Origin: Escherichia coli
GTDB taxonomy: Bacteria > Pseudomonadota > Gammaproteobacteria > Enterobacterales > Enterobacteriaceae
Length of the DNA stretch: 64,000 bases
NCBI RefSeq assembly: GCF_024223415.1
Contig: NZ_CP100500.1
Strand: one strand, 5' to 3'
Part shown: piece by piece, positions 1-64,000 of the stretch
How the letters are laid out: the number at the start of each line of letters is the position of its first letter
Numbering within the stretch: the first letter of the stretch is position 1
The notes under the pieces: model-generated
The model's input: only the letters and a program-made list of their open reading frames with translations
Database searches by the model: none
Told to the model about the DNA's origin: nothing
Program-made: the position numbers and the translations under genes

Positions 1-449
1 GTCGCTCATTCGAAAGTGATGCGGAAGCGAAGCTGGTTCACGATCTGCGTGAAGATGGCTTTCTGACGCTGGGGCTGGTGGCGACAGATGACGAAGGTCA
101 GGTCATTGGCTATGTGGCATTTAGTCCGGTTGATGTGCAGGGCGAAGACCTGCAATGGGTCGGCATGGCACCGTTGGCGGTTGATGAAAAATACCGTGGA
201 CAGGGGCTGGCACGCCAACTGGTCTATGAAGGACTCGATTCGCTTAATGAGTTCGGCTATGCCGCAGTGGTGACGCTGGGCGATCCGGCGCTGTACAGCC
301 GTTTTGGCTTTGAACTGGCGGCACATCACGACCTGCGTTGCCGCTGGCCAGGCACTGAAAGCGCCTTCCAGGTACATCGTTTAGCGGATGACGCGTTGAA
401 TGGCGTAACTGGTCTGGTTGAGTATCACGAGCATTTCAATCGCTTTTAA
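1..449 (+). CDS. yhbS: GNAT-family N-acetyltransferase, 5' end cut by window edge
   Basis: Frame open from window start; translation (…[20 protein letters not shown]…HEHFNRF) matches YhbS as recalled; context yhbQ/yhbP follows. Confidence 0.85.
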
Positions 450-738
450 TCTCCGGGGTTTGCAGACTGCTTAACAGCTCTGCAAACCCTGCGCCTTCCG
501 CTACCAGACGCTCTTTTTGCCGTTTGGTCAGTTGCTTAACGCGATATTCCGCCCGTAACGCCAGCGAACGATCGCCCACTGGCGCAGAAAACGCCAGCGT
601 CAGTTCTCCTTTCCCGCGCAGTGCTTTCGCCCCTTTGCCGCTTTGGTGCTGCTGATAGCGGCGTTCGACATCCGTGGTGATCCCGGTATAAAGCTTATTG
701 TCGGCGGTACGGATCAAGTAAAGAAACCAGGGGGTCAT
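436..738 (-). CDS. yhbQ: GIY-YIG nuclease-domain protein
   Basis: 100-aa [26 protein letters not shown]…; overlaps yhbS stop convergently. Confidence 0.9.
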
Positions 739-788
739 CGTCTGCGTCGCATGTTAAGGTCAGGCCCACAGTATAAAAGAGAACAGCA

Positions 789-1211
789 ATGGAAACACTC
801 ATCACCATCAGCCGTTGGTTGGCAAAACAACATGTTGTCACCTGGTGTGTGCAGCAGGAAGGGGAACTCTGGTGCGCTAATGCTTTTTATCTGTTTGATG
901 CGCAGAAAGTCGCCTTCTACATTTTGACGGAAGAAAAAACGCGCCACGCGCAGATGAGTGGGCCGCAGGCTGCGGTTGCCGGAACGGTAAACGGTCAGCC
1001 GAAAACGGTAGCGTTAATTCGCGGCGTGCAGTTTAAAGGTGAGATCCGCAGGCTGGAAGGTGAGGAAAGCGACCTCGCGCGCAAGGCGTACAATCGTCGC
1101 TTTCCGGTTGCCAGAATGCTGTCGGCCCCGGTGTGGGAAATCCGGCTCGATGAAATCAAATTCACCGACAACACGCTGGGCTTTGGTAAAAAAATGATTT
1201 GGCTACGCGGC

Positions 1212-1232
<21 letters not shown>
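789..1232 (+). CDS. yhbP: UPF0306 family protein
   Basis: 147-aa ORF, synteny between yhbQ and yhbO. Confidence 0.85.
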
Positions 1233-1832
<600 letters not shown>

Positions 1833-1847
1833 TAGACAATTCTGTAA

Positions 1848-2493
<646 letters not shown>

Positions 2494-2565
2494 TTATTCC
2501 CAAGAATTGATAGTGAGCGTAATATTCACGCGCTCAATTATCATAACTTATTCCTGGGGAATGCT

Positions 2566-3606
2566 ATGACTGGTCAGTCTTCATCTCAGGCGGCAACGCC
2601 CATTCAGTGGTGGAAACCCGCGCTTTTCTTTCTCGTTGTCATTGCCGGTCTCTGGTATGTGAAATGGCAACCTTACTACGGCAAAGCGTTTACTGCTGCC
2701 GAAACCCACAGTATCGGTAAATCTATCCTTGCGCAGGCGGATGCTAATCCATGGCAGGCGGCGTTGGATTACGCGATGATCTATTTCCTCGCGGTATGGA
2801 AAGCGGCGGTGCTGGGGGTGATCCTCGGTTCGTTGATTCAGGTGCTGATCCCGCGTGACTGGTTGTTGCGTACGCTTGGGCAATCGCGCTTTCGCGGCAC
2901 GCTGCTGGGAACGCTGTTTTCGCTGCCGGGCATGATGTGTACCTGCTGTGCGGCTCCGGTCGCGGCGGGAATGCGTCGCCAACAGGTGTCGATGGGCGGT
3001 GCGCTGGCATTCTGGATGGGCAATCCGGTGTTAAACCCGGCGACGCTGGTGTTTATGGGGTTTGTCCTCGGCTGGGGTTTTGCGGCGATTCGTCTGGTGG
3101 CCGGGCTGGTGATGGTGTTGCTGATTGCGACGCTGGTGCAAAAATGGGTGCGTGAAACACCGCAAACGCAGGCACCGGTCGAAATTGACATACCGGAAGC
3201 ACAGGGCGGTTTTTTTAGCCGCTGGGGCAGGGCGCTATGGACGCTTTTCTGGAGTACGATCCCGGTTTACATCCTTGCAGTACTGGTGTTGGGTGCCGCT
3301 CGCGTCTGGTTATTCCCCCATGCCGATGGTGCTGTCGATAACAGCCTGATGTGGGTGGTGGCGATGGCGGTAGCAGGGTGCTTGTTTGTCATTCCCACGG
3401 CAGCAGAAATTCCGATTGTACAAACGATGATGCTGGCAGGTATGGGAACTGCTCCGGCGCTGGCATTGTTGATGACGCTCCCGGCGGTGAGTTTGCCGTC
3501 ACTGATTATGCTGCGCAAAGCGTTCCCGGCGAAAGCCTTATGGCTGACAGGGGCGATGGTGGCAGTGTCTGGTGTGATTGTCGGCGGGCTGGCGCTGTTA
3601 TTCTGA
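2566..3606 (+). CDS. yraQ: Predicted permease, multi-pass inner membrane protein
   Basis: 346-aa hydrophobic ORF, synteny. Confidence 0.85.
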   Translation: MTGQSSSQAATPIQWWKPALFFLVVIAGLWYVKWQPYYGKAFTAAETHSIGKSILAQADANPWQAALDYAMIYFLAVWKAAVLGVILGSLIQVLIPRDWLLRTLGQSRFRGTLLGTLFSLPGMMCTCCAAPVAAGMRRQQVSMGGALAFWMGNPVLNPATLVFMGFVLGWGFAAIRLVAGLVMVLLIATLVQKWVRETPQTQAPVEIDIPEAQGGFFSRWGRALWTLFWSTIPVYILAVLVLGAARVWLFPHADGAVDNSLMWVVAMAVAGCLFVIPTAAEIPIVQTMMLAGMGTAPALALLMTLPAVSLPSLIMLRKAFPAKALWLTGAMVAVSGVIVGGLALLF

Positions 3607-3609
3607 TTT

Positions 3610-3700
3610 GAGGGAAAACATGTCGGATGCGGCGTAAACGCCTTATCCGACCTACGGTTTGCATCGTTGTAGGCCTGATAAGACGCGGCAAGCGTCGCAT
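3610..3700. repeat. REP/BIME palindromic elements
   Basis: GCCGGATGCGGCGTAAACGCCTTATCCGACCTAC… and GTAGGCCTGATAAGACGCG…CATCAGGC motifs in inverted orientation. Confidence 0.8.
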
Positions 3701-3719
3701 CAGGCATTACAAGGGGCTG

Positions 3720-4295
3720 CTATTTAATAAACGTAAACGCCGTAGTTACCCGCTTCACGCCGCTCACCCGGCTGGCAATATCTGCCGCCGCTTTCGCTTC
3801 ACGTTCAGTCACCAGCCCCATCAGGAACACTTCACCGTTTTCGGTGGTCACTTTCACGTTGGACGATTTCACCAGGTCGCTGGTTAAGAGCTGCGAACGC
3901 ACTTTGGTGGTGATCCACGTATCGTTAGACGCTTCGCCCAGACCAATCGGCTGGCCCTGACGAATCTCGTTATACACTTCGTTGGCACCGTCTACGCCCA
4001 TAGCAATCTGTTTGGCGCGAGCCGAAAGTTCAGCGTTTGGTGACTGCCCAACCAGCAGCACTTTGCCCTGATAGGCCGTTACATTAATGCGCGCTTCTTT
4101 CTTAATCTGTTCGTCTTTCGACAATGCGCTGTTCACGCGCACTTCCAGGGTACCATCGTCCACCTGGGTGCCGACACTGCGTGGGTCAGTTGCGGCTTTG
4201 GTACCCACAGCAGCAGTACCCACTACGGCAGCGGCAACACAACCTTGCAACAGCAGCGCGGAAATAAGGACTGCGATTGGCGATAATGCCTTCAT
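3720..4295 (-). CDS. dolP: BON-domain outer-membrane lipoprotein DolP (YraP)
   Basis: 191-aa ORF with lipoprotein signal (…LLQGC) and two BON-like segments. Confidence 0.9.
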   Translation of the reverse strand: MKALSPIAVLISALLLQGCVAAAVVGTAAVGTKAATDPRSVGTQVDDGTLEVRVNSALSKDEQIKKEARINVTAYQGKVLLVGQSPNAELSARAKQIAMGVDGANEVYNEIRQGQPIGLGEASNDTWITTKVRSQLLTSDLVKSSNVKVTTENGEVFLMGLVTEREAKAAADIASRVSGVKRVTTAFTFIK

Positions 4296-4304
4296 GTATT
4301 CTCC

Positions 4305-4895
4305 TTAATCATCCTGGTGAGGGAAAAGCGTGTTATCGATCAGATCGCACAGGCAATTTACCGTCAGCATATGCATTTCCTGAATGCGAGCACTGCGATG
4401 CGAAGGGATGCGGATCTCCACATCCTGTGGCCCTAACAAACCTGCAAGTTCACCGCCGTCATAGCCGGTCAATGCCACAATGGTCATATCACGCGTAACG
4501 GCAGCTTCTACTGCTTTTACAATATCGCGGCTGTTGCCACGGGTGGAAATGGCTAACAATACATCTCCCGCATGACCCAGCGCCCGCACCTGTTTTGCAT
4601 ACACTTCATCATGTAAGCGATCGTTGGCAATCGCCGTTAAGACAACATTATCGGTATTTAGTGCAATGGCAGGTAAGCTGGGCCGCTCCGTTTCGAAACG
4701 GTTGATCATGCTGGCAGCAAAATGCTGTGCATTGGCAGCGGAAGTTCCATTACCACAACAGAGGATTTTGTTGCCATTGAGCAGAGACTGAACCAGCGTC
4801 ATGGCCGCACGGGAGATGGCATCCGGAAGCGCCTCTGCCGCCGCAATTTGAGTTTGAATGCTTTCAGTGAAGCAAGCTTTAATTCTTTCTTGCAC
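4305..4895 (-). CDS. diaA: DnaA initiator-associating protein DiaA (SIS domain)
   Basis: 196-aa [19 protein letters not shown]…, synteny. Confidence 0.9.
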
Positions 4896-4914
4896 GCTAA
4901 TCCTTAAACCTTAA

Positions 4915-5310
4915 TTATGAGTGGTCATTAAAGGCATCCTTAATCCACTCAACCTCATTCCCGGTGAAGGCTACCACATCGAACCGGCAATCCACAGTAT
5001 CAAAACTCCCATTATGACGCGCGAGCCACAAGCGGGCAGTCTGTAATAATTTGTGTTGTTTGCTGCGGGTCACACTGGCTGCCGCGCCGCCATAAAGCGC
5101 AGAACGGCGGTAACGCACCTCGACAAAAACGGTGGTCCGGCCTTCACGCATTATCAGATCGATCTCGCCGCCACGCTCGTTCACGTTAGCGGCGACAAAT
5201 CGCAGTCCTTTGCCTTCCAGCCAGCGACGCGCTTGTGCTTCCCACGCATCGCCGGTCTGTTTGGTGGTTAACTGGCGGGGACTACCTGACCTTGTTGGTA
5301 CTGTAGCCAT
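4915..5310 (-). CDS. yraN: UPF0102 protein YraN
   Basis: 131-aa ORF; start overlaps lpoA 3' end. Confidence 0.85.
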
Positions 5311-7304
5311 GATAACTTCCTGTTAATCACGCAATCCGGGTTAGCCGTCAGGCTTCCGGTATTACCGTTGATTTCAAAACCCTGAACCTGGCGCATTTGT
5401 GAGAAATGATTTGCCAGCGACCAGGCATCAACGCCCACCGCATACATGCGAGCCAGTGAATAATCGTTATTCACCGCGCTGAGTGCCTGCTGCATTAACG
5501 GCAGATTACCGCCCGCCAGCATCGGGATTTCGCTGTACTGCAAACCTTCCATCTCCAGACGGAAATCCGGGCCTGCGGTGCCTTGTGCGCTGCGGGAGCT
5601 GGCGTACAGCGTTGCACCGCTCTGGCTACCGTTACGCATGGCGATCATCGGTTTGATAAAAGCGATTTCACCCGGCGTTGCCACAATGTACACCGCATCG
5701 ACACGACCGCCATTATTGGTGAATTGGTCATCGGTTGGCGTGGTTTGCAGCGTTGGATTGTTGGTCGTCATGCCGGAGTCGGTTGTCGCTCTGAGAGTAA
5801 TCGGGCTACCCGTTAAAGCGATACCAGAACCGCCGTTAACACCCGCGCGTAATTCGCTGGTGGAACCAAATTTTTGTTGCAGAACGGTGCCGCCGCCCAG
5901 TTTCTGCCACTCTTGCGCAAACGCATTGGCTACGCGATCGCCCAATGAACTGCGTGGGATCAGCACCAGCGGCGCTTGTTTACCCTGGTCACGAATATGA
6001 CGCGCTGCATCGCGCGCTTCGTCTTCCGGTGAAAGCGCGAAGTAACAAATATTGACGCGATTTTCGATATTCTCCGGCTGGTTCAGTGCCAGTACGTTCA
6101 GCGGAGTGTTGCTCTTCAGCAACTCTTCAACGTTATTTTTCAGCAACGGACCGACCACAATACTCGCGCCATCCTGCTGAACCTGGCTTAAGATCTGGCT
6201 AAGTGGTTGTGATGAGGTATCGTAGATTTTCAGCTCTGCGGATGGATTTGCGGGTGCGCTTACCGCTGCGGTGCTTGTCGCCGGGGCGCTTACAGGCACC
6301 GGCTGGGCTGCAGGCTGTTCACCGGTCAGATCGCTAACCGAGGCTTGTGCCGGGCTGGCAACGCCATCCACGGTTTGCGGTTGAGGTTGTTCTGCAACGT
6401 CTGCGGCAGGTGCGGCAGCTACCTGAGCTGCCACTGGCTGAGTGCCGATATTTTTCGCCGCTTCAAAGCCTTGCTGAATAGTGCGACCAAATACCGCTGC
6501 CTGGCCATTCAGTGGCAACAGCAGGGCGATTTTGTTGGTCGAGGCTGGTTTAAACGCTTTTACGTTAACCAACTGCGTTGGCAGCATTTTCGCGCCCGGG
6601 TTGTTCGGATAACGTTTCTGCCAGTCGGCGATCCCGGCTTTCATCATGTCGGGATCGTTACGGTTATCAAACCAGACGCGCTGCAGATCCAGCCAGCCTT
6701 GCAGAATATTTTCGTCGGCGTTGATCACCAGCGTATTCGCCTGTTCCTGAGTCATGGAGGAGAGCGCCTGCCAGGTGGCATCAATATTCTGCTGTTTTTC
6801 TTTCGCGCCAAGCAGCGGTTCCTGAGCAATTAACGCGCGCAGTAAATCAATGGAAGGACGCCCCTGGCTGGCATCGATTTTTGCCCGCCAGTAACGGACT
6901 TGCTGGTTTTGTTCTAAATCGGCGGGTGTAATTTTCGCCAGCAAGTTTTGCGCGCCAGCAAAATCTTTCTGCGCCAGTTTAATCTCTACCGCCAGCAGTG
7001 TTTTCTCGCGGCGCTGAGAATCATTCAGTTCTTGCGGTAGTTGGTTAAACAACTCAACCGCCTGCCCGGTTTTACCTTCTTTCACCAGTGCACGAATGGC
7101 GAGTAATTGCCAGTTGATCCTGGTATCATCAGAGCTTTGCTGCATCTGCTGAAGATAAAAGGCAGAATCAGCCTGCGCCGTGCCCTGCATATAAGCAGTG
7201 GACTGATCGGGAGTATGGGTGCCACAACCGGCGAAAATCAGGGCTGCCAGAACAACAGGTAGACAACGCGCGGCTTTCAAACGAGAAAATGTTGAGGGTA
7301 CCAT
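5268..7304 (-). CDS. lpoA: Penicillin-binding protein 1A activator lipoprotein LpoA
   Basis: ORF 5268..7334; start at [28 protein letters not shown] (lipobox) gives ~678 aa; TPR-like N-domain, Pro/Ala-rich linker. Confidence 0.9.
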
Positions 7305-7368
7305 AATGTATCCAGTGATATTTTTTTTACGCAATGCTCAATATTAAATCGGCAATACGGACGACACA

Positions 7369-8229
7369 ATGAAACAACACCAATCGGCGGATAATTCTCA
7401 GGGCCAGCTTTACATTGTACCGACGCCAATCGGCAATCTGGCGGATATCACCCAGCGTGCGTTAGAGGTATTACAGGCCGTTGATCTGATTGCCGCCGAG
7501 GATACTCGTCACACCGGTTTATTGCTGCAACATTTTGGGATTAATGCCCGGTTGTTTGCGCTGCACGACCATAACGAACAACAAAAAGCCGAAACGCTGC
7601 TGGCGAAGCTGCAAGAGGGGCAAAACATTGCACTGGTTTCCGATGCCGGAACGCCGCTAATTAACGATCCTGGCTACCATCTGGTGCGTACCTGCCGTGA
7701 AGCGGGGATTCGTGTGGTGCCGCTACCCGGACCGTGTGCTGCTATCACTGCGTTAAGCGCCGCGGGTTTACCCTCTGACCGTTTCTGTTACGAAGGCTTT
7801 TTACCTGCCAAATCAAAAGGCCGCCGTGATGCGCTAAAAGCCATTGAAGCGGAGCCGCGCACGCTGATTTTTTATGAATCTACCCACCGTCTGTTAGATA
7901 GCCTGGAAGATATCGTTGCGGTATTAGGCGAATCCCGCTACGTGGTTCTGGCACGTGAGCTGACCAAAACCTGGGAAACCATTCACGGCGCGCCCGTTGG
8001 CGAGCTGCTGGCGTGGGTAAAAGAAGATGAAAACCGTCGCAAAGGCGAAATGGTGCTGATTGTCGAAGGTCATAAAGCACAGGAAGAAGACTTACCCGCC
8101 GATGCCCTGCGCACGCTGGCGCTGTTGCAGGCAGAACTGCCGCTGAAAAAAGCGGCGGCGCTGGCAGCAGAAATTCACGGCGTGAAGAAAAATGCGCTAT
8201 ATAAGTATGCGCTGGAGCAGCAGGGGTAA
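7369..8229 (+). CDS. rsmI: 16S rRNA (cytidine1402-2'-O)-methyltransferase RsmI
   Basis: 286-aa ORF …[15 protein letters not shown]…, divergent from lpoA. Confidence 0.9.
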
Positions 8230-8271
8230 GAGTGCCGAAGCGTTGCGTTAATCAAAACGCAACGTCTTCTT

Positions 8272-9363
8272 TTACCGCACGATGACGGTAATGGTGGCTG
8301 TGCCCTGAAATTTTCCTGTTTCCAGCTCACCACCGACCAGATTAACTGGCCAGGCGCGCATATTGACGGTGCCATGCCCGGAAGGATCAACGGGAAGGAT
8401 ACCGTTCTGAAAAGGAATATTTGCAACTCCGCCGCCGAGATTTTCAATACGAATACCGACATCGGGCGCATTGTCTGAACTTCTTCGTCTGGCGACCAGG
8501 TTGTACTGGTCTACTACCCCAGTTGTACCGTCGATGCGCATTTGCAACGAGTTTTTAATCTTTGAAGTATCACCACAGTCATAAGTGATATCAAAGTCTA
8601 CTGGAGTAAAACCATCTGGCATGGCATTGCGGGTGGTAAACTTCTGACCATTGATGAATCCAAAATTAACCTTAATAACATCGCCCTGATTAATTTTGCA
8701 CGACTGTGGGGCGGTGAGATTTCCCTGAATCGATAACTTGACTAAATCATGGAAGTCACCTGTAGACGGGCTTCCCATTCCATCGACCCACGCGCCTTTA
8801 ATGACGGCAATATCCGTTTTCGGAATGGTCATCGAGCCGAGAAATGGCTTGGTGACATACAGGGTAAAGGTGGTATTTGCACCAATATTAACGGGTCCAT
8901 AACGAGACGTGTCACCCTGGCAAACACCCGTTTGGGTTGCAGCAGAATATACGGTGCTGCTTTTTATCTGTGTGAATCGGGTGTTAACAGAGACAACCTG
9001 GTCGGTTGTGAGTCCTGGAATGTCGTTTGCCTGTAATGTGGTTTTAATATCCAGGCTGTCATTGAGTTTGTAATATCCTGTCTGATGTCCAGTGGTGGTA
9101 AGTACGGGGCTGACCATATAGACAAGTTTAACTGCCTTACCCGCAGAGCAGGAACAGGCGTATTGCCAGTTAGTGCTACTTAGCGTTGCAGAGGTAAACT
9201 CCCGTCCTGTCACGTTATCTGTCTGGTTCACCGTAACATCATCAACCACACTGCTGTAATTTGTCGCACCGCTAGTGCTGTCGGCTCCACACCCTCCTGA
9301 GGAGGCATAAGCGCAGGATGTGGATATCAACAAAAGTCCTGTCATAAGAGGCGCTCTTTTCAT
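8272..9363 (-). CDS. yraK: Fimbrial adhesin-like protein of yra chaperone-usher operon
   Basis: ORF 8272..9621; signal-peptide start MKRAPLMTGLLLISTSCAYA at 9363 gives 363 aa; last gene after usher. Confidence 0.85.
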   Translation of the reverse strand: MKRAPLMTGLLLISTSCAYASSGGCGADSTSGATNYSSVVDDVTVNQTDNVTGREFTSATLSSTNWQYACSCSAGKAVKLVYMVSPVLTTTGHQTGYYKLNDSLDIKTTLQANDIPGLTTDQVVSVNTRFTQIKSSTVYSAATQTGVCQGDTSRYGPVNIGANTTFTLYVTKPFLGSMTIPKTDIAVIKGAWVDGMGSPSTGDFHDLVKLSIQGNLTAPQSCKINQGDVIKVNFGFINGQKFTTRNAMPDGFTPVDFDITYDCGDTSKIKNSLQMRIDGTTGVVDQYNLVARRRSSDNAPDVGIRIENLGGGVANIPFQNGILPVDPSGHGTVNMRAWPVNLVGGELETGKFQGTATITVIVR

Positions 9364-9373
9364 TTTTTTATCC

Positions 9374-11890
9374 TTAATGGCACTGCGCCGTGCCTTGTAA
9401 TACAGAGGTTGTTGGTTCTGAATCCGGTGTACTAAAAGCAAACTGACATTGTTGATCAGCCTGATTTCCCCAGCGTACAGTCCAGCTTTGTGATTTACTC
9501 GATATCCCAGAGAGATATAGTATGCCGCCCTCATCGACGATACTTTGTTGCCCCGTCTCATCGTTGCTGGCAAGAGCGCCAAAGGGCAACGGTTTACCGT
9601 TGCGATCGCTGACTGTAACAAGTACGCGATAACCGATATTGGCGTTGAAACGCGCCGCTACCATTGCACCTCTATTGGGCACCACAAACTGTGTTGTTTG
9701 TTCAAGATCGACGTTATCGGGCAGCTGCGTAGTATCTACCGAGAGACGGTTTTCCTGATAAGTTGTGAGATAAGGAACCACTGCATAGCCAAAGGGATCG
9801 GTAGCAATCCCCGGATAGTTTTGTATCCTCACGCCAGATGCCCCGTTAGCATCGATAAGCGCAAAAGCGTTGCCCAGATATTGCGAGAGCGTCACGCCAT
9901 GAGGATGGATAACCACGCCGCCGGTAACGCCGTAATTGTATTGGCTGCTGTCATTACCGTAACTGTATCCGGCACTGAAGGTTCCATAAGGTGAACGGTA
10001 ACTGGCGTTCAGGCTACTGTTATGGTTGTTATCGTCATCCAGACTTTGTTCCAGGCTATAGCTCAGGCGACCATCATCCAGCAGTGAGCCATCAAGACGC
10101 ATTTCATGTTGGGTTGGGCGATCTTTCTGGCTGGTCATCTGATAGGAAACCCGGCTACGCGGTAACCAGCGTTCTAACGGAATACTGAGATTCAAAGAGA
10201 GTGCGCGGTCATTATTTTGATCAGTGTAGCGGCTGTATTGATAATTCAGGCTGTAACCAATTCCCCATTGCTGGCCGGAAACCCCAACAGAGATATTCCT
10301 GTTTTTCTCGTTATTGCCCCAATAGTCTTGCTGCGAACCGGAGGCATACAGACTTACCCCATCAAATATTGTCTGGCTGATGTTGAATTGAATTTCACTT
10401 TTTTGGCGACTGTTATAGTCCCAATTGCGGGTATTGGCTTCATCAAAACTAAAATAGCCATCGTTGGTATAGCGATAGTAGCTGACAGCGATATTGGTGT
10501 TGGTTTCCGGGATATCTTTGATGTACTGCGTACGCCATTGATAGCCATGAAAAGAGTGCTGGTTATCGAATTGGGTGTCAGCTCTGTTGATATCCATCGA
10601 CAACGCGCCCAGTGCGCCAAGTGTGCCGCCGATACCGATCCCCAGCGCATAATAATCTTCAGAACCGAGCAGGCCGCCATACAGCGTAAAAGTATTATTC
10701 AAACCATATATTGCCGTGGCTTCAGCAAATTCGGGTTCCTTGCTATCACTGTTTGCATCAGCGCGATAGCGTCCAGCGGTCGCGCTATACTTTAGATGCC
10801 CAGGTCGCTGCATCATGGGTAATGAAGAATAAGGCTGGATAAAGCGACGTTGTGTACCGTCACTTTCTTCAATCGTGACTTCTAAATCGCCGCTGTTGGA
10901 AGAGGGGTAGAGATCGTTAATTTCAAAGGCACCCGCTGGCACGTTGCTTTGATAGATCACATAACCATTTTGCCTGATAGTCACGATTGCACTACTGTTT
11001 GCGATACCGCGTACCGTTGGGGCAAATCCGCGCTGGCTGTTTGGCAACATATTATCGTCGGAAGCGAGTTGCACGCCAGTAAAGGTGTAGCTGGAAAAAA
11101 TACTGCCGCTGGTGGCGCTTTCTCCCAGAAGCAACTGAGACTTCAACGCCTTGATATCACGTTGTAAATAACTACTGATAGTGTTCCAGCTTGACGCCTG
11201 ATCGTTGCGTGTCCACGTAGAATAGTTACGTAATCGCCAGGGGCCAAAATTGGCACCATTTTGCATATTTAGGTACTGTCGTTGGCTACGATTGCCCTGG
11301 CGGTAACGGTTATCAGAACCTGTAAACGAGTAGTTGGTAAACAGCGTTGGTATACCATCGTCCCAACGAGAAGGGGAGACGTAACCTCTTGCATCACGGT
11401 ACAGTGCAATTTGGGGAATGCTCAAATTAAGTCGCTGATGATTGAAATCAAATTCAGCAGCTGTACCGGGAATGATTTGTTCAAGCGAGTTGATCACGCT
11501 ATCGTCATCTTTTTCAGCCAGCGCCGGGATTTCATCCACCTTAATACCCAGCTCACGTAGTTGTTCTACCGTAAACTGTGGCTGCAGAAGTTGCTCTGCA
11601 TTGGCGGTAAATGTAATTTTTTTCTGTGAAACCTTCTTTTTATTCAGCCAGATATCAACCTGATAAGTTCCTGGTAGTTGTGCGTATTTTTTTGAAAAAC
11701 GTGACAGATCGGTTGTTTGCATACCACTTTTTGTGGTTTCCAGCATAATGGGGTCGAAATAATACTCTTCGGCGTTAGCGGTAGTGCAAAGCATGCCGCT
11801 GCCAGTGAGCACCATCGGCAAACAGCGTTTGATAATGAGCGCCAACTGTTTCGGTGTGCGTTTATGTCCCTGGTGGTGTCGTTGTGGCAT
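9374..11890 (-). CDS. yraJ: Fimbrial outer-membrane usher protein
   Basis: ORF 9374..11965; start MPQRHHQGH… gives 838 aa; typical usher size and position. Confidence 0.88.
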   Translation of the reverse strand: MPQRHHQGHKRTPKQLALIIKRCLPMVLTGSGMLCTTANAEEYYFDPIMLETTKSGMQTTDLSRFSKKYAQLPGTYQVDIWLNKKKVSQKKITFTANAEQLLQPQFTVEQLRELGIKVDEIPALAEKDDDSVINSLEQIIPGTAAEFDFNHQRLNLSIPQIALYRDARGYVSPSRWDDGIPTLFTNYSFTGSDNRYRQGNRSQRQYLNMQNGANFGPWRLRNYSTWTRNDQASSWNTISSYLQRDIKALKSQLLLGESATSGSIFSSYTFTGVQLASDDNMLPNSQRGFAPTVRGIANSSAIVTIRQNGYVIYQSNVPAGAFEINDLYPSSNSGDLEVTIEESDGTQRRFIQPYSSLPMMQRPGHLKYSATAGRYRADANSDSKEPEFAEATAIYGLNNTFTLYGGLLGSEDYYALGIGIGGTLGALGALSMDINRADTQFDNQHSFHGYQWRTQYIKDIPETNTNIAVSYYRYTNDGYFSFDEANTRNWDYNSRQKSEIQFNISQTIFDGVSLYASGSQQDYWGNNEKNRNISVGVSGQQWGIGYSLNYQYSRYTDQNNDRALSLNLSIPLERWLPRSRVSYQMTSQKDRPTQHEMRLDGSLLDDGRLSYSLEQSLDDDNNHNSSLNASYRSPYGTFSAGYSYGNDSSQYNYGVTGGVVIHPHGVTLSQYLGNAFALIDANGASGVRIQNYPGIATDPFGYAVVPYLTTYQENRLSVDTTQLPDNVDLEQTTQFVVPNRGAMVAARFNANIGYRVLVTVSDRNGKPLPFGALASNDETGQQSIVDEGGILYLSGISSKSQSWTVRWGNQADQQCQFAFSTPDSEPTTSVLQGTAQCH

Positions 11891-11918
11891 TCCCTGATGA
11901 CCTGTGTTTTTATATTTG

Positions 11919-12614
11919 TTATTGCAGTGGACGAGTTTCTGTCCCGGAACTGCCGCCATAATCATTGATCGCAGCCCATTTCACGTTCTTTCCGCCAGAT
12001 GCTGGAAGTGGTAACTGTTTATGTTCTCCGGGCGCGATATATTCAATTTTGCTTGTGAGATCGGCTTTATCGACTGCCAGTCCGGCAAATACGACGTAAT
12101 ATTCAGTTGGGTTATATATATTGAGTGAATGATCACTACGTTTAAATTCCAGTGATTTCCACGCATCGCTTACCCGTCCCTTCAGGTGTGCGGGGCGATA
12201 AAACATTTTGATCCGTGTTTTAAATACCAGCGTCAACTCGTTAGCATTAACATCATCTGATTTTTTCTTTGCTGGAATGGCACGAACATTAATGTAGAAC
12301 AGCGACTCTTTATTTTCAGGCAGGTTATCAGCTGTTTTAATAATTCGCAGTGATGAATCATCGCCAGCTTCAAGACGAAATAGCGGTGGGGTTATAATAA
12401 ATGGGGCACGGCTTGTACCATCTATATTATCTACCCATGATTGCAGTAAATAAGGCGTTTCTGCGCCTTTGTTTGCGACAGGTAACGCAGCCTCTTTGCG
12501 GCTGGCATCATAGATCACTCGCGTTCGCTGTAAAACGATACCCCCTGCAAGCGCCTGGCCGATACAGAAGCTACACAACAAGGTTATTATCACCGCGAAT
12601 GTTCGTTTTGACAT
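11919..12614 (-). CDS. yraI: Periplasmic fimbrial chaperone (PapD-like)
   Basis: 231-aa ORF with signal peptide, between major subunit and usher. Confidence 0.88.
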
Positions 12615-12693
12615 AGTTATTTTTCAACCTGATACAACGAGAAAGAGGAAGGAAAAGGGCGTTATCTGAAAGGTCAGATAACGCCGTAACGTA

Positions 12694-13278
12694 TTAACGG
12701 TAATCCAGCGTTACGTTAACGACAGCGTCTGCTTCCCCTGGGGTGATTTCTGATGCTTCAACGGTTGATACGTAGTAAGCGATGAGGTCAACATTAACAA
12801 CTCCAGCGGAGTCCGCAGGGATCTGATAAACCGTGTTATCATTGCCCATAGCATTTAGTGGCATAAGATTTCCGCTTTCCGCATCGTCAATACGGATACC
12901 CACACCTGTTGCTGCTGTGCCAGCAAAAGAGCCCACTTTTGCCAAGTTAGGGAAGTTAGGGACGGTACCATTATCCCGCGTTTCCAGCCATAAACGGAAA
13001 GACGCTTCAACGTTGCCGTTATCGTGCTCCCACCCAGTCACTGGGCAGTTAACTAAAGGAATAGTGAATGGAATTTTTGGGCTACGATCGCCTACAGAAC
13101 GAAACTGTTCGGCATTATAGTGACCAAGAGCAACTTCAATTTTCTTATCAGAGTCATTGATTTCACAAGCGGATTTTAAAATCTCGCCATCAAAAACTAT
13201 TTCACCATCGGTTGCAGCGGCATTACCTGCGAAAAGCGCAAGTAAGCCCGCAATAGCTGTTTTTGTAACTTTATTCAT
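12694..13278 (-). CDS. yraH: Fimbrial major subunit-like protein
   Basis: 194-aa ORF with signal peptide MNKVTKTAIAGLLALFAGNAAA; first gene of operon. Confidence 0.85.
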   Translation of the reverse strand: MNKVTKTAIAGLLALFAGNAAATDGEIVFDGEILKSACEINDSDKKIEVALGHYNAEQFRSVGDRSPKIPFTIPLVNCPVTGWEHDNGNVEASFRLWLETRDNGTVPNFPNLAKVGSFAGTAATGVGIRIDDAESGNLMPLNAMGNDNTVYQIPADSAGVVNVDLIAYYVSTVEASEITPGEADAVVNVTLDYR

Positions 13279-13678
13279 TTATAACTTTATCCTTGTAACA
13301 AGTACATAATCATATTTAATGTGAATATATGTTCAACATCTTTAAAGATTATACAGGTAGAAATATTTCATTGAACATTAAATAGACTAAACTTTAAGAT
13401 TATATTTATATGCAAATATTTGATATTTTCATTATATTGATATCAATTTTCTATGTATTCAAAAGAGTATAAGTGCATGACTTTGCTGCGCCAGGGGGCG
13501 AGTCAGAATACGAGATGGTTTATTAATAGAACAAGTTATATGTATATCTAAAATTAAATTGTTGAACATAACTCCTTTTTCTATTGGCGTTATGTTCAAC
13601 CCAGTCAAATGTTATTTAATATAATGCGTGACTGTTGAATAAGTTAATTTAAACATTTTGAGCAAATTTTTCATCTGG
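13279..13678. promoter_or_regulatory. AT-rich yraH upstream/promoter region with repeated ATGTTGAAC motifs
   Basis: About 400 bp of low-GC DNA; motif copies at 13327-13340, 13371-13378, 13561-13570, 13591-13600, 13631-13640. Confidence 0.5.
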
Positions 13679-14434
13679 TTAGGTATTAATTAAACAAATA
13701 AAGTTACTGTGCAGCCACAAAAACGAAGCCGGGATAGAGGTAGAGACTTTAGCCGTGAGAAAACGTTCTGTCGCATCCTGCTTTCCTTCGCCAGTCACCA
13801 GTAACAAAACCTCGCGGGCATTGAGAATATCCTTCAGGCCTAAGGTGATCCCACGAGTCACGGGGCGACCCGCGGTTTTTAACATCTCATGTTGCTGTGT
13901 TCTGGCATCAAGTTGACTGATATGGCAGGCCGGTTGCAGGTTTTCTCCCGGTTCGTTCAGCCCAAGATGACCGTTTTTCCCCAATCCGAGAACGCATAAA
14001 TCCAGACCGCCTTTGCGCGCAATCAGGTTCGTTACCCGTTCGCACTCTGTCTCATTTATCTCTTCGGAGCGAAAGCTGATGAGCTGGTCTTCACGTAGCC
14101 CCAGCGGCTGCACGATATGCTGTTGCAGGAAAGTTTCGCAGGTGCCAGGCATAGTTAATGGCAGATCCACCCATTCGTCGAGCTTGACGAAGGTCAGCAG
14201 GCTGACATCAACCTGCTGCTGGTGGATTTTTTCTACCAGATAATGATACGTCAGTAATGGCGTGGCTCCGGTCGCCAGGCAAATCACGGCATCCGGTTTG
14301 CTACGGATCACGGCCAATAAATATTCGCTGGCACGTTCACTTAACGCCGTATAGTTTTCAACTTGCTGAAGGGTTTGCACAGGATGAAATTCCTTAAGTA
14401 AAGAGGCACCGCCAGACGCAGTGCCTCGTTCCAT
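13679..14434 (-). CDS. agaI: Putative galactosamine-6-phosphate deaminase/isomerase (NagB-like)
   Basis: 251-aa ORF, last gene of agaS-kbaY-agaBCDI operon. Confidence 0.88.
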   Translation of the reverse strand: MERGTASGGASLLKEFHPVQTLQQVENYTALSERASEYLLAVIRSKPDAVICLATGATPLLTYHYLVEKIHQQQVDVSLLTFVKLDEWVDLPLTMPGTCETFLQQHIVQPLGLREDQLISFRSEEINETECERVTNLIARKGGLDLCVLGLGKNGHLGLNEPGENLQPACHISQLDARTQQHEMLKTAGRPVTRGITLGLKDILNAREVLLLVTGEGKQDATERFLTAKVSTSIPASFLWLHSNFICLINT

Positions 14435-15226
14435 TTACAAAATGCCGAATGCGGAACAAACAATAGAGAGCACAAAAGTCACGCCGATTAACAGCACCGG
14501 ATGCGCTTTTTTCACCCGCAGGAAGTAATACATCAGCAGGGTGTAGGCCATCGGTAAAATGTTCGGGAAGACTTTATCGAAGAAATCCTGTTGCAGCGCG
14601 ACGCTGTGGGTACTGTCGATGGCAAACGATGTCACCACGTTAATATGCACATACGAAGCGATCAGCCCGCCGATTACCGTGATCCCGAGGATGGTTGCCG
14701 AGCGAGCAATCATCTGCGAGTTCTCTCGCACTTTATCGATCGCCTTCACGCCGACTGAATAACCGACGTGGGTCCAGCCGACGCGCAGGAAAAAGATAAG
14801 CAGGTAAACGGCGAAAAATAGAATCGGCCCCAGCAGGTTTCCCTTGCTGGCAAATGATGAGCAAATTCCCGCCATAATCGGCAACAAAGTAAACCAGAAA
14901 ATCGCATCGCCAATCCCGGCGATTGGGCCAAACAGTGCCACTTTGAGGCCTTTAATGGTGTCGCGGTTTTCTCCTTTTTCTTCCATCGAAATTAATAACC
15001 CCATCAGGAATCCGACCAGATTCGGGTGGGTATTAATAAATTCGAGGTTATCTTTCATCGCTGCGCTTAGGCCCGGTTTGTCATCCTTATAAATCTTTTT
15101 CAGGATCGGCAACATCGCCCAGGTAAAACCGCCCGCTTGCATCCTTTCGTAGTTAAAGCTCGCTTGCAGCAGCGACGAACGAAAGCCCAGACGGGTGATA
15201 TCTTTTTTACTGATTTCAGATCCCAT
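14435..15226 (-). CDS. agaD: Galactosamine PTS EIID component
   Basis: ORF 14435..15373; start MGSEISKKDITRLGF gives 263 aa; paralogous to agaE. Confidence 0.85.
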   Translation of the reverse strand: MGSEISKKDITRLGFRSSLLQASFNYERMQAGGFTWAMLPILKKIYKDDKPGLSAAMKDNLEFINTHPNLVGFLMGLLISMEEKGENRDTIKGLKVALFGPIAGIGDAIFWFTLLPIMAGICSSFASKGNLLGPILFFAVYLLIFFLRVGWTHVGYSVGVKAIDKVRENSQMIARSATILGITVIGGLIASYVHINVVTSFAIDSTHSVALQQDFFDKVFPNILPMAYTLLMYYFLRVKKAHPVLLIGVTFVLSIVCSAFGIL

Positions 15227-16019
15227 TGCTGTAGTCCTCTTCTTCATTTTTACTGGCAACGGGCTGCGGTTGCGCTTGCTGCCGGGATTTCGCATTGAAA
15301 AACTCATACACCGCAAAGCCTGCGCCCAGTACGGCAACCGGCAACAGGTTGCTGACCTGGATGTAGCAAACAAACAGGAAGCCGGCGATCAGGTAAGGGA
15401 TATATTGTGCTTTGAACATCACGCGCAGCAGCAAGCCAAAACCAACGGCAGGCAGAATACCGCCAGCCACTTCAAAGCCGTGGGTCAGCCAAGCGGGCAT
15501 CGCTTTCACCAGCGCCTGCATCGCCCCTTGTGCCAGGTAAGTACAGAGGAAAGCAATCACCGCATACGCTGAAGCGACGATGAGCATCGTTGTCCAGTTA
15601 AGTCGGGAAAACGCTGCCGTATCCGCCTCTTTCGCGCATTTATCGGCTTTGGTCATAAATAATGAGAAAGCAGAATAGAAGAACAGAATGACGTACTGCA
15701 TTAACAAACTAAACGGCAGGCCAAGACCAATTGCCGTTTTGGCATCAACGCCCGTAGACCATGCAATGACGGTGGTCATCAGACCCGCCATAATCGGGTT
15801 GGGCGGCTGAACACCACCTGCAGGGGTTAATCCGGCGAAAGCCAACTCTGTCAGACCACCGGTAATTAAGCCAGTCTGAATATCACCGAGAATAGCGCCA
15901 GTTAGGGTACAAACGATTATCGGGCGGAATAAAAATAAGGCTTCCAGCCAAAAATCAATCCCCAGAACGAAAACTAACGCCGCCAGGGATAATCCCTGAA
16001 GTAGGGTTATTTCATGCAT
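15216..16019 (-). CDS. agaC: Galactosamine PTS EIIC component
   Basis: 267-aa membrane ORF, paralogous to agaW. Confidence 0.88.
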   Translation of the reverse strand: MHEITLLQGLSLAALVFVLGIDFWLEALFLFRPIIVCTLTGAILGDIQTGLITGGLTELAFAGLTPAGGVQPPNPIMAGLMTTVIAWSTGVDAKTAIGLGLPFSLLMQYVILFFYSAFSLFMTKADKCAKEADTAAFSRLNWTTMLIVASAYAVIAFLCTYLAQGAMQALVKAMPAWLTHGFEVAGGILPAVGFGLLLRVMFKAQYIPYLIAGFLFVCYIQVSNLLPVAVLGAGFAVYEFFNAKSRQQAQPQPVASKNEEEDYSNGI

Positions 16020-16057
16020 TTTTATTACCTCAAACCAATATTAAGGCGATTTTAGAT

Positions 16058-16534
16058 TTAGTCAGGGATTTGTTCTTTTTGATCGCCAGGGACGTCCTGA
16101 ATGAAAACATTCACGCCACGTTGTTTAATAAAACGTAAGTCCGTGAGATCCTGGTCATCGACATAAACTTTACTGCTGATTTGCTTTTTCCCTTCCGAGA
16201 AATGCATATTGCCGACGTTGACATCTTTCAGGTCAATGCCACCTTCTACCAATTTACGTACCGTTTGTGGCGTACGGCAAATCAGGAAGATCTTCTGATG
16301 CGGTGCAGCTTTGCCGATGACGTTAATGGTTTTTTCGATAGTAAAGAAACGAATGCCAAAGCCGTAGGTTTCTGCGGTAATACCCATTAATTTCTGTTGA
16401 ATATCATCGTTAGCGACAACATCATCCACGACTACCAGCAGATTCGCACCGATGGTGGATGTCCAGGTCACGCCAACCTGACCGTGAACCAGACGGTTAT
16501 CAATACGGGTTAAGAGAATATTTGGACTGCTCAT
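16058..16534 (-). CDS. agaB: Galactosamine PTS EIIB component
   Basis: 158-aa ORF MSSPNILLTRIDNRLVHGQVG… mannose-family EIIB. Confidence 0.9.
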   Translation of the reverse strand: MSSPNILLTRIDNRLVHGQVGVTWTSTIGANLLVVVDDVVANDDIQQKLMGITAETYGFGIRFFTIEKTINVIGKAAPHQKIFLICRTPQTVRKLVEGGIDLKDVNVGNMHFSEGKKQISSKVYVDDQDLTDLRFIKQRGVNVFIQDVPGDQKEQIPD

Positions 16535-16700
16535 TGTGTAATCCTCACCATAAAGTTGAATAATATAATTTTTTTAAATATATTATTGTTGCGATATTGT
16601 ACTGATGTATTTATTAAGGTTTAGTCATCTCCTTTTCCATTAAGGCACTCCCCGATATTAATCGGGAAGTACATTGGGATAAATCATAAAAAACTAATGA

Positions 16701-17573
<873 letters not shown>

Positions 17574-18728
17574 TTATGCCTGCCACGGATGAATGATTAC
17601 GCCTTGCACCACGCGGTTAACGGTGCCACTGGCTGATGGGGTATCCGGCGTATTGCCCATGTGCAGCGACTGCATCAGTGCAAACGTCTGGGCGTACATC
17701 AGGAAGCAAAATGCCTGCTCAACGTCGATAAAGTGACGTGACGGTGGCAGGATGATATGTGGACCGGCAGCGACGATGTCGCTGCTTTCCGCGGCGATGG
17801 CGATTACACGCATTGCCTGGTTGTCACGGCGAAGTTCAGCCAGCAGATCAAGATCATACTGACGGGTGTAAGGGTGGCTGGAGACAAATACCACCACCAG
17901 CGTTTCGTCATCGACCAGCGATTTTGGTCCATGACGGAATCCGGTTGGAGAATCATAAAAGGCCGCCAGTTTACCCGCCGTCAGTTCCAGCACTTTCAGC
18001 GCCGACTCGCGTGCTGCGCCCTGTAAGCCACCGCTGCCGAGATAAACGATCCGTTTCCACGGTGCGTAACCAAACACACCTTCGCTGAAATCGCCCAGTG
18101 AGGTCAGGATCGCCTGGCAACGATCCGCCACGTCGCGGAAGGTTTGGCTGTTGATCGTCTCAGGTGCGAAAACCGCGAGGCAGCTGGCCATCATGGTGGT
18201 AATGCTGCTGGTCATCGCAAAGCCGCGATCGTGCGTTTCTGCGGGCATCAGCACGGCAAACGCGTTATCGCTATTGATCGCGTTTTGGTAAAGAGCGCCC
18301 GCTTCGTTGCAGGTGATCGGCAGGTGATAGCATTCAGGTACAAATTGATTTGCCAGTTCCACGGCTGCGACGCTTTCCGGGCTGTTGCCGGATCGACCGA
18401 AGGAGATCAACAGCAGCGGATGGGCTGGGTTCAGGTAGTCCATCGGATTAGTGACCAGATCGGTGGTCGGTACGGCGCTGAAGTTTTTACCGGTATGGCT
18501 GGCGAGCCACGGCGCGATGATGTCACCGATAAATGCCGAGGTTCCGGCTCCGGTCAGGATGATCCGCAGATTCTCTTTGCGCAGTAACGGTTCAAGGAAG
18601 TTATTGAGCGCGGAACGTAGCGCGTCGATGTTGGTGAGTGAACGGATCCATGCGCGAGGCTGTTGGCGGATCTCTTCTTCAGTCCATGTTCCGGTTGCGG
18701 CGGCAGCAGGGGTGTAATTTTCTGGCAT
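17574..18728 (-). CDS. agaS: SIS-domain sugar-phosphate isomerase/deaminase AgaS
   Basis: 384-aa ORF, first gene of agaS operon. Confidence 0.9.
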   Translation of the reverse strand: MPENYTPAAAATGTWTEEEIRQQPRAWIRSLTNIDALRSALNNFLEPLLRKENLRIILTGAGTSAFIGDIIAPWLASHTGKNFSAVPTTDLVTNPMDYLNPAHPLLLISFGRSGNSPESVAAVELANQFVPECYHLPITCNEAGALYQNAINSDNAFAVLMPAETHDRGFAMTSSITTMMASCLAVFAPETINSQTFRDVADRCQAILTSLGDFSEGVFGYAPWKRIVYLGSGGLQGAARESALKVLELTAGKLAAFYDSPTGFRHGPKSLVDDETLVVVFVSSHPYTRQYDLDLLAELRRDNQAMRVIAIAAESSDIVAAGPHIILPPSRHFIDVEQAFCFLMYAQTFALMQSLHMGNTPDTPSASGTVNRVVQGVIIHPWQA

Positions 18729-18920
18729 AACTCAATCCTTAGTCTGATGAACTTGACGTCGGGCGTTGTCGCTTTCACTTGCCTTTCGTTTCATTTCACT
18801 TGGTGATGTCTTTCGTTGATTAAAATCTATAGAAAAGAAACTGAAAGTTCAATGGAGAAAAAAGAAATAAAACGAAATTTGTGATCGTTGAAAGAAAAGA
18901 CAAGGGAAGATTAAAGAATT
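18729..18920 (-). promoter_or_regulatory. agaS promoter region with AgaR operator-like CTTTCGTTT repeats
   Basis: Repeated CTTTCACTT / CTTTCGTTTCATTTC / AAACGAAAT motifs upstream of agaS. Confidence 0.6.
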
Positions 18921-18924
18921 GCGT

Positions 18925-19015
18925 AATGACGTCGCTATGTTCACCGATTGCCGGATGCGGCGTACCGTAGGTCAGATAAGACGCGTTAGCGTTGCATCCG
19001 ACACCGCTGCACAGA
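18925..19015. repeat. REP element
   Basis: GCCGGATGCGGCGTACCGTAGGTCAGATAAGACGCG…GCATCCGACA palindromic unit. Confidence 0.75.
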
Positions 19016-19078
19016 TCAAAACGAAAGAAAAAGAAAGGCCTTACGGGGGAAGTGAAGGCCCAATAATGGAGCAAACCA

Positions 19079-20212
19079 TCAAAACGAAGCTAATTGACCC
19101 TGAATCCAGATTTGTTGCACATGCAGCCCGCTATCCAGCGCAACGACGCTGGCGCGTTTGCCCGGTTTAAGCGATCCCAGAACACCATCAACACCCAGCA
19201 TTCGCGCCGGATGCAGCGATGCCATATGAATGGCTTCCGCAGGCGTTACGCCCGTCAACTCGACCATATTGCGCACTGCCGCATCAACAGACAGCGTACT
19301 GCCCGCCAGCCCACCGGACGCGGTACGGACAACGCCACCGTGCATCTGCACTTCTTCGCCACATAACGTATAGCGACCATCCGGCATCCCGGCTGCCTGC
19401 ATCGCGTCGGTGATCAGTACGATTCTCTCTTTCGCACAGCAACAACACAGCGACATTGCCGCCGGATGCACATGATGACCATCGGCTATCAGTTCCAGCC
19501 AGGCGCGCTTGTCCGTTAATCCCGCGCCAACCATTCCCGGTTCGCGGTGATGTAAACCTGTCATCCCGTTATAGCAATGCACCAGGCCGTCGGCACCAGC
19601 ATCAAACGCGGCGCGAGTTTGTTGCCAGGTCGCCGCGCTATGCCCCAGCATCACTCGTACATTTTGCTGTTTAAGATGGCGGATGGCCTGCAATGCCCCC
19701 TCTTTTTCCGGTGCCAGCGCTACCACGCGTAAGGTGTGCTGAGAAACGGCAATCAATTGATCCAGCTCGGCAATTTCCAGCTCGCGAAACAACTCCGGCG
19801 GATGCGCGCCTTTATTCTGCGGCGTGAAGTACGGTCCTTCGAGATAACTCCCCAGCACTTGCGCACCAGGTCCGCCGCGTTGGCAACGTTGAGCAATACG
19901 TTTCAGCGCCGCATGAATGGTATTAAGCGGCGCGGTTACGGTGGTCGGTAACCAACTGCCGACACCTTCGCGTGCCTTGTGCATTGCCAGCTTGTCGAGT
20001 ACATCCGGCGCGTCATCCATTACATCAACGCCCGCACCACCGTGTACATGGGTGTCGATGTAAGCAGGGCAGAGCAGTTCCGCATCGCGTTCAGTCACGC
20101 CCACTGGAATCGGTTCGATTGCTGCGATGACACCGTCAGCAATACGCAACTGATGGTCATCGAGCCATCCCTCTTCAGTCAGCAGCCTTCTGGCGCGCAG
20201 AACGTGTGTCAT
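19079..20212 (-). CDS. agaA: N-acetylgalactosamine-6-phosphate deacetylase, full length
   Basis: ORF 19079..20233; start MTHVLRARRLL gives 377 aa; truncated in K-12 but intact here. Confidence 0.88.
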   Translation of the reverse strand: MTHVLRARRLLTEEGWLDDHQLRIADGVIAAIEPIPVGVTERDAELLCPAYIDTHVHGGAGVDVMDDAPDVLDKLAMHKAREGVGSWLPTTVTAPLNTIHAALKRIAQRCQRGGPGAQVLGSYLEGPYFTPQNKGAHPPELFRELEIAELDQLIAVSQHTLRVVALAPEKEGALQAIRHLKQQNVRVMLGHSAATWQQTRAAFDAGADGLVHCYNGMTGLHHREPGMVGAGLTDKRAWLELIADGHHVHPAAMSLCCCCAKERIVLITDAMQAAGMPDGRYTLCGEEVQMHGGVVRTASGGLAGSTLSVDAAVRNMVELTGVTPAEAIHMASLHPARMLGVDGVLGSLKPGKRASVVALDSGLHVQQIWIQGQLASF

Positions 20213-20643
20213 ATCCCTTCCTCGACCGGACATTCTTCATGGCAGCGGCCTAACTCGTCCACCAGACTGGTCAGCCCACGATGTCCACACTCCAGCGCCT
20301 GTACACGGAATTCTTCACCGCTTAACCCTTCGCGCTCCAGAACCATCTCCAGTAGCAGTTGCAAATTGGTGCCGGTGATCACTTCACAGCCCGGTTTTTG
20401 CATCGCCAGCGTTGAAGCTACGCGAAACGGCGTGCCGCCCAGCAAATCCGTCAGAAAAACAATGCCGTCTTCACAATCCAGTTGGGCGATGGCCTCTTCA
20501 AGCTGCGATGTAAGCAGCGCGGTGCTTGAGGTTTCCGGAAAATCGATGGCGATAAACTGCGATTGCTCACCGAGAATTTGCTTCATTGCTTTTTCCATGC
20601 CGCTGGCAAACCCGCCATGCCCTGTCAAAATAATACTTAACAT
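20209..20643 (-). CDS. agaF: N-acetylgalactosamine PTS EIIA component
   Basis: 144-aa mannose-family EIIA ORF; gene absent from K-12. Confidence 0.88.
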   Translation of the reverse strand: MLSIILTGHGGFASGMEKAMKQILGEQSQFIAIDFPETSSTALLTSQLEEAIAQLDCEDGIVFLTDLLGGTPFRVASTLAMQKPGCEVITGTNLQLLLEMVLEREGLSGEEFRVQALECGHRGLTSLVDELGRCHEECPVEEGI

Positions 20644-20660
20644 CTAATACCTCATTGTAT

Positions 20661-21545
20661 TTAAAGGAAATGGCAGAATTTACCGACGATGCCGAGAACC
20701 ACGGTAACTGCAATCAGACGCAGCGGACTCCAGCCGCGGCGTACCAACCAAAACATGGTCAGGGTATAGACCAGCGGTAAGAAGGCAGGCATCAGTTTGT
20801 CAATAACATCAGCCTGTAACTTAACCACTGCGTCGCCCGCTGTGATTTCCAGCGTGGTGCTTAAACGAACATAGGTTGCCACCAGCGCACCGATTACCGT
20901 CATCCCAACGATAGACGCAGCATGGCCGACTTTTTTGGTATTCGCTTTAATGAGTGGAATCGCCGCCACGCCCATGCGGTAAGCATAATGCGCCAGACCA
21001 AAACGCAGCCCCAGGTGTACCACGTTGAACAGCACAATAAAGACGACTGCGCCAAGAATGGAGCCTTGCAATGCCAGACTGGCTCCAATCCCGCCACAAA
21101 TCGGCAGTAGCGTTAGCCAGAACATTGCATCGCCAATCCCGCCGAGCGGCGCACCGACGGCAATTTTGGTGCTCTGAATACTGTTAACGTCCTGCTTAGA
21201 ACGCTCCATCGCAAGGATAATGCCGATAACAAATGTCACCAGAAACGGATGGGTATTGAAGAAACCCATATGCCCCTTCATGGCGCGCGCCAGGTCGCGT
21301 TTATTAGTGTGGATCTTTTTCAGAGCAGGCAGCAGACCGTACAACCAGCCGGAAGCCTGCATACGTTCGTAGTTAAAAGACGCTTGTAACAGCATGGAAC
21401 GCCAGGCGACGCGATTGATATCTTTTTTCGTCAGCTCCGCGCCAATGCTCTGATCTTCATACACGTTTTCATTGACGCCAGTCAGCAATGTTTCTTCGTT
21501 TTCACTGACGTTCGGCAGGGTGGTTTGATTAGATGCCATCTTCAA
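20661..21545 (-). CDS. agaE: N-acetylgalactosamine PTS EIID component
   Basis: 294-aa ORF paralogous to agaD; exact start uncertain. Confidence 0.85.
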   Translation of the reverse strand: MKMASNQTTLPNVSENEETLLTGVNENVYEDQSIGAELTKKDINRVAWRSMLLQASFNYERMQASGWLYGLLPALKKIHTNKRDLARAMKGHMGFFNTHPFLVTFVIGIILAMERSKQDVNSIQSTKIAVGAPLGGIGDAMFWLTLLPICGGIGASLALQGSILGAVVFIVLFNVVHLGLRFGLAHYAYRMGVAAIPLIKANTKKVGHAASIVGMTVIGALVATYVRLSTTLEITAGDAVVKLQADVIDKLMPAFLPLVYTLTMFWLVRRGWSPLRLIAVTVVLGIVGKFCHFL

Positions 21546-22308
21546 ATTCCTCTTTCTGTGCCGCAGGTTGAGTCGGTTCAGGAGATTTACGCAGCAGATC
21601 GATCAGCGCCATCGCCAGCGCGGCGGCAGCAATAGCCAGCACCGGTAACTTGAGCCAGGCGGCGGCAACAAAGCCCAGGATGAAGTAGGGGATGTAGACG
21701 TTTTTCATCATGATTTTCAGCAGCACGGCAAAACCGATTGCTGGCATGATGCCGCCCGCGACGCCGAGGCCGTCGATTAATCGTTGCGGCAGGACATCAA
21801 TGATGGTTTTTGCATGTTCCGCGCCGAAGTAGATAGGCAGGAAAGCGCAGAGAAAATAGAAAGTGCCGAGTGCCAGCAGTGCCAGATAGTTTACGCGTTC
21901 AATGCCGCGAGTATCGGCGTTCTCCGCCATCCGGTCGCAGCGAGACATCACGCCAGACATCACCGAGAACAGGAAGGTAATCCCCATCTGTACTGCGACA
22001 GCGAAAGGTACGGCGACACCGACTGCGACATCGGGTTTCACGCCAGTAGTAATGGCAAACGCCGTGCCGACGATAGTACCGATAATCACGTTAGGCGGCT
22101 GTGCGCCCGCCAGCGGGGCCAGCCCCATCCACACCAGTTCCAGCGTACCGCCGGTTAAAATACCGGTATGCAGATCGCCAAGTACCAGCCCGACCAACGG
22201 GCCGAGGACCACCGGGCGGTGCATATGGGTTAAGCCGTTAAACATATCCAGGCCAGCGATAAAGGCGATAATGCCCAACGCGAATGCCTGCAACAGACTG
22301 ATTTCCAT
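21529..22308 (-). CDS. agaW: N-acetylgalactosamine PTS EIIC component, full length
   Basis: 259-aa ORF paralogous to agaC. Confidence 0.88.
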   Translation of the reverse strand: MEISLLQAFALGIIAFIAGLDMFNGLTHMHRPVVLGPLVGLVLGDLHTGILTGGTLELVWMGLAPLAGAQPPNVIIGTIVGTAFAITTGVKPDVAVGVAVPFAVAVQMGITFLFSVMSGVMSRCDRMAENADTRGIERVNYLALLALGTFYFLCAFLPIYFGAEHAKTIIDVLPQRLIDGLGVAGGIMPAIGFAVLLKIMMKNVYIPYFILGFVAAAWLKLPVLAIAAAALAMALIDLLRKSPEPTQPAAQKEEFEDGI

Positions 22309-22318
22309 GATGAATCCC

Positions 22319-22792
22319 TCAAAGTAATTTAAAGAGGTCCACAGCAGGCTCTGTCGGGACGCCCTGAACGAAGCATCCCACCCCAGCGGCTTTCAGGTCG
22401 TTAAATGCTGCGATATCGCCCGCATCCACAGAAACCGTTTTGGCGATTTGTTGCTTGCCATTGGCGTAGTGCATATTGCCAACGTTAATGCGATTCACCG
22501 GAACGCCTCCTTTCACCAGCGTCAGGAAATCGGCGGGTGTTTTACAAACCAGCAGGATTTTCTGTCGATCGGCGGCACGATGAATGTTGTCGATAACTTT
22601 TTGCAGCGTCCAGAAACGTACGGCGATCCCTTCTGCCAGTACCATTTCCATCAGGTTTTGTTGTACCGGATCTTCGGCAACCTCATCGTTGGCTACCAGC
22701 ACCAGATTTGCCCCCGCAAATCCGACCCACTGAACGCCGACCTGACCGTGAATCAAGCGTTCATCAATCCGGCTTAAAACAATATTTGGCAT
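22319..22792 (-). CDS. agaV: N-acetylgalactosamine PTS EIIB component
   Basis: ORF 22319..22828; start MPNIVLSRIDERLIHGQVG gives 157 aa. Confidence 0.88.
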   Translation of the reverse strand: MPNIVLSRIDERLIHGQVGVQWVGFAGANLVLVANDEVAEDPVQQNLMEMVLAEGIAVRFWTLQKVIDNIHRAADRQKILLVCKTPADFLTLVKGGVPVNRINVGNMHYANGKQQIAKTVSVDAGDIAAFNDLKAAGVGCFVQGVPTEPAVDLFKLL

Positions 22793-22814
22793 AGCGTGTT
22801 CCTCTTTGTTTTGC

Positions 22815-24095
22815 TTATTGGCCTTCACAGGCTGTGTGGTACTGCGCCAGGATGTCCTGAATATGGTTGATAATGAGTTCCCGTGGCGTCGGTTGCAGCT
22901 CGCCGGAGCGAACTTTCACGTACTGCAGCGGCAGATACTGGCTGATCAGCGGCAGCGGAATTGGTGAATCCGCCAGATTACGAACCAGATGAGCGAAAGC
23001 GTCATCAATCTGGCTGTCCGGCCAGTAATAGCGCACGCGATCCGAGTAGCTATAACCACGCGCCAGACGACGCGCGTTGCCGTCACCGTGGTAGTGGCTT
23101 TGCCAGTATTCCGGGCGGTCGAGCATCACGTTTTCCAGCACCTGACGCAGACCAGAACAGGCTTTTGCTGGCACCAGTTCTTCTTCAATCGCTGCCAGAG
23201 AGAACAGAGCTTCACGCAGGGCGAAGGTCAGCGCCGGGCCAACTTTCAGAATGGCAAAGTGGTCAATCACCAGCTGGCGCAGCGATTGCGGCGTTTGATA
23301 ATCGGTAGAGTGCGCTTCGAAAATCAGCGTTTCGTAGTTTTCGACCATCTGGCTTAAGGCGGTCGCTTTGGCGGGCTGATAATCAATAACGTTGGTGTGA
23401 TCGAATTCGACGCCGGGTTGAACCACCAGGGCAATGATGCGTGGCCAGATGGCATTCAGACCCTGCTTTTCAAAGGCGTGACGATGGGCTTCCAGCGTGG
23501 CGCGGGCGGCATCCGGCGTGGTGACCGCCAGCTCGCTTAAGGTTTCATGCGCGCCGCCAGGTACCGGCACTTCGGTACCAATGACATACTCCAGATCGGC
23601 TTCGCCAAAGTGTTCAAGACTGGTTTCTTCCGCCACTTTCGCCAGACGGGCGGCGCGTTCAGCCACGATGTCATCAGTTAAGGGAATCGGATCGTCCTGA
23701 CACGACATGCTGCAATCAAGGTGAATTTTTTTGAATCCCGCCGCGACGTAGCTTTTAATCAAATCATCGGCATTGGCCATTGCCTGAGCGGCCGGCAGGT
23801 TTTGCCAGCGGTTTGGCCCCAGATGGTCACCACCCAGAATCAACGCATCCTGCGGGAAATTCAACGAGTCGGCGAGCTGACAAACAAAGCCGCGAAAATC
23901 GGCGGGCGTCATTCCGGTATAACCGCCGAACTGGTCTACCTGATTGGAGGTTGCTTCAATCAGTAACGGCGTTTGATTTGCACTGGCGTAGCGGATTGCA
24001 GCCTCCAGCACCAGCGGATGTGCGGAACAAACGGCATAAATTCCATTTGTTTTGCCCGCTTTGTGCTGTCTCACCATTTCTGTCAGATGTTTCAC
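22815..24095 (-). CDS. kbaZ: Tagatose-bisphosphate aldolase non-catalytic subunit
   Basis: 426-aa ORF, first gene of kbaZ-agaVWEFA operon. Confidence 0.9.
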
Positions 24096-35540: not shown

Positions 35541-35716
35541 AAATCAGGGTTTATGCTGATTTTTATACTTTAACTTGTTGATATTTAAAGTTATTTAATT
35601 GTAATGACGATACTCTGGAAAGTATTGAAAGTTAATTTGTGAGTGGTCGCACATATCCTGTTCATTTCATTTTGATACACTTCATGCCGTCAATGAGGTA
35701 ATTAACGTAGGTCGTT
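35541..35716 (+). promoter_or_regulatory. tdcABCDEFG promoter region
   Basis: AT-rich divergent intergenic upstream of tdcA; expected CRP/IHF-dependent promoter (sites not mapped). Confidence 0.5.
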
Positions 35717-36655
35717 ATGAGCACTATTCTTCTTCCGAAAACGCAGCACCTGGTAGTCTTTCAGGAAGTCATTAGAAGTGGCTCTATCGGCTCGGCTGCA
35801 AAAGAATTAGGGTTAACTCAACCGGCCGTCAGTAAAATCATTAACGATATTGAAGATTATTTTGGTGTGGAATTAGTGGTGCGGAAAAATACCGGTGTAA
35901 CATTAACACCTGCCGGTCAATTGTTACTCTCCCGTTCCGAATCCATTACCCGTGAAATGAAAAATATGGTTAATGAGATAAGCGGTATGTCTTCTGAGGC
36001 GGTGGTGGAAGTCTCATTTGGTTTTCCTTCATTGATTGGTTTTACTTTTATGTCAGGGATGATCAACAAGTTCAAAGAGGTGTTCCCGAAAGCGCAGGTT
36101 TCTATGTATGAAGCGCAACTGTCTTCGTTCTTACCGGCAATCCGCGACGGTCGACTGGATTTTGCGATTGGTACGTTAAGTGCAGAAATGAAGCTTCAGG
36201 ATTTACATGTTGAGCCGCTGTTTGAGTCCGAGTTTGTACTGGTAGCCAGTAAGTCCCGAACATGCACCGGCACCACCACGCTGGAGTCGTTGAAGAACGA
36301 ACAGTGGGTGTTGCCACAAACCAATATGGGGTACTACAGCGAACTGCTTACTACGTTACAAAGAAATGGCATCAGTATTGAAAACATCGTTAAAACCGAC
36401 TCAGTCGTGACAATTTATAATCTTGTTCTCAATGCTGATTTCTTAACTGTAATTCCTTGTGATATGACGTCACCTTTTGGTTCTAATCAATTTATTACTA
36501 TTCCGGTTGAAGAAACATTACCTGTGGCACAATATGCCGCGGTATGGTCGAAAAATTATCGTATTAAAAAAGCAGCATCGGTTTTGGTGGAATTAGCCAA
36601 AGAGTATTCATCTTATAATGGGTGTAGACGAAGGCAATTAATAGAAGTTGGTTAG
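35717..36655 (+). CDS. tdcA: LysR-family transcriptional activator of tdc operon
   Basis: 312-aa ORF with N-terminal HTH. Confidence 0.9.
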   Translation: MSTILLPKTQHLVVFQEVIRSGSIGSAAKELGLTQPAVSKIINDIEDYFGVELVVRKNTGVTLTPAGQLLLSRSESITREMKNMVNEISGMSSEAVVEVSFGFPSLIGFTFMSGMINKFKEVFPKAQVSMYEAQLSSFLPAIRDGRLDFAIGTLSAEMKLQDLHVEPLFESEFVLVASKSRTCTGTTTLESLKNEQWVLPQTNMGYYSELLTTLQRNGISIENIVKTDSVVTIYNLVLNADFLTVIPCDMTSPFGSNQFITIPVEETLPVAQYAAVWSKNYRIKKAASVLVELAKEYSSYNGCRRRQLIEVG

Positions 36656-36753
36656 TTATTTGTTTTTATTTAAACATAAATAATCCACCTGTCTGTCTTG
36701 CAGGTGTCGGTTACGGTTACCTACATATTTAATTCAGGCGAAGAGGTTTTATA

Positions 36754-37743
36754 ATGCATATTACATACGATCTGCCGGTTGCTATTGATGACATTATTGA
36801 AGCGAAACAACGACTGGCTGGGCGAATTTATAAAACAGGCATGCCTCGCTCCAACTATTTTAGTGAACGTTGCAAAGGTGAAATATTCCTGAAGTTTGAA
36901 AATATGCAGCGTACGGGTTCATTTAAAATTCGTGGCGCATTTAATAAATTAAGTTCACTGACCGATGCGGAAAAACGCAAAGGCGTGGTGGCCTGTTCTG
37001 CGGGCAACCATGCGCAAGGGGTTTCGCTCTCCTGCGCGATGCTGGGTATCGACGGTAAAGTGGTGATGCCAAAAGGCGCGCCGAAATCCAAAGTAGCGGC
37101 AACGTGCGACTACTCCGCAGAAGTCGTTCTGCATGGTGATAACTTCAACGACACTATCGCTAAAGTGAGCGAAATTGTCGAAATGGAAGGCCGTATTTTT
37201 ATCCCACCTTACGATGATCCGAAAGTGATTGCTGGTCAGGGAACGATTGGCCTGGAAATTATGGAAGATCTCTATGATGTCGATAACGTGATTGTGCCAA
37301 TTGGTGGTGGCGGTTTAATTGCTGGTATTGCGGTGGCAATTAAATCTATTAACCCGACCATTCGTGTTATTGGCGTACAGTCAGAAAACGTTCACGGCAT
37401 GGCGGCTTCTTTCCACTCCGGAGAAATAACCACGCACCGAACTACCGGCACCCTGGCGGATGGTTGTGATGTCGCCCGCCCGGGTAATTTAACTTACGAA
37501 ATCGTTCGTGAATTAGTCGATGACATCGTGCTGGTCAGCGAAGACGAAATCAGAAACAGTATGATTGCCTTAATTCAGCGCAATAAAGTCGTCACCGAAG
37601 GCGCAGGCGCTCTGGCATGTGCTGCATTATTAAGCGGTAAATTAGACCAATATATTCAAAACAGAAAAACCGTCAGTATTATTTCCGGCGGCAATATCGA
37701 TCTTTCTCGCGTCTCTCAAATCACCGGTTTCGTTGACGCTTAA
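36754..37743 (+). CDS. tdcB: Catabolic threonine dehydratase (PLP-dependent)
   Basis: 329-aa ORF with SFKIRGA PLP-binding motif. Confidence 0.92.
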
Positions 37744-37761
37744 TTAATTCGTTGAGGATAG

Positions 37762-39096
<1,335 letters not shown>

Positions 39097-39121
39097 TCCG
39101 TAACTCAGGATGAGAAAAGAG

Positions 39122-40330
39122 ATGAATGAATTTCCGGTTGTTTTGGTTATTAACTGTGGTTCGTCTTCGATTAAGTTTTCCGTACTCGATGCCAGCGACT
39201 GTGAAGTATTAATGTCAGGTATTGCCGACGGTATTAACTCGGAAAATGCATTCTTATCCGTAAATGGGGGAGAGCCAGCACCGCTGGCTCACCACAGCTA
39301 CGAAGGTGCATTGAAGGCAATTGCATTTGAACTGGAAAAACGGAATTTAAATGACAGTGTGGCCTTAATTGGCCACCGCATCGCTCACGGCGGCAGTATT
39401 TTTACCGAGTCCGCCATTATTACCGATGAAGTCATTGATAATATCCGCCGCGTTTCTCCACTGGCACCCCTGCATAATTACGCCAATTTAAGTGGTATTG
39501 AATCGGCGCAGCAACTATTCCCGGGCGTAACTCAGGTGGCGGTATTTGATACCAGTTTCCACCAGACGATGGCTCCGGAAGCTTATTTATACGGCCTGCC
39601 GTGGAAATATTATGAAGAGTTAGGTGTACGCCGTTATGGTTTCCACGGCACGTCGCACCGCTATGTTTCCCAGCGCGCACATTCTTTGCTGAATCTGGCG
39701 GAAGATGACTCCGGCCTGGTTGTGGCGCATCTTGGCAATGGCGCGTCAATCTGCGCAGTTCGCAACGGTCAGAGTGTTGACACCTCAATGGGAATGACGC
39801 CGCTGGAAGGCTTGATGATGGGTACCCGCAGTGGCGATGTCGACTTTGGTGCGATGTCCTGGGTCGCCAGCCAAACCAACCAGAGCCTGGGTGACCTGGA
39901 ACGCGTAGTGAATAAAGAGTCGGGATTATTAGGTATTTCCGGTCTTTCTTCGGATTTACGTGTTCTGGAAAAAGCCTGGCATGAAGGTCACGAACGCGCG
40001 CAACTGGCAATTAAAACCTTTGTTCACCGAATTGCCCGTCATATTGCCGGACACGCAGCTTCATTACGTCGCCTGGATGGAATTATATTCACCGGCGGAA
40101 TAGGAGAGAATTCAAGTTTAATTCGTCGTCTGGTCATGGAACATTTGGCTGTATTAGGCGTAGAGATTGATACAGAAATGAATAATCGATCTAACTCTTT
40201 TGGCGAGCGAATTGTTTCCAGTGAAAATGCGCGTGTCATTTGCGCCGTTATTCCGACTAACGAAGAAAAAATGATTGCTTTGGATGCCATTCATTTAGGC
40301 AAAGTTAACGCGCCCGCAGAATTTGCATAA
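39122..40330 (+). CDS. tdcD: Propionate/acetate kinase
   Basis: ORF 39110..40330; start [16 protein letters not shown] gives 402 aa. Confidence 0.9.
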
Positions 40331-40363
40331 TTTAGTTGAAGTATTGTAGAGAGATTATTTTTC

Positions 40364-42658
40364 ATGAAGGTAGATATTGATACCAGCGATAAGCTGTACG
40401 CCGACGCATGGCTTGGCTTTAAAGGTACGGACTGGAAAAGCGAAATTAATGTCCGCGATTTTATTCAACATAACTATACACCGTATGAAGGCGATGAATC
40501 TTTTCTCGCCGAAGCGACGCCTGCCACCACGGAATTGTGGGAAAAAGTAATGGAAGGCATCCGTATCGAAAACGCAACCCACGCGCCGGTTGATTTCGAT
40601 ACCAATATTGCCACCACAATTACCGCTCATGATGCGGGATATATTAACCAGCCGCTGGAAAAAATTGTTGGCCTGCAAACGGATGCGCCGTTGAAACGTG
40701 CGCTACACCCGTTCGGTGGCATTAATATGATTAAAAGTTCATTCCACGCCTATGGCCGTGAAATGGACAGTGAATTTGAATATCTGTTTACCGATCTGCG
40801 TAAAACCCATAACCAGGGTGTATTTGATGTTTACTCACCGGATATGCTGCGCTGCCGTAAATCTGGCGTACTGACCGGTTTACCAGATGGTTATGGACGT
40901 GGGCGCATTATAGGTGACTATCGCCGCGTAGCGCTGTATGGCATTCGTTATCTGGTGCGTGAACGCGAACTGCAATTTGCCGATCTCCAGTCTCGTCTGG
41001 AAAAAGGCGAGGATCTGGAAGCCACCATCCGTCTGCGTGAGGAGCTGGCAGAGCATCGTCATGCGCTGTTGCAGATTCAGGAAATGGCGGCGAAATATGG
41101 CTTTGATATCTCTCGCCCGGCGCAGAATGCGCAGGAAGCGGTGCAGTGGCTCTACTTCGCTTATCTGGCGGCAGTGAAATCACAGAACGGCGGCGCGATG
41201 TCGCTGGGTCGCACGGCATCGTTCCTGGATATCTACATTGAGCGCGACTTTAAAGCTGGCGTACTCAATGAGCAGCAGGCACAGGAACTGATCGATCACT
41301 TCATCATGAAGATCCGTATGGTGCGCTTCCTGCGTACACCGGAATTTGATTCGCTGTTCTCCGGCGACCCAATCTGGGCGACGGAAGTGATCGGCGGGAT
41401 GGGGCTGGACGGTCGTACGCTGGTGACCAAAAACTCCTTCCGCTATTTGCACACCCTGCACACTATGGGGCCTGCACCGGAACCTAACCTGACCATTCTT
41501 TGGTCGGAAGAATTACCGATTGCCTTCAAAAAATATGCCGCGCAGGTGTCGATCGTCACCTCTTCCTTGCAGTATGAAAACGACGATCTGATGCGTACTG
41601 ACTTCAACAGCGACGATTACGCGATTGCCTGCTGCGTCAGCCCAATGGTGATTGGTAAGCAAATGCAGTTCTTTGGTGCACGCGCTAACCTGGCGAAAAC
41701 GCTGCTGTACGCAATTAATGGCGGGGTGGACGAGAAGCTGAAGATTCAGGTCGGGCCGAAAACAGCACCGTTGATGGACGATGTGCTGGATTACGACAAA
41801 GTGATGGACAGCCTCGATCACTTCATGGACTGGCTGGCGGTGCAGTACATCAGCGCGCTGAATATCATTCACTACATGCACGACAAGTACAGCTACGAAG
41901 CTTCGCTGATGGCGCTGCACGATCGTGATGTCTATCGCACCATGGCGTGCGGCATCGCGGGCCTGTCGGTGGCAACGGACTCCCTTTCTGCGATCAAATA
42001 TGCCCGCGTGAAACCAATCCGTGACGAAAACGGCCTGGCGGTGGACTTTGAAATCGACGGTGAATATCCGCAGTACGGCAACAACGACGAGCGCGTAGAC
42101 AGCATTGCCTGCGACCTGGTTGAACGTTTTATGAAGAAAATTAAAGCGCTGCCAACCTATCGCAACGCCGTCCCTACCCAGTCGATTCTGACTATCACTT
42201 CTAACGTGGTGTACGGCCAGAAAACCGGTAACACGCCGGACGGTCGTCGCGCCGGAACACCGTTCGCGCCGGGCGCTAACCCGATGCATGGTCGTGACCG
42301 CAAAGGTGCCGTGGCCTCATTGACGTCGGTGGCGAAACTGCCGTTCACCTACGCTAAAGACGGGATCTCGTACACCTTCTCGATTGTGCCTGCGGCGCTG
42401 GGCAAAGAAGATCCAGTACGTAAAACCAACCTTGTCGGCCTGCTGGATGGGTATTTCCACCACGAAGCGGATGTCGAAGGCGGTCAACACCTCAACGTCA
42501 ACGTAATGAATCGGGAAATGCTGCTGGATGCCATCGAGCACCCGGAAAAATATCCTAACCTGACAATCCGTGTCTCTGGCTACGCCGTGCGCTTCAACGC
42601 ACTGACCCGTGAACAGCAGCAGGATGTTATTTCACGTACCTTTACCCAGGCGCTCTGA
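40364..42658 (+). CDS. tdcE: 2-ketobutyrate/pyruvate formate-lyase (glycyl radical enzyme)
   Basis: 764-aa ORF with C-terminal RVSGYAVRF glycyl-radical motif. Confidence 0.92.
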
Positions 42659-42671
42659 CGCCGGAGGATGT

Positions 42672-43061
42672 ATGAAAAAGATTATCGAAACGCAACGTGC
42701 CCCAGGCGCAATCGGCCCTTATGTTCAAGGCGTTGATTTAGGCAGCATGGTCTTCACCTCCGGTCAAATTCCGGTTTGCCCACAGACCGGTGAGATCCCG
42801 GCTGATGTGCAAGATCAGGCGCGTTTAAGCCTCGAAAACGTCAAAGCGATCGTGGTTGCTGCCGGGCTGAGCGTGGGCGATATCATCAAGATGACCGTGT
42901 TCATCACCGATCTGAATGATTTTGCCACCATCAACGAAGTCTATAAGCAGTTCTTCGATGAGCATCAGGCGACCTATCCGACCCGGAGCTGTGTGCAGGT
43001 CGCGCGTTTGCCGAAAGATGTGAAGCTGGAAATTGAAGCCATCGCAGTACGTAGTGCGTAA
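42672..43061 (+). CDS. tdcF: RidA-family enamine/imine deaminase
   Basis: ORF 42609..43061; start MKKIIETQRAPGAIGPY gives 129 aa. Confidence 0.9.
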   Translation: MKKIIETQRAPGAIGPYVQGVDLGSMVFTSGQIPVCPQTGEIPADVQDQARLSLENVKAIVVAAGLSVGDIIKMTVFITDLNDFATINEVYKQFFDEHQATYPTRSCVQVARLPKDVKLEIEAIAVRSA

Positions 43062-43132
43062 AGCCTCGTGAGCGGGACGGTCGTAAGGTCGTTCCGCTCC
43101 ACTTCACTGAACGGCAATCCGAGGGTGTGGAT

Positions 43133-44497
43133 ATGATTAGTGCATTCGATATTTTCAAAATTGGGATTGGTCCCTCCAGTTCGCATACCGTGGGGCCAAT
43201 GAATGCCGGAAAAAGTTTTATTGATCGGCTGGAAAGTAGCGGCTTATTAACCGCGACGAGCCATATTGTGGTCGATCTGTACGGGTCGTTGTCACTGACG
43301 GGCAAAGGCCATGCCACGGATGTCGCCATCATCATGGGACTGGCAGGAAACAGTCCGCAGGATGTTGTCATTGATGAGATCCCTGCATTTATAGAGTTAG
43401 TAACGCGCAGCGGGCGGCTGCCAGTGGCATCTGGTGCGCATATTGTTGATTTTCCTGTAGCAAAGAACATTATCTTCCATCCCGAAATGTTGCCTCGCCA
43501 TGAGAACGGAATGCGGATCACTGCCTGGAAGGCACAGGAAGAGCTATTAAGTAAAACCTATTACTCTGTCGGCGGCGGGTTTATTGTCGAAGAAGAACAG
43601 TTCGGCCTGTCGCACGATGTCGAAACGTCCGTACCTTACGATTTCCACTCAGCAGGTGAACTGCTGAAAATGTGTGATTACAACGGCCTTTCTATTTCTG
43701 GCCTGATGATGCACAACGAGCTAGCGCTGCGCAGTAAAGCGGAAATTGACGCCGGTTTTGCCCGTATCTGGCAAGTGATGCATGACGGTATTGAACGCGG
43801 GATGAACACTGAAGGCGTGCTGCCTGGTCCGCTCAATGTGCCGCGCCGTGCCGTAGCGCTGCGTCGTCAGCTGGTTTCCAGCGATAACATCTCTAACGAT
43901 CCGATGAATGTCATCGACTGGATCAACATGTACGCGCTGGCGGTTAGTGAAGAAAACGCAGCTGGCGGGCGCGTGGTAACGGCACCGACTAACGGTGCGT
44001 GCGGCATTATTCCGGCAGTGCTGGCTTATTACGATAAGTTCCGTCGTCCGGTAAACGAGCGGTCAATTGCCCGCTATTTTCTTGCAGCCGGGGCTATTGG
44101 CGCGCTGTATAAAATGAACGCCTCCATCTCTGGCGCGGAGGTCGGCTGTCAGGGGGAGATTGGCGTGGCCTGTTCAATGGCGGCGGCAGGGTTAACTGAA
44201 CTACTGGGCGGCAGTCCGGCGCAGGTATGCAATGCGGCGGAAATCGCGATGGAGCATAACCTTGGACTGACCTGCGATCCGGTTGCCGGACAGGTACAAA
44301 TCCCGTGCATTGAACGTAATGCCATTAATGCCGTGAAAGCAGTAAACGCCGCGCGGATGGCGATGCGCCGCACCTCGGCACCGCGTGTTTCACTCGATAA
44401 AGTGATCGAGACGATGTATGAAACCGGCAAAGATATGAACGATAAATACCGCGAAACATCACGCGGAGGACTGGCCATTAAAGTGGTCTGCGGCTGA
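43133..44497 (+). CDS. tdcG: L-serine dehydratase 3 (Fe-S)
   Basis: ORF 43127..44497; start [19 protein letters not shown] gives 454 aa. Confidence 0.9.
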
Positions 44498-44521
44498 CAT
44501 TGCTGTCAGCTTTCATCCTTG

Positions 44522-44547
44522 GGTGCACAAATGTGCACCTTTTTTTT
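44522..44547 (+). terminator. tdc operon intrinsic terminator
   Basis: GGTGCACAAATGTGCACC hairpin followed by T8. Confidence 0.8.
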
Positions 44548-44771
44548 GTGATCTGCCGCAAATAGAGAATGAATATTCTCTTGCGATTAATTTAGTAGAA
44601 AATTCTTATCCATCTCCGTTATTTCAAAGTCTTGATTGTGAAGATTTTCTCTGACCTCGCGCGTATCATTTCTTTATTCTAATAACTCGCCTGCAAAAAC
44701 GTAGACCGCATATCGCCTTGATGCGGCTCGGAAAAAAATAATAAGCCCTACAAAATATTGAGCGAGAAATT

Positions 44772-46103
44772 ATGGAAATTGCATCGAATAAAGGCGTCAT
44801 TGCAGACGCTTCGACCCCGGCGGGTCGTGCTGGAATGAGTGAGAGCGAGTGGCGAGAAGCGATCAAATTCGACAGTACTGACACTGGCTGGGTGATTATG
44901 AGTATCGGGATGGCGATTGGCGCGGGGATTGTTTTTCTCCCGGTGCAGGTCGGTTTGATGGGATTGTGGGTATTTTTGCTCTCATCGGTGATTGGTTACC
45001 CGGCAATGTATCTGTTTCAGCGATTGTTTATTAATACGCTGGCAGAATCACCAGAATGTAAAGATTACCCGAGCGTCATTAGCGGTTATTTAGGTAAAAA
45101 CTGGGGCATCCTGTTAGGTGCACTCTATTTCGTAATGCTGGTGATTTGGATGTTCGTCTATTCCACCGCCATCACCAACGATAGTGCTTCCTACCTGCAT
45201 ACCTTCGGCGTGACGGAAGGGTTGCTGTCAGACAGTCCCTTTTATGGTCTGGTACTGATTTGCATTCTGGTGGCGATCTCTTCACGCGGCGAGAAATTGT
45301 TATTCAAAATTTCGACTGGCATGGTGCTGACCAAGCTGCTGGTGGTCGCGGCGCTGGGCGTGTCGATGGTGGGAATGTGGCATCTGTATAACGTCGGTTC
45401 GCTACCGCCGCTGGGGCTGCTGGTGAAAAACGCCATTATTACGCTGCCGTTTACCCTGACGTCGATTCTGTTTATCCAGACGTTAAGCCCGATGGTGATC
45501 TCTTATCGCTCGCGGGAAAAATCAATTGAAGTGGCGCGGCATAAAGCATTGCGGGCAATGAATATCGCGTTTGGCATTTTGTTTGTCACCGTCTTTTTCT
45601 ACGCCGTGTCGTTCACGCTGGCGATGGGACATGACGAAGCGGTAAAAGCCTACGAGCAGAATATTTCTGCGCTGGCGATTGCCGCACAGTTTATTAGCGG
45701 TGACGGCGCAGCGTGGGTGAAAGTGGTCAGCGTCATTCTCAATATCTTTGCTGTCATGACTGCATTCTTTGGCGTCTATTTAGGCTTTCGCGAAGCAACG
45801 CAAGGGATCGTAATGAACATCCTGCGTCGCAAGATGCCTGCCGAGAAGATTAACGAAAATCTTGTTCAGCGCGGCATCATGATTTTCGCCATTTTGCTGG
45901 CCTGGAGCGCCATCGTACTGAACGCACCGGTGTTGAGCTTCACCTCTATCTGTAGCCCGATTTTCGGCATGGTAGGGTGCCTGATCCCGGCGTGGCTGGT
46001 TTACAAAGTACCGGCATTGCACAAATACAAAGGGATGTCTCTGTACCTGATTATCGTCACTGGTTTGTTGCTTTGTGTTTCTCCGTTCCTGGCATTTTCT
46101 TGA
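44772..46103 (+). CDS. cyuP: Cysteine transporter (Ser/Thr-transporter-like)
   Basis: 443-aa membrane ORF (yhaO). Confidence 0.85.
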   Translation: MEIASNKGVIADASTPAGRAGMSESEWREAIKFDSTDTGWVIMSIGMAIGAGIVFLPVQVGLMGLWVFLLSSVIGYPAMYLFQRLFINTLAESPECKDYPSVISGYLGKNWGILLGALYFVMLVIWMFVYSTAITNDSASYLHTFGVTEGLLSDSPFYGLVLICILVAISSRGEKLLFKISTGMVLTKLLVVAALGVSMVGMWHLYNVGSLPPLGLLVKNAIITLPFTLTSILFIQTLSPMVISYRSREKSIEVARHKALRAMNIAFGILFVTVFFYAVSFTLAMGHDEAVKAYEQNISALAIAAQFISGDGAAWVKVVSVILNIFAVMTAFFGVYLGFREATQGIVMNILRRKMPAEKINENLVQRGIMIFAILLAWSAIVLNAPVLSFTSICSPIFGMVGCLIPAWLVYKVPALHKYKGMSLYLIIVTGLLLCVSPFLAFS

Positions 46104-46130
46104 TTTACCTGAAATTTTAAGGTTTTTAAT

Positions 46131-47441
46131 ATGTTTGATTCGACTTTAAATCCGTTATGGCAGCGTTACATCCTCGCCGTTCAGGAGGAAGTAAAACCGG
46201 CGCTGGGATGTACTGAACCGATTTCACTGGCGCTGGCGGCGGCGGTTGCTGCGGCAGAACTGGAAGGTCCGGTTGAACGTGTAGAAGCCTGGGTTTCGCC
46301 AAATCTGATGAAGAACGGTCTGGGCGTCACCGTTCCCGGCACGGGAATGGTGGGGCTGCCGATTGCGGCGGCGCTGGGGGCGTTAGGTGGAAATGCCAAC
46401 GCCGGGCTGGAAGTGCTGAAAGACGCAACTGCGCAGGCAATTGCCGATGCCAAAGCACTGCTGGCGGCGGGGAAAGTCTCCGTTAAGATCCAGGAACCTT
46501 GCAATGAAATCCTCTTCTCACGCGCCAAAGTCTGGAACGGTGAGAAGTGGGCGTGTGTCACTATCGTCGGCGGGCATACCAACATTGTGCATATTGAGAC
46601 GCACGATGGTGTGGTGTTTACCCAGCAGGCGTGTGTGGCAGAGGGCGAGCAAGAGTCTCCGCTGGCGGTGCTTTCCAGAACGACGCTGGCTGAGATCCTG
46701 AAGTTCGTCAATGAAGTCCCGTTTGCGGCGATCCGCTTTATTCTCGATTCCGCGAAGCTAAATTGTGCGTTATCGCAGGAAGGTTTGAGCGGTAAGTGGG
46801 GGCTGCATATTGGTGCGACGCTGGAAAAACAGTGCGAGCGCGGTTTGCTGGCGAAAGATCTCTCTTCATCCATTGTGATTCGTACCAGCGCGGCATCCGA
46901 TGCGCGTATGGGCGGCGCTACGCTTCCGGCTATGAGTAACTCCGGCTCGGGTAACCAGGGGATCACCGCAACAATGCCTGTGGTGGTGGTAGCAGAACAC
47001 TTCGGAGCGGATGATGAACGGCTGGCGCGTGCGCTGATGCTTTCGCATTTGAGCGCAATTTACATCCATAACCAGTTACCGCGTTTGTCTGCGCTGTGTG
47101 CCGCAACGACCGCAGCAATGGGGGCCGCCGCCGGGATGGCATGGCTGGTGGATGGGCGTTATGAAACCATCTCGATGGCGATCAGCAGTATGATCGGCGA
47201 TGTCAGCGGCATGATTTGCGATGGTGCGTCGAACAGCTGCGCGATGAAGGTTTCGACCAGTGCTTCGGCTGCGTGGAAAGCGGTGTTAATGGCGCTGGAT
47301 GATACCGCCGTGACCGGCAATGAAGGGATCGTGGCGCATGATGTTGAGCAGTCGATTGCCAACCTGTGTGCGTTAGCAAGCCATTCGATGCAGCAAACGG
47401 ATCGGCAGATTATCGAGATTATGGCGAGCAAGGCCAGATAA
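46131..47441 (+). CDS. cyuA: L-cysteine desulfidase
   Basis: 436-aa ORF (yhaM), downstream of cyuP. Confidence 0.85.
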
Positions 47442-47454
47442 ACGCCAGGTTTTG

Positions 47455-47570
47455 GGTATCGTGCCGGATGCGATTCTGGCGCATCTTATCCGGCCTACGG
47501 GTTGTTTAATTCGTTAATGTTGTTGGATTTTGTAGGCCGGATAAGGCGTTTTCGCCGCATCCGGCAACCT
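47455..47570. repeat. REP/BIME elements
   Basis: GCCGGATGCG…CATCTTATCCGGCCTAC and GTAGGCCGGATAAGGCG…GCATCCGGC. Confidence 0.8.
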
Positions 47571-47574
47571 GTCT

Positions 47575-47739
47575 TTACGCGGTAGCTTCATCCTCGGCTA
47601 AACGCGTTTCAGCATCCGCGACGATGGCTTCCAGCTCGCTCAACATCTCTTCATAGCCAAAATTTTTGGCGGTGCGAGCAGGTTCTTTCGCCACCACGGG
47701 CTTCGCTGGCTGGCGCTTTTTGGCCGATTTTTTACTCAT
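47575..47739 (-). CDS. yhaL: Small protein YhaL (54 aa)
   Basis: Hand-translated minus strand gives MSKKSAKKRQPAKPVVAKEPARTAKNFGYEEMLSELEAIVADAETRLAEDEATA; below the 60-aa cutoff of the ORF track. Confidence 0.8.
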   Translation of the reverse strand: MSKKSAKKRQPAKPVVAKEPARTAKNFGYEEMLSELEAIVADAETRLAEDEATA

Positions 47740-47761
47740 CATCATCTCCCTGTAAAAACAA

Positions 47762-48463
47762 CTAGACAGGCAAATCTATCAGCAAAGCGCGCAGTGGGGA
47801 ATCGGCAACCAGCGTAATGTTAGCCTCGTCACGAATAAACGCCCCATCACCGCAGGTCAGCGCCGCTTTCTCTTCATGATGCGTAAGCGCATGAAATTTC
47901 CCGTGAATCGATTGCAAATACGCGCGTGGCCCATGCAACTGGAAATTCGCACTTTCGCCTTTGTCGAGCACGATATGGTGCAGCCACACTTGCTGGCGTA
48001 ATTGCAGGCTTCCCATCGCACCCTCTGGCGAGGCGATTAATTGCTGCTTGCCCATATTAAGCGCCAGTTTTTGAATCAGCGGATTCTCTCGCTGCGGGCA
48101 GGCGTCCAGCCAAAGCTGCATTCGTGTTAACGGTTTGTCTTTGCTGAGATTGTGTTCGCTGTAGCTGACACCCGGCTGGGTAGAGAGCAGCAACGCCTCA
48201 CCGGCGCTGGCCTGAACATGATTGCCTTCGCTGTCGCGATACTCTGCTTCTCCATCCAGAATCACATTTAAAATATCGACTTTGGGATAGGTTCGCGGCT
48301 GAAAGGCGGCACCTGGGGCCAGCACTTCCTGGTTAAGCACACGCAGGGAGGCATAGCCTAACAATTTCGGGTCGAAGTAGTGTCCAAAGGAAAAAGTATA
48401 CCGGGCCTGCAACCATCCGTAGTCTGCTTGTCCACACTGCCTGGCAGTTCGGGTAGTAATCAT
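47762..48463 (-). CDS. yhaK: Pirin-like bicupin protein
   Basis: 233-aa ORF, divergent from yhaJ. Confidence 0.88.
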   Translation of the reverse strand: MITTRTARQCGQADYGWLQARYTFSFGHYFDPKLLGYASLRVLNQEVLAPGAAFQPRTYPKVDILNVILDGEAEYRDSEGNHVQASAGEALLLSTQPGVSYSEHNLSKDKPLTRMQLWLDACPQRENPLIQKLALNMGKQQLIASPEGAMGSLQLRQQVWLHHIVLDKGESANFQLHGPRAYLQSIHGKFHALTHHEEKAALTCGDGAFIRDEANITLVADSPLRALLIDLPV

Positions 48464-48567
48464 AATTCTTGACCTCTCTTTACTTCCTTTTATGGTAAGG
48501 GGCTGGACGCTACATTGTTAGCCAGATATTCTGCCCGGTATGTTCAAATTTCCTGAATGAGAACGAA

Positions 48568-49464
48568 ATGGCCAAAGAAAGGGCATTAACGCTGGAAGCA
48601 CTACGGGTTATGGATGCGATCGATCGCCGGGGCAGTTTTGCGGCGGCAGCGGATGAGCTGGGACGCGTGCCTTCGGCACTTAGCTACACCATGCAAAAAC
48701 TGGAAGAAGAGCTGGATGTGGTGCTGTTTGACCGCTCGGGCCATCGCACCAAATTCACCAATGTCGGGAGGATGTTGTTGGAGCGAGGGCGCGTTTTGCT
48801 GGAAGCCGCAGATAAACTGACTACTGATGCGGAAGCTCTCGCGCGCGGTTGGGAAACGCATCTCACCATTGTGACCGAAGCGCTGGTACCGACACCTGCC
48901 TTTTTCCCGTTAATCGACAAACTGGCGGCAAAAGCCAATACCCAACTGGCAATCATCACAGAAGTGCTGGCGGGGGCGTGGGAACGGCTGGAGCAGGGGC
49001 GGGCGGATATTGTTATCGCGCCGGATATGCATTTTCGTTCCTCGTCGGAGATCAACTCGCGCAAGCTCTATACGTTAATGAACGTCTACGTTGCCGCGCC
49101 TGATCACCCGATTCATCAGGAGCCGGAACCGTTATCTGAAGTGACGCGTGTGAAATATCGTGGAATTGCGGTGGCGGATACCGCTCGTGAGCGCCCGGTG
49201 TTGACCGTACAGCTGCTGGACAAACAGCCGCGCTTAACGGTGAGCACGATTGAAGATAAACGTCAGGCATTACTGGCGGGGCTTGGCGTGGCGACGATGC
49301 CGTATCCGATGGTCGAAAAAGATATTGCGGAAGGGCGGTTGCGTGTCGTCAGCCCGGAATCGACCAGCGAGATCGATATTATTATGGCCTGGCGTCGTGA
49401 CAGTATGGGGGAAGCGAAATCCTGGTGTCTGCGGGAAATTCCCAAACTTTTTAGCGGAAAATAA
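48568..49464 (+). CDS. yhaJ: LysR-family transcriptional regulator
   Basis: 298-aa ORF with N-terminal HTH. Confidence 0.88.
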   Translation: MAKERALTLEALRVMDAIDRRGSFAAAADELGRVPSALSYTMQKLEEELDVVLFDRSGHRTKFTNVGRMLLERGRVLLEAADKLTTDAEALARGWETHLTIVTEALVPTPAFFPLIDKLAAKANTQLAIITEVLAGAWERLEQGRADIVIAPDMHFRSSSEINSRKLYTLMNVYVAAPDHPIHQEPEPLSEVTRVKYRGIAVADTARERPVLTVQLLDKQPRLTVSTIEDKRQALLAGLGVATMPYPMVEKDIAEGRLRVVSPESTSEIDIIMAWRRDSMGEAKSWCLREIPKLFSGK

Positions 49465-49514
49465 TATTTGTTATTGTTAATAAAAAGGGGCGAAATATCG
49501 CCCCAATTCTAAGA

Positions 49515-49871
49515 TTAATTTGAACCAAACTTCGGATCGTTTCCGTAACGATTGCTGCCAGAAGTACCTTCTGTGCAGAAAAAAACCAGAAGCACGAGCC
49601 AGCCAATAAACGGAACAAAAAAGAGCAAGGCCCAGGCACCTGAACGGTCGGTATCGTGTAAGCGACGGATAGCAAGCGCAAGGACGGGAAGGAAGGTTGC
49701 CAGCAAATAAAGCATAGACAGATATGGAAGCTCCAGACCTAAAATCAATTGAATGACATTGATAATAGCGCCGACGATGGCGTTAATCAGAGTAAACATC
49801 CAGTACTCTTTACGACGTGCGCGACCAGAGAAACCAACATAATTTTTTAATACGGATAAATACCACTGCAT
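49515..49871 (-). CDS. yhaI: DUF805 inner-membrane protein
   Basis: 118-aa ORF MQWYLSVLKNYVGFSGRARRKEYWMF…; paralogue of yhaH. Confidence 0.85.
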   Translation of the reverse strand: MQWYLSVLKNYVGFSGRARRKEYWMFTLINAIVGAIINVIQLILGLELPYLSMLYLLATFLPVLALAIRRLHDTDRSGAWALLFFVPFIGWLVLLVFFCTEGTSGSNRYGNDPKFGSN

Positions 49872-50112
49872 AAAAACATCCCTTTAATTAAAAGTGACGA
49901 AAGTCTATTCCGGGTATTGTGTAAATGCTATTCGTATCTTTCTTTTTCGGATGTTATAAAGGTTTTGATATTTAAGATAAATACATGGTTATTTTTTATA
50001 GGTAATTTATATAACGACATTGAAATATTTTAAATAAACATTAGTAAATTATTCATTCATCAACATGATGATAAAAGCCGGATGAGTCAGACATCCGGCG
50101 AGCAGATTTGTT

Positions 50113-50478
50113 TTAAGGTTCCAGTTTTGGATCAGGTCCAAAGCGGTTTTCGCCTGGCGTACCCGCCTGGCAGTTAAAGACGATGATAATAAGCCAGCCG
50201 ATAAACGGGATTAAGAATAGCAGTGCCCACCACGCCGAGCGGTCGGTGTCGTGCAGGCGGCGGAACTGAACTGCCCACCACGGTAAAAACACCAGAATAC
50301 CGTAGATTGTCGTCAGGATGCCTTCGCCACCAGCGCGTTGCCAGCCTAACATTTTATCCAGCAGCCCCAGCACGAACGTAAAGATGATGTTGACCAGAAT
50401 AAACATCCAGTACTCTTTGCGCCGCGCACGACCCCGGAAACCGACATAATTTTTTAGTACTTTCAGATACCAGTCCAT
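50113..50478 (-). CDS. yhaH: DUF805 inner-membrane protein
   Basis: ORF 50113..50499; start MDWYLKVLKNYVGFRGRARRKEYWMF gives 121 aa. Confidence 0.85.
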   Translation of the reverse strand: MDWYLKVLKNYVGFRGRARRKEYWMFILVNIIFTFVLGLLDKMLGWQRAGGEGILTTIYGILVFLPWWAVQFRRLHDTDRSAWWALLFLIPFIGWLIIIVFNCQAGTPGENRFGPDPKLEP

Positions 50479-50599
50479 TTTTGCCTCAATTTTGCTCAAT
50501 CACTTGTTTTTAAAGCAGCAAATTAAGAATAGACGTGAATGAAATGGCAGTAAATATTATCGCGATGAATTAATAAGGAGCTGTGAAGGATAAGGGCAA

Positions 50600-50720
50600 G
50601 CGCAAAATCGCCAGATGCGCTACGCTTATCTGGCCTGCGCGGTCATTGCAACATATTGAATATAAATGTTTTGTAGGTTTGATAAGGCGTTCACGCCGCA
50701 TCCGACATGAACAACATGCA
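50600..50720. repeat. REP-like palindromic elements
   Basis: GCGCTACGCTTATCTGGCCTGC and GTAGGTTTGATAAGGCGTTCACGCCGCATCCGACA. Confidence 0.7.
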
Positions 50721-50760
50721 CTTAGCCAATTATCAGAGGCACCTCGTAAGGTGCATTTTT

Positions 50761-51747
50761 TTAACCGAAGCGAACATCTCGTCCATGCGGTTCATCGAGA
50801 TCCTGCCACGGACCAATTGAAATAATCCCCGTAGGGTTGATGGTCTTATGGCTGCGGAAGTAATGATTACGGATGTGATCGAAATTGACTGTTTCGGCAA
50901 TTCCCGGCATCTGGTAGATATCACGCAGGAAGCCATACAGATTAAGGTAATCGCTGATGCGGTGCTTATCACACTTGAAGTGGGTCACATACACTGGATC
51001 AAAACGGACCAGCGTGGTCCACAGGCGAATATCGGCTTCGGTTAGCTGGTTGCCGGTCAGGTAACGATGCTGACCTAAAATCTGTTCCAGTCGCGCCAGC
51101 GATTCAAACACTTTCTCCACCGCTTCGTCGTAGGCTTGCTGGCTGGTGGCAAAACCAGCTTTATACACGCCGTTGTTAACGGTGTCATAAATCCAGCCGT
51201 TAAGTTCGTCAATTTTCGTTTGCAGGGCTGGTGGGTAGTAATCACCCGCTTTCGCGCCCAGCGCATCAAACGCGGTATTAAACATGCGGATGATTTCTGC
51301 TGATTCGTTGCTGACGATGGTGTGGTTCTTTTTGTCCCACAGCACGGGAACAGTAACTCGTCCGCTGTAGTGTGGATCGGCGTGGAGATAAAGCTGATAC
51401 AAAAATTCATGTTGATAGAGCGTGTCTCCGGTTGCTCCCGGAAAACTGTCATCAAAGGTCCAGCCGTTTTCCAGCATCAGCGGGTTCACTACGGAAACGG
51501 AAATAAACGGTTCCAGTCCTTTGAGTTTGCGCATGATCAGCGTGCGGTGCGCCCACGGGCAGGCGAGTGAAACATAGAGATGATAACGATCTTTCTCTGC
51601 GATAAAACCGCCTGTGCCAGTGGGGCCAGGAGCGCCATCGGCAGTGAGCCAGTTACGAAATGCGGAAGCTGAACGTTGAAATTTACCGCCGGTAGATTTG
51701 GTATCGTACCAGGTGTCATGCCAGACGCCGTCAATCAGTTGACCCAT
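50761..51747 (-). CDS. yqjG: Glutathionyl-hydroquinone reductase (Xi-class GST)
   Basis: ORF 50761..51768; start MGQLIDGVWHDTWYD gives 328 aa. Confidence 0.88.
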   Translation of the reverse strand: MGQLIDGVWHDTWYDTKSTGGKFQRSASAFRNWLTADGAPGPTGTGGFIAEKDRYHLYVSLACPWAHRTLIMRKLKGLEPFISVSVVNPLMLENGWTFDDSFPGATGDTLYQHEFLYQLYLHADPHYSGRVTVPVLWDKKNHTIVSNESAEIIRMFNTAFDALGAKAGDYYPPALQTKIDELNGWIYDTVNNGVYKAGFATSQQAYDEAVEKVFESLARLEQILGQHRYLTGNQLTEADIRLWTTLVRFDPVYVTHFKCDKHRISDYLNLYGFLRDIYQMPGIAETVNFDHIRNHYFRSHKTINPTGIISIGPWQDLDEPHGRDVRFG

Positions 51748-51799
51748 TGTTCTCTCCTCCAATAGCAAAAACGAGGAGCGTTTCTCCTCGTTTCAGATT

Positions 51800-51870
51800 G
51801 CTGGCAAAATGCACATTTTTGATTGTCGGATGCGATGCTGACGCATCTTATCCGACCTACAAATATCGTT
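51800..51870. repeat. REP element
   Basis: TGTCGGATGCGATGCTGACGCATCTTATCCGACCTAC. Confidence 0.7.
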
Positions 51871-51885
51871 AAGTATAGTCTCTGC

Positions 51886-52278
51886 TTACCACTTTTTATT
51901 CAGCAGGCGGTCGATGCTATACGCGCCCGGACCGCTAATTGCCAGCAGCAGGAATCCGCCAGAAATTGTCAGGTTTTTCATGAACATCAGCGAGTTGACG
52001 CCTTCAGCAAAGTTGCTGTGAAATAAAAATGCCGTCAGCAGCGTAAAGCCCGCAGTAAACAGGGCTGTGGTGCGAGTCAGGAAACCGAACAGGATTGCCA
52101 GACCACCACCAAACTCAAGCAGAATCACCAGCGGCAGCATAAAACCCGGGACGCCCATCGCTTCCATATATTGTTGGGTACCCGCGTAACCAGTAATTTT
52201 TCCCCAGCCTGCGGTAATAAACAGAATCGGCATTAAAATGCGCGCTACCAGTACACCAACATCTTCTAATTTTTTCAT
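51886..52278 (-). CDS. yqjF: DoxX-family inner-membrane protein
   Basis: ORF 51886..52368; start MKKLEDVGVLVARIL gives 130 aa. Confidence 0.85.
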   Translation of the reverse strand: MKKLEDVGVLVARILMPILFITAGWGKITGYAGTQQYMEAMGVPGFMLPLVILLEFGGGLAILFGFLTRTTALFTAGFTLLTAFLFHSNFAEGVNSLMFMKNLTISGGFLLLAISGPGAYSIDRLLNKKW

Positions 52279-52463
52279 CATACTCTCCACTGCGCCACTC
52301 AGGCTGCTGATTGTTTTTTTGTGCAAGGGCGCGGTATTAGCGTCGTTGCTGTCGATGGAGAGAATCATAAACGTGGTGAATGATGATTGTTAGCAAGGAA
52401 AACTGTCAAAAATCTTCAAAAAATTTGATGGGTAAGGCCGGAATGGCTCCGGCCAGAGGGAAG

Positions 52464-52763
52464 TTAACCGCGAAGCTGTTGCTGCTTGAGGGTCGTTTTA
52501 ACCAGACGCCAGGCGCTCCATACGCCAAAACCGCGTCTGGCCCAGCGGACCAGCATATTAGGATGGCGAATCGTCCAGATCGCCATCACGCTACTGCCAA
52601 CCAGCGCCCAGGAGCGCAGACTTAGCAGCATATTCCAGCGACGATCATAAGCGCCTGTTGCCTCCAGCCATTCACGACGACTGGCAGAAAGATCCAGCCG
52701 TTGTTGCTGGATCTGGCTAAGCAGTTGCGCCTTACGTCGTTCACGTTCGACTTTACTGCTCAC
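52464..52763 (-). CDS. yqjK: Small protein YqjK, probable GTG start
   Basis: ORF 52464..52865; 99-aa product SSKVERERRKAQLL… from GTG at 52763, overlapping yqjE stop. Confidence 0.7.
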   Translation of the reverse strand: MSSKVERERRKAQLLSQIQQQRLDLSASRREWLEATGAYDRRWNMLLSLRSWALVGSSVMAIWTIRHPNMLVRWARRGFGVWSAWRLVKTTLKQQQLRG

Positions 52764-53157
52764 GGGACTCCTCCTCGAGCAGCTGCCGATCGTTTGCCAG
52801 CTCATGGCGTGTATGGCGCAGCAAGGTGGATTTACGCGATTTACGTAACGTCCAGATACCGCCAATCAGTGCCAGTAGCAGCAACACCACGGTGGTGGCA
52901 ATCATCGCATTCAGGCGATATTGCGGATCAACCGCCCAAATAATTAGCACCATCAGGCTCATAAGACCAAATGCAGCGAAAAGCATCGTCAGGCCCAGCA
53001 TCAGTAAAAGTTGAAAGAGATTAGCTTTTTCCTCTTCCAGCTCAACCACCGCCAGCCGCAGACGTGTTTCCACCATTTCAACCATGATGGAAACAATTCG
53101 CTGCCCGATGCCCAGAACGCTTTTACCGGGCCCTTGCGCGTGATGAGTGTCCGCCAT
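52753..53157 (-). CDS. yqjE: Inner-membrane protein YqjE
   Basis: ORF 52753..53226; start MADTHHAQGPGKS gives 134 aa. Confidence 0.85.
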   Translation of the reverse strand: MADTHHAQGPGKSVLGIGQRIVSIMVEMVETRLRLAVVELEEEKANLFQLLLMLGLTMLFAAFGLMSLMVLIIWAVDPQYRLNAMIATTVVLLLLALIGGIWTLRKSRKSTLLRHTRHELANDRQLLEEESREQ

Positions 53158-53159
53158 AA

Positions 53160-53465
53160 TTAACGACGCGACAGCAGAACGCCGAGCACTACACCGATTG
53201 CAGCGCCAATGCCCACGCCCGTCCATGGATTTTCACGCACATACTCATCGGCACGCGCCGCCGCGACACGGGTTTGTTTGGCGATGGCATCACCGGTTTC
53301 ACCCAGGCGATAACGGCTCTGTTTCAGTGCCTGCTCCGCTTTGCTACGAATCTTACTCAACTCTTCTTTCGACTTCTCGCCAGATGAGCTAAGCACCTCT
53401 TCCAGCGTATCGGAAAGGGATTTCAACTCAGCACGCAGATGTTCCGTAGTGTGTTCTTTCGACAT
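53160..53465 (-). CDS. yqjD: Ribosome-associated membrane protein (ElaB/YqjD family)
   Basis: 101-aa ORF with C-terminal TM anchor. Confidence 0.88.
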   Translation of the reverse strand: MSKEHTTEHLRAELKSLSDTLEEVLSSSGEKSKEELSKIRSKAEQALKQSRYRLGETGDAIAKQTRVAAARADEYVRENPWTGVGIGAAIGVVLGVLLSRR

Positions 53466-53502
53466 AGTTTTCTCCAGGTGAGTAAGTAGTGACTATTGTG
53501 AG

Positions 53503-53871
53503 TTAGTAGTCGCGCGCTTCCAGCTTTTTCAGCTCTTCCTGCGCTTCTGCCAGTTTCCGTTCGCGTTTGGCAATCTTATCGGCATCGCCTTTTTGCTTCG
53601 CCTCGGCTAAATCTTGCTGGCGTTCCGCCACCTCATCTTTCTGCTTTGCGATTTTCTTCTGATGATCGGCACGCAGCTGGCTATCTGAACAGTTGGCCCG
53701 GACTTCACTCAGGGCTTTATTCAGACCGTCAATACGATTCTGGTTTTGGTGTTTTTCGGCATAGCTGATCTCCTTAAGGATATTTTGCTCCTTTTCCTGA
53801 CACAGGGTAGTGGCATAACTACCGGCACTAAGAGCAAAAAGAGAAACAGCTAAAGCGATGCGGTATTTCAT
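53503..53871 (-). CDS. yqjC: DUF1090 periplasmic protein
   Basis: ORF 53503..53886; start MKYRIALAVSLFALSAGSYA gives 122 aa. Confidence 0.85.
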   Translation of the reverse strand: MKYRIALAVSLFALSAGSYATTLCQEKEQNILKEISYAEKHQNQNRIDGLNKALSEVRANCSDSQLRADHQKKIAKQKDEVAERQQDLAEAKQKGDADKIAKRERKLAEAQEELKKLEARDY

Positions 53872-54017
53872 TCTTGAACCTTCCATTGTGATTCGGACCT
53901 ATTACAAAGGAACGATTGTCCAGACAACGAAGCGGTAGTGTTAACCACCGCCTCATTAATCATAGACAGTTACGGTGAAATCACCAAAGTGAGTGATCTG
54001 TTTCGGATAACAGGAAG

Positions 54018-54401
54018 TTATCCGAAGCGATGTGAGTTATCCCGTAGCCGGGTCAGCCACTGCATAGCCTGACTGTTATTGTCCTGCTGCGCAATGATGT
54101 AGCCTTGGGGCAATGTTCTGTCGAGGACCGCTTTTGCAGCGGCGCTCTGGTCGCTGGAGTCAAAGGTAATTAACAGAGTGTCGTTTTTGGGGGTGATACT
54201 TTTGAAAGGAATGCCATGAGCGTCAAGGTGATGCCAGATTGAAAAACCGTCTGGCATCGTTGTGCCTTGATGAACGGCACGAATCGCCAGCGTAGACTCT
54301 TGCTGGCGAACCGCGGACCAGGCCAGCAACAGCGTGCCGACCAGAAGTAAAACAGCGCCGGACCAGGCTAGCTGGCGAAGCGACATGCGAGGTATTTGCA
54401 T
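54018..54401 (-). CDS. mzrA: Modulator of EnvZ/OmpR regulon
   Basis: 127-aa [31 protein letters not shown]…. Confidence 0.88.
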
Positions 54402-54404
54402 CCC

Positions 54405-55067
54405 TTACCCCCGATTTCCATATTTCTTTTTCCATAACACGACCAGAGAACCTGCCAGGCCAAACACCAGCAGCACCACCGGGAGCAGCATCAGGCATGA
54501 CATCAGCTGGTCCTCGTACTTTAAAAATACCGGCGTTTTGCCGAGCATGTAACCCAGAGTTGTCAGGATCAATACCCACAGCAGACCGCTCATCCAGTTG
54601 AAAAACTGAAAGCGCGCGTTATTCAGCCCTGATAACCCGGCAATCGTCGGCAGCAGTGTTCTGACAAACGCAATAAAGCGACCAATTAACAGCGCCGATA
54701 AACCGTGTTTATGAAAAAGATGGTGTGCGCGTTGATGATAATGTGCGGGTAAATGAGATAGCCAGTTTTGTACGGTGCGGGTATTGCCCAGCCATCGCCC
54801 CTGAATATAGCTGACCCAGCAGCCGAGGCTGGCGGCAACGGTCAGCAGCAGAATCGTTTGCGGATAGCCCATCGCGCCTTTCGCAATCAACACGCCGACC
54901 AATACCAGTAAACTGTCGCCCGGTAAAAAGGCCGCCGGAAGCAAGCCGTTTTCAAGGAACAAAATTACAAACAAGACAAAATACAACATGCCAATCATCG
55001 ATGGATTGGCCAAGGTTTCAAAATCCTGCGCCCACAGGGCTTGCAGCAATTGGGTCAAAAGTTCCAT
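54405..55067 (-). CDS. yqjA: DedA-family inner-membrane protein
   Basis: 220-aa membrane ORF. Confidence 0.88.
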
Positions 55068-55411
55068 TCATTATTCCTGGTGAATCGGTTAACGCCACGC
55101 TGGTTTTAAAAGATGCACTACCGCAATGTTATTGCTGTTTTGGTATGTTCTGCGGGTTTGATACATCAACACAGCCTGAACTATTCCCTGTTAAATCGTG
55201 AGATAAGAAAGCATTCAAAAACATAAATTCAAATTGAATCTAATTGTAACAAAGGTCAACGTTGTTCGTTATCAAAATTACATGTCCGTGGAGTCTGATT
55301 TTGCTGAATGCAGGGGAGGGTGGCGAGAGGATTTACACAGGCTGACACTTTATACTTTTCGCTTACCGACGAGACAAACAGGCGCATTGCAGCGCCTGTC
55401 GGACAGGAATT

Positions 55412-56188
55412 TCATTTACTGCCGCTGGTGGCTGTATCGAGATGCACCACCGGGTTTTCGGCGAACAGATAACGGTCGGCATTGAACTCGAAGTCGTCGC
55501 TGGTTTCGTTAAATAACATGATCTTGGTGTTTTCCAGGTGCTGCCACATTGCCAGCTTAGCAGCATGAGGATCTTTGCGAATCAGCGCTTTGAGGATTTG
55601 ATCGTGGTCATCACACCAGTTATCGACGGTACGGGAATCAATGTGTTCGTGCAGTTTTTTCCAGTACGGGTTATGGCTACGCTGGGTCCACATTTTTTCA
55701 ACGATAGCCGCCAGGGCGGAGTTCTGCGTCGCCAGGGCTACCTGAATATGGAACTGCAAATCCCACTCGGAATCACGGAAGCATTGTTCACCGCGTGCCT
55801 GCTCCTGGATGGCCATCAATTTCATGATGTCCTGTTTCGTTACCTGAGTTGCCGCGAACTCGGCAATATTACTTTCGATGAGCTGGCGAGCCTGGAGTAA
55901 CTCAAACGGACCGTAATTGGCGAATTCCATGTTATTGTCCGCCGTCTGCTGATGGCGCGGCTGGTTGGAAACCACGTGAATACCTGAACCTTTACGCACT
56001 TCGACATAGCCTTCAACTTCCAGCATGATGATGGCTTCACGAACTACCGTACGGCTGACGTTCTTTTCATCGGCAATAAAGCGCTCAGCAGGCAGTTTAT
56101 CACCCACCAGATAGACGCCCTGTTCGATGCGCTCTTTCAGGTCAGCGGCAAGTTGTTGATACAAACGGCGTGGTTCAGTGATTTCCAT
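55412..56188 (-). CDS. exuR: Hexuronate regulon repressor (GntR/FadR family)
   Basis: ORF 55412..56203; start [24 protein letters not shown] gives 258 aa. Confidence 0.9.
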
Positions 56189-56263
56189 ATGCGCTCCAGG
56201 CATGATACGGCAGACTATATTTGTTATACCACTTTTGCGAGTTTAGCTCTACTCGCAGTGATG

Positions 56264-56290
56264 AAAAAGCCGCCTGAGAAGGCGGCTTTG
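56264..56290 (-). terminator. exuT intrinsic terminator
   Basis: On minus strand: GCCGCC-TTCTCA-GGCGGC hairpin followed by TTTTT. Confidence 0.75.
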
Positions 56291-56317
56291 AAGGGAAACT
56301 AAAACTTACACGAAGCG

Positions 56318-57046
56318 TTAATGTTGCGGTGCGGGATCGTTATGTGTTTCCTGCGCCACCTCAATCGCCGGTTTGTTCTGCAATACGGTCCAGATAACCA
56401 GCGCCCCCAGCAGGTCAAATACTGCCAGAACTGCGAACAGCGGGCTGAAGCCGATGGTGTCAGCCAGTGCACCGACAACCAGTGCAAACAGCGTACTTGC
56501 CAGCCATGCCATCGCCCAGATAAAGCTCAATGCACCGGAGATGATAAATGCCATCTGCCAGCTGTGCATCACGATTGCCCATACCACCAGCGGCGGCGCA
56601 ATCATCGCACCAATCGAAGAACCTACGTTAAAGTAGCCTACTGCGATGGAACGCTCTTTCGCCGGGAACCATTCGGAGCTGGCTTTCAGACCCGCCGGGA
56701 TCATCGCTGCTTCCGCGGCACCGACCGCACCACGAGCAACAGCCAGGCCACCCCAGCTACCTGCCAGCGCGGTTGCACCACAGAACACGGCCCACAGCAC
56801 AGCAAACATTGCATAACCGATTTTCGTACCCAGCACATCCAGTACATAACCCGCTACCGGTTGCATGACCGTATAAGCAGCAGAATAGGCTGCGATGATA
56901 TAGGAATACTGTTGGGTGGAGATGTTTAACTCTTCCATCAGAGTTGGCGCAGCTGCCGCCACAGTGTTACGCGTCAGGTAACCAAGCACGGTGCCGAGCG
57001 TCACCAGTGCGATCATATACCAACGTAACCCTTTAATTTTACGCAT
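56318..57046 (-). pseudogene. exuT: Hexuronate MFS transporter with apparent ~570-bp in-frame internal deletion (242 aa instead of ~432)
   Basis: N-terminal ~182 aa and C-terminal ~60 aa match ExuT; too short for a 12-TM MFS permease; frame continuous across junction near 56498-56503. Confidence 0.7.
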
Positions 57047-58940
<1,894 letters not shown>

Positions 58941-58954
58941 GGTCTGGGGTTGAT

Positions 58955-60442
58955 ATGCAATACATCAAGATCCATGCGCTGGATAACGTCGCGGTCGCTT
59001 TAGCAGATTTGGCGGAAGGCACAGAAGTCAGTGTCGATAACCAAACTGTTAGGCTGCGCCAGGATGTTGCTCGTGGACATAAATTTGCGTTAACGAATAT
59101 CGCAAAAGGGGCCAACGTCATCAAATATGGCCTGCCGATTGGTTATGCATTGGCGGATATTGCGGCGGGGGAACACGTTCACGCCCACAATACGCGCACG
59201 AATCTGAGCGATCTGGATCAGTATCGCTATCAACCTGATTTTCAGGATCTGCCTGCGCAAGCGGCAGATCGTGAAGTGCAGATCTATCGTCGCGCTAACG
59301 GCGATGTCGGGGTGCGTAACGAGCTGTGGATCCTGCCAACCGTGGGCTGTGTCAACGGCATCGCTCGGCAGATCCAGAACCGTTTTCTGAAAGAGACCAA
59401 CAACGCTGAAGGTACCGACGGCGTGTTCCTCTTCAGCCACACCTACGGCTGCTCACAGCTGGGCGACGATCACATTAATACCCGCACCATGCTGCAAAAC
59501 ATGGTGCGCCACCCGAACGCAGGCGCAGTGCTGGTGATTGGCCTGGGCTGTGAAAACAACCAGGTTGCCGCATTCCGTGAAACGCTGGGCGATATCGATC
59601 CTGAACGCGTTCATTTCATGATCTGCCAACAGCAGGATGATGAGATCGAGGCCGGGATCGAGCATTTGCATCAGTTGTATAACGTGATGCGCAACGATAA
59701 ACGCGAGCCAGGCAAACTCAGCGAACTGAAGTTTGGTCTGGAGTGCGGTGGTTCTGACGGTCTTTCTGGTATTACTGCTAACCCGATGCTGGGGCGTTTC
59801 TCTGACTACGTGATTGCTAACGGCGGTACTACCGTACTGACCGAAGTGCCGGAGATGTTTGGCGCAGAGCAGTTGCTGATGGACCATTGCCGCGACGAAG
59901 CAACGTTTGAAAAACTGGTCACTATGGTCAACGACTTCAAACAGTACTTTATTGCCCATGACCAGCCGATCTATGAAAACCCATCGCCGGGGAACAAAGC
60001 GGGCGGTATCACCACGCTGGAAGACAAATCACTTGGCTGTACCCAGAAAGCGGGTTCCAGCGTCGTGGTTGACGTGCTGCGTTACGGCGAGCGTCTGAAA
60101 ACGCCGGGGCTGAACTTGTTAAGTGCGCCAGGTAACGATGCCGTAGCGACCAGCGCCCTGGCGGGTGCGGGCTGCCATATGGTGCTGTTCAGTACTGGTC
60201 GTGGCACGCCGTATGGTGGATTTGTGCCGACGGTGAAAATCGCCACCAACAGTGAACTGGCGGCGAAGAAAAAACACTGGATCGACTTTGACGCGGGTCA
60301 GCTGATCCACGGTAAAGCGATGCCGCAGTTGCTGGAAGAATTTATCGACACCATCGTTGAGTTTGCCAACGGTAAGCAAACCTGTAACGAGCGTAACGAC
60401 TTCCGCGAACTGGCGATCTTCAAAAGCGGCGTAACGCTATAA
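58955..60442 (+). CDS. uxaA: Altronate dehydratase
   Basis: 495-aa ORF MQYIKIHALDNVAVALADL…. Confidence 0.92.
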   Translation: MQYIKIHALDNVAVALADLAEGTEVSVDNQTVRLRQDVARGHKFALTNIAKGANVIKYGLPIGYALADIAAGEHVHAHNTRTNLSDLDQYRYQPDFQDLPAQAADREVQIYRRANGDVGVRNELWILPTVGCVNGIARQIQNRFLKETNNAEGTDGVFLFSHTYGCSQLGDDHINTRTMLQNMVRHPNAGAVLVIGLGCENNQVAAFRETLGDIDPERVHFMICQQQDDEIEAGIEHLHQLYNVMRNDKREPGKLSELKFGLECGGSDGLSGITANPMLGRFSDYVIANGGTTVLTEVPEMFGAEQLLMDHCRDEATFEKLVTMVNDFKQYFIAHDQPIYENPSPGNKAGGITTLEDKSLGCTQKAGSSVVVDVLRYGERLKTPGLNLLSAPGNDAVATSALAGAGCHMVLFSTGRGTPYGGFVPTVKIATNSELAAKKKHWIDFDAGQLIHGKAMPQLLEEFIDTIVEFANGKQTCNERNDFRELAIFKSGVTL

Positions 60443-60463
60443 AGTCGAAATGAGTTGTTAATA

Positions 60464-60502
60464 AAAAACGGCGTTTCATAATGTGAAGCGCCGTTTGCTT
60501 TT
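60464..60502 (+). terminator. uxaCA intrinsic terminator
   Basis: AAACGGCGTTTCATAATGTGAAGCGCCGTTT hairpin followed by GCTTTT. Confidence 0.75.
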
Positions 60503-60524
60503 CCATACCTGCTAAGGATTTATC

Positions 60525-61076
60525 ATGACCGCGTATTGGCTGGCCCAGGGCGTGGGTGTCATCGCCTTTCTGATTGGTATCACAACATTTTTCAATCGTG
60601 ACGAACGTCGCTTCAAAAAGCAGCTTTCGGTCTATAGCGCCGTTATTGGCGTACATTTTTTTCTTCTGGGCACCTATCCCGCTGGTGCCAGTGCCATCCT
60701 TAATGCCATTCGTACATTGATTACCTTACGCACGCGCAGCTTATGGGTAATGGCGATTTTTATTGTGCTGACTGGCGGAATTGGCCTCGCGAAGTTCCAT
60801 CATCCTGTCGAACTATTGCCGGTTATCGGTACGATTGTCAGTACCTGGGCGCTGTTCCGCTGTAAAGGGCTCACCATGCGCTGCGTGATGTGGTTTTCAA
60901 CGTGTTGCTGGGTGATTCACAACTTCTGGGCGGGGTCGATAGGCGGCACGATGATTGAGGGTAGTTTTCTGCTTATGAATGGCCTGAATATCATTCGTTT
61001 CTGGCGGATGCAGAAAAGGGGAATTGATCCGTTTAAAGTAGAGAAAACCCCTCCCGCCATAGACGAAAGGGGTTAA
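60525..61076 (+). CDS. ygjV: Inner-membrane protein YgjV
   Basis: 183-aa membrane ORF. Confidence 0.85.
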   Translation: MTAYWLAQGVGVIAFLIGITTFFNRDERRFKKQLSVYSAVIGVHFFLLGTYPAGASAILNAIRTLITLRTRSLWVMAIFIVLTGGIGLAKFHHPVELLPVIGTIVSTWALFRCKGLTMRCVMWFSTCCWVIHNFWAGSIGGTMIEGSFLLMNGLNIIRFWRMQKRGIDPFKVEKTPPAIDERG

Positions 61077-61080
61077 ACAA

Positions 61081-62325
61081 TTAATTACGCAGGGCGCTAT
61101 TTGCCAGACGATCGTCTTCCGCCTGGCAAGCTGCCGCAGTGAATAGCACGTCAGTTGAAGAGTTCAGCGCGGTTTCGCAAGAGTCTTGCAATACGCCGAT
61201 GATAAAGCCGACGGCAACCACCTGCATGGCGATATCGTTCGAAATACCGAACATATTACAGGCCAGTGGGATCAGCAGCAGAGACCCCCCCGCCACGCCG
61301 GATGCGCCACAGGCACACAGAGAAGCCACTACGCTCAACAGCAGCGCTGTGGGCAGATCGACCGGAATACCCAGCGTATTAACCGCAGCCAGCGTCAACA
61401 CGGTAATGGTGATTGCTGCGCCCGCCATATTGATGGTGGCACCCAGCGGAATAGAAACGGAATAGGTATCGCGATCCAGATTCAGCTTTTCACACAGCGC
61501 CATATTCACCGGAATGTTAGCTGCAGAGCTGCGGGTGAAGAAGGCATACACGCCGCTTTCGCGCAGGCACAGCAGCACCAGCGGGAACGGGTTACGACGA
61601 ATTTTCCACCACACCAGCAATGGGTTAACCACCAGCGCCACCAGTAACATACAGCCAACCAGCACGACCAGTAGTTGCGCGTAGCCCCACAGTGTGGAGA
61701 AACCGGTGGTTGCCAGCGTAGAAGAAACCAGCCCAAAAATACCGATCGGTGCGAAGCGAATGACCAGTTTCACCATAAAGGTGACGGCATTCGACATATC
61801 GTTGACCAGGTTTTTGGTGGTTTCGTTACCGTGACGCAGTGCGAAACCGAGGCCAATTGCCCACACCAGGATCCCGATGTAGTTACCTTTCAGCAGCGCG
61901 TCAATGGGGTTGGAAACCATGCTCATTACCAGTCCACGCATCACTTCGACAATGCCTGACGGCGGCGAAATATCACCCGCGCTACTGGACAAGTGCAGGG
62001 TAGAAGGGAAGGCAAAGCTGAAGACTACTGCGGCCAGAGCTGCAGAGAAGGTGCCCAGCAGATAGAGGAACAAAATAGGACGGATATTGGTTTTCTGCCC
62101 GTGCTGGTGGTTAGCAATAGATGCCATTACCAGCATCAACACCAGGATGGGGGCAACAGCTTTCAGTGCGCCGACGAACAAAGTACCTAACAGACCAACA
62201 GCTTCCGCCGCGGGTTTTGAGATCCATGCCAGAAGAATCCCCAGAACAAGGCCGACCAGGATTTGTTTTACCAGGCTGCCATGAGCCAGACGCCGGAATA
62301 GCCCCGGTGAACGTTGCGTAGTCAT
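61081..62325 (-). CDS. sstT: Serine/threonine:Na+ symporter
   Basis: 414-aa membrane ORF. Confidence 0.9.

Positions 62326-64000: not shown

What the first reader, a model, noticed from the sequence alone, without database searches (positions are those of the whole stretch)
6224..6434. Pro/Ala/Gln-rich low-complexity linker in LpoA
The residues encoded here (…[68 protein letters not shown]…) form a disordered-looking segment between the N-terminal TPR-like domain and the C-terminal domain. Such linkers vary in length between strains and can confound alignment.
Basis: seen in the sequence. Interest (0 to 1): 0.15.

Follow-up and report, generated by a model that had tools for sequence, protein, structure and literature searches.

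The report
Known disordered loop inside E. coli LpoA
This is the already published flexible "Region 1" loop of the E. coli cell-wall synthesis activator LpoA; it is real, but it sits inside the C-terminal domain rather than between the two domains, and in this window it has the standard length and the K-12 amino-acid sequence, so it is ordinary.

Summary
Window 6224-6434 on the minus strand encodes LpoA residues 291-360, an Ala/Pro/Val/Gln/Ser-rich stretch with the lowest sequence complexity in the protein.

The stretch is not the interdomain linker. It is a lineage-specific insertion in the loop between helix alpha1 and strand beta2 of the C-terminal periplasmic-binding-protein-like domain, 34 residues past the domain boundary. 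It matches "Region 1" (N285-P351) of Jean et al. 2014, which NMR showed to be flexible and whose function is unknown. The true linker is K249-K258 and is rigid.

Here the segment is identical in amino acids to K-12 and has the standard length. The whole lpoA allele is 100% identical to six complete genomes.

Length variation within E. coli is very rare. All 99 sampled full-length matches were ungapped, and only 1 of 5,426 complete genomes carries a 10-residue duplication. A few deletion alleles occur as near-singletons in the protein database.

Between genera the loop carries almost all LpoA length variation: about 10 residues in most of the family, 72 in Escherichia, 96-124 in Enterobacter. 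It evolves about 10-20 times faster than the folded core but keeps a semi-conserved island, [14 protein letters not shown].

Verdict: already known, low interest.

The parts
5268..7304 (-). lpoA (yraM) coding sequence, 678 aa plus stop. Outer-membrane lipoprotein activator of PBP1A.
   Evidence: Translation; Pfam LppC at 448 bits; RefSeq annotation of identical or near-identical genes; 100% identical over 2037 nt to six complete E. coli genomes.
7224..7304 (-). Signal peptide and lipobox (residues 1-27, ...LIFAG-C27).
   Evidence: Read directly from the sequence. C27 is at least 90% conserved across 125 homologues. The AF2 model has helix 3-26.
6537..7223 (-). N-terminal all-helical TPR-like domain (residues 28-256).
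   Evidence: Solved E. coli structures 2MHK (query 27-256) and 6DR3 (query 31-252), E 1e-140 to 1e-146; Foldseek TM 0.90 to 6DR3.
6531..6560 (-). True interdomain linker K249-K258, short and rigid.
   Evidence: Defined by Jean et al. 2014, Fig. 2D legend (PMC4111904). The AF2 model has pLDDT above 90 here, with helix 243-249 followed by strand 258-263.
6435..6536 (-). First beta-alpha unit of the C-terminal domain (residues 257-290: beta1 258-263, alpha1 270-286). It separates the domain boundary from the low-complexity segment.
   Evidence: AF2 secondary structure; aligned to H. influenzae LpoA chain residues up to 259; constant length of 28 residues for positions 257-284 in nearly all of 106 family representatives.
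6237..6446 (-). Disordered low-complexity insertion (residues 287-356), corresponding to published Region 1 (N285-P351, window 6252-6452). The finding (6224-6434) lies within and just beyond it.
   Evidence: No secondary structure at 287-356 and pLDDT below 50 at 304-343; absent from H. influenzae LpoA; NMR flexibility reported in PMC4111904; composition statistics.
6321..6371 (-). Semi-conserved island inside the insertion (residues 312-328, [17 protein letters not shown]).
   Evidence: Among 7 E. coli alleles the only change in 312-328 is V312A in two alleles; 313-328 is invariant. Mean column conservation is 0.76 against 0.44 and 0.56 for the flanking parts across 30 Enterobacteriaceae representatives. 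Recognisable as VVSPSAAETSDLT in Enterobacter and VVSPSAASVDNLT in a 63%-identical relative.
6252..6293 (-). Imperfect 10-residue repeat [14 protein letters not shown] (residues 338-351). This is the site of the only length polymorphism seen in complete E. coli genomes.
   Evidence: Strain AST85 has VSAPAASTAA duplicated in tandem, giving a 688-aa LpoA. It is the only one of 5,426 genomes matching the duplication as a single piece.
5712..5828 (-). Second flexible insertion of the C-domain (Region 2, S493-N531).
   Evidence: PMC4111904; pLDDT below 50 at 510-523; a gap in the H. influenzae alignment between query 472 and 530.

Best explanation
The segment encodes the known intrinsically disordered 'Region 1' of E. 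coli LpoA. It is an insertion of about 65-70 residues in the surface loop between helix alpha1 and strand beta2 of the first lobe of the C-terminal domain, which has a type-1 periplasmic-binding-protein fold.

Shown here: its position, its predicted disorder, its absence from most LpoA homologues, its fast evolution, and the fact that it is the length-variable spot of the protein between genera.

Inferred: it is an accessory, largely tolerated expansion loop. It is not part of the conserved machinery by which the C-domain activates the peptidoglycan synthase PBP1A. It is kept under weak selection, mainly for composition (soluble, acidic, free of hydrophobic and basic residues). It grows and shrinks by replication slippage or microhomology events in its Ala/Pro/Gln-rich tracts. 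It cannot act as an interdomain spacer, because both of its ends are anchored within one folded lobe.
For: Position: H. influenzae LpoA (5KCN) aligns to query 37-291 and then 351-472 with contiguous chain numbering. The AF2 model places beta1 at 258-263 and alpha1 at 270-286 before the segment and beta2 at 357-362 after it. Overall model pLDDT is 86.6, against 31-44 inside the segment. The model matches full-length H. influenzae LpoA (E 2e-42) and LivJ/LivK-type binding proteins.

Literature: Region 1 N285-P351 is flexible by NMR, the linker K249-K258 is rigid, and the function is unknown (PMC4111904; PMC4632607).

Accessory nature: in 106 representatives at 50% identity the equivalent loop has a median of 10 residues, and 87 of 106 have fewer than 20. 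In the, 25 set (mostly Enterobacteriaceae), every other segment of the protein keeps a nearly fixed length while this one runs from 63 to 143 residues.

Weak constraint: among 7 E. coli alleles dN is 0.042 against 0.002 for the C-domain core, and dN/dS is 0.17 against 0.017.

Indel mechanics: there is a 10-aa tandem duplication at the VSAP...VSAP repeat in strain AST85. Deletion allele P0008 joins two AAQ motifs. Enterobacter alleles carry AAQP, PAPAPA and AQAQAQ micro-repeats, and many of their loop lengths differ by 4 residues.

Tolerance of loss: rare in-frame deletion alleles remove most of the loop in E. coli (P0006 lacks 292-325, P0008 lacks 292-331) and in Salmonella (P0064).
Against: dN/dS is still well below 1. 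Length is almost invariant across 5,424 E. coli genomes. A 13-16-residue island is conserved across several genera. The loop is therefore not evolving as pure junk, and some function cannot be excluded. The deletion alleles are singletons or near-singletons (cluster sizes 1-2) that could be assembly errors, and PBP1B/LpoB redundancy could mask any defect. No experiment on a Region 1 deletion was found in the searchable literature. The dN/dS figures rest on only 7 sequences.
Confidence: 0.8

Rival explanations
1. The loop is a functional flexible tether that displays a short linear motif ([14 protein letters not shown], residues 314-327). The motif would dock onto a partner such as PBP1A, another envelope protein or peptidoglycan, or fold on binding. 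The variable Ala/Pro/Gln arms would set its reach.
For: The island is more conserved than its flanks (0.76 against 0.44 and 0.56). It is invariant at 313-328 in 7 E. coli alleles while 15 positions elsewhere in the loop vary. It is recognisable in Citrobacter, Salmonella, Enterobacter and Lelliottia and in relatives of 57-63% identity. Island dN is 0.013 against 0.062 in the variable arms. Jean et al. speculate that the flexible regions may fold on forming new protein interactions.
Against: AF2 gives no structure or confidence to the island (pLDDT 31-44). More distant LpoA proteins that carry an insertion at this site lack the motif. Natural in-frame deletion alleles in E. coli and Salmonella remove it. 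The conservation sample is dominated by closely related Citrobacter sequences. No partner is known.
Confidence: 0.15
2. The loop is a steric or entropic 'bristle' that enlarges the hydrodynamic size of the C-domain. It would tune how easily LpoA passes through pores in the peptidoglycan mesh to reach PBP1A, under the molecular-ruler idea for Lpo proteins.
For: Composition rather than sequence is conserved, and the loop is acidic with no hydrophobic or basic residues. Length is fixed within a species but differs between genera. The literature describes LpoA as having to reach through the peptidoglycan layer (PMC4111904; PMC8824477).
Against: This is inference only; no result here bears on pore passage. 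Most LpoA-bearing bacteria manage with a 10-residue loop.
Confidence: 0.05
3. One reading: the segment is the flexible linker that joins the N-terminal TPR-like domain to the C-terminal domain.
For: It is disordered and lies in the middle third of the protein.
Against: Thirty-four well-folded, highly conserved residues of the C-domain (257-290, pLDDT 83-98) lie between the N-domain and the segment. The published linker is K249-K258 and is rigid. H. influenzae LpoA has both domains without this segment.
Confidence: 0.01
4. The GC-rich stretch reflects something other than LpoA coding sequence: an antisense gene (the plus-strand ORF at 6345-6833), an RNA element or an assembly artefact.
For: A 162-aa ORF lies on the opposite strand.
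Against: The antisense ORF has no Pfam match even at E of 1 or below. No Rfam family matches here. Substitutions among strains behave as codon-constrained in the lpoA frame, with dN/dS 0.17. The same sequence is present in 5,424 of 5,426 complete genomes.
Confidence: 0.01

Closest known systems
E. coli K-12 LpoA (YraM) 'Region 1', residues N285-P351 (Jean et al. 2014, Structure 22:1047; PMC4111904)
   Same: Same gene, same position, same length. The amino-acid sequence is identical over residues 291-358. The segment is flexible by NMR in the paper and unstructured in the AF2 model here.
   Different: Nothing within the segment differs. Elsewhere this allele differs from K-12 at six residues: A96S, A136V, Q140R, M623V, N663K and V677A.
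Haemophilus influenzae LpoA (PDB 5KCN, 5VAT, 5VBG, 3CKM)
   Same: The same two-domain architecture and fold: Foldseek E 2e-42 with target-normalised TM 0.72-0.80, and sequence E 1e-82.
   Different: It lacks the insertion. Its alpha1-beta2 loop is only a few residues long (chain positions 259 and 252 overlap at the junction). It also lacks most of Region 2.
Enterobacter / Lelliottia LpoA
   Same: An insertion at the same site with the same A/P/Q/T-rich character and a recognisable VVSPSAAETSDLT island.
   Different: The loop is 96-124 residues long, carries micro-repeats (AAQP, PAPAPA, AQAQAQ) and varies in length between strains.
Disordered N-terminal linker of LpoB and other outer-membrane lipoproteins
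   Same: A disordered, low-complexity periplasmic segment in a PBP activator. My own knowledge, plus mentions in PMC4632607 and bioRxiv 10.1101/2021.01.05.425367.
   Different: Those are true tethers between the lipid anchor and a globular domain, and they provide reach. The LpoA segment is a closed loop anchored at both ends within one domain. LpoA spans the periplasm through its rigid elongated shape.

Membership tests
LpoA / LppC family (Pfam PF04348) | Significant match to the family profile across the protein | tested here: met
   448.3 bits against a gathering cutoff of 28.8, in two stretches split by the insertion; the best stretch is residues 350-672.
LpoA / LppC family (Pfam PF04348) | Outer-membrane lipoprotein signal: signal peptide with a lipobox cysteine | tested here: met
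   The sequence reads ...AALIFAG-C27. C27 is at least 90% conserved in 125 homologues. Actual lipidation and sorting were not tested.
LpoA / LppC family (Pfam PF04348) | N-terminal TPR-like helical domain followed by a C-terminal type-1 periplasmic-binding-protein fold | tested here: met
   PDB sequence hits 2MHK, 6DR3, 5KCN and 3CKM. The AF2 model (pLDDT 86.6, pTM 0.81) matches 5VAT/5KCN and LivJ/LivK-type proteins.
LpoA / LppC family (Pfam PF04348) | Conserved chromosomal context rsmI - lpoA - yraN - diaA in E. coli | tested here: met
   The window ORFs at 7369-8229 (+), 5268-7304 (-), 4915-5310 (-) and 4305-4895 (-) have the same order as the RefSeq annotations.
LpoA / LppC family (Pfam PF04348) | Binds PBP1A and stimulates it | not testable with these tools
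   Known for K-12 LpoA from the literature. This allele differs from it at 6 of 678 residues.
E. coli LpoA Region 1 (published flexible insertion) | Lies within the C-domain at about 285-351 and is absent from H. influenzae LpoA | tested here: met
   The alignment to 5KCN breaks at query 291 and resumes at 351. The family-wide median loop length is 10 residues.
E. coli LpoA Region 1 (published flexible insertion) | Intrinsically disordered | tested here: met
   Prediction only: pLDDT below 50 at 304-343 and no secondary structure at 287-356, plus a compositional bias typical of disorder. The experimental NMR evidence is in PMC4111904.
Interdomain linker | Connects the end of one folded domain directly to the start of the next | tested here: not met
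   Both flanks (257-290 and 357 onward) belong to the same C-terminal lobe. The true linker is K249-K258.
Variable-number tandem-repeat linker (strain-variable length) | Tandem repeat units in the DNA and length polymorphism among strains of the species | tested here: not met
   Tandem Repeats Finder found nothing. In two evenly spaced samples of the 5,424 hits, 99 of 100 listed rows were ungapped over their aligned span. The exception, AST85, is the only complete genome with the 30-nt duplication. The feature is met instead in Enterobacter LpoA.

The most novel reading that the evidence does not exclude
The semi-conserved island [14 protein letters not shown] (residues 314-327) within the otherwise fast-evolving disordered loop is a short linear motif specific to Enterobacteriaceae. 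It would recruit an unidentified envelope partner, or contact PBP1A or peptidoglycan, giving Region 1 the function that the 2014 structural work left open.
Probability: 0.15. Interest if true: 0.4.

Novelty: already known. Interest (0 to 1): 0.08.

Why it matters
It matters little for discovery. The segment is a published feature of a well-studied protein, and this copy is the standard one.

The practical value is corrective:
- Annotators and aligners should treat residues ~287-356 as an insertion inside the C-domain, not as the domain boundary.
- They should expect LpoA length differences between enterobacterial genera to sit almost entirely in this loop.
- The loop probably explains why no structure of the E. 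coli C-domain has been solved. The review says so, and no such structure appears.

The one open biological point is the function of Region 1, still described as unknown in the literature found here. The conserved island and the natural deletion and duplication alleles noted here would be sensible starting points for testing it.

Tried and rejected
- Tandem repeats: Tandem Repeats Finder at minimum score 30 found none in the gene. The repeat finder gave only two-copy 11-15-nt families and weak inverted repeats at chance level (one search was a parameter error). The segment is compositional low complexity, not a repeat array.
- RNA element: an Rfam gathering scan of the whole window found only RNase P RNA at 32417-32793, and nothing in lpoA.
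- Antisense gene: the 162-aa plus-strand ORF at 6345-6833 has no Pfam match at E of 1 or below. I judge it a shadow ORF of the GC-rich Ala/Pro codons.
- Internal promoter or terminator: consensus scans were at or near shuffle expectation and placed nothing in the segment.
- NCBIfam returned no family for LpoA, which was unhelpful. Naming rests on Pfam, PDB and RefSeq annotation.
- Literature: four searches for a function or deletion analysis of Region 1 found only statements that the function is unknown. PMC8824477 mentions LpoA only in general terms.
- Large deletions in complete genomes: all 5,424 matching genomes have one place covering at least 80% of both a 411-nt and a 231-nt query. This indicates no deletion longer than about 15 residues. 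It is not a full per-genome length census.
- Deletion alleles in the protein database are not confined to this loop. Several hit folded regions (missing 161-185, 395-434 or 202-277). I therefore did not treat them as strong evidence of natural length polymorphism, since some are probably assembly or pseudogene artefacts.

Full report
**1. What is at the coordinates**

Read on the minus strand, window 6224-6434 translates in frame 1 to [70 protein letters not shown].

It is residues 291-360 of a 678-aa protein encoded at window 5268-7304 on the minus strand. The listed ORF starts at an upstream TTG, but RefSeq genes start at the ATG at 7304.

The protein is LpoA:
- Pfam LppC (PF04348) scores 448 bits.
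- The solved E. coli LpoA N-domain structures match at E of about 1e-140.
- RefSeq annotates the matching gene as lpoA in 5,424 of 5,426 complete E. coli genomes.
- The neighbours rsmI, yraN and diaA are in the expected order.

**2. Is the low complexity real?**

Yes. Residues 291-358 are 29% Ala, 15% Pro, 13% Val, 10% Gln and 10% Ser. They lack all of C, F, H, I, K, M, R, W and Y, and carry a net charge of -6.

Their entropy is 3.01 bits against a protein mean of 3.76 bits. The lowest-entropy windows in the whole protein all start at residues 287-291. None of 100,000 random 68-mers drawn from the protein's own composition was as simple.

It is not a DNA tandem repeat.

**3. Where it sits in the protein**

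- The E. coli N-domain structures end at residues 252-256.
- An AlphaFold2 model built on a 125-sequence alignment (mean pLDDT 86.6, pTM 0.81) places a strand at 258-263 and a helix at 270-286. It shows no secondary structure from 287 to 356, with pLDDT below 50 at 304-343. The next strand is at 357-362.
- The model matches full-length H. influenzae LpoA (E 2e-42) and LivJ/LivK-type periplasmic binding proteins.
- In the sequence alignment, H. influenzae LpoA covers query 37-291 and resumes at query 351 with contiguous chain numbering.

The segment is therefore an insertion in the alpha1-beta2 loop of the first lobe of the C-terminal domain, 34 folded residues past the domain boundary.

This is what Jean et al. 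(Structure 2014, PMC4111904) described. [quoted passage not shown] Both are flexible by NMR and of unknown function. The true interdomain linker is K249-K258 and is rather rigid. A 2015 review repeats that the two flexible regions have unknown function and presumably prevent crystallisation. Consistently, the PDB holds no E. coli LpoA C-domain.

**4. Variation within E. coli**

The window's whole lpoA allele is 100% identical over 2037 nt to six complete genomes, including SCU-316, NCTC10444, NCTC9112 and KV7.

I compared it with six alleles spread across the identity range: K-12, O157, O104:H4, 83972, ECO2947 and N96.
- All are 678 aa.
- The window is identical in amino acids to K-12 over residues 291-358.
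- Amino-acid substitutions among strains concentrate in the loop, with up to 8 of 19 differences falling in 10% of the protein.
- Mean pairwise dN is 0.042 in the loop against 0.002 in the C-domain core. dN/dS is 0.17 against 0.017 (only 7 sequences).

Length is almost fixed.
- In two evenly spaced samples of the 5,424 hits, 99 of 100 rows were ungapped over their aligned span, and 91 of them spanned the whole query.
- Every genome has one place covering at least 80% of both queries.
- The exception was the weakest hit, strain AST85. It has a 688-aa LpoA with a tandem duplication of VSAPAASTAA at the imperfect VSAP...VSAP repeat.
- A query spanning that duplication matched as a single piece only in AST85. 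Its 16 nearest relatives lack the duplication.

The large protein database holds a few E. coli deletion alleles, each a cluster of one or two sequences, alongside a cluster of 10,877 sequences (678-aa representative). Several remove part of this loop (missing 292-325, 292-331, 300-302, 269-345 or 294-373). Others hit folded regions, so some are probably artefacts.

**5. Variation between taxa**

Among the 120 closest protein clusters, which are mostly Enterobacteriaceae, I split the protein into six segments. Five keep essentially constant lengths (256, 28, 116, 57 and 149 residues). The segment equivalent to residues 285-356 runs as follows:
- 72 residues in E. coli and E. albertii
- 63 in a divergent Escherichia-like sequence
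- 70-81 in Citrobacter and Salmonella
- 96-124 in Enterobacter, Lelliottia and Pseudescherichia
- 143 in one sequence

Enterobacter alleles contain AAQP, PAPAPA and AQAQAQ micro-repeats, and many of their loop lengths differ by 4 residues. Strain-level length variation does occur there.

Across 106 full-length family representatives at 50% identity, the equivalent loop has a median of 10 residues. In 87 of 106 it is under 20 residues. Long insertions occur only in the relatives closest to E. coli.

The insertion is therefore a lineage-specific expansion, and it is the length-variable hot spot of the protein.

**6. A detail inside the loop**

The loop is not uniformly variable. Residues 312-328 ([17 protein letters not shown]) form a semi-conserved island.
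- Among the 7 E. coli alleles there are no changes at residues 313-328.
- Mean conservation is 0.76 against 0.44 and 0.56 for the flanking arms across 30 Enterobacteriaceae representatives.
- Recognisable versions occur in Enterobacter (VVSPSAAETSDLT) and in relatives of 57-63% identity.

Against its importance:
- More distant LpoA proteins with insertions lack it.
- AF2 gives it no structure.
- Natural deletion alleles remove it.

**7. Mechanism**

Shown: the position, the predicted disorder, the lineage restriction, the fast evolution and the indel behaviour.

From established knowledge: LpoA's C-domain binds PBP1A and stimulates it, and the protein spans the periplasm as a rigid elongated molecule.

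Inferred: most LpoA proteins work with a 10-residue loop here, and both ends of the insertion are anchored in one lobe. The segment therefore cannot be an interdomain spacer and is unlikely to be part of the core activation mechanism. I judge it an accessory, tolerated disordered loop under weak, mostly compositional selection, changing length by slippage or microhomology events (confidence about 0.8).

The main rival is that the island is a docking motif on a flexible tether (about 0.15). A steric role in passage through peptidoglycan pores is pure speculation (about 0.05). Readings as an interdomain linker, an antisense gene or an RNA element are rejected.

**8. Verdict**

It is a known feature, published in 2014. 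Novelty: already known. Interest: low.

Noticed in passing
L007 1753-1812 (E. coli AST85, NZ_AP043644.1); equivalent to window 6252-6293: One complete E. coli genome has a 688-aa LpoA caused by a 30-nt tandem duplication (VSAPAASTAA twice) inside Region 1. It is the only one of 5,426 genomes with this duplication; its 16 closest allele relatives lack it.
   Followed up: yes
Proteins P0069-P0120 (Enterobacter, Lelliottia, Pseudescherichia LpoA): In these genera the same loop is 96-124 residues long. Many alleles differ by 4 residues, and the loop carries AAQP, PAPAPA and AQAQAQ micro-repeats, so strain-level length variation does occur there, unlike in E. coli.
   Followed up: partly
window 6321-6371 (-), LpoA residues 312-328: A semi-conserved island, [17 protein letters not shown], lies inside the otherwise fast-evolving disordered loop. 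Residues 313-328 are invariant in 7 E. coli alleles, and the island is recognisable in relatives down to about 57-63% identity. It could be a short linear motif; its function is unknown.
   Followed up: partly
window 5712-5828 (-), LpoA residues 493-531: The second flexible insertion (Region 2) also has low AF2 confidence (residues 510-523). A recurrent 16-residue deletion allele (missing 508-523) appears in two separate rare E. coli protein clusters, P0003 and P0011.
   Followed up: no
window 5268-7304 (-): Among the seven alleles compared, the window's LpoA is alone in carrying S96, V136, R140 and V623; the six others all have A136, Q140 and M623. The same allele is 100% identical in six complete genomes (SCU-316, O78 strain 3, GPEC1446, NCTC10444, NCTC9112, KV7).
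   Followed up: partly
E. coli genome collection: Two of 5,426 complete E. coli genomes gave no megablast match to lpoA. One genome has a second copy located on a plasmid.
   Followed up: no
window 5268-5310: The 3' end of lpoA overlaps the start of yraN (4915-5310, minus strand) by 43 nt, as in the RefSeq annotations. This suggests translational coupling.
   Followed up: no
window 32417-32793 (+): The RNase P RNA gene (rnpB; Rfam RF00010, 318.6 bits, full length) is the only Rfam family found in the 64-kb window.
   Followed up: no
window 5271-7304 (-): NCBIfam release 20 has no HMM that matches LpoA at E of 0.01 or below, although PGAP names the protein. The name presumably comes from another rule type.
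   Followed up: no
window 8272-9621 (-) and 9374-11965 (-): ORFs next to rsmI look like the fimbrial adhesin and usher genes of the yra fimbrial operon. This rests on my memory of the K-12 gene order and on sequence appearance only.
   Followed up: no

Follow-up and report, generated by a model that had tools for sequence, protein, structure and literature searches.

E. coli has about a dozen chaperone-usher operons, among them Yra. Together with its sister lineage Ush (usher UshC; EPEC E2348/69, ST131), Yra makes up the gamma-clade Ush/Yra group, which has LpfD-like or CupB6-like adhesins, and no E. coli lineage is reported to have both ushC and yraJ (PMC5717340); in the genome paper on E. 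coli W, Yra is listed as gamma-1 (PMC3032704). The chaperone-usher fimbriae of K-12 are described as cryptic but functional and as repressed by H-NS (Korea et al. 2010, cited by PMC3559732 and PMC4128348), and a further paper refers, via its reference 42, to adhesion of Yra to bladder cells in K-12 (PMC12711010). The agaI/yraH spacer of K-12 has been classed both as a promoter island with H-NS association (PMC3661553) and as an RpoD SELEX site with an H-NS mark (PMC3946193).

The yraHIJK operon and its products

We assign the minus strand of 8272-13278 in the window (the whole stretch of 64,000 nucleotides that was analysed) to the E. coli yraHIJK (Yra) chaperone-usher fimbrial operon, intact in this strain, with a probability of about 0.9. 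It is an ordinary, previously described and already known feature of E. coli. The span is exact: yraK ends with its stop codon at 8272, and the ATG of yraH begins with its A at 13278. The sequence-only reading had named the operon and held its four genes to be uninterrupted, and both points were borne out: the genes match K-12 in order, lengths and locus, have complete Pfam domain sets, are all colinear with K-12 MG1655 b3142-b3145, and contain 0 internal stops and 0 frameshifts, so that no disrupting mutation was found in any of the four. The mechanical open reading frames (ORFs) of yraJ and yraK extend upstream to earlier in-frame starts; we used the annotated starts, from which YraJ and YraK come out at 838 and 363 aa, as in K-12.

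Table 1. Position, strand and basis of assignment of the features of the yra locus (aa, amino acids)
Feature	Position	Strand	Description and basis
yraH	12694-13278	-	major fimbrial subunit (pilin), 194 aa; ORF and Pfam Fimbrial
yraI	11919-12614	-	periplasmic PapD-like chaperone, 231 aa; PapD_N and PapD_C
yraJ	9374-11890	-	outer-membrane usher, 838 aa; PapC_N, Usher and PapC_C
yraK	8272-9363	-	two-domain tip adhesin, 363 aa; Pfam Fimbrial on residues 211-362
AT-rich regulatory spacer agaI/yraH	13279-13678	-	composition, promoter scan
hairpin after yraH	12658-12685	-	pattern scan and fold energy
hairpin rsmI/yraK	8240-8265	not assigned	scan and fold energy
yra islet, full extent (5,484 bp)	8226-13709	not assigned	local alignment against the empty-site strain AH50

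The K-12 operon also shares with ours its place at the agaI/rsmI locus, the intergenic distances, the 400-bp spacer, the hairpins and the published promoter sequence, and differs from it by 79 nt and 27 aa over the four genes (95.0-99.0% nucleotide identity per gene). The differences are concentrated in YraH, where 12 aa are changed, in its C-terminal two thirds; with 29 nt differences, yraH varies more than any other gene of the operon. YraK carries I7M, N135S, N136S and V299A (K-12 residue first, window residue last). The window matches E. coli O78 strain 3 (NZ_CP084096.1), with 1 synonymous difference within the operon, at position 8614; this near relative of the present strain is a sputum isolate.

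YraH matches Pfam Fimbrial over profile positions 1-150 of 151 (E 6.7e-27), has a signal peptide ending AAA|TDGE and a Cys38/Cys78 pair, and its nearest solved relatives are FimA and FimI (E 5e-10). Hydrophobic residues alternate in its mature N-terminus, TDGEIVFDGEIL, and we infer that the stretch DGEIVFDGEIL is the donor strand. YraI matches PapD_N (5.4e-41) and PapD_C (6.9e-12) in Pfam and aligns with FimC (E 1.4e-43) such that its R32 and K136 fall on FimC R8 and K112, which we take from established knowledge of PapD and FimC to be the Arg/Lys pair anchoring the subunit C-terminus. The usher YraJ is laid out as an N-terminal domain, a barrel with plug and a C-terminal domain, and is covered almost end to end by PapC_N (4e-46, 1-145 of 146), Usher (9.6e-217, 1-549 of 549) and PapC_C (2.3e-19, 1-65 of 66), as well as by FimD across residues 39-837 (E 4e-176).

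YraK is a pilin domain preceded by a stretch (residues ~21-205) that matched no Pfam family, the Fimbrial match being confined to the former. At the level of sequence, LpfD (PDB 5AFO) spans both domains (E 5.7e-12), and the modelling of the adhesin that the sequence-only reading had proposed gave, when run with AlphaFold2 (pLDDT 81), a two-domain tip-adhesin fold whose best Foldseek match was LpfD (8.6e-20), followed by CupB6, FimH, CsuE, PapG and the F17-G lectin domains. The model predicts that these ~185 residues form an LpfD-like receptor-binding domain, a defined unit usable for glycan or matrix-protein binding tests; the YraK receptor and the signal lifting the silencing are the recognised questions of the field.

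Among described fimbriae, lpfABCDE shares with yra the order major subunit, chaperone, usher, adhesin, and LpfD is the nearest solved structure to YraK in both sequence and fold. The best NCBIfam matches of YraH, YraI and YraK are LpfA, LpfB and LpfD, and YraJ has LpfC as a close second. However, YraK and LpfD are only ~20% identical, and yra is without a fifth, LpfE-like gene. The type 1 fimbriae (fimAICDFGH) have in FimD and FimC close homologues of the usher (4e-176) and the chaperone (~1e-43, anchoring residues kept) and in FimH a two-domain tip adhesin like YraK, but yra lacks the FimF/FimG adaptors, FimI, the fimB/fimE recombinases and the invertible switch. FimH, moreover, has 279 residues in all compared to 363 in YraK, whose receptor-binding domain is the larger, and the two align weakly (NCBIfam 3.4e-10). 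We considered and rejected Yra as an Lpf or Fim equivalog: all four proteins score far under the NCBIfam cut-offs (e.g. LpfD 73.6 vs 412 bits), YraH falling short even of its nearest model, LpfA. Judged by these scores, Yra is a separate fimbrial type that would work like Lpf and Fim. By sequence, the usher, chaperone, donor-strand pilin and two-domain adhesin of a classical FGS-type gamma-clade system are all present; visible fimbriae and an adhesion phenotype are described in the literature for the K-12 orthologue (Korea et al. 2010, via PMC3559732, PMC4128348 and PMC12711010). An intact yraHIJK means that the strain could make the fibre, no more, and a locus of this kind has little importance beyond annotation.

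The AT-rich spacer and its promoters

The long AT-rich region that the sequence-only reading had placed upstream of the operon is indeed there, as the 400-bp spacer: 13279-13709 has 25.5% G+C against ~50% in the neighbourhood and is among the few stretches of the window below 33% G+C. Three candidate promoters lie on its minus strand: (i) TTGATA-17-TCAAAT at 13446-13418, which is the one given for K-12 (PMC3946193) and is identical here; (ii) a perfect TATAAT at 13353-13348 with a weak -35; and (iii) TTGAAC-16-TATGAT at 13336-13309. Promoter-like sites were not enriched over shuffles (7 found vs 10.3 expected), and those inside the operon, e.g. 12534-12507, were therefore taken as chance. The 10-bp high-affinity H-NS motif TCGATAAATT had 0 matches at <=2 mismatches in the spacer, a result that is uninformative for DNA so AT-rich. 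The spacer differs from that of K-12 at 12/400 positions, and strain-specific expression is a possibility for that reason. The operon is probably cryptic in the present strain, in agreement with the published K-12 orthologue. The work of Korea and colleagues of 2010 is said to have already largely carried out, for K-12, the hns-background and adhesion tests that the sequence-only reading had proposed.

An accessory islet next to rsmI

The operon and its spacer lie in the yra islet, a 5.5-kb accessory segment between rsmI and agaI carried by some 60-65% of 5,426 complete E. coli genomes (3,270/5,426 when presence is scored as coverage of >= 80% of a 5.9-kb locus-spanning query). In the remaining genomes (about 35-40%) rsmI and agaI are ~50 bp apart, and local alignment to AH50 places 99 bp of other sequence where the islet would be. 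The islet itself encodes the end of rsmI (final codon and stop) and of agaI (final 9 codons), and both RsmI and AgaI have different C-termini in filled and empty alleles. No deletion scar or microhomology was detected at the islet junctions, the 99-bp empty allele having no more than chance matches to the islet. The AT-rich, islet-encoded AgaI C-terminus suggests insertion rather than deletion. Both marks of an H-NS-silenced acquired locus, an AT-rich promoter region and a sharply bounded presence/absence polymorphism, were found.

In a Salmonella assembly the same rsmI-side site is occupied by a copy that is 93-97% identical, whereas the flanking genes are 76-88% identical; so close a copy at this site indicates recent lateral transfer. 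Of the spacer, the Salmonella copy keeps only the proximal ~110 bp, TATAAT included. The dN/dS ratios of 0.07-0.43 per gene and strain pair come from small counts; well below 1, they point to purifying selection on all four genes as estimated from these sequences. We read the islet as gained laterally and kept by purifying selection, with loss or damage in some lineages. Taken with the Salmonella copy, its boundaries provide a clean example of lateral fimbrial-module exchange. We put forward, as a tentative proposal that we think rather unlikely to hold in full, that yra constitutes a compact mobile unit of the four genes, the ~110-bp proximal promoter and the rsmI-side terminator, one that recently moved between E. 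coli and Salmonella to the same rsmI-adjacent site, with the distal AT-rich H-NS platform supplied or rebuilt by each host; the proximal TATAAT (13353-13348) would then be the real driver, crypticity would be imposed from the host side and open to relief in vivo, and colonisation or disease outcome would be influenced by variation in YraK.

Silencing, alternatives and assembly

That the operon may not be cryptic in nature, but a conditional colonisation factor induced by host or stress signals (e.g. BolA, H-NS relief) whose silence in the laboratory is an artefact of growth conditions, is a real possibility, if somewhat short of even odds. It fits the purifying selection on all four genes and the near full-length yraK of ~90% of carriers. 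Overproduction of BolA induces yraH (PMC4337573), yraH, yraJ and yraK transcripts were found in phylogroup A/B1 urinary isolates during infection of patients (PMC4128348), yraH, yraI and yraJ are higher in STEC associated with HUS (PMC6033998), and a model of O157:H7 clinical outcome gave yraK features a high rank (PMC12711010). On the other hand, the evidence from transcripts is correlative, neither an inducing signal nor an activator site was identified in the spacer, and the operon has no dedicated regulator gene; this explanation is compatible with an intact and silenced operon, not opposed to it. The same reports bear on the statement of the sequence-only reading that receptor specificity and inducing signals are largely unknown, which stands for the receptor and is slightly out of date for the signals (BolA, urinary and STEC data). 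In view of yra transcripts in vivo and in some pathotypes, "cryptic" may mean merely "not induced in LB".

It is very improbable that the operon is a decaying relic with frames open by chance and fibres no longer assembled in this strain. Decay does occur elsewhere: in addition to the genomes that lack the islet altogether, yraK is damaged in ~10% of carriers, an O157-type strain has it frameshifted or deleted, some genomes have IS1 or IS3 insertions in the locus, and Shigella flexneri 2457T has both yraH and yraJ as pseudogenes (PMC6854044). Here, however, all 5 kb of coding sequence is open with complete domain profiles, the equivalents of the chaperone catalytic site are retained, dN/dS is well under 1, and the nearly identical K-12 operon is reported to be functional when expressed. 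Phase variation, by a fim-like invertible promoter or a pap-like Dam/Lrp switch in place of simple H-NS silencing, almost certainly does not govern expression. A 17-nt inverted repeat (15/17 complementary) does flank the whole spacer, at 13265-13281 and 13691-13707, but the inverted junction, sought with a synthetic query, was found in 0/3,377 E. coli genomes carrying these sequences; the start codon of yraH falls within one arm, and the other arm is part of the coding sequence of agaI, where the Salmonella copy has different distal sequence. By a rough estimate that was not computed, such a repeat is expected by chance in DNA so AT-rich; there is no recombinase gene nearby, and the spacer has 0 GATC sites for a Dam switch of the pap kind.

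For the intact and probably silenced operon, homology to type 1 and Lpf fimbriae suggests how the system would work. Transcription would begin in the 400-bp AT-rich spacer; the K-12 spacer binds RNA polymerase and H-NS and yields little transcript, and the operon would accordingly be silent in ordinary culture. All four products, each with a signal-peptide-like N-terminus, would be exported by the Sec system, and in the periplasm YraI would cap YraH and YraK by donor-strand complementation. The usher YraJ would take up YraI-YraK first and then polymerise YraH beneath YraK by donor-strand exchange, YraK being confined to the tip because its receptor-binding domain occupies the place of an ordinary pilin's donor strand. 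Since both a FimF/FimG-like adaptor and a FimI/PapH-like terminator subunit are lacking, tip and anchoring would differ in detail from those of type 1 pili. Forced expression, as published for K-12, would be predicted to yield functional adhesive fimbriae here too.

The hairpin after yraH lies 9 nt past the stop codon and has a stem of 12 bp closed by a 4-nt loop, with CUUUUCCUUC after it; at -20.2 kcal/mol (z -7.5) it is more stable than shuffled sequence (0/200 shuffles equally stable). It also occurs in K-12 and in the Salmonella copy, and a homologous operon of Citrobacter has, at the same position, a hairpin of unrelated sequence with U6. It is probably a partial terminator or an mRNA stabiliser that would end or stabilise most transcripts there, leaving the major subunit in excess over the assembly proteins. 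The hairpin has no clean U-tract, which makes termination efficiency a caveat on an attenuator role.

An Rfam scan of 7000-15000 (E <= 1) gave 0 matches to RNA families, and the antisense or alternative-frame ORFs 10217-10795+, 9545-9994+, 10354-10680-, 8175-8471-, 8749-9036+ and 12833-13120+ inside the operon, being without Pfam match, were rejected as spurious. The hairpin between the convergent rsmI and yraK folds on either strand (plus, -23.4 kcal/mol, z -5.4; minus, -20.6, z -3.5) and is likely a bidirectional terminator; it lies on the islet side of the junction and is identical in the Salmonella copy.

Integrity of the operon and relatives of its proteins

The six-frame ORF list holds four consecutive minus-strand frames, yraHIJK, and the operon limits drawn in the sequence-only reading, 8272-13278, coincide exactly with the stop of yraK and the start of yraH. 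That reading had called all four genes uninterrupted, and no disrupting mutation was found in any of them: frameshifts and internal stops are absent, and the Pfam domain sets are complete, with a Fimbrial domain in YraH, PapD_N and PapD_C in YraI, PapC_N, Usher (549/549 profile positions) and PapC_C in YraJ, and a Fimbrial domain confined to residues 211-362 of YraK. Names and annotation for these genes are already on record, both in K-12 and from PGAP. In a megablast search with window 8000-13900, complete E. coli genomes carried the locus under the annotations yraK, yraJ, yraI and yraH; E. coli O78 strain 3 matched best. Gene lengths and spacing are identical in K-12 MG1655, whose allele is 95-99% identical to the window per gene and whose YraK has N135/N136 where the window encodes S135/S136.

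Features of the yra locus on the window
Feature	Position	Strand	Description
yraH	12694-13278	minus	six-frame ORF, 194 aa
yraI	11919-12614	minus	six-frame ORF, 231 aa
yraJ	9374-11965	minus	ORF as listed, 863 aa; 838 aa from annotated ATG at 11890
yraK	8272-9621	minus	ORF as listed, 449 aa; 363 aa from ATG at 9363
Candidate sigma-70 promoter	13446-13418	minus	TTGATA-17-TCAAAT, in spacer
Candidate sigma-70 promoter	13353-13348	minus	perfect TATAAT, poor -35, in spacer
Candidate sigma-70 promoter	13336-13309	minus	TTGAAC-16-TATGAT, in spacer, from promoter scan
Hairpin after yraH	12685-12658	minus	12-bp stem, -20.2 kcal/mol, z -7.5
Second hairpin	8240-8265		between convergent rsmI and yraK
AT-rich spacer hairpin	13561-13600	minus	12-bp stem, -18.1 kcal/mol, z -5.2, then AAUUUAAUUUU

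Each of the four proteins starts with a signal-peptide-like segment. The mature N-terminus of the pilin YraH, TDGEIVFDGEIL, has alternating hydrophobic residues, as would be usual for the donor strand of a pilin; the protein also carries the expected cysteine pair (38 and 78). Akin to FimC, with which it aligns end to end (E 1e-43), the chaperone YraI retains the equivalents of R8 and K112 as R32 and K136, and residues 39-837 of the usher YraJ align with FimD (E 4e-176). For the adhesin YraK, the sequence search matched one solved protein over both domains, LpfD (5AFO, E 5.7e-12), the adhesin of long polar fimbriae. Structural modelling of this adhesin, which had been proposed as a check, was run with AlphaFold2 (input alignment of 39 sequences, mean pLDDT 81); Foldseek placed LpfD nearest to the model (8.6e-20), followed by CupB6, FimH, CsuE, PapG, CfaE and F17-G lectin domains, each a tip adhesin or the lectin domain of one. 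Full-length TM-scores were low, about 0.4, probably reflecting differences in the inter-domain angle.

Among NCBIfam models, YraH, YraI and YraK are nearest to LpfA, LpfB and LpfD, LpfC is a close second for YraJ, and the Fim models rank after the Lpf models. None of the Yra scores reaches an equivalog cut-off, all lying far below, and on this ground Yra is best described as a fimbrial type of its own, predicted to function like Lpf and type 1 fimbriae. The E. coli W genome paper assigns Yra to gamma-1, after Nuccio and Baumler (PMC3032704). Yra has also been included in a gamma-clade 'Ush/Yra' group, whose LpfD-like and CupB6-like adhesins and the mutual exclusion of yraJ and ushC were noted earlier (PMC5717340).

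An accessory islet and its distribution

The yra operon is an accessory islet. Homology to AH50, an E. coli strain with an empty site, ends at window 8225 and restarts at 13710, leaving 5,484 bp in the window versus 99 bp in AH50. Because the islet supplies the 3' ends of both flanking genes, rsmI and agaI each have two C-terminal alleles, which go with the presence or absence of yra: the last rsmI codon and stop are islet-encoded (8226-8229), RsmI having 286 aa as opposed to 287 aa without the islet, and so are the last nine, AT-rich codons of agaI (13679-13709), AgaI having 251 aa and ending SNFICLINT with the islet, and 255 aa ending NHFTCVIDEMCRR without it. The AT-rich replacement of the agaI end suggests that the yra-bearing allele arose through insertion.

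A copy in a Salmonella enterica assembly (GCA_035860025.1, contig ABPWBT010000002.1, 4086-9092), compared with window 8200-13390, likewise adjoins rsmI; its other flank carries a DeoR-family regulator and PTS genes in place of agaI. While the yra genes are 93-97% identical in nucleotides between the two, the core genes beside the Salmonella copy are less so (rsmI 88%, lpoA 76%, yraN 84%, diaA 86%, dolP 82%), which points to recent exchange of the islet between the genera. High identity stops about 110 bp upstream of yraH, and the distal spacer in Salmonella is unrelated to that of the window and equally AT-rich. The four genes may travel as a module, together with the hairpin on the rsmI side and a proximal promoter region of about 110 bp, and the unrelated distal spacer suggests that the H-NS-binding distal region would lie outside the transferred unit, a modest point that agrees with the lateral-transfer view in PMC5717340.

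The least conserved stretches of the islet between E. coli and Salmonella are window 9000-9095 (YraK codons ~90-122), at 83%, and 12795-12894, at 89%, versus about 96% elsewhere. The first lies in the YraK receptor-binding domain and the second in YraH, which suggests local diversifying change.

The 5.9-kb query was covered to 80% or more at a single site in 3,270 of 5,426 complete genomes of E. coli. Some yraK was present in 3,521 of them and at least 80% of it in 3,183, so about 10% of carriers have a truncated or split yraK; IS1 or IS3 insertions occur in the yra locus of some genomes. In the bovine O157-type strain 28RC1 (L004, 773-1506), the annotation treats yraK as a pseudogene with a frameshift and ~360 bp missing; yraH, yraI and yraJ are intact there and agaI has an internal stop. 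Features of yraK ranked high for O157:H7 clinical outcome in a 2025 machine-learning study (PMC12711010), and yraH and yraJ are pseudogenes in Shigella flexneri (PMC6854044). Across the window, K-12 and the O157-type strain, dN/dS was 0.07-0.43 per gene and strain pair, on small counts (the highest value, 0.43, is based on six substitutions), YraH being the most divergent (dS 0.11, 12 amino-acid changes versus K-12). These low ratios point to selection, rather than chance, as what keeps the yra frames open.

Regulation and expression

The long AT-rich upstream region described from the sequence alone is borne out: the agaI-yraH spacer is 400 bp long, and 13279-13709 has 25.5% G+C and 13.5 TpA steps per 100 bp, as opposed to 4.7 in the whole window. 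By the locus annotation, there is no regulator gene within the operon. The spacer holds three candidate promoters, of which TTGATA-17-TCAAAT, mapped by us onto the window, was reported for this spacer with an H-NS mark in a catalogue of RpoD promoters obtained by genomic SELEX (PMC3946193). The spacer is also one of 78 'promoter islands' of K-12 (PMC3661553). Two phase-variation mechanisms were tested for the operon and both were rejected. There are no GATC sites in the spacer, and inversion between the 17-nt inverted repeats that flank it on both sides was ruled out, the post-inversion junction occurring in 0 of 3,377 genomes.

For the K-12 allele, silencing, H-NS association and adhesion on forced expression are already published, and the proposed checks, expression in an hns background and adhesion assays, have reportedly been done by others. 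The statements on crypticity, H-NS repression and adhesion appear to go back to Korea et al. 2010. The K-12 chaperone-usher fimbriae are described as cryptic and H-NS-repressed (PMC3559732), the yra operon is counted among functional but cryptic fimbrial genes (PMC4128348), and in K-12 it is said to promote adhesion to bladder cells (PMC12711010, with its reference 42 as the source). The claim that inducing signals are largely unknown holds only in a weaker form, as these are not entirely unknown: yraH is raised by BolA overproduction (PMC4337573), in patients, A/B1 urinary isolates contained yraH, yraJ and yraK transcripts (PMC4128348), and yraH, yraI and yraJ are higher in HUS-associated STEC (PMC6033998).

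A hairpin after the major subunit gene is a familiar arrangement in other fimbrial operons. The one found here begins nine nucleotides from the yraH stop and is also present in K-12 and the Salmonella copy, and a Citrobacter operon, 47-66% identical, has a hairpin of unrelated sequence at the same position, followed by U6. Conservation of position without sequence supports a role as partial terminator or stabiliser, through which more of the major subunit would be made than of any other product.

The AT-rich hairpin inside the spacer, ~80 nt past the agaI stop, may terminate the aga transcript. Three sites in the spacer, 13330-13339, 13561-13570 and 13591-13600, carry the decamer GTTGAACATA or its complement.

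By the annotation of a near-identical record, window 14435-24095 holds a complete N-acetylgalactosamine/galactosamine cluster (kbaZ, agaV, agaW, agaE, agaF, nagA/agaA, agaS, kbaY, agaB, agaC, agaD, agaI), with which the source strain may grow on these amino sugars; in K-12, a deletion truncates agaW and agaA. At window 33465, within yhaC (33181-34369), a run of 7 T stands against 8 T in the closest public record, NZ_CP084096.1, which annotates yhaC as frameshifted; before this position the two differ by six substitutions only. The yhaC stretch is very AT-rich (25-32% G+C), and its region is also among the promoter islands (PMC3661553).

What the first reader, a model, noticed from the sequence alone, without database searches (positions are those of the whole stretch)
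49515..50478. Tandem DUF805 paralogues yhaI and yhaH, each with its own AT-rich upstream region
The two small membrane proteins share a near-identical N-terminus (M(D/Q)WYL(K/S)VLKNYVGF…GRARRKEYWMF) and C-terminal core (RRLHDTDRS(A/G)WWALL…IGWL), indicating a local duplication. They are separated by about 240 bp of AT-rich DNA containing a hairpin plus T-run terminator for yhaH. Function is unknown.
Basis: seen in the sequence. Interest (0 to 1): 0.2.

Follow-up and report, generated by a model that had tools for sequence, protein, structure and literature searches.

The report
E. coli yhaH and yhaI genes
These are the two already annotated E. coli genes yhaH and yhaI, old and well-diverged copies of a small three-helix membrane protein of unknown biochemical function; yhaH is conserved across enteric bacteria, whereas yhaI is a fast-evolving, optional copy missing from about a fifth of E. 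coli strains.

Summary
Window 49515-49871(-) is yhaI (118 aa) and 50113-50478(-) is yhaH (121 aa). They are 56% identical (E 7e-48), and both match Pfam DUF805. A 241-bp spacer of 28% GC separates them and begins with the yhaH terminator hairpin.

The "local duplication" reading needs qualifying, because the duplication is not recent. YhaH forms a tight clade across nine enterobacterial genera (82-88% identity). YhaI-like genes occupy the same slot before yhaJ in Citrobacter, Intestinirhabdus and Superficieibacter, but are only 55-66% identical to each other. Whether yhaI arose in place or was inserted is unresolved: the sister grouping has 14% bootstrap.

yhaI is accessory. Among 5426 complete E. 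coli genomes, about 80% carry it, in two main allele classes, one with an internal 173-nt tract at dS ~0.9. About 18% have yhaH alone, as do E. marmotae, Salmonella and Klebsiella.

Published data show separate regulation. yhaI is induced 40-fold by CpxR and 36-fold by Ler. yhaH is an SdsR target in Salmonella and is required by phages ΦWec188/190.

No operon partner and no structural homologue was found. This is an ordinary, already annotated locus of low interest.

The parts
49515..49871 (-). yhaI coding sequence (118 aa plus stop): DUF805 three-helix inner-membrane protein, the accessory, fast-evolving copy
   Evidence: ORF; Pfam DUF805 at 111 bits; RefSeq annotation; identical to YHAI_ECOLI; GC 44.9%, GC3 45.8%; AF2 model with pLDDT 89 and helices 20-44, 50-73, 78-99
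50113..50478 (-). yhaH coding sequence (121 aa plus stop): DUF805 three-helix inner-membrane protein, the conserved core copy
   Evidence: ORF; Pfam DUF805 at 121 bits; RefSeq annotation; identical to YHAH_ECOLI; 82-88% identical across genera (matrix); the ATG at 50478 is supported by a conserved GAGG ribosome-binding site and loss of conservation upstream
49872..50112 (-). 241-bp AT-rich spacer: yhaH terminator plus the yhaI promoter and regulatory region
   Evidence: 28.2% GC overall and 18% in its middle; comparable 217-223-bp spacers at ~30% GC in Citrobacter; no Rfam family; only short unconserved ORFs
50077..50099 (-). Intrinsic-terminator-like hairpin after yhaH (GCCGGATG-N7-CATCCGGC, then UUUUAU); the stem ends resemble a REP element
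   Evidence: Terminator scan; -15.1 kcal/mol, z = -3.0. The U-tract is short, so some read-through is possible (inference)
49902..49907 (-). Candidate -10 element of a yhaI promoter (TAGACT; TATATT in Citrobacter, TATGTT in Intestinirhabdus), about 30 nt before the ATG
   Evidence: Alignment of upstream regions; coordinates. This is inferred only; the consensus scan found no sigma-70 site
49879..49884 (-). yhaI ribosome-binding site (AAGGGA), within the motif AAGGGATGTTT conserved across genera
50034..50048 (+). Candidate CpxR box ATAAACATTAGTAAA (one mismatch to GTAAA-N5-GTAAA) upstream of yhaI
   Evidence: There are 8 such matches in the window against 3.9 expected, so this is weak evidence on its own
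49487..49504 (.). Bidirectional terminator hairpin GGGGCGA-N4-TCGCCCC shared by the convergent genes yhaI and yhaJ
   Evidence: -16.3 and -16.6 kcal/mol, z = -5.6 and -4.1; a homologous hairpin follows the yhaI-like genes of Citrobacter and Intestinirhabdus
50479..50554 (-). yhaH promoter and 5' UTR: TTTACT (50549-50554), 17 nt, TATTCT (50526-50531), a conserved UTR block CTTTAAAAACAAGTGATTGA (50496-50515), and the ribosome-binding site GAGG
   Evidence: Conserved in Escherichia, Salmonella, Klebsiella and Citrobacter; coordinates; the predicted ~41-nt UTR fits the Salmonella reporter that spans -43 to +45 and is repressed by SdsR (PMC5137417)
49564..49736 (-). Mosaic tract inside yhaI (codons 46-103: second helix, loop, third helix). 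About 41% of E. coli genomes carry a version that is 31% divergent
   Evidence: 53 differences in 173 nt, dS ~0.91 and dN ~0.16, with identical flanks; 2226 genomes fall in the 90-95% identity band
49579..49585 (-). T7 homopolymer in yhaI (codons V96-F97-F98) where +1 and -1 frameshift variants occur
   Evidence: Simulated T8 and T6 genes reproduce database proteins P0036 (exact match; 190 contigs) and P0048 (138 of 139 residues; 345 contigs)

Best explanation
The locus holds two old paralogues, each coding for a small DUF805 inner-membrane protein. Each protein has an N-terminal amphipathic helix and three transmembrane helices. Two conserved basic motifs, GRARRKEYW and RRLHDTDRS, are predicted to face the cytoplasm.

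The genes are separate transcription units on the minus strand.
- yhaH is the conserved copy. It has a promoter and ~41-nt leader conserved across genera, and its own hairpin terminator. In Salmonella the leader is a target of the SdsR small RNA.
- yhaI lies 241 bp downstream, behind a very AT-rich regulatory region. I infer that this region keeps it silent in ordinary growth by H-NS-type silencing. Published data show switching on by envelope stress (CpxR, 40-fold) and by the anti-silencer Ler (36-fold). It ends at a bidirectional terminator shared with the convergent gene yhaJ.

The copies separated before the enterobacterial genera split. yhaH has stayed nearly constant since then. yhaI evolves about three times faster, and has been lost, recombined and frameshifted repeatedly. 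It is dispensable: about 18% of E. coli strains, and many related species, have only yhaH.

The biochemical activity is not known. My best guess, an inference, is a small membrane-embedded homeostasis or scaffold protein. YhaH would be the housekeeping form, which some phages exploit at the inner-membrane step of infection. YhaI would be a stress-induced variant.
For: Shown here:
- Identity and family.
- Three hydrophobic helices, with K/R clustered in residues 9-21 and 69-76, and an AF2 model at pLDDT 89.
- Family-wide invariant residues G16, R17, R20, E22, W24, R69, R70, H72, D73.
- Terminators.
- Conserved yhaH promoter and leader, and a conserved ribosome-binding site and -10-like element for yhaI.
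- YhaH clade at 99% bootstrap with 82-88% identity, against 55-66% among YhaI-like genes.
- The same gene order, yqjG-yhaH-yhaI-yhaJ, in C. amalonaticus and C. rodentium. One copy in Salmonella, Klebsiella, E. marmotae, a cryptic Escherichia clade and E. coli IHE3034. Four copies in Superficieibacter.
- E. coli census: the yhaI cassette is in 4357 of 5426 genomes and the single-copy junction in 993 of 5426.
- Mosaic allele and frameshift variants.

From papers:
- CpxR overexpression raises yhaI 3.2-fold on arrays and 40.3-fold by qRT-PCR, but yhaH only 1.9-fold (PMC2731931).
- Ler activates yhaI 36-fold in EHEC (PMC3891560).
- SdsR represses Salmonella yhaH, whose protein rises towards stationary phase (PMC5137417).
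- A yhaH mutant resists ΦWec188/190 and is complemented (bioRxiv 10.1101/2024.11.29.626071 and PMC12695924).
- YhaH-GFP localises to the membrane (PMC3225971).
Against: - H-NS silencing is inferred only from base composition and the Ler effect. No binding data were available.
- No sigma-70 consensus site passed the scan in either upstream region. The promoter elements rest on conservation alone.
- The candidate CpxR box is a one-mismatch match in AT-rich DNA, and the CpxR effect may be indirect.
- The yhaH terminator has only four U's, so read-through into yhaI cannot be excluded.
- Topology is unsettled. The positive-inside rule predicts N-terminus in and C-terminus out. A C-terminal GFP fusion of YhaH nevertheless fluoresces at the membrane, which would suggest the C-terminus is inside.
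- Nothing tested here bears on biochemical function. There is no conserved neighbour, no PDB sequence or fold relative and no defence-system match.
- The sister relationship of the YhaH and YhaI-like clades has only 14% bootstrap support.
Confidence: 0.75

Rival explanations
1. yhaI did not arise in place. It is a foreign DUF805 gene, with its AT-rich promoter and terminator, that was inserted between yhaH and yhaJ. It then spread or was lost among lineages by recombination in the conserved flanks.
For: - yhaI GC3 is 46% against 62% for yhaH, and the spacer falls to 18% GC.
- YhaI is as similar to an Exiguobacterium protein (61%) as to any YhaH (52-56%) (matrix).
- Its distribution is patchy. 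The single-copy Escherichia genomes (IHE3034, cryptic clade, E. marmotae) share one homologous 36-bp junction with its own hairpin.
- The flanks of IHE3034 are ordinary E. coli sequence (98-99%).
- The grouping of YhaH with YhaI-like genes has only 14% bootstrap support.
Against: - The NJ point estimate does place the two clades as sisters.
- Tandem DUF805 copies recur in unrelated phyla: 6 of the 80 loci fetched by pattern search, besides the enterobacterial case, carry more than one copy. Duplication in place is therefore a usual route for this family.
- No integrase, transposase or repeat boundary flanks the cassette.
- DUF805 is rare on phages and plasmids.
- Low GC3 could also reflect weak expression.
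Confidence: 0.3
2. yhaI is a recent tandem duplicate of yhaH that arose within E. coli, which is the simplest reading of the first reader's note.
For: Same strand, adjacent, same family, and 78% nucleotide identity over the first 96 nt.
Against: - Only 56% amino-acid identity.
- 0 of 200 bootstrap trees group E. coli YhaI with Escherichia YhaH.
- Codon identity at shared residues (15 of 22) is no higher than in cross-species comparisons (12 of 20 to 15 of 23).
- Positional counterparts exist in other genera.
Confidence: 0.02
3. yhaH and yhaI form one operon, and yhaI is expressed mainly by read-through from the yhaH promoter.
For: Same strand; the yhaH terminator has a short U-tract; one paper lists 'yhaH yhaI yhaJ' as a putative operon.
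Against: - yhaJ is on the opposite strand, so that grouping was mechanical.
- A 241-bp spacer with a stable hairpin lies between the genes.
- The responses are very different: 40-fold against 1.9-fold with CpxR, and Ler affects only yhaI.
- yhaI has its own conserved ribosome-binding site and -10-like element.
Confidence: 0.12
4. The array is shaped by phages. YhaH is an inner-membrane entry factor, and the variable, stress-induced YhaI changes or blocks that route. This would explain the presence/absence, the allelic mosaic and the copy-number variation.
For: - YhaH is required by ΦWec188/190.
- yhaI shows presence/absence, a deeply divergent allele and frameshifts.
- Copy number varies from 1 to 4 between genera.
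- A phage protein family (phrog_12855, 'moron' category) is homologous.
Against: - The divergent tract shows purifying selection (dN/dS ~0.18), and its replacements are mostly L/I/F swaps within membrane helices.
- There is no PADLOC match.
- No experiment links YhaI to any phage.
- Loss and frameshifts are equally expected for a dispensable gene.
Confidence: 0.1

Closest known systems
E. coli K-12 YhaH (b3103, UniProt YHAH_ECOLI) and YhaI (b3104, YHAI_ECOLI)
   Same: The protein sequences are identical. The neighbours are the same: yqjG, yhaJ, yhaK.
   Different: Nothing in the coding regions differs. The window differs from K-12 by a few bases, and by a short stretch next to the REP element upstream of yhaH.
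Pfam PF05656 (DUF805; COG3152, 'uncharacterized membrane protein YhaH')
   Same: Both proteins match the full model. Both carry the family's invariant residues and three hydrophobic helices.
   Different: No difference. The family itself has no assigned function, no solved structure and no conserved gene neighbour.
Inner-membrane proteins that phages need after adsorption, such as ManYZ for lambda and NfrB for N4 (comparison from general knowledge)
   Same: YhaH is an inner-membrane protein whose loss blocks infection by specific phages that bind LPS first.
   Different: The step that is blocked has not been defined. There is no sequence or fold relation, and nothing is known for YhaI.
AT-rich genes silenced by H-NS and activated by Ler (comparison from general knowledge of xenogeneic silencing)
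   Same: The yhaI upstream region is 18-28% GC in a 50% GC genome, and Ler activates yhaI 36-fold.
   Different: H-NS binding and derepression were not shown. yhaI is not on a recognisable island or mobile element.

Membership tests
Pfam DUF805 (PF05656) | Match to the family profile above the curated gathering score (25.7 bits) | tested here: met
   YhaI 111.3 bits, YhaH 120.9 bits, both covering the full model
Pfam DUF805 (PF05656) | Conserved motifs G-R-A-R-R-x-E-Y-W before the first helix and R-R-L-H-D between the second and third helices | tested here: met
   Invariant or nearly invariant in a 48-sequence alignment spanning many phyla, and present in both proteins
Pfam DUF805 (PF05656) | Small integral membrane protein with three transmembrane helices | tested here: met
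   Hydropathy segments at about 23-45, 48-69 and 77-102; AF2 helices 20-44, 50-73, 78-99 at pLDDT 89. Orientation is not settled.
Pfam DUF805 (PF05656) | Location in the cytoplasmic membrane | not testable with these tools
   Known only from the literature: YhaH-GFP gives a membrane signal (PMC3225971)
Recent tandem gene duplicate | The copies are each other's closest relatives, with unsaturated synonymous sites | tested here: not met
   56% identity; 0 of 200 bootstrap trees; codon identity no higher than between species; positional counterparts in other genera
Intrinsic (Rho-independent) terminator, after yhaH and after yhaI | GC-rich stem-loop followed by a U-run at the 3' end of the gene | tested here: met
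   Scan hits at 50099-50077 and 49504-49487; -15.1 and -16.3 kcal/mol, z = -3.0 and -5.6. Actual termination was not tested.
CpxR regulon (direct target) | Induction when CpxR is raised or activated | not testable with these tools
   Literature only: 40.3-fold by qRT-PCR on CpxR overexpression (PMC2731931)
CpxR regulon (direct target) | GTAAA-N5-GTAAA box upstream of the promoter | tested here: inconclusive
   One match with one mismatch at 50034-50048. There are 8 such matches in the window against 3.9 expected by chance.
H-NS-silenced gene | Markedly AT-rich regulatory DNA relative to the genome | tested here: met
   Spacer 28.2% GC, 18% in its middle, against 50.2% for the window
H-NS-silenced gene | H-NS occupancy, and derepression in an hns mutant | not testable with these tools
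   Only indirect support: Ler, an H-NS antagonist, activates yhaI 36-fold (PMC3891560)
Known anti-phage defence systems (PADLOC) | Match to a defence-system protein model | tested here: not met
   No significant hit; the best has E = 0.075

The most novel reading that the evidence does not exclude
The DUF805 array next to yhaJ may be a small battleground with phages. On this reading, YhaH is an inner-membrane entry factor. The optional, envelope-stress-induced and unusually variable YhaI associates with it, or replaces it, and so alters or blocks phage genome entry. That would account for the presence/absence polymorphism, the deeply divergent allele and the 1-4 copy variation between genera.
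Probability: 0.1. Interest if true: 0.5.

Novelty: already known. Interest (0 to 1): 0.2.

Why it matters
It matters little as a discovery. Both genes, their family and their paralogy are already in every E. coli annotation.

The added value is context for anyone who studies these uncharacterised genes:
- yhaH is the conserved copy. It now has a published phage phenotype.
- yhaI is an optional, separately regulated and fast-evolving copy, missing from about a fifth of E. coli strains.
- The "K-12" yhaI is only one of two main allele classes.
- No operon partner or structural relative is available to suggest a function, so genetics is the way forward.

Tried and rejected
- **First NJ tree.** It printed 100% support for a YhaH plus YhaI-like clade. 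That value was an artefact, because support was computed before re-rooting. A proper bipartition bootstrap with 56 sequences gives 99% for YhaH, 39% for YhaI-like and 14% for their sister grouping. Only the identity matrix is used.
- **Gene conversion between the 5' ends.** No excess synonymous identity was found.
- **Guilt by association.** I scanned 127 immediate neighbours of DUF805 genes from 74 loci against Pfam. No recurring partner appeared except another DUF805 gene, seen 4 times.
- **Other libraries.** Rfam gave only a sub-threshold REP-related hit outside the spacer. PADLOC gave nothing. NCBIfam gave only sub-threshold hits.
- **Small ORFs in the spacer.** They are short and not conserved.
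- **Genome-collection scan with YhaI peptide words.** It gave a taxonomically scattered sample and, oddly, no Escherichia record. It could not be used as a census.
- **Phage and plasmid searches.** DUF805 is rare there, so no mobility was inferred.
- **K. pneumoniae 'yhaI' used as a LAMP target.** I take it to be a different DUF805-like gene: its primers encode RRMHD and the yhaJ locus of Klebsiella holds only a YhaH-type copy; its genomic position was not checked.

Full report
**What is there**

The window carries two minus-strand ORFs at 49515-49871 (118 aa) and 50113-50478 (121 aa from the ATG). They lie between the LysR-type regulator gene yhaJ (48568-49464, plus strand, convergent) and the glutathione-transferase-like gene yqjG. 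BLASTP of the pair gives 56% identity over 118 residues, E = 7e-48. Both match Pfam DUF805 over the whole model, at 111 and 121 bits against a cut-off of 25.7. The stretch matches 5421 of 5426 complete E. coli genomes, where RefSeq annotates it as yhaH, yhaI and yhaJ. The proteins are identical to UniProt YHAI_ECOLI and YHAH_ECOLI.

**Anatomy of the locus**

The 241-bp spacer (49872-50112) is 28% GC, and 18% GC in its middle. Its first feature on the coding strand is the hairpin GCCGGATG-N7-CATCCGGC at 50077-50099, followed by UUUUAU (-15.1 kcal/mol, z = -3.0). yhaI ends at a stronger hairpin, 49487-49504, which serves both yhaI and the convergent yhaJ.

Upstream of yhaH, several elements are conserved in Escherichia, Salmonella, Klebsiella and Citrobacter:
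- the hexamers TTTACT, 17 nt, TATTCT;
- a leader block, CTTTAAAAACAAGTGATTGA;
- a GAGG ribosome-binding site.

The implied leader of about 41 nt fits the Salmonella reporter (-43 to +45) that the SdsR small RNA represses (PMC5137417).

Upstream of yhaI, only three things are shared with the corresponding genes of other genera: the ribosome-binding region (AAGGGATGTTT), a -10-like hexamer about 30 nt before the ATG, and general AT-richness. The consensus promoter scan found no site in either region, so these promoter elements are inferred from conservation.

A one-mismatch CpxR-type box lies at 50034-50048. Such matches occur 8 times in the window against 3.9 expected by chance.

Rfam found nothing in the spacer. 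Its small ORFs are short and unconserved.

**The proteins**

Hydropathy shows three hydrophobic segments. Lys/Arg cluster at residues 9-21 and 69-76. An AlphaFold2 model built on a 48-sequence alignment is confident (pLDDT 89.4). It shows an N-terminal amphipathic helix (2-10) and helices 20-44, 50-73 and 78-99, the last kinked at Pro87. The family-wide invariant residues are G16, R17, R20, E22, W24, R69, R70, H72, D73, P87, N107, G110 and P113.

The positive-inside rule predicts the N-terminus inside and the C-terminus outside. A C-terminal GFP fusion of YhaH is nevertheless fluorescent at the membrane (PMC3225971). Orientation is therefore unsettled.

**Is it a local duplication?**

It is not a recent one.

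- Proteins of the YhaH type are 82-88% identical across genera (matrix). They form a clade with 99% bootstrap support.
- Proteins of the YhaI type occupy the same slot, immediately before the 3' end of yhaJ, in Citrobacter amalonaticus, C. rodentium, Intestinirhabdus and Superficieibacter.
- In the first three of these, as in E. coli, a homologous GGGGC...GCCCC terminator follows the gene.
- These YhaI-type proteins are nevertheless only 55-66% identical to each other.
- E. coli YhaI never groups with Escherichia YhaH (0 of 200 bootstrap trees).
- Synonymous codon identity in the conserved 5' end is no higher within E. coli than between species.

The NJ tree does place the YhaH and YhaI-like clades as sisters, but with 14% bootstrap support. 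The 100% printed was an artefact of re-rooting and is withdrawn.

yhaI has lower GC3 than yhaH in every genome examined: 46% against 62% in E. coli. Two origins remain open, and I favour the first at roughly 60:40.
- An old in-place duplication followed by fast evolution of one copy. Tandem DUF805 copies recur in unrelated phyla, and nothing mobile flanks the cassette.
- Insertion of a foreign DUF805 cassette.

**Copy number and population structure**

The array before yhaJ varies between taxa:

| Taxon | DUF805 copies before yhaJ |
|---|---|
| Salmonella, Klebsiella, E. marmotae, a cryptic Escherichia clade, E. coli IHE3034 | 1 (YhaH type) |
| Intestinirhabdus | 1 (YhaI type) |
| Most E. coli, two Citrobacter species | 2 |
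| Superficieibacter | 4 |

Among 5426 complete E. coli genomes:
- The 648-bp yhaI cassette is present at 80% coverage or more in 4357 genomes.
- Of these, 2098 are at least 99% identical to the window and 2226 are 90-95% identical.
- The single-copy junction is present in 993 genomes.
- A few genomes have IS1 insertions, or an IS1-associated loss of both genes.

The 90-95% class differs by one internal tract of yhaI, gene nt 136-308 (window 49564-49736). It has 53 differences in 173 nt, with dS about 0.91 and dN about 0.16. The sequence on both sides is identical. This pattern indicates recombination with a deeply diverged yhaI lineage under purifying selection.

The single-copy E. coli share their 36-bp yhaH-yhaJ junction and its hairpin with E. 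marmotae and the cryptic clade. Their flanks, however, are ordinary E. coli sequence (98-99%).

The K-12/window-type allele has a T7 run at 49579-49585. Simulated T8 and T6 versions reproduce database proteins P0036 (exact match) and P0048 (138 of 139 residues), seen on 190 and 345 contigs. Some of these may be homopolymer sequencing errors.

**What is published**

Both genes are still listed as uncharacterised in the 2024 y-ome review (PMC11551758). The reported phenotypes and regulation are:
- CpxR overexpression raises yhaI 3.2-fold on arrays and 40.3-fold by qRT-PCR, and yhaH only 1.9-fold (PMC2731931).
- Ler activates yhaI 36-fold in EHEC. It is the only chromosomal gene outside mobile elements on that list (PMC3891560).
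- Salmonella yhaH is a validated SdsR target, and its protein rises towards stationary phase (PMC5137417).
- A yhaH mutant of an E. coli host resists phages ΦWec188 and ΦWec190, and complementation restores sensitivity. The authors describe YhaH as a required inner-membrane protein (bioRxiv 10.1101/2024.11.29.626071 and PMC12695924).

**Search for functional clues**

- Among 127 immediate neighbours of DUF805 genes from 74 diverse loci, no Pfam family recurs except DUF805 itself.
- There is no PADLOC match.
- A phage protein family in the 'moron' category is homologous (phrog_12855, E = 8e-28). Real phage or plasmid carriage is rare, however.

**Most likely working model**

There are two separate transcription units.

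yhaH is the conserved, expressed copy, tuned after transcription by SdsR. At least one phage group uses it at the inner membrane.

yhaI is an optional copy. Its extremely AT-rich control region probably keeps it silent until envelope stress (Cpx) or an anti-silencer (Ler) switches it on.

Three things are shown: the anatomy, the conservation pattern and the population states. The regulation is taken from papers. H-NS silencing, direct CpxR control and any biochemical role are inferences.

**Verdict**

This is a correct observation of an already annotated, ordinary locus. The interpretation needs one correction: the duplication is old, not recent, and one copy is accessory. Interest is low.

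Noticed in passing
window 50608-50707: A pair of REP-type palindromes (GCCAGATGCGCTACGCTTATCTGGCC ... GGCGTTCACGCCGCATCCGAC) lies between yqjG and the yhaH promoter. There is a sub-threshold Rfam naRNA4 hit at 50676-50712. The element is absent from the shorter Salmonella and Klebsiella spacers. The sequence just beside it differs between this window and K-12.
   Followed up: partly
window 48469-48493 (-): Two overlapping one-mismatch CpxR-type boxes (GTAAAGAGAGGTCAA and ATAAAAGGAAGTAAA) lie just upstream of yhaJ, in the region that is the yhaJ-yhaK divergent intergenic region in the annotated E. coli records.
   Followed up: no
E. coli genomes H1, H16, H52; locus L002 4115-4812: IS1 copies turn up repeatedly in this small locus in different E. 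coli genomes. In one genome (L002) IS1 sits where both DUF805 genes should be.
   Followed up: partly
window 49579-49585: A T7 run inside yhaI. Database proteins corresponding to T6 and T8 frameshifts are seen on 345 and 190 contigs. They may be real inactivations or homopolymer sequencing errors.
   Followed up: partly
L094 1269-3331 (Superficieibacter sp.): Four tandem DUF805 genes of very different sequence precede yhaJ (called at 119, 123, 119 and 144 aa).
   Followed up: partly
L090 2501-2860 (E. marmotae, protein P0131): This YhaH lacks three residues (QFR) at the start of the otherwise invariant RRLHD motif, and reads ...WWAVRLHD.... It may be a damaged copy.
   Followed up: no
Phage records NC_029120.1 16349-16693 and NC_025434.1 16337-16681: Shigella Stx phages 75/02 and POCJ13 contain an unannotated DUF805-like reading frame, about 36% identical to YhaI.
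   Followed up: no
E. coli genomes, yhaI cassette: In 61 genomes the yhaI cassette is only 80-90% identical to the window. This may be a third allele class and was not examined.
   Followed up: no
window 50319-50348 (YhaH residues 44-53): The short loop LGWQRAGGEG between the first two helices of YhaH is identical in all eight YhaH-type sequences (six genera) shown in the alignment. YhaI has a shorter and variable loop there.
   Followed up: no

What the first reader, a model, noticed from the sequence alone, without database searches (positions are those of the whole stretch)
56318..57046. exuT appears to carry an in-frame internal deletion of about 570 bp
The only minus-strand ORF between exuR and uxaC encodes 242 aa from the MRKIKGL start. 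Its first ~182 aa look like TM1-TM6 of ExuT and its last ~60 aa look like the ExuT C-terminus, but a 12-TM MFS permease needs about 430 aa (K-12 ExuT is about 432 aa as I recall). The frame is continuous across the junction (…FIWAMAWL|ASTLFALVV…, nt ~56498-56503), so the central loop and roughly TM7-TM11 appear to be cleanly missing. The flanking genes exuR, uxaC and uxaA are intact. As I recall the reference protein, an AWL tripeptide occurs at both deletion ends, which would fit a short-direct-repeat-mediated deletion; that detail is from memory and unverified. Predicted consequence is loss of ExuT-dependent glucuronate/galacturonate uptake.
Basis: partly seen in the sequence, partly recalled or inferred. 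Interest (0 to 1): 0.6.

Follow-up and report, generated by a model that had tools for sequence, protein, structure and literature searches.

The report
In-frame 570-bp deletion inside exuT
This E. coli strain has lost the middle 190 codons of its hexuronate transporter gene exuT through a deletion between two 9-base repeats, which almost certainly stops uptake of glucuronate and galacturonate; it is a real but ordinary strain-specific loss-of-function allele.

Summary
The window's exuT (56318..57046, minus strand) encodes 242 aa, against 432 aa in K-12 and in the closest relatives. Exactly 570 bp (190 codons) are missing. In the intact gene the lost segment is bounded by a 9-bp direct repeat, GCATGGCTG (Ala-Trp-Leu at residues 180-182 and 370-372). 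One copy remains at window 56501..56509, with no scar or filler. This is the classic signature of a deletion between short direct repeats.

The allele is not an assembly error. The same 242-aa protein is recorded in two GenBank entries and one RefSeq WP entry. An independent Logan read assembly is 100% identical to the window over 6.7 kb, including the junction.

The allele is private. None of 5,426 complete E. coli genomes carries the junction, and near-identical relatives have the intact gene.

The product keeps TM1-6 but lacks the central loop, TM7-TM10 and the first half of TM11. That includes the C-domain positions that bind substrate in the homologue DgoT. A K-12 exuT knockout cannot grow on galacturonate or glucuronate, so loss of hexuronate uptake is the expected, untested, consequence. 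exuR, uxaC and uxaA are intact. Interest is low.

The parts
56318..57046 (-). exuT with the 570-bp deletion: a 242-aa in-frame remnant of the 432-aa hexuronate:H+ symporter ExuT
   Evidence: ORF and sequence; alignment to intact exuT; exact protein on record as WP_112037821.1, SRA04904.1 and UTJ27172.1
56501..56509 (-). Deletion junction: the single retained copy of the 9-bp direct repeat GCATGGCTG (Ala-Trp-Leu). The intact gene has two copies 570 bp apart, at gene nt 538-546 and 1108-1116
   Evidence: Left and right flank identity overlap exactly on this 9-mer. Both copies are present at the same positions in K-12 and SCU-316
56501..57046 (-). Retained 5' part: codons 1-182, the N-terminal six-helix domain (TM1-TM6). 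It includes the equivalents of DgoT Y44, R47 and E133 (ExuT Y23, R26, E112)
   Evidence: Pfam MFS_1 matches residues 16-182 to model positions 2-172 of 347 and stops at the junction; DgoT alignment; hydropathy
56318..56500 (-). Retained 3' part: codons 373-432 plus the stop codon, i.e. the second half of TM11, TM12 and the cytoplasmic tail
   Evidence: Identical to the C-terminus of the intact protein; DgoT alignment places the second AWL inside TM11
56264..56286 (-). GC-rich hairpin GCCGCC-TTCTCA-GGCGGC followed by TTTTT, downstream of the exuT stop. It looks like an intact intrinsic terminator, so no polar effect on exuR is expected
   Evidence: Read directly from the sequence. The consensus scan did not list it, so this is an inference
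57135..57141 (-). Second private change at the locus: a run of 7 T (gene strand) where K-12, SCU-316 and NCTC9112 have 8, about 90-96 nt upstream of the exuT ATG. Its consequence is unknown
   Evidence: The Logan assembly also has T7. A T7-specific probe hits none of 5,426 genomes
55412..56188 (-). exuR (hexuronate regulon repressor), intact
   Evidence: DNA identical to NCTC9112 exuR, WP_000406498.1
57528..58940 (+). uxaC (glucuronate/galacturonate isomerase), intact
   Evidence: DNA identical to NCTC9112 uxaC, WP_000187442.1
58955..60442 (+). uxaA (altronate dehydratase), intact
   Evidence: DNA identical to NCTC9112 uxaA, WP_001199352.1

Best explanation
This is a genuine, spontaneous, strain-private 570-bp deletion inside exuT. 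It arose by misalignment (replication slippage or another RecA-independent illegitimate recombination) between two 9-bp direct repeats, GCATGGCTG, that lie 570 bp apart in the ancestral gene. Both repeats encode Ala-Trp-Leu in the same frame, so the deletion is necessarily in frame and leaves one repeat copy. The product keeps the N-terminal six-helix domain fused to the last helix and a half. It lacks the central loop, TM7-TM10 and half of TM11. It therefore cannot form the two-domain MFS cavity, and the allele is a null for hexuronate uptake. Shown: the deletion, its endpoints, the repeat, its absence from other genomes, and its reproducibility in other records. Inferred: the slippage mechanism, the loss of transport, and the growth phenotype.
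For: Exactly 570 bp are missing relative to SCU-316, with no other difference in 1.7 kb except a 1-bp run change. A 9-bp repeat sits at both ends in the intact gene and one copy sits at the junction, with no scar or inserted bases. The same repeat pair is present in K-12. Relatives that differ from the window by only a few SNPs per 24 kb have the intact gene. The junction is absent from 5,426 complete E. coli genomes, while a control probe of the same length hits 1,892 genomes. It is also absent from JGI metagenome contigs. The exact 242-aa protein is in two GenBank records, one WP record and Logan assemblies, on four contigs in all. Logan contig SRR19977205_148 is 100% identical to window 53318..60046. 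Pfam MFS_1 covers only model positions 2-172 of 347. Hydropathy gives 7 hydrophobic segments instead of 12, with a 31-residue uncharged TM6/TM11 fusion. The DgoT alignment shows that the positions aligned with substrate-binding Q264 (TM7), S370 and W373 (TM10) and N393 (TM11) are deleted. A K-12 exuT knockout loses growth on D-galacturonate and D-glucuronate, with ExuT assigned as the sole transporter (bioRxiv 10.64898/2026.05.20.726482).
Against: No raw reads could be inspected, so a mixed population cannot be excluded. It is also unknown whether the four contigs come from independent isolates or from one culture-collection strain sequenced repeatedly. Transport and growth were not tested. 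The 9-bp repeat is unremarkable: it is one of 12 direct repeats of at least 9 nt in exuT, against 6.7 +/- 2.6 in codon-shuffled controls. It therefore explains where the breakpoints lie, not why this event occurred or persisted.
Confidence: 0.9

Rival explanations
1. Assembly or sequencing artefact: the 570 bp are present in the genome but were collapsed during assembly.
For: None was found. The only formal gap is that raw reads were not examined.
Against: A 9-bp repeat is far shorter than any assembler k-mer or read, so collapse there is not an expected failure mode. The identical protein comes from four contigs in different sources, and a Logan contig assembled directly from an SRA run is 100% identical over 6.7 kb, including the junction and the T7 run. 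The window is otherwise of high quality: where it differs from SCU-316 in homopolymers and CCTGG sites, the window has the intact yhaB, yhaC and tdcR ORFs and SCU-316 has annotated frameshifts.
Confidence: 0.03
2. Engineered knockout: the strain is a laboratory construct with a deliberate exuT deletion.
For: The deletion is clean and in frame, as designed deletions often are.
Against: There is no FRT, loxP or cassette scar, and no start-to-stop design. The breakpoints lie at a natural 9-bp microhomology in mid-gene. Designed deletions do not keep 182 N-terminal and 60 C-terminal codons. The background is close to wild O78-type, NCTC and animal isolates.
Confidence: 0.02
3. Selected loss or altered function: the deletion was favoured by selection (for example avoiding the cost of the transporter or the uptake of a harmful substrate), or the 7-helix remnant keeps some activity.
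For: A second private mutation (T8 to T7) lies about 90 nt upstream of the same gene. The frame is preserved and the promoter region is otherwise unchanged. Hexuronate catabolism is dispensable for mouse-gut colonisation in MG1655, HS and Nissle 1917 (PMC3547972), so loss costs little.
Against: Only one lineage carries the allele, so there is no recurrence to indicate selection. exuT is retained at 80% coverage or more in 5,397 of 5,426 genomes, which argues for purifying selection in general. Given three other private changes in 24 kb, the chance that one falls in this 1.8-kb locus is about 0.2 (my calculation). Frame preservation is forced by the in-phase repeats. The C-domain half of the substrate site is gone.
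Confidence: 0.05

Closest known systems
[quoted passage not shown]
   Same: It is the same gene at the same locus (exuR-exuT / uxaCA). Residues 1-182 and 373-432 are identical to the allele of the closest relatives.
   Different: It lacks residues 183-372 (equivalently 180-369): the central loop, TM7-TM10 and the first half of TM11. It has 242 aa instead of 432.
Keio collection exuT knockout of E. coli BW25113
   Same: The expected phenotype is the same: no growth on D-galacturonate or D-glucuronate (bioRxiv 10.64898/2026.05.20.726482).
   Different: The Keio allele is an engineered start-to-stop replacement. This one is a natural internal in-frame deletion that can still express a 7-helix remnant. 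Its phenotype has not been tested.
Spontaneous deletions between short direct repeats, as first catalogued in E. coli lacI (Farabaugh et al. 1978; Albertini et al. 1982; cited from my own knowledge, not read here)
   Same: There is a short perfect direct repeat at both ends of the lost segment, one copy is retained, and the deletion spans hundreds of base pairs.
   Different: Nothing differs in kind. This is simply another locus, found in a natural isolate.
DgoT (PDB 6E9N/6E9O), D-galactonate:H+ symporter, the closest solved homologue
   Same: It has the same family and fold (E = 1.8e-37 over ExuT residues 8-407). The N-domain residues Y44, R47 and E133 have equivalents in the remnant.
   Different: The positions aligned with DgoT's C-domain substrate contacts (Q264, S370, W373, N393; PMC6532931) lie in the segment that is deleted here.
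Split lactose permease experiments (N6 and C6 halves of LacY; Bibi and Kaback 1990; from my own knowledge)
   Same: They show that an MFS N-terminal half on its own does not transport.
   Different: In those experiments the halves were co-expressed and complemented each other. Here no C-domain exists.

Membership tests
Functional ExuT / ACS-family MFS symporter | Orthologous locus: between exuR and the divergent uxaCA operon, with near-identical sequence | tested here: met
   the flanks and the retained coding sequence are identical to exuT of the closest relatives
Functional ExuT / ACS-family MFS symporter | Two six-helix domains (12 TM) forming the central cavity | tested here: not met
   Pfam MFS_1 matches only model positions 2-172 of 347. 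There are 7 hydrophobic segments against 12 in the intact protein. 190 residues are missing
Functional ExuT / ACS-family MFS symporter | N-domain carboxylate-binding Arg and proton-coupling Glu (DgoT R47, E133) | tested here: met
   ExuT R26 and E112 align with them and are retained (residue roles from PMC6532931)
Functional ExuT / ACS-family MFS symporter | C-domain substrate contacts and gating helices (TM7, TM10, TM11) | tested here: not met
   The positions aligned with DgoT Q264, S370, W373 and N393 (ExuT about 236, 344, 347, 367) all lie within the deleted residues 183-372
Functional ExuT / ACS-family MFS symporter | Supports uptake of, and growth on, galacturonate and glucuronate | not testable with these tools
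   This needs a growth or transport assay. The K-12 knockout phenotype is known
Deletion mediated by short direct repeats (slippage or illegitimate recombination) | A perfect direct repeat at both ends of the deleted segment in the ancestral sequence | tested here: met
   GCATGGCTG at gene nt 538-546 and 1108-1116 in SCU-316 and K-12
Deletion mediated by short direct repeats (slippage or illegitimate recombination) | Exactly one repeat copy at the junction, with no filler, scar or mobile-element sequence | tested here: met
   Window 56501..56509; the flanks are identical on both sides up to the repeat
Deletion mediated by short direct repeats (slippage or illegitimate recombination) | Derived state: close relatives carry the undeleted sequence | tested here: met
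   SCU-316, NCTC9112, NCTC10444, KV7 and O78 strain 3 all have intact exuT at about 99.98-100% flank identity. The junction is absent from 5,426 genomes
Deletion mediated by short direct repeats (slippage or illegitimate recombination) | RecA-independent replication misalignment as the actual molecular event | not testable with these tools
   A historical event; inferred from the junction anatomy only
Assembly artefact | Not reproducible in independent assemblies or reads | tested here: not met
   The same protein is on four contigs from NCBI and Logan. The Logan contig is 100% identical over 6,729 bp. Raw reads were not inspected

The most novel reading that the evidence does not exclude
The deletion is not neutral decay. 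Either loss of ExuT was selected in this lineage, with the private T8-to-T7 change upstream as a second hit at the same locus, or the in-frame seven-helix remnant (N-domain plus TM11'/TM12) is stably made and has some residual or new membrane activity.
Probability: 0.05. Interest if true: 0.35.

Novelty: new member of a known kind. Interest (0 to 1): 0.12.

Why it matters
The biological importance is small. One E. coli lineage has probably lost the ability to take up free glucuronate and galacturonate, while keeping the catabolic enzymes. Those enzymes can still serve glucuronate released inside the cell from glucuronides; that point is an inference, because the uid genes lie outside the window.

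The practical interest is for annotation. Because the deletion is in frame, public records name the 242-aa product 'hexuronate transporter' or 'MFS transporter' with no sign of a defect in the names. Gene-presence phenotype predictions and metabolic models would therefore wrongly score this strain as hexuronate-positive. The allele is also a clean natural example of a deletion between short repeats, and it could serve as a lineage marker.

Tried and rejected
1. A junction-specific 45-nt megablast probe found no hit in 5,426 complete E. coli genomes. The design keeps each flank plus the repeat at 27 nt, below the 28-nt word size, so intact genes cannot seed a match. A control probe of equal length hit 1,892 genomes.
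2. An exact 29-nt junction scan of the JGI metagenome contigs found nothing.
3. Rfam (E-value mode) and the promoter/terminator scan over 56000-57600 gave nothing meaningful. Folding the RNA around the T-run gave z = -1.4, so no function can be assigned to the T8-to-T7 change.
4. I tested whether the 9-bp repeat is unusual. It is not: there are 12 repeats of at least 9 nt in exuT, against 6.7 +/- 2.6 in codon-shuffled controls.
5. Literature searches for exuT with 'deletion' or 'pseudogene' found no description of this allele or of recurrent natural exuT loss in E. coli. The PNAS 2024 glucuronic acid paper does not mention ExuT.
6. Loci fetched by accession (L003-L005) were not exported to the Python sandbox. 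I used hit-based loci and the alignment tool instead.
7. I did not run structure prediction or large homology searches. The Pfam half-match and the DgoT alignment already settle the architecture.
8. I could not name the source strain. The tools give protein accessions (SRA04904.1, UTJ27172.1) and the run SRR19977205, but no strain record.

Full report
**What is in the sequence.** On the minus strand between exuR and uxaC there is one substantial ORF. From the MRKIKGL start (57046) to the stop (56318) it encodes 242 aa. The mechanical ORF list extends it to an upstream in-frame GTG at 57148, giving 276 aa. Intact exuT is 1299 nt, or 432 aa, in K-12 MG1655 (b3093). It is the same length in the closest complete genomes: SCU-316, NCTC9112 and NCTC10444.

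**Endpoints.** A megablast of window 55900-57600 found the region in 5,422 of 5,426 complete E. coli genomes. Every listed top hit was split into two pieces spanning 2,272 bp for 1,701 bp of query.

- A global alignment with SCU-316 resolves this excess into one 570-bp gap inside exuT and a 1-bp gap upstream, with no mismatches.
- Extending identity from each side shows that both flanks run into the same 9-mer at window 56501..56509. On the gene strand this is GCATGGCTG.
- In the intact gene the 9-mer occurs twice, at gene nt 538-546 and 1108-1116, exactly 570 bp apart. Both copies encode Ala-Trp-Leu in frame, at residues 180-182 and 370-372.
- K-12 has the same two copies.
- The window keeps one copy, with no extra bases and no scar.
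The preserved reading frame follows automatically from the two repeats being in the same codon phase.

**Is the repeat special?** It is not. Intact exuT contains 12 direct repeats of at least 9 nt, and codon-shuffled versions contain 6.7 +/- 2.6. The repeat explains where the breakpoints lie, not why the event happened.

**Is it real?** The exact 242-aa sequence is on record in the 15-billion-protein collection under SRA04904.1, UTJ27172.1, WP_112037821.1 and a UniRef entry, and in Logan assemblies. It forms a cluster of one.

- The contig look-up finds it on four contigs: one longer than 1 Mb, one of 0.2-1 Mb, and two short Logan contigs.
- The Logan contig from run SRR19977205 is 100% identical to window 53318..60046. 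That stretch includes the junction and the upstream T-run.
- A 9-bp repeat is too short to cause assembly collapse.
- The window is accurate elsewhere too. It differs from SCU-316 in a cluster of homopolymer and CCTGG sites (window 33460-35600). There the window has intact yhaC (395 aa), yhaB and tdcR ORFs, whereas SCU-316 has annotated frameshifts.
- I could not inspect raw reads. I also cannot tell whether the four contigs are independent isolates or one strain sequenced several times.

**How common is it?** I designed a 45-nt junction probe so that intact genes cannot seed a megablast word.

- The probe hits none of 5,426 complete E. coli genomes. A control probe of equal length from the neighbouring sequence hits 1,892 genomes.
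- An exact 29-nt junction scan of the JGI metagenome contigs found nothing.
- Intact exuT is present at 80% coverage or more in 5,397 of 5,426 genomes. Gross lesions of this gene are therefore rare (about 0.5%) but not unique. Strain ES7, for example, retains only 16% of it.
- The closest relatives differ from the window by only a few SNPs per 24-25 kb and are collinear with it everywhere else that I compared. All of them have the intact gene.
- The deletion is therefore a recent, lineage-private event. Within the parts of the 64-kb window that I compared, it is the only structural difference from those relatives.

**Consequence for the protein.**

- Pfam MFS_1 matches residues 16-182 to model positions 2-172 of 347 and stops exactly at the junction.
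- The closest solved homologue is the D-galactonate symporter DgoT (6E9N, E = 1.8e-37).
- In that alignment, ExuT Y23, R26 and E112 correspond to DgoT Y44, R47 and E133 and are retained.
- The positions aligned with DgoT Q264 (TM7), S370 and W373 (TM10) and N393 (TM11) fall at about ExuT 236, 344, 347 and 367, all inside the deleted residues 183-372. According to the structure paper, these DgoT residues bind the substrate hydroxyls and form the cytoplasmic gate (PMC6532931).
- The first AWL lies at the cytoplasmic end of TM6 and the second lies inside TM11.
- The loss is therefore the central loop, TM7-TM10 and the first half of TM11.
- A hydropathy scan gives 12 hydrophobic segments in the intact protein and 7 in the remnant. 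TM6 is fused to the rest of TM11 as a 31-residue uncharged stretch.
- An odd helix count and a missing C-domain are incompatible with the MFS rocker-switch architecture.
- In K-12 an exuT knockout abolishes growth on D-galacturonate and D-glucuronate, and ExuT is assigned as the sole transporter for them (bioRxiv 10.64898/2026.05.20.726482).
- I therefore conclude that the allele is null for hexuronate uptake. This is an inference, not something shown for this strain.

**Neighbourhood.** exuR, uxaC and uxaA are identical in DNA to the annotated intact genes of NCTC9112. A GC-rich hairpin with a T-run follows the exuT stop (the scan did not list it). The deletion is in frame, so no polar effect on exuR is expected. 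Keeping uxaCA makes sense if glucuronate can still arise inside the cell from glucuronides. That is an inference from the known pathway, because the uid and uxu genes lie outside the window.

**A second private change.** About 90 nt upstream of the exuT ATG, the window and the Logan assembly have a run of 7 T. K-12, SCU-316 and NCTC9112 have 8. A T7-specific probe hits none of 5,426 genomes. Rfam, the promoter/terminator scan and RNA folding give no function for this tract. Given about three other private changes in 24 kb, one falling in this 1.8-kb locus has a chance of roughly 0.2. It is therefore not evidence of selection.

**Comparison with what is known, and verdict.** The junction anatomy is the textbook signature of a deletion between short direct repeats: a perfect short direct repeat at both ends, one copy kept, and no filler. 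It is known since the lacI deletion spectra (from my own knowledge).

- The gene is an orthologue of ExuT by position and sequence. It fails the architectural tests for a functional MFS member.
- Hexuronate catabolism is dispensable for colonisation of the streptomycin-treated mouse gut by MG1655, HS and Nissle 1917. It contributes least among the sugars used by EDL933 (PMC3547972). Occasional neutral loss is therefore plausible.
- No paper found describes this allele.
The finding is real but ordinary: a new instance of a well-known kind of mutation.
- Its main practical point is that the names public records give the in-frame remnant do not reveal that it is defective.

Noticed in passing
window 57135..57141: A run of 7 T (gene strand), about 90 nt upstream of the exuT start, where K-12, SCU-316 and NCTC9112 have 8. 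It is also T7 in the independent Logan assembly. A T7-specific probe hits none of 5,426 complete genomes. No regulatory element could be assigned to it.
   Followed up: partly
window 33460..35600 (yhaC, yhaB, tdcR): There is a dense cluster of homopolymer-length and CCTGG-site differences between the window and its near-identical relative SCU-316. The window has intact ORFs (yhaC 395 aa). SCU-316 annotates all three genes as frameshifted, so these look like long-read errors (Dcm sites, homopolymers) in SCU-316 rather than biology.
   Followed up: partly
window 56318..57046 and public records: The 242-aa remnant is on record as WP_112037821.1, SRA04904.1 and UTJ27172.1, named 'hexuronate transporter' or 'MFS transporter'. 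The in-frame deletion is not reflected in the names given, so gene-presence phenotype predictions would be misled.
   Followed up: partly
E. coli genome collection, e.g. NZ_CM184333.1 strain ES7: 29 of 5,426 complete genomes lack a match covering at least 80% of exuT. ES7 keeps only the first 208 nt, annotated as 'MFS transporter'. Independent gross lesions of exuT therefore exist, at about 0.5%.
   Followed up: no
window 40819 and 51935: Two further single-base differences set the window apart from both SCU-316 and NCTC9112 (T instead of C at 40819, C instead of G at 51935). Together with the exuT deletion and the T7 run, they are the only differences from both relatives in the last 24 kb.
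   Followed up: no
window 56318..57148: The mechanical ORF extends 34 codons upstream to a GTG at 57148. The annotated start in all relatives is the ATG at 57046, so the 276-aa version is a product of the ORF listing and not a new N-terminus.
   Followed up: yes
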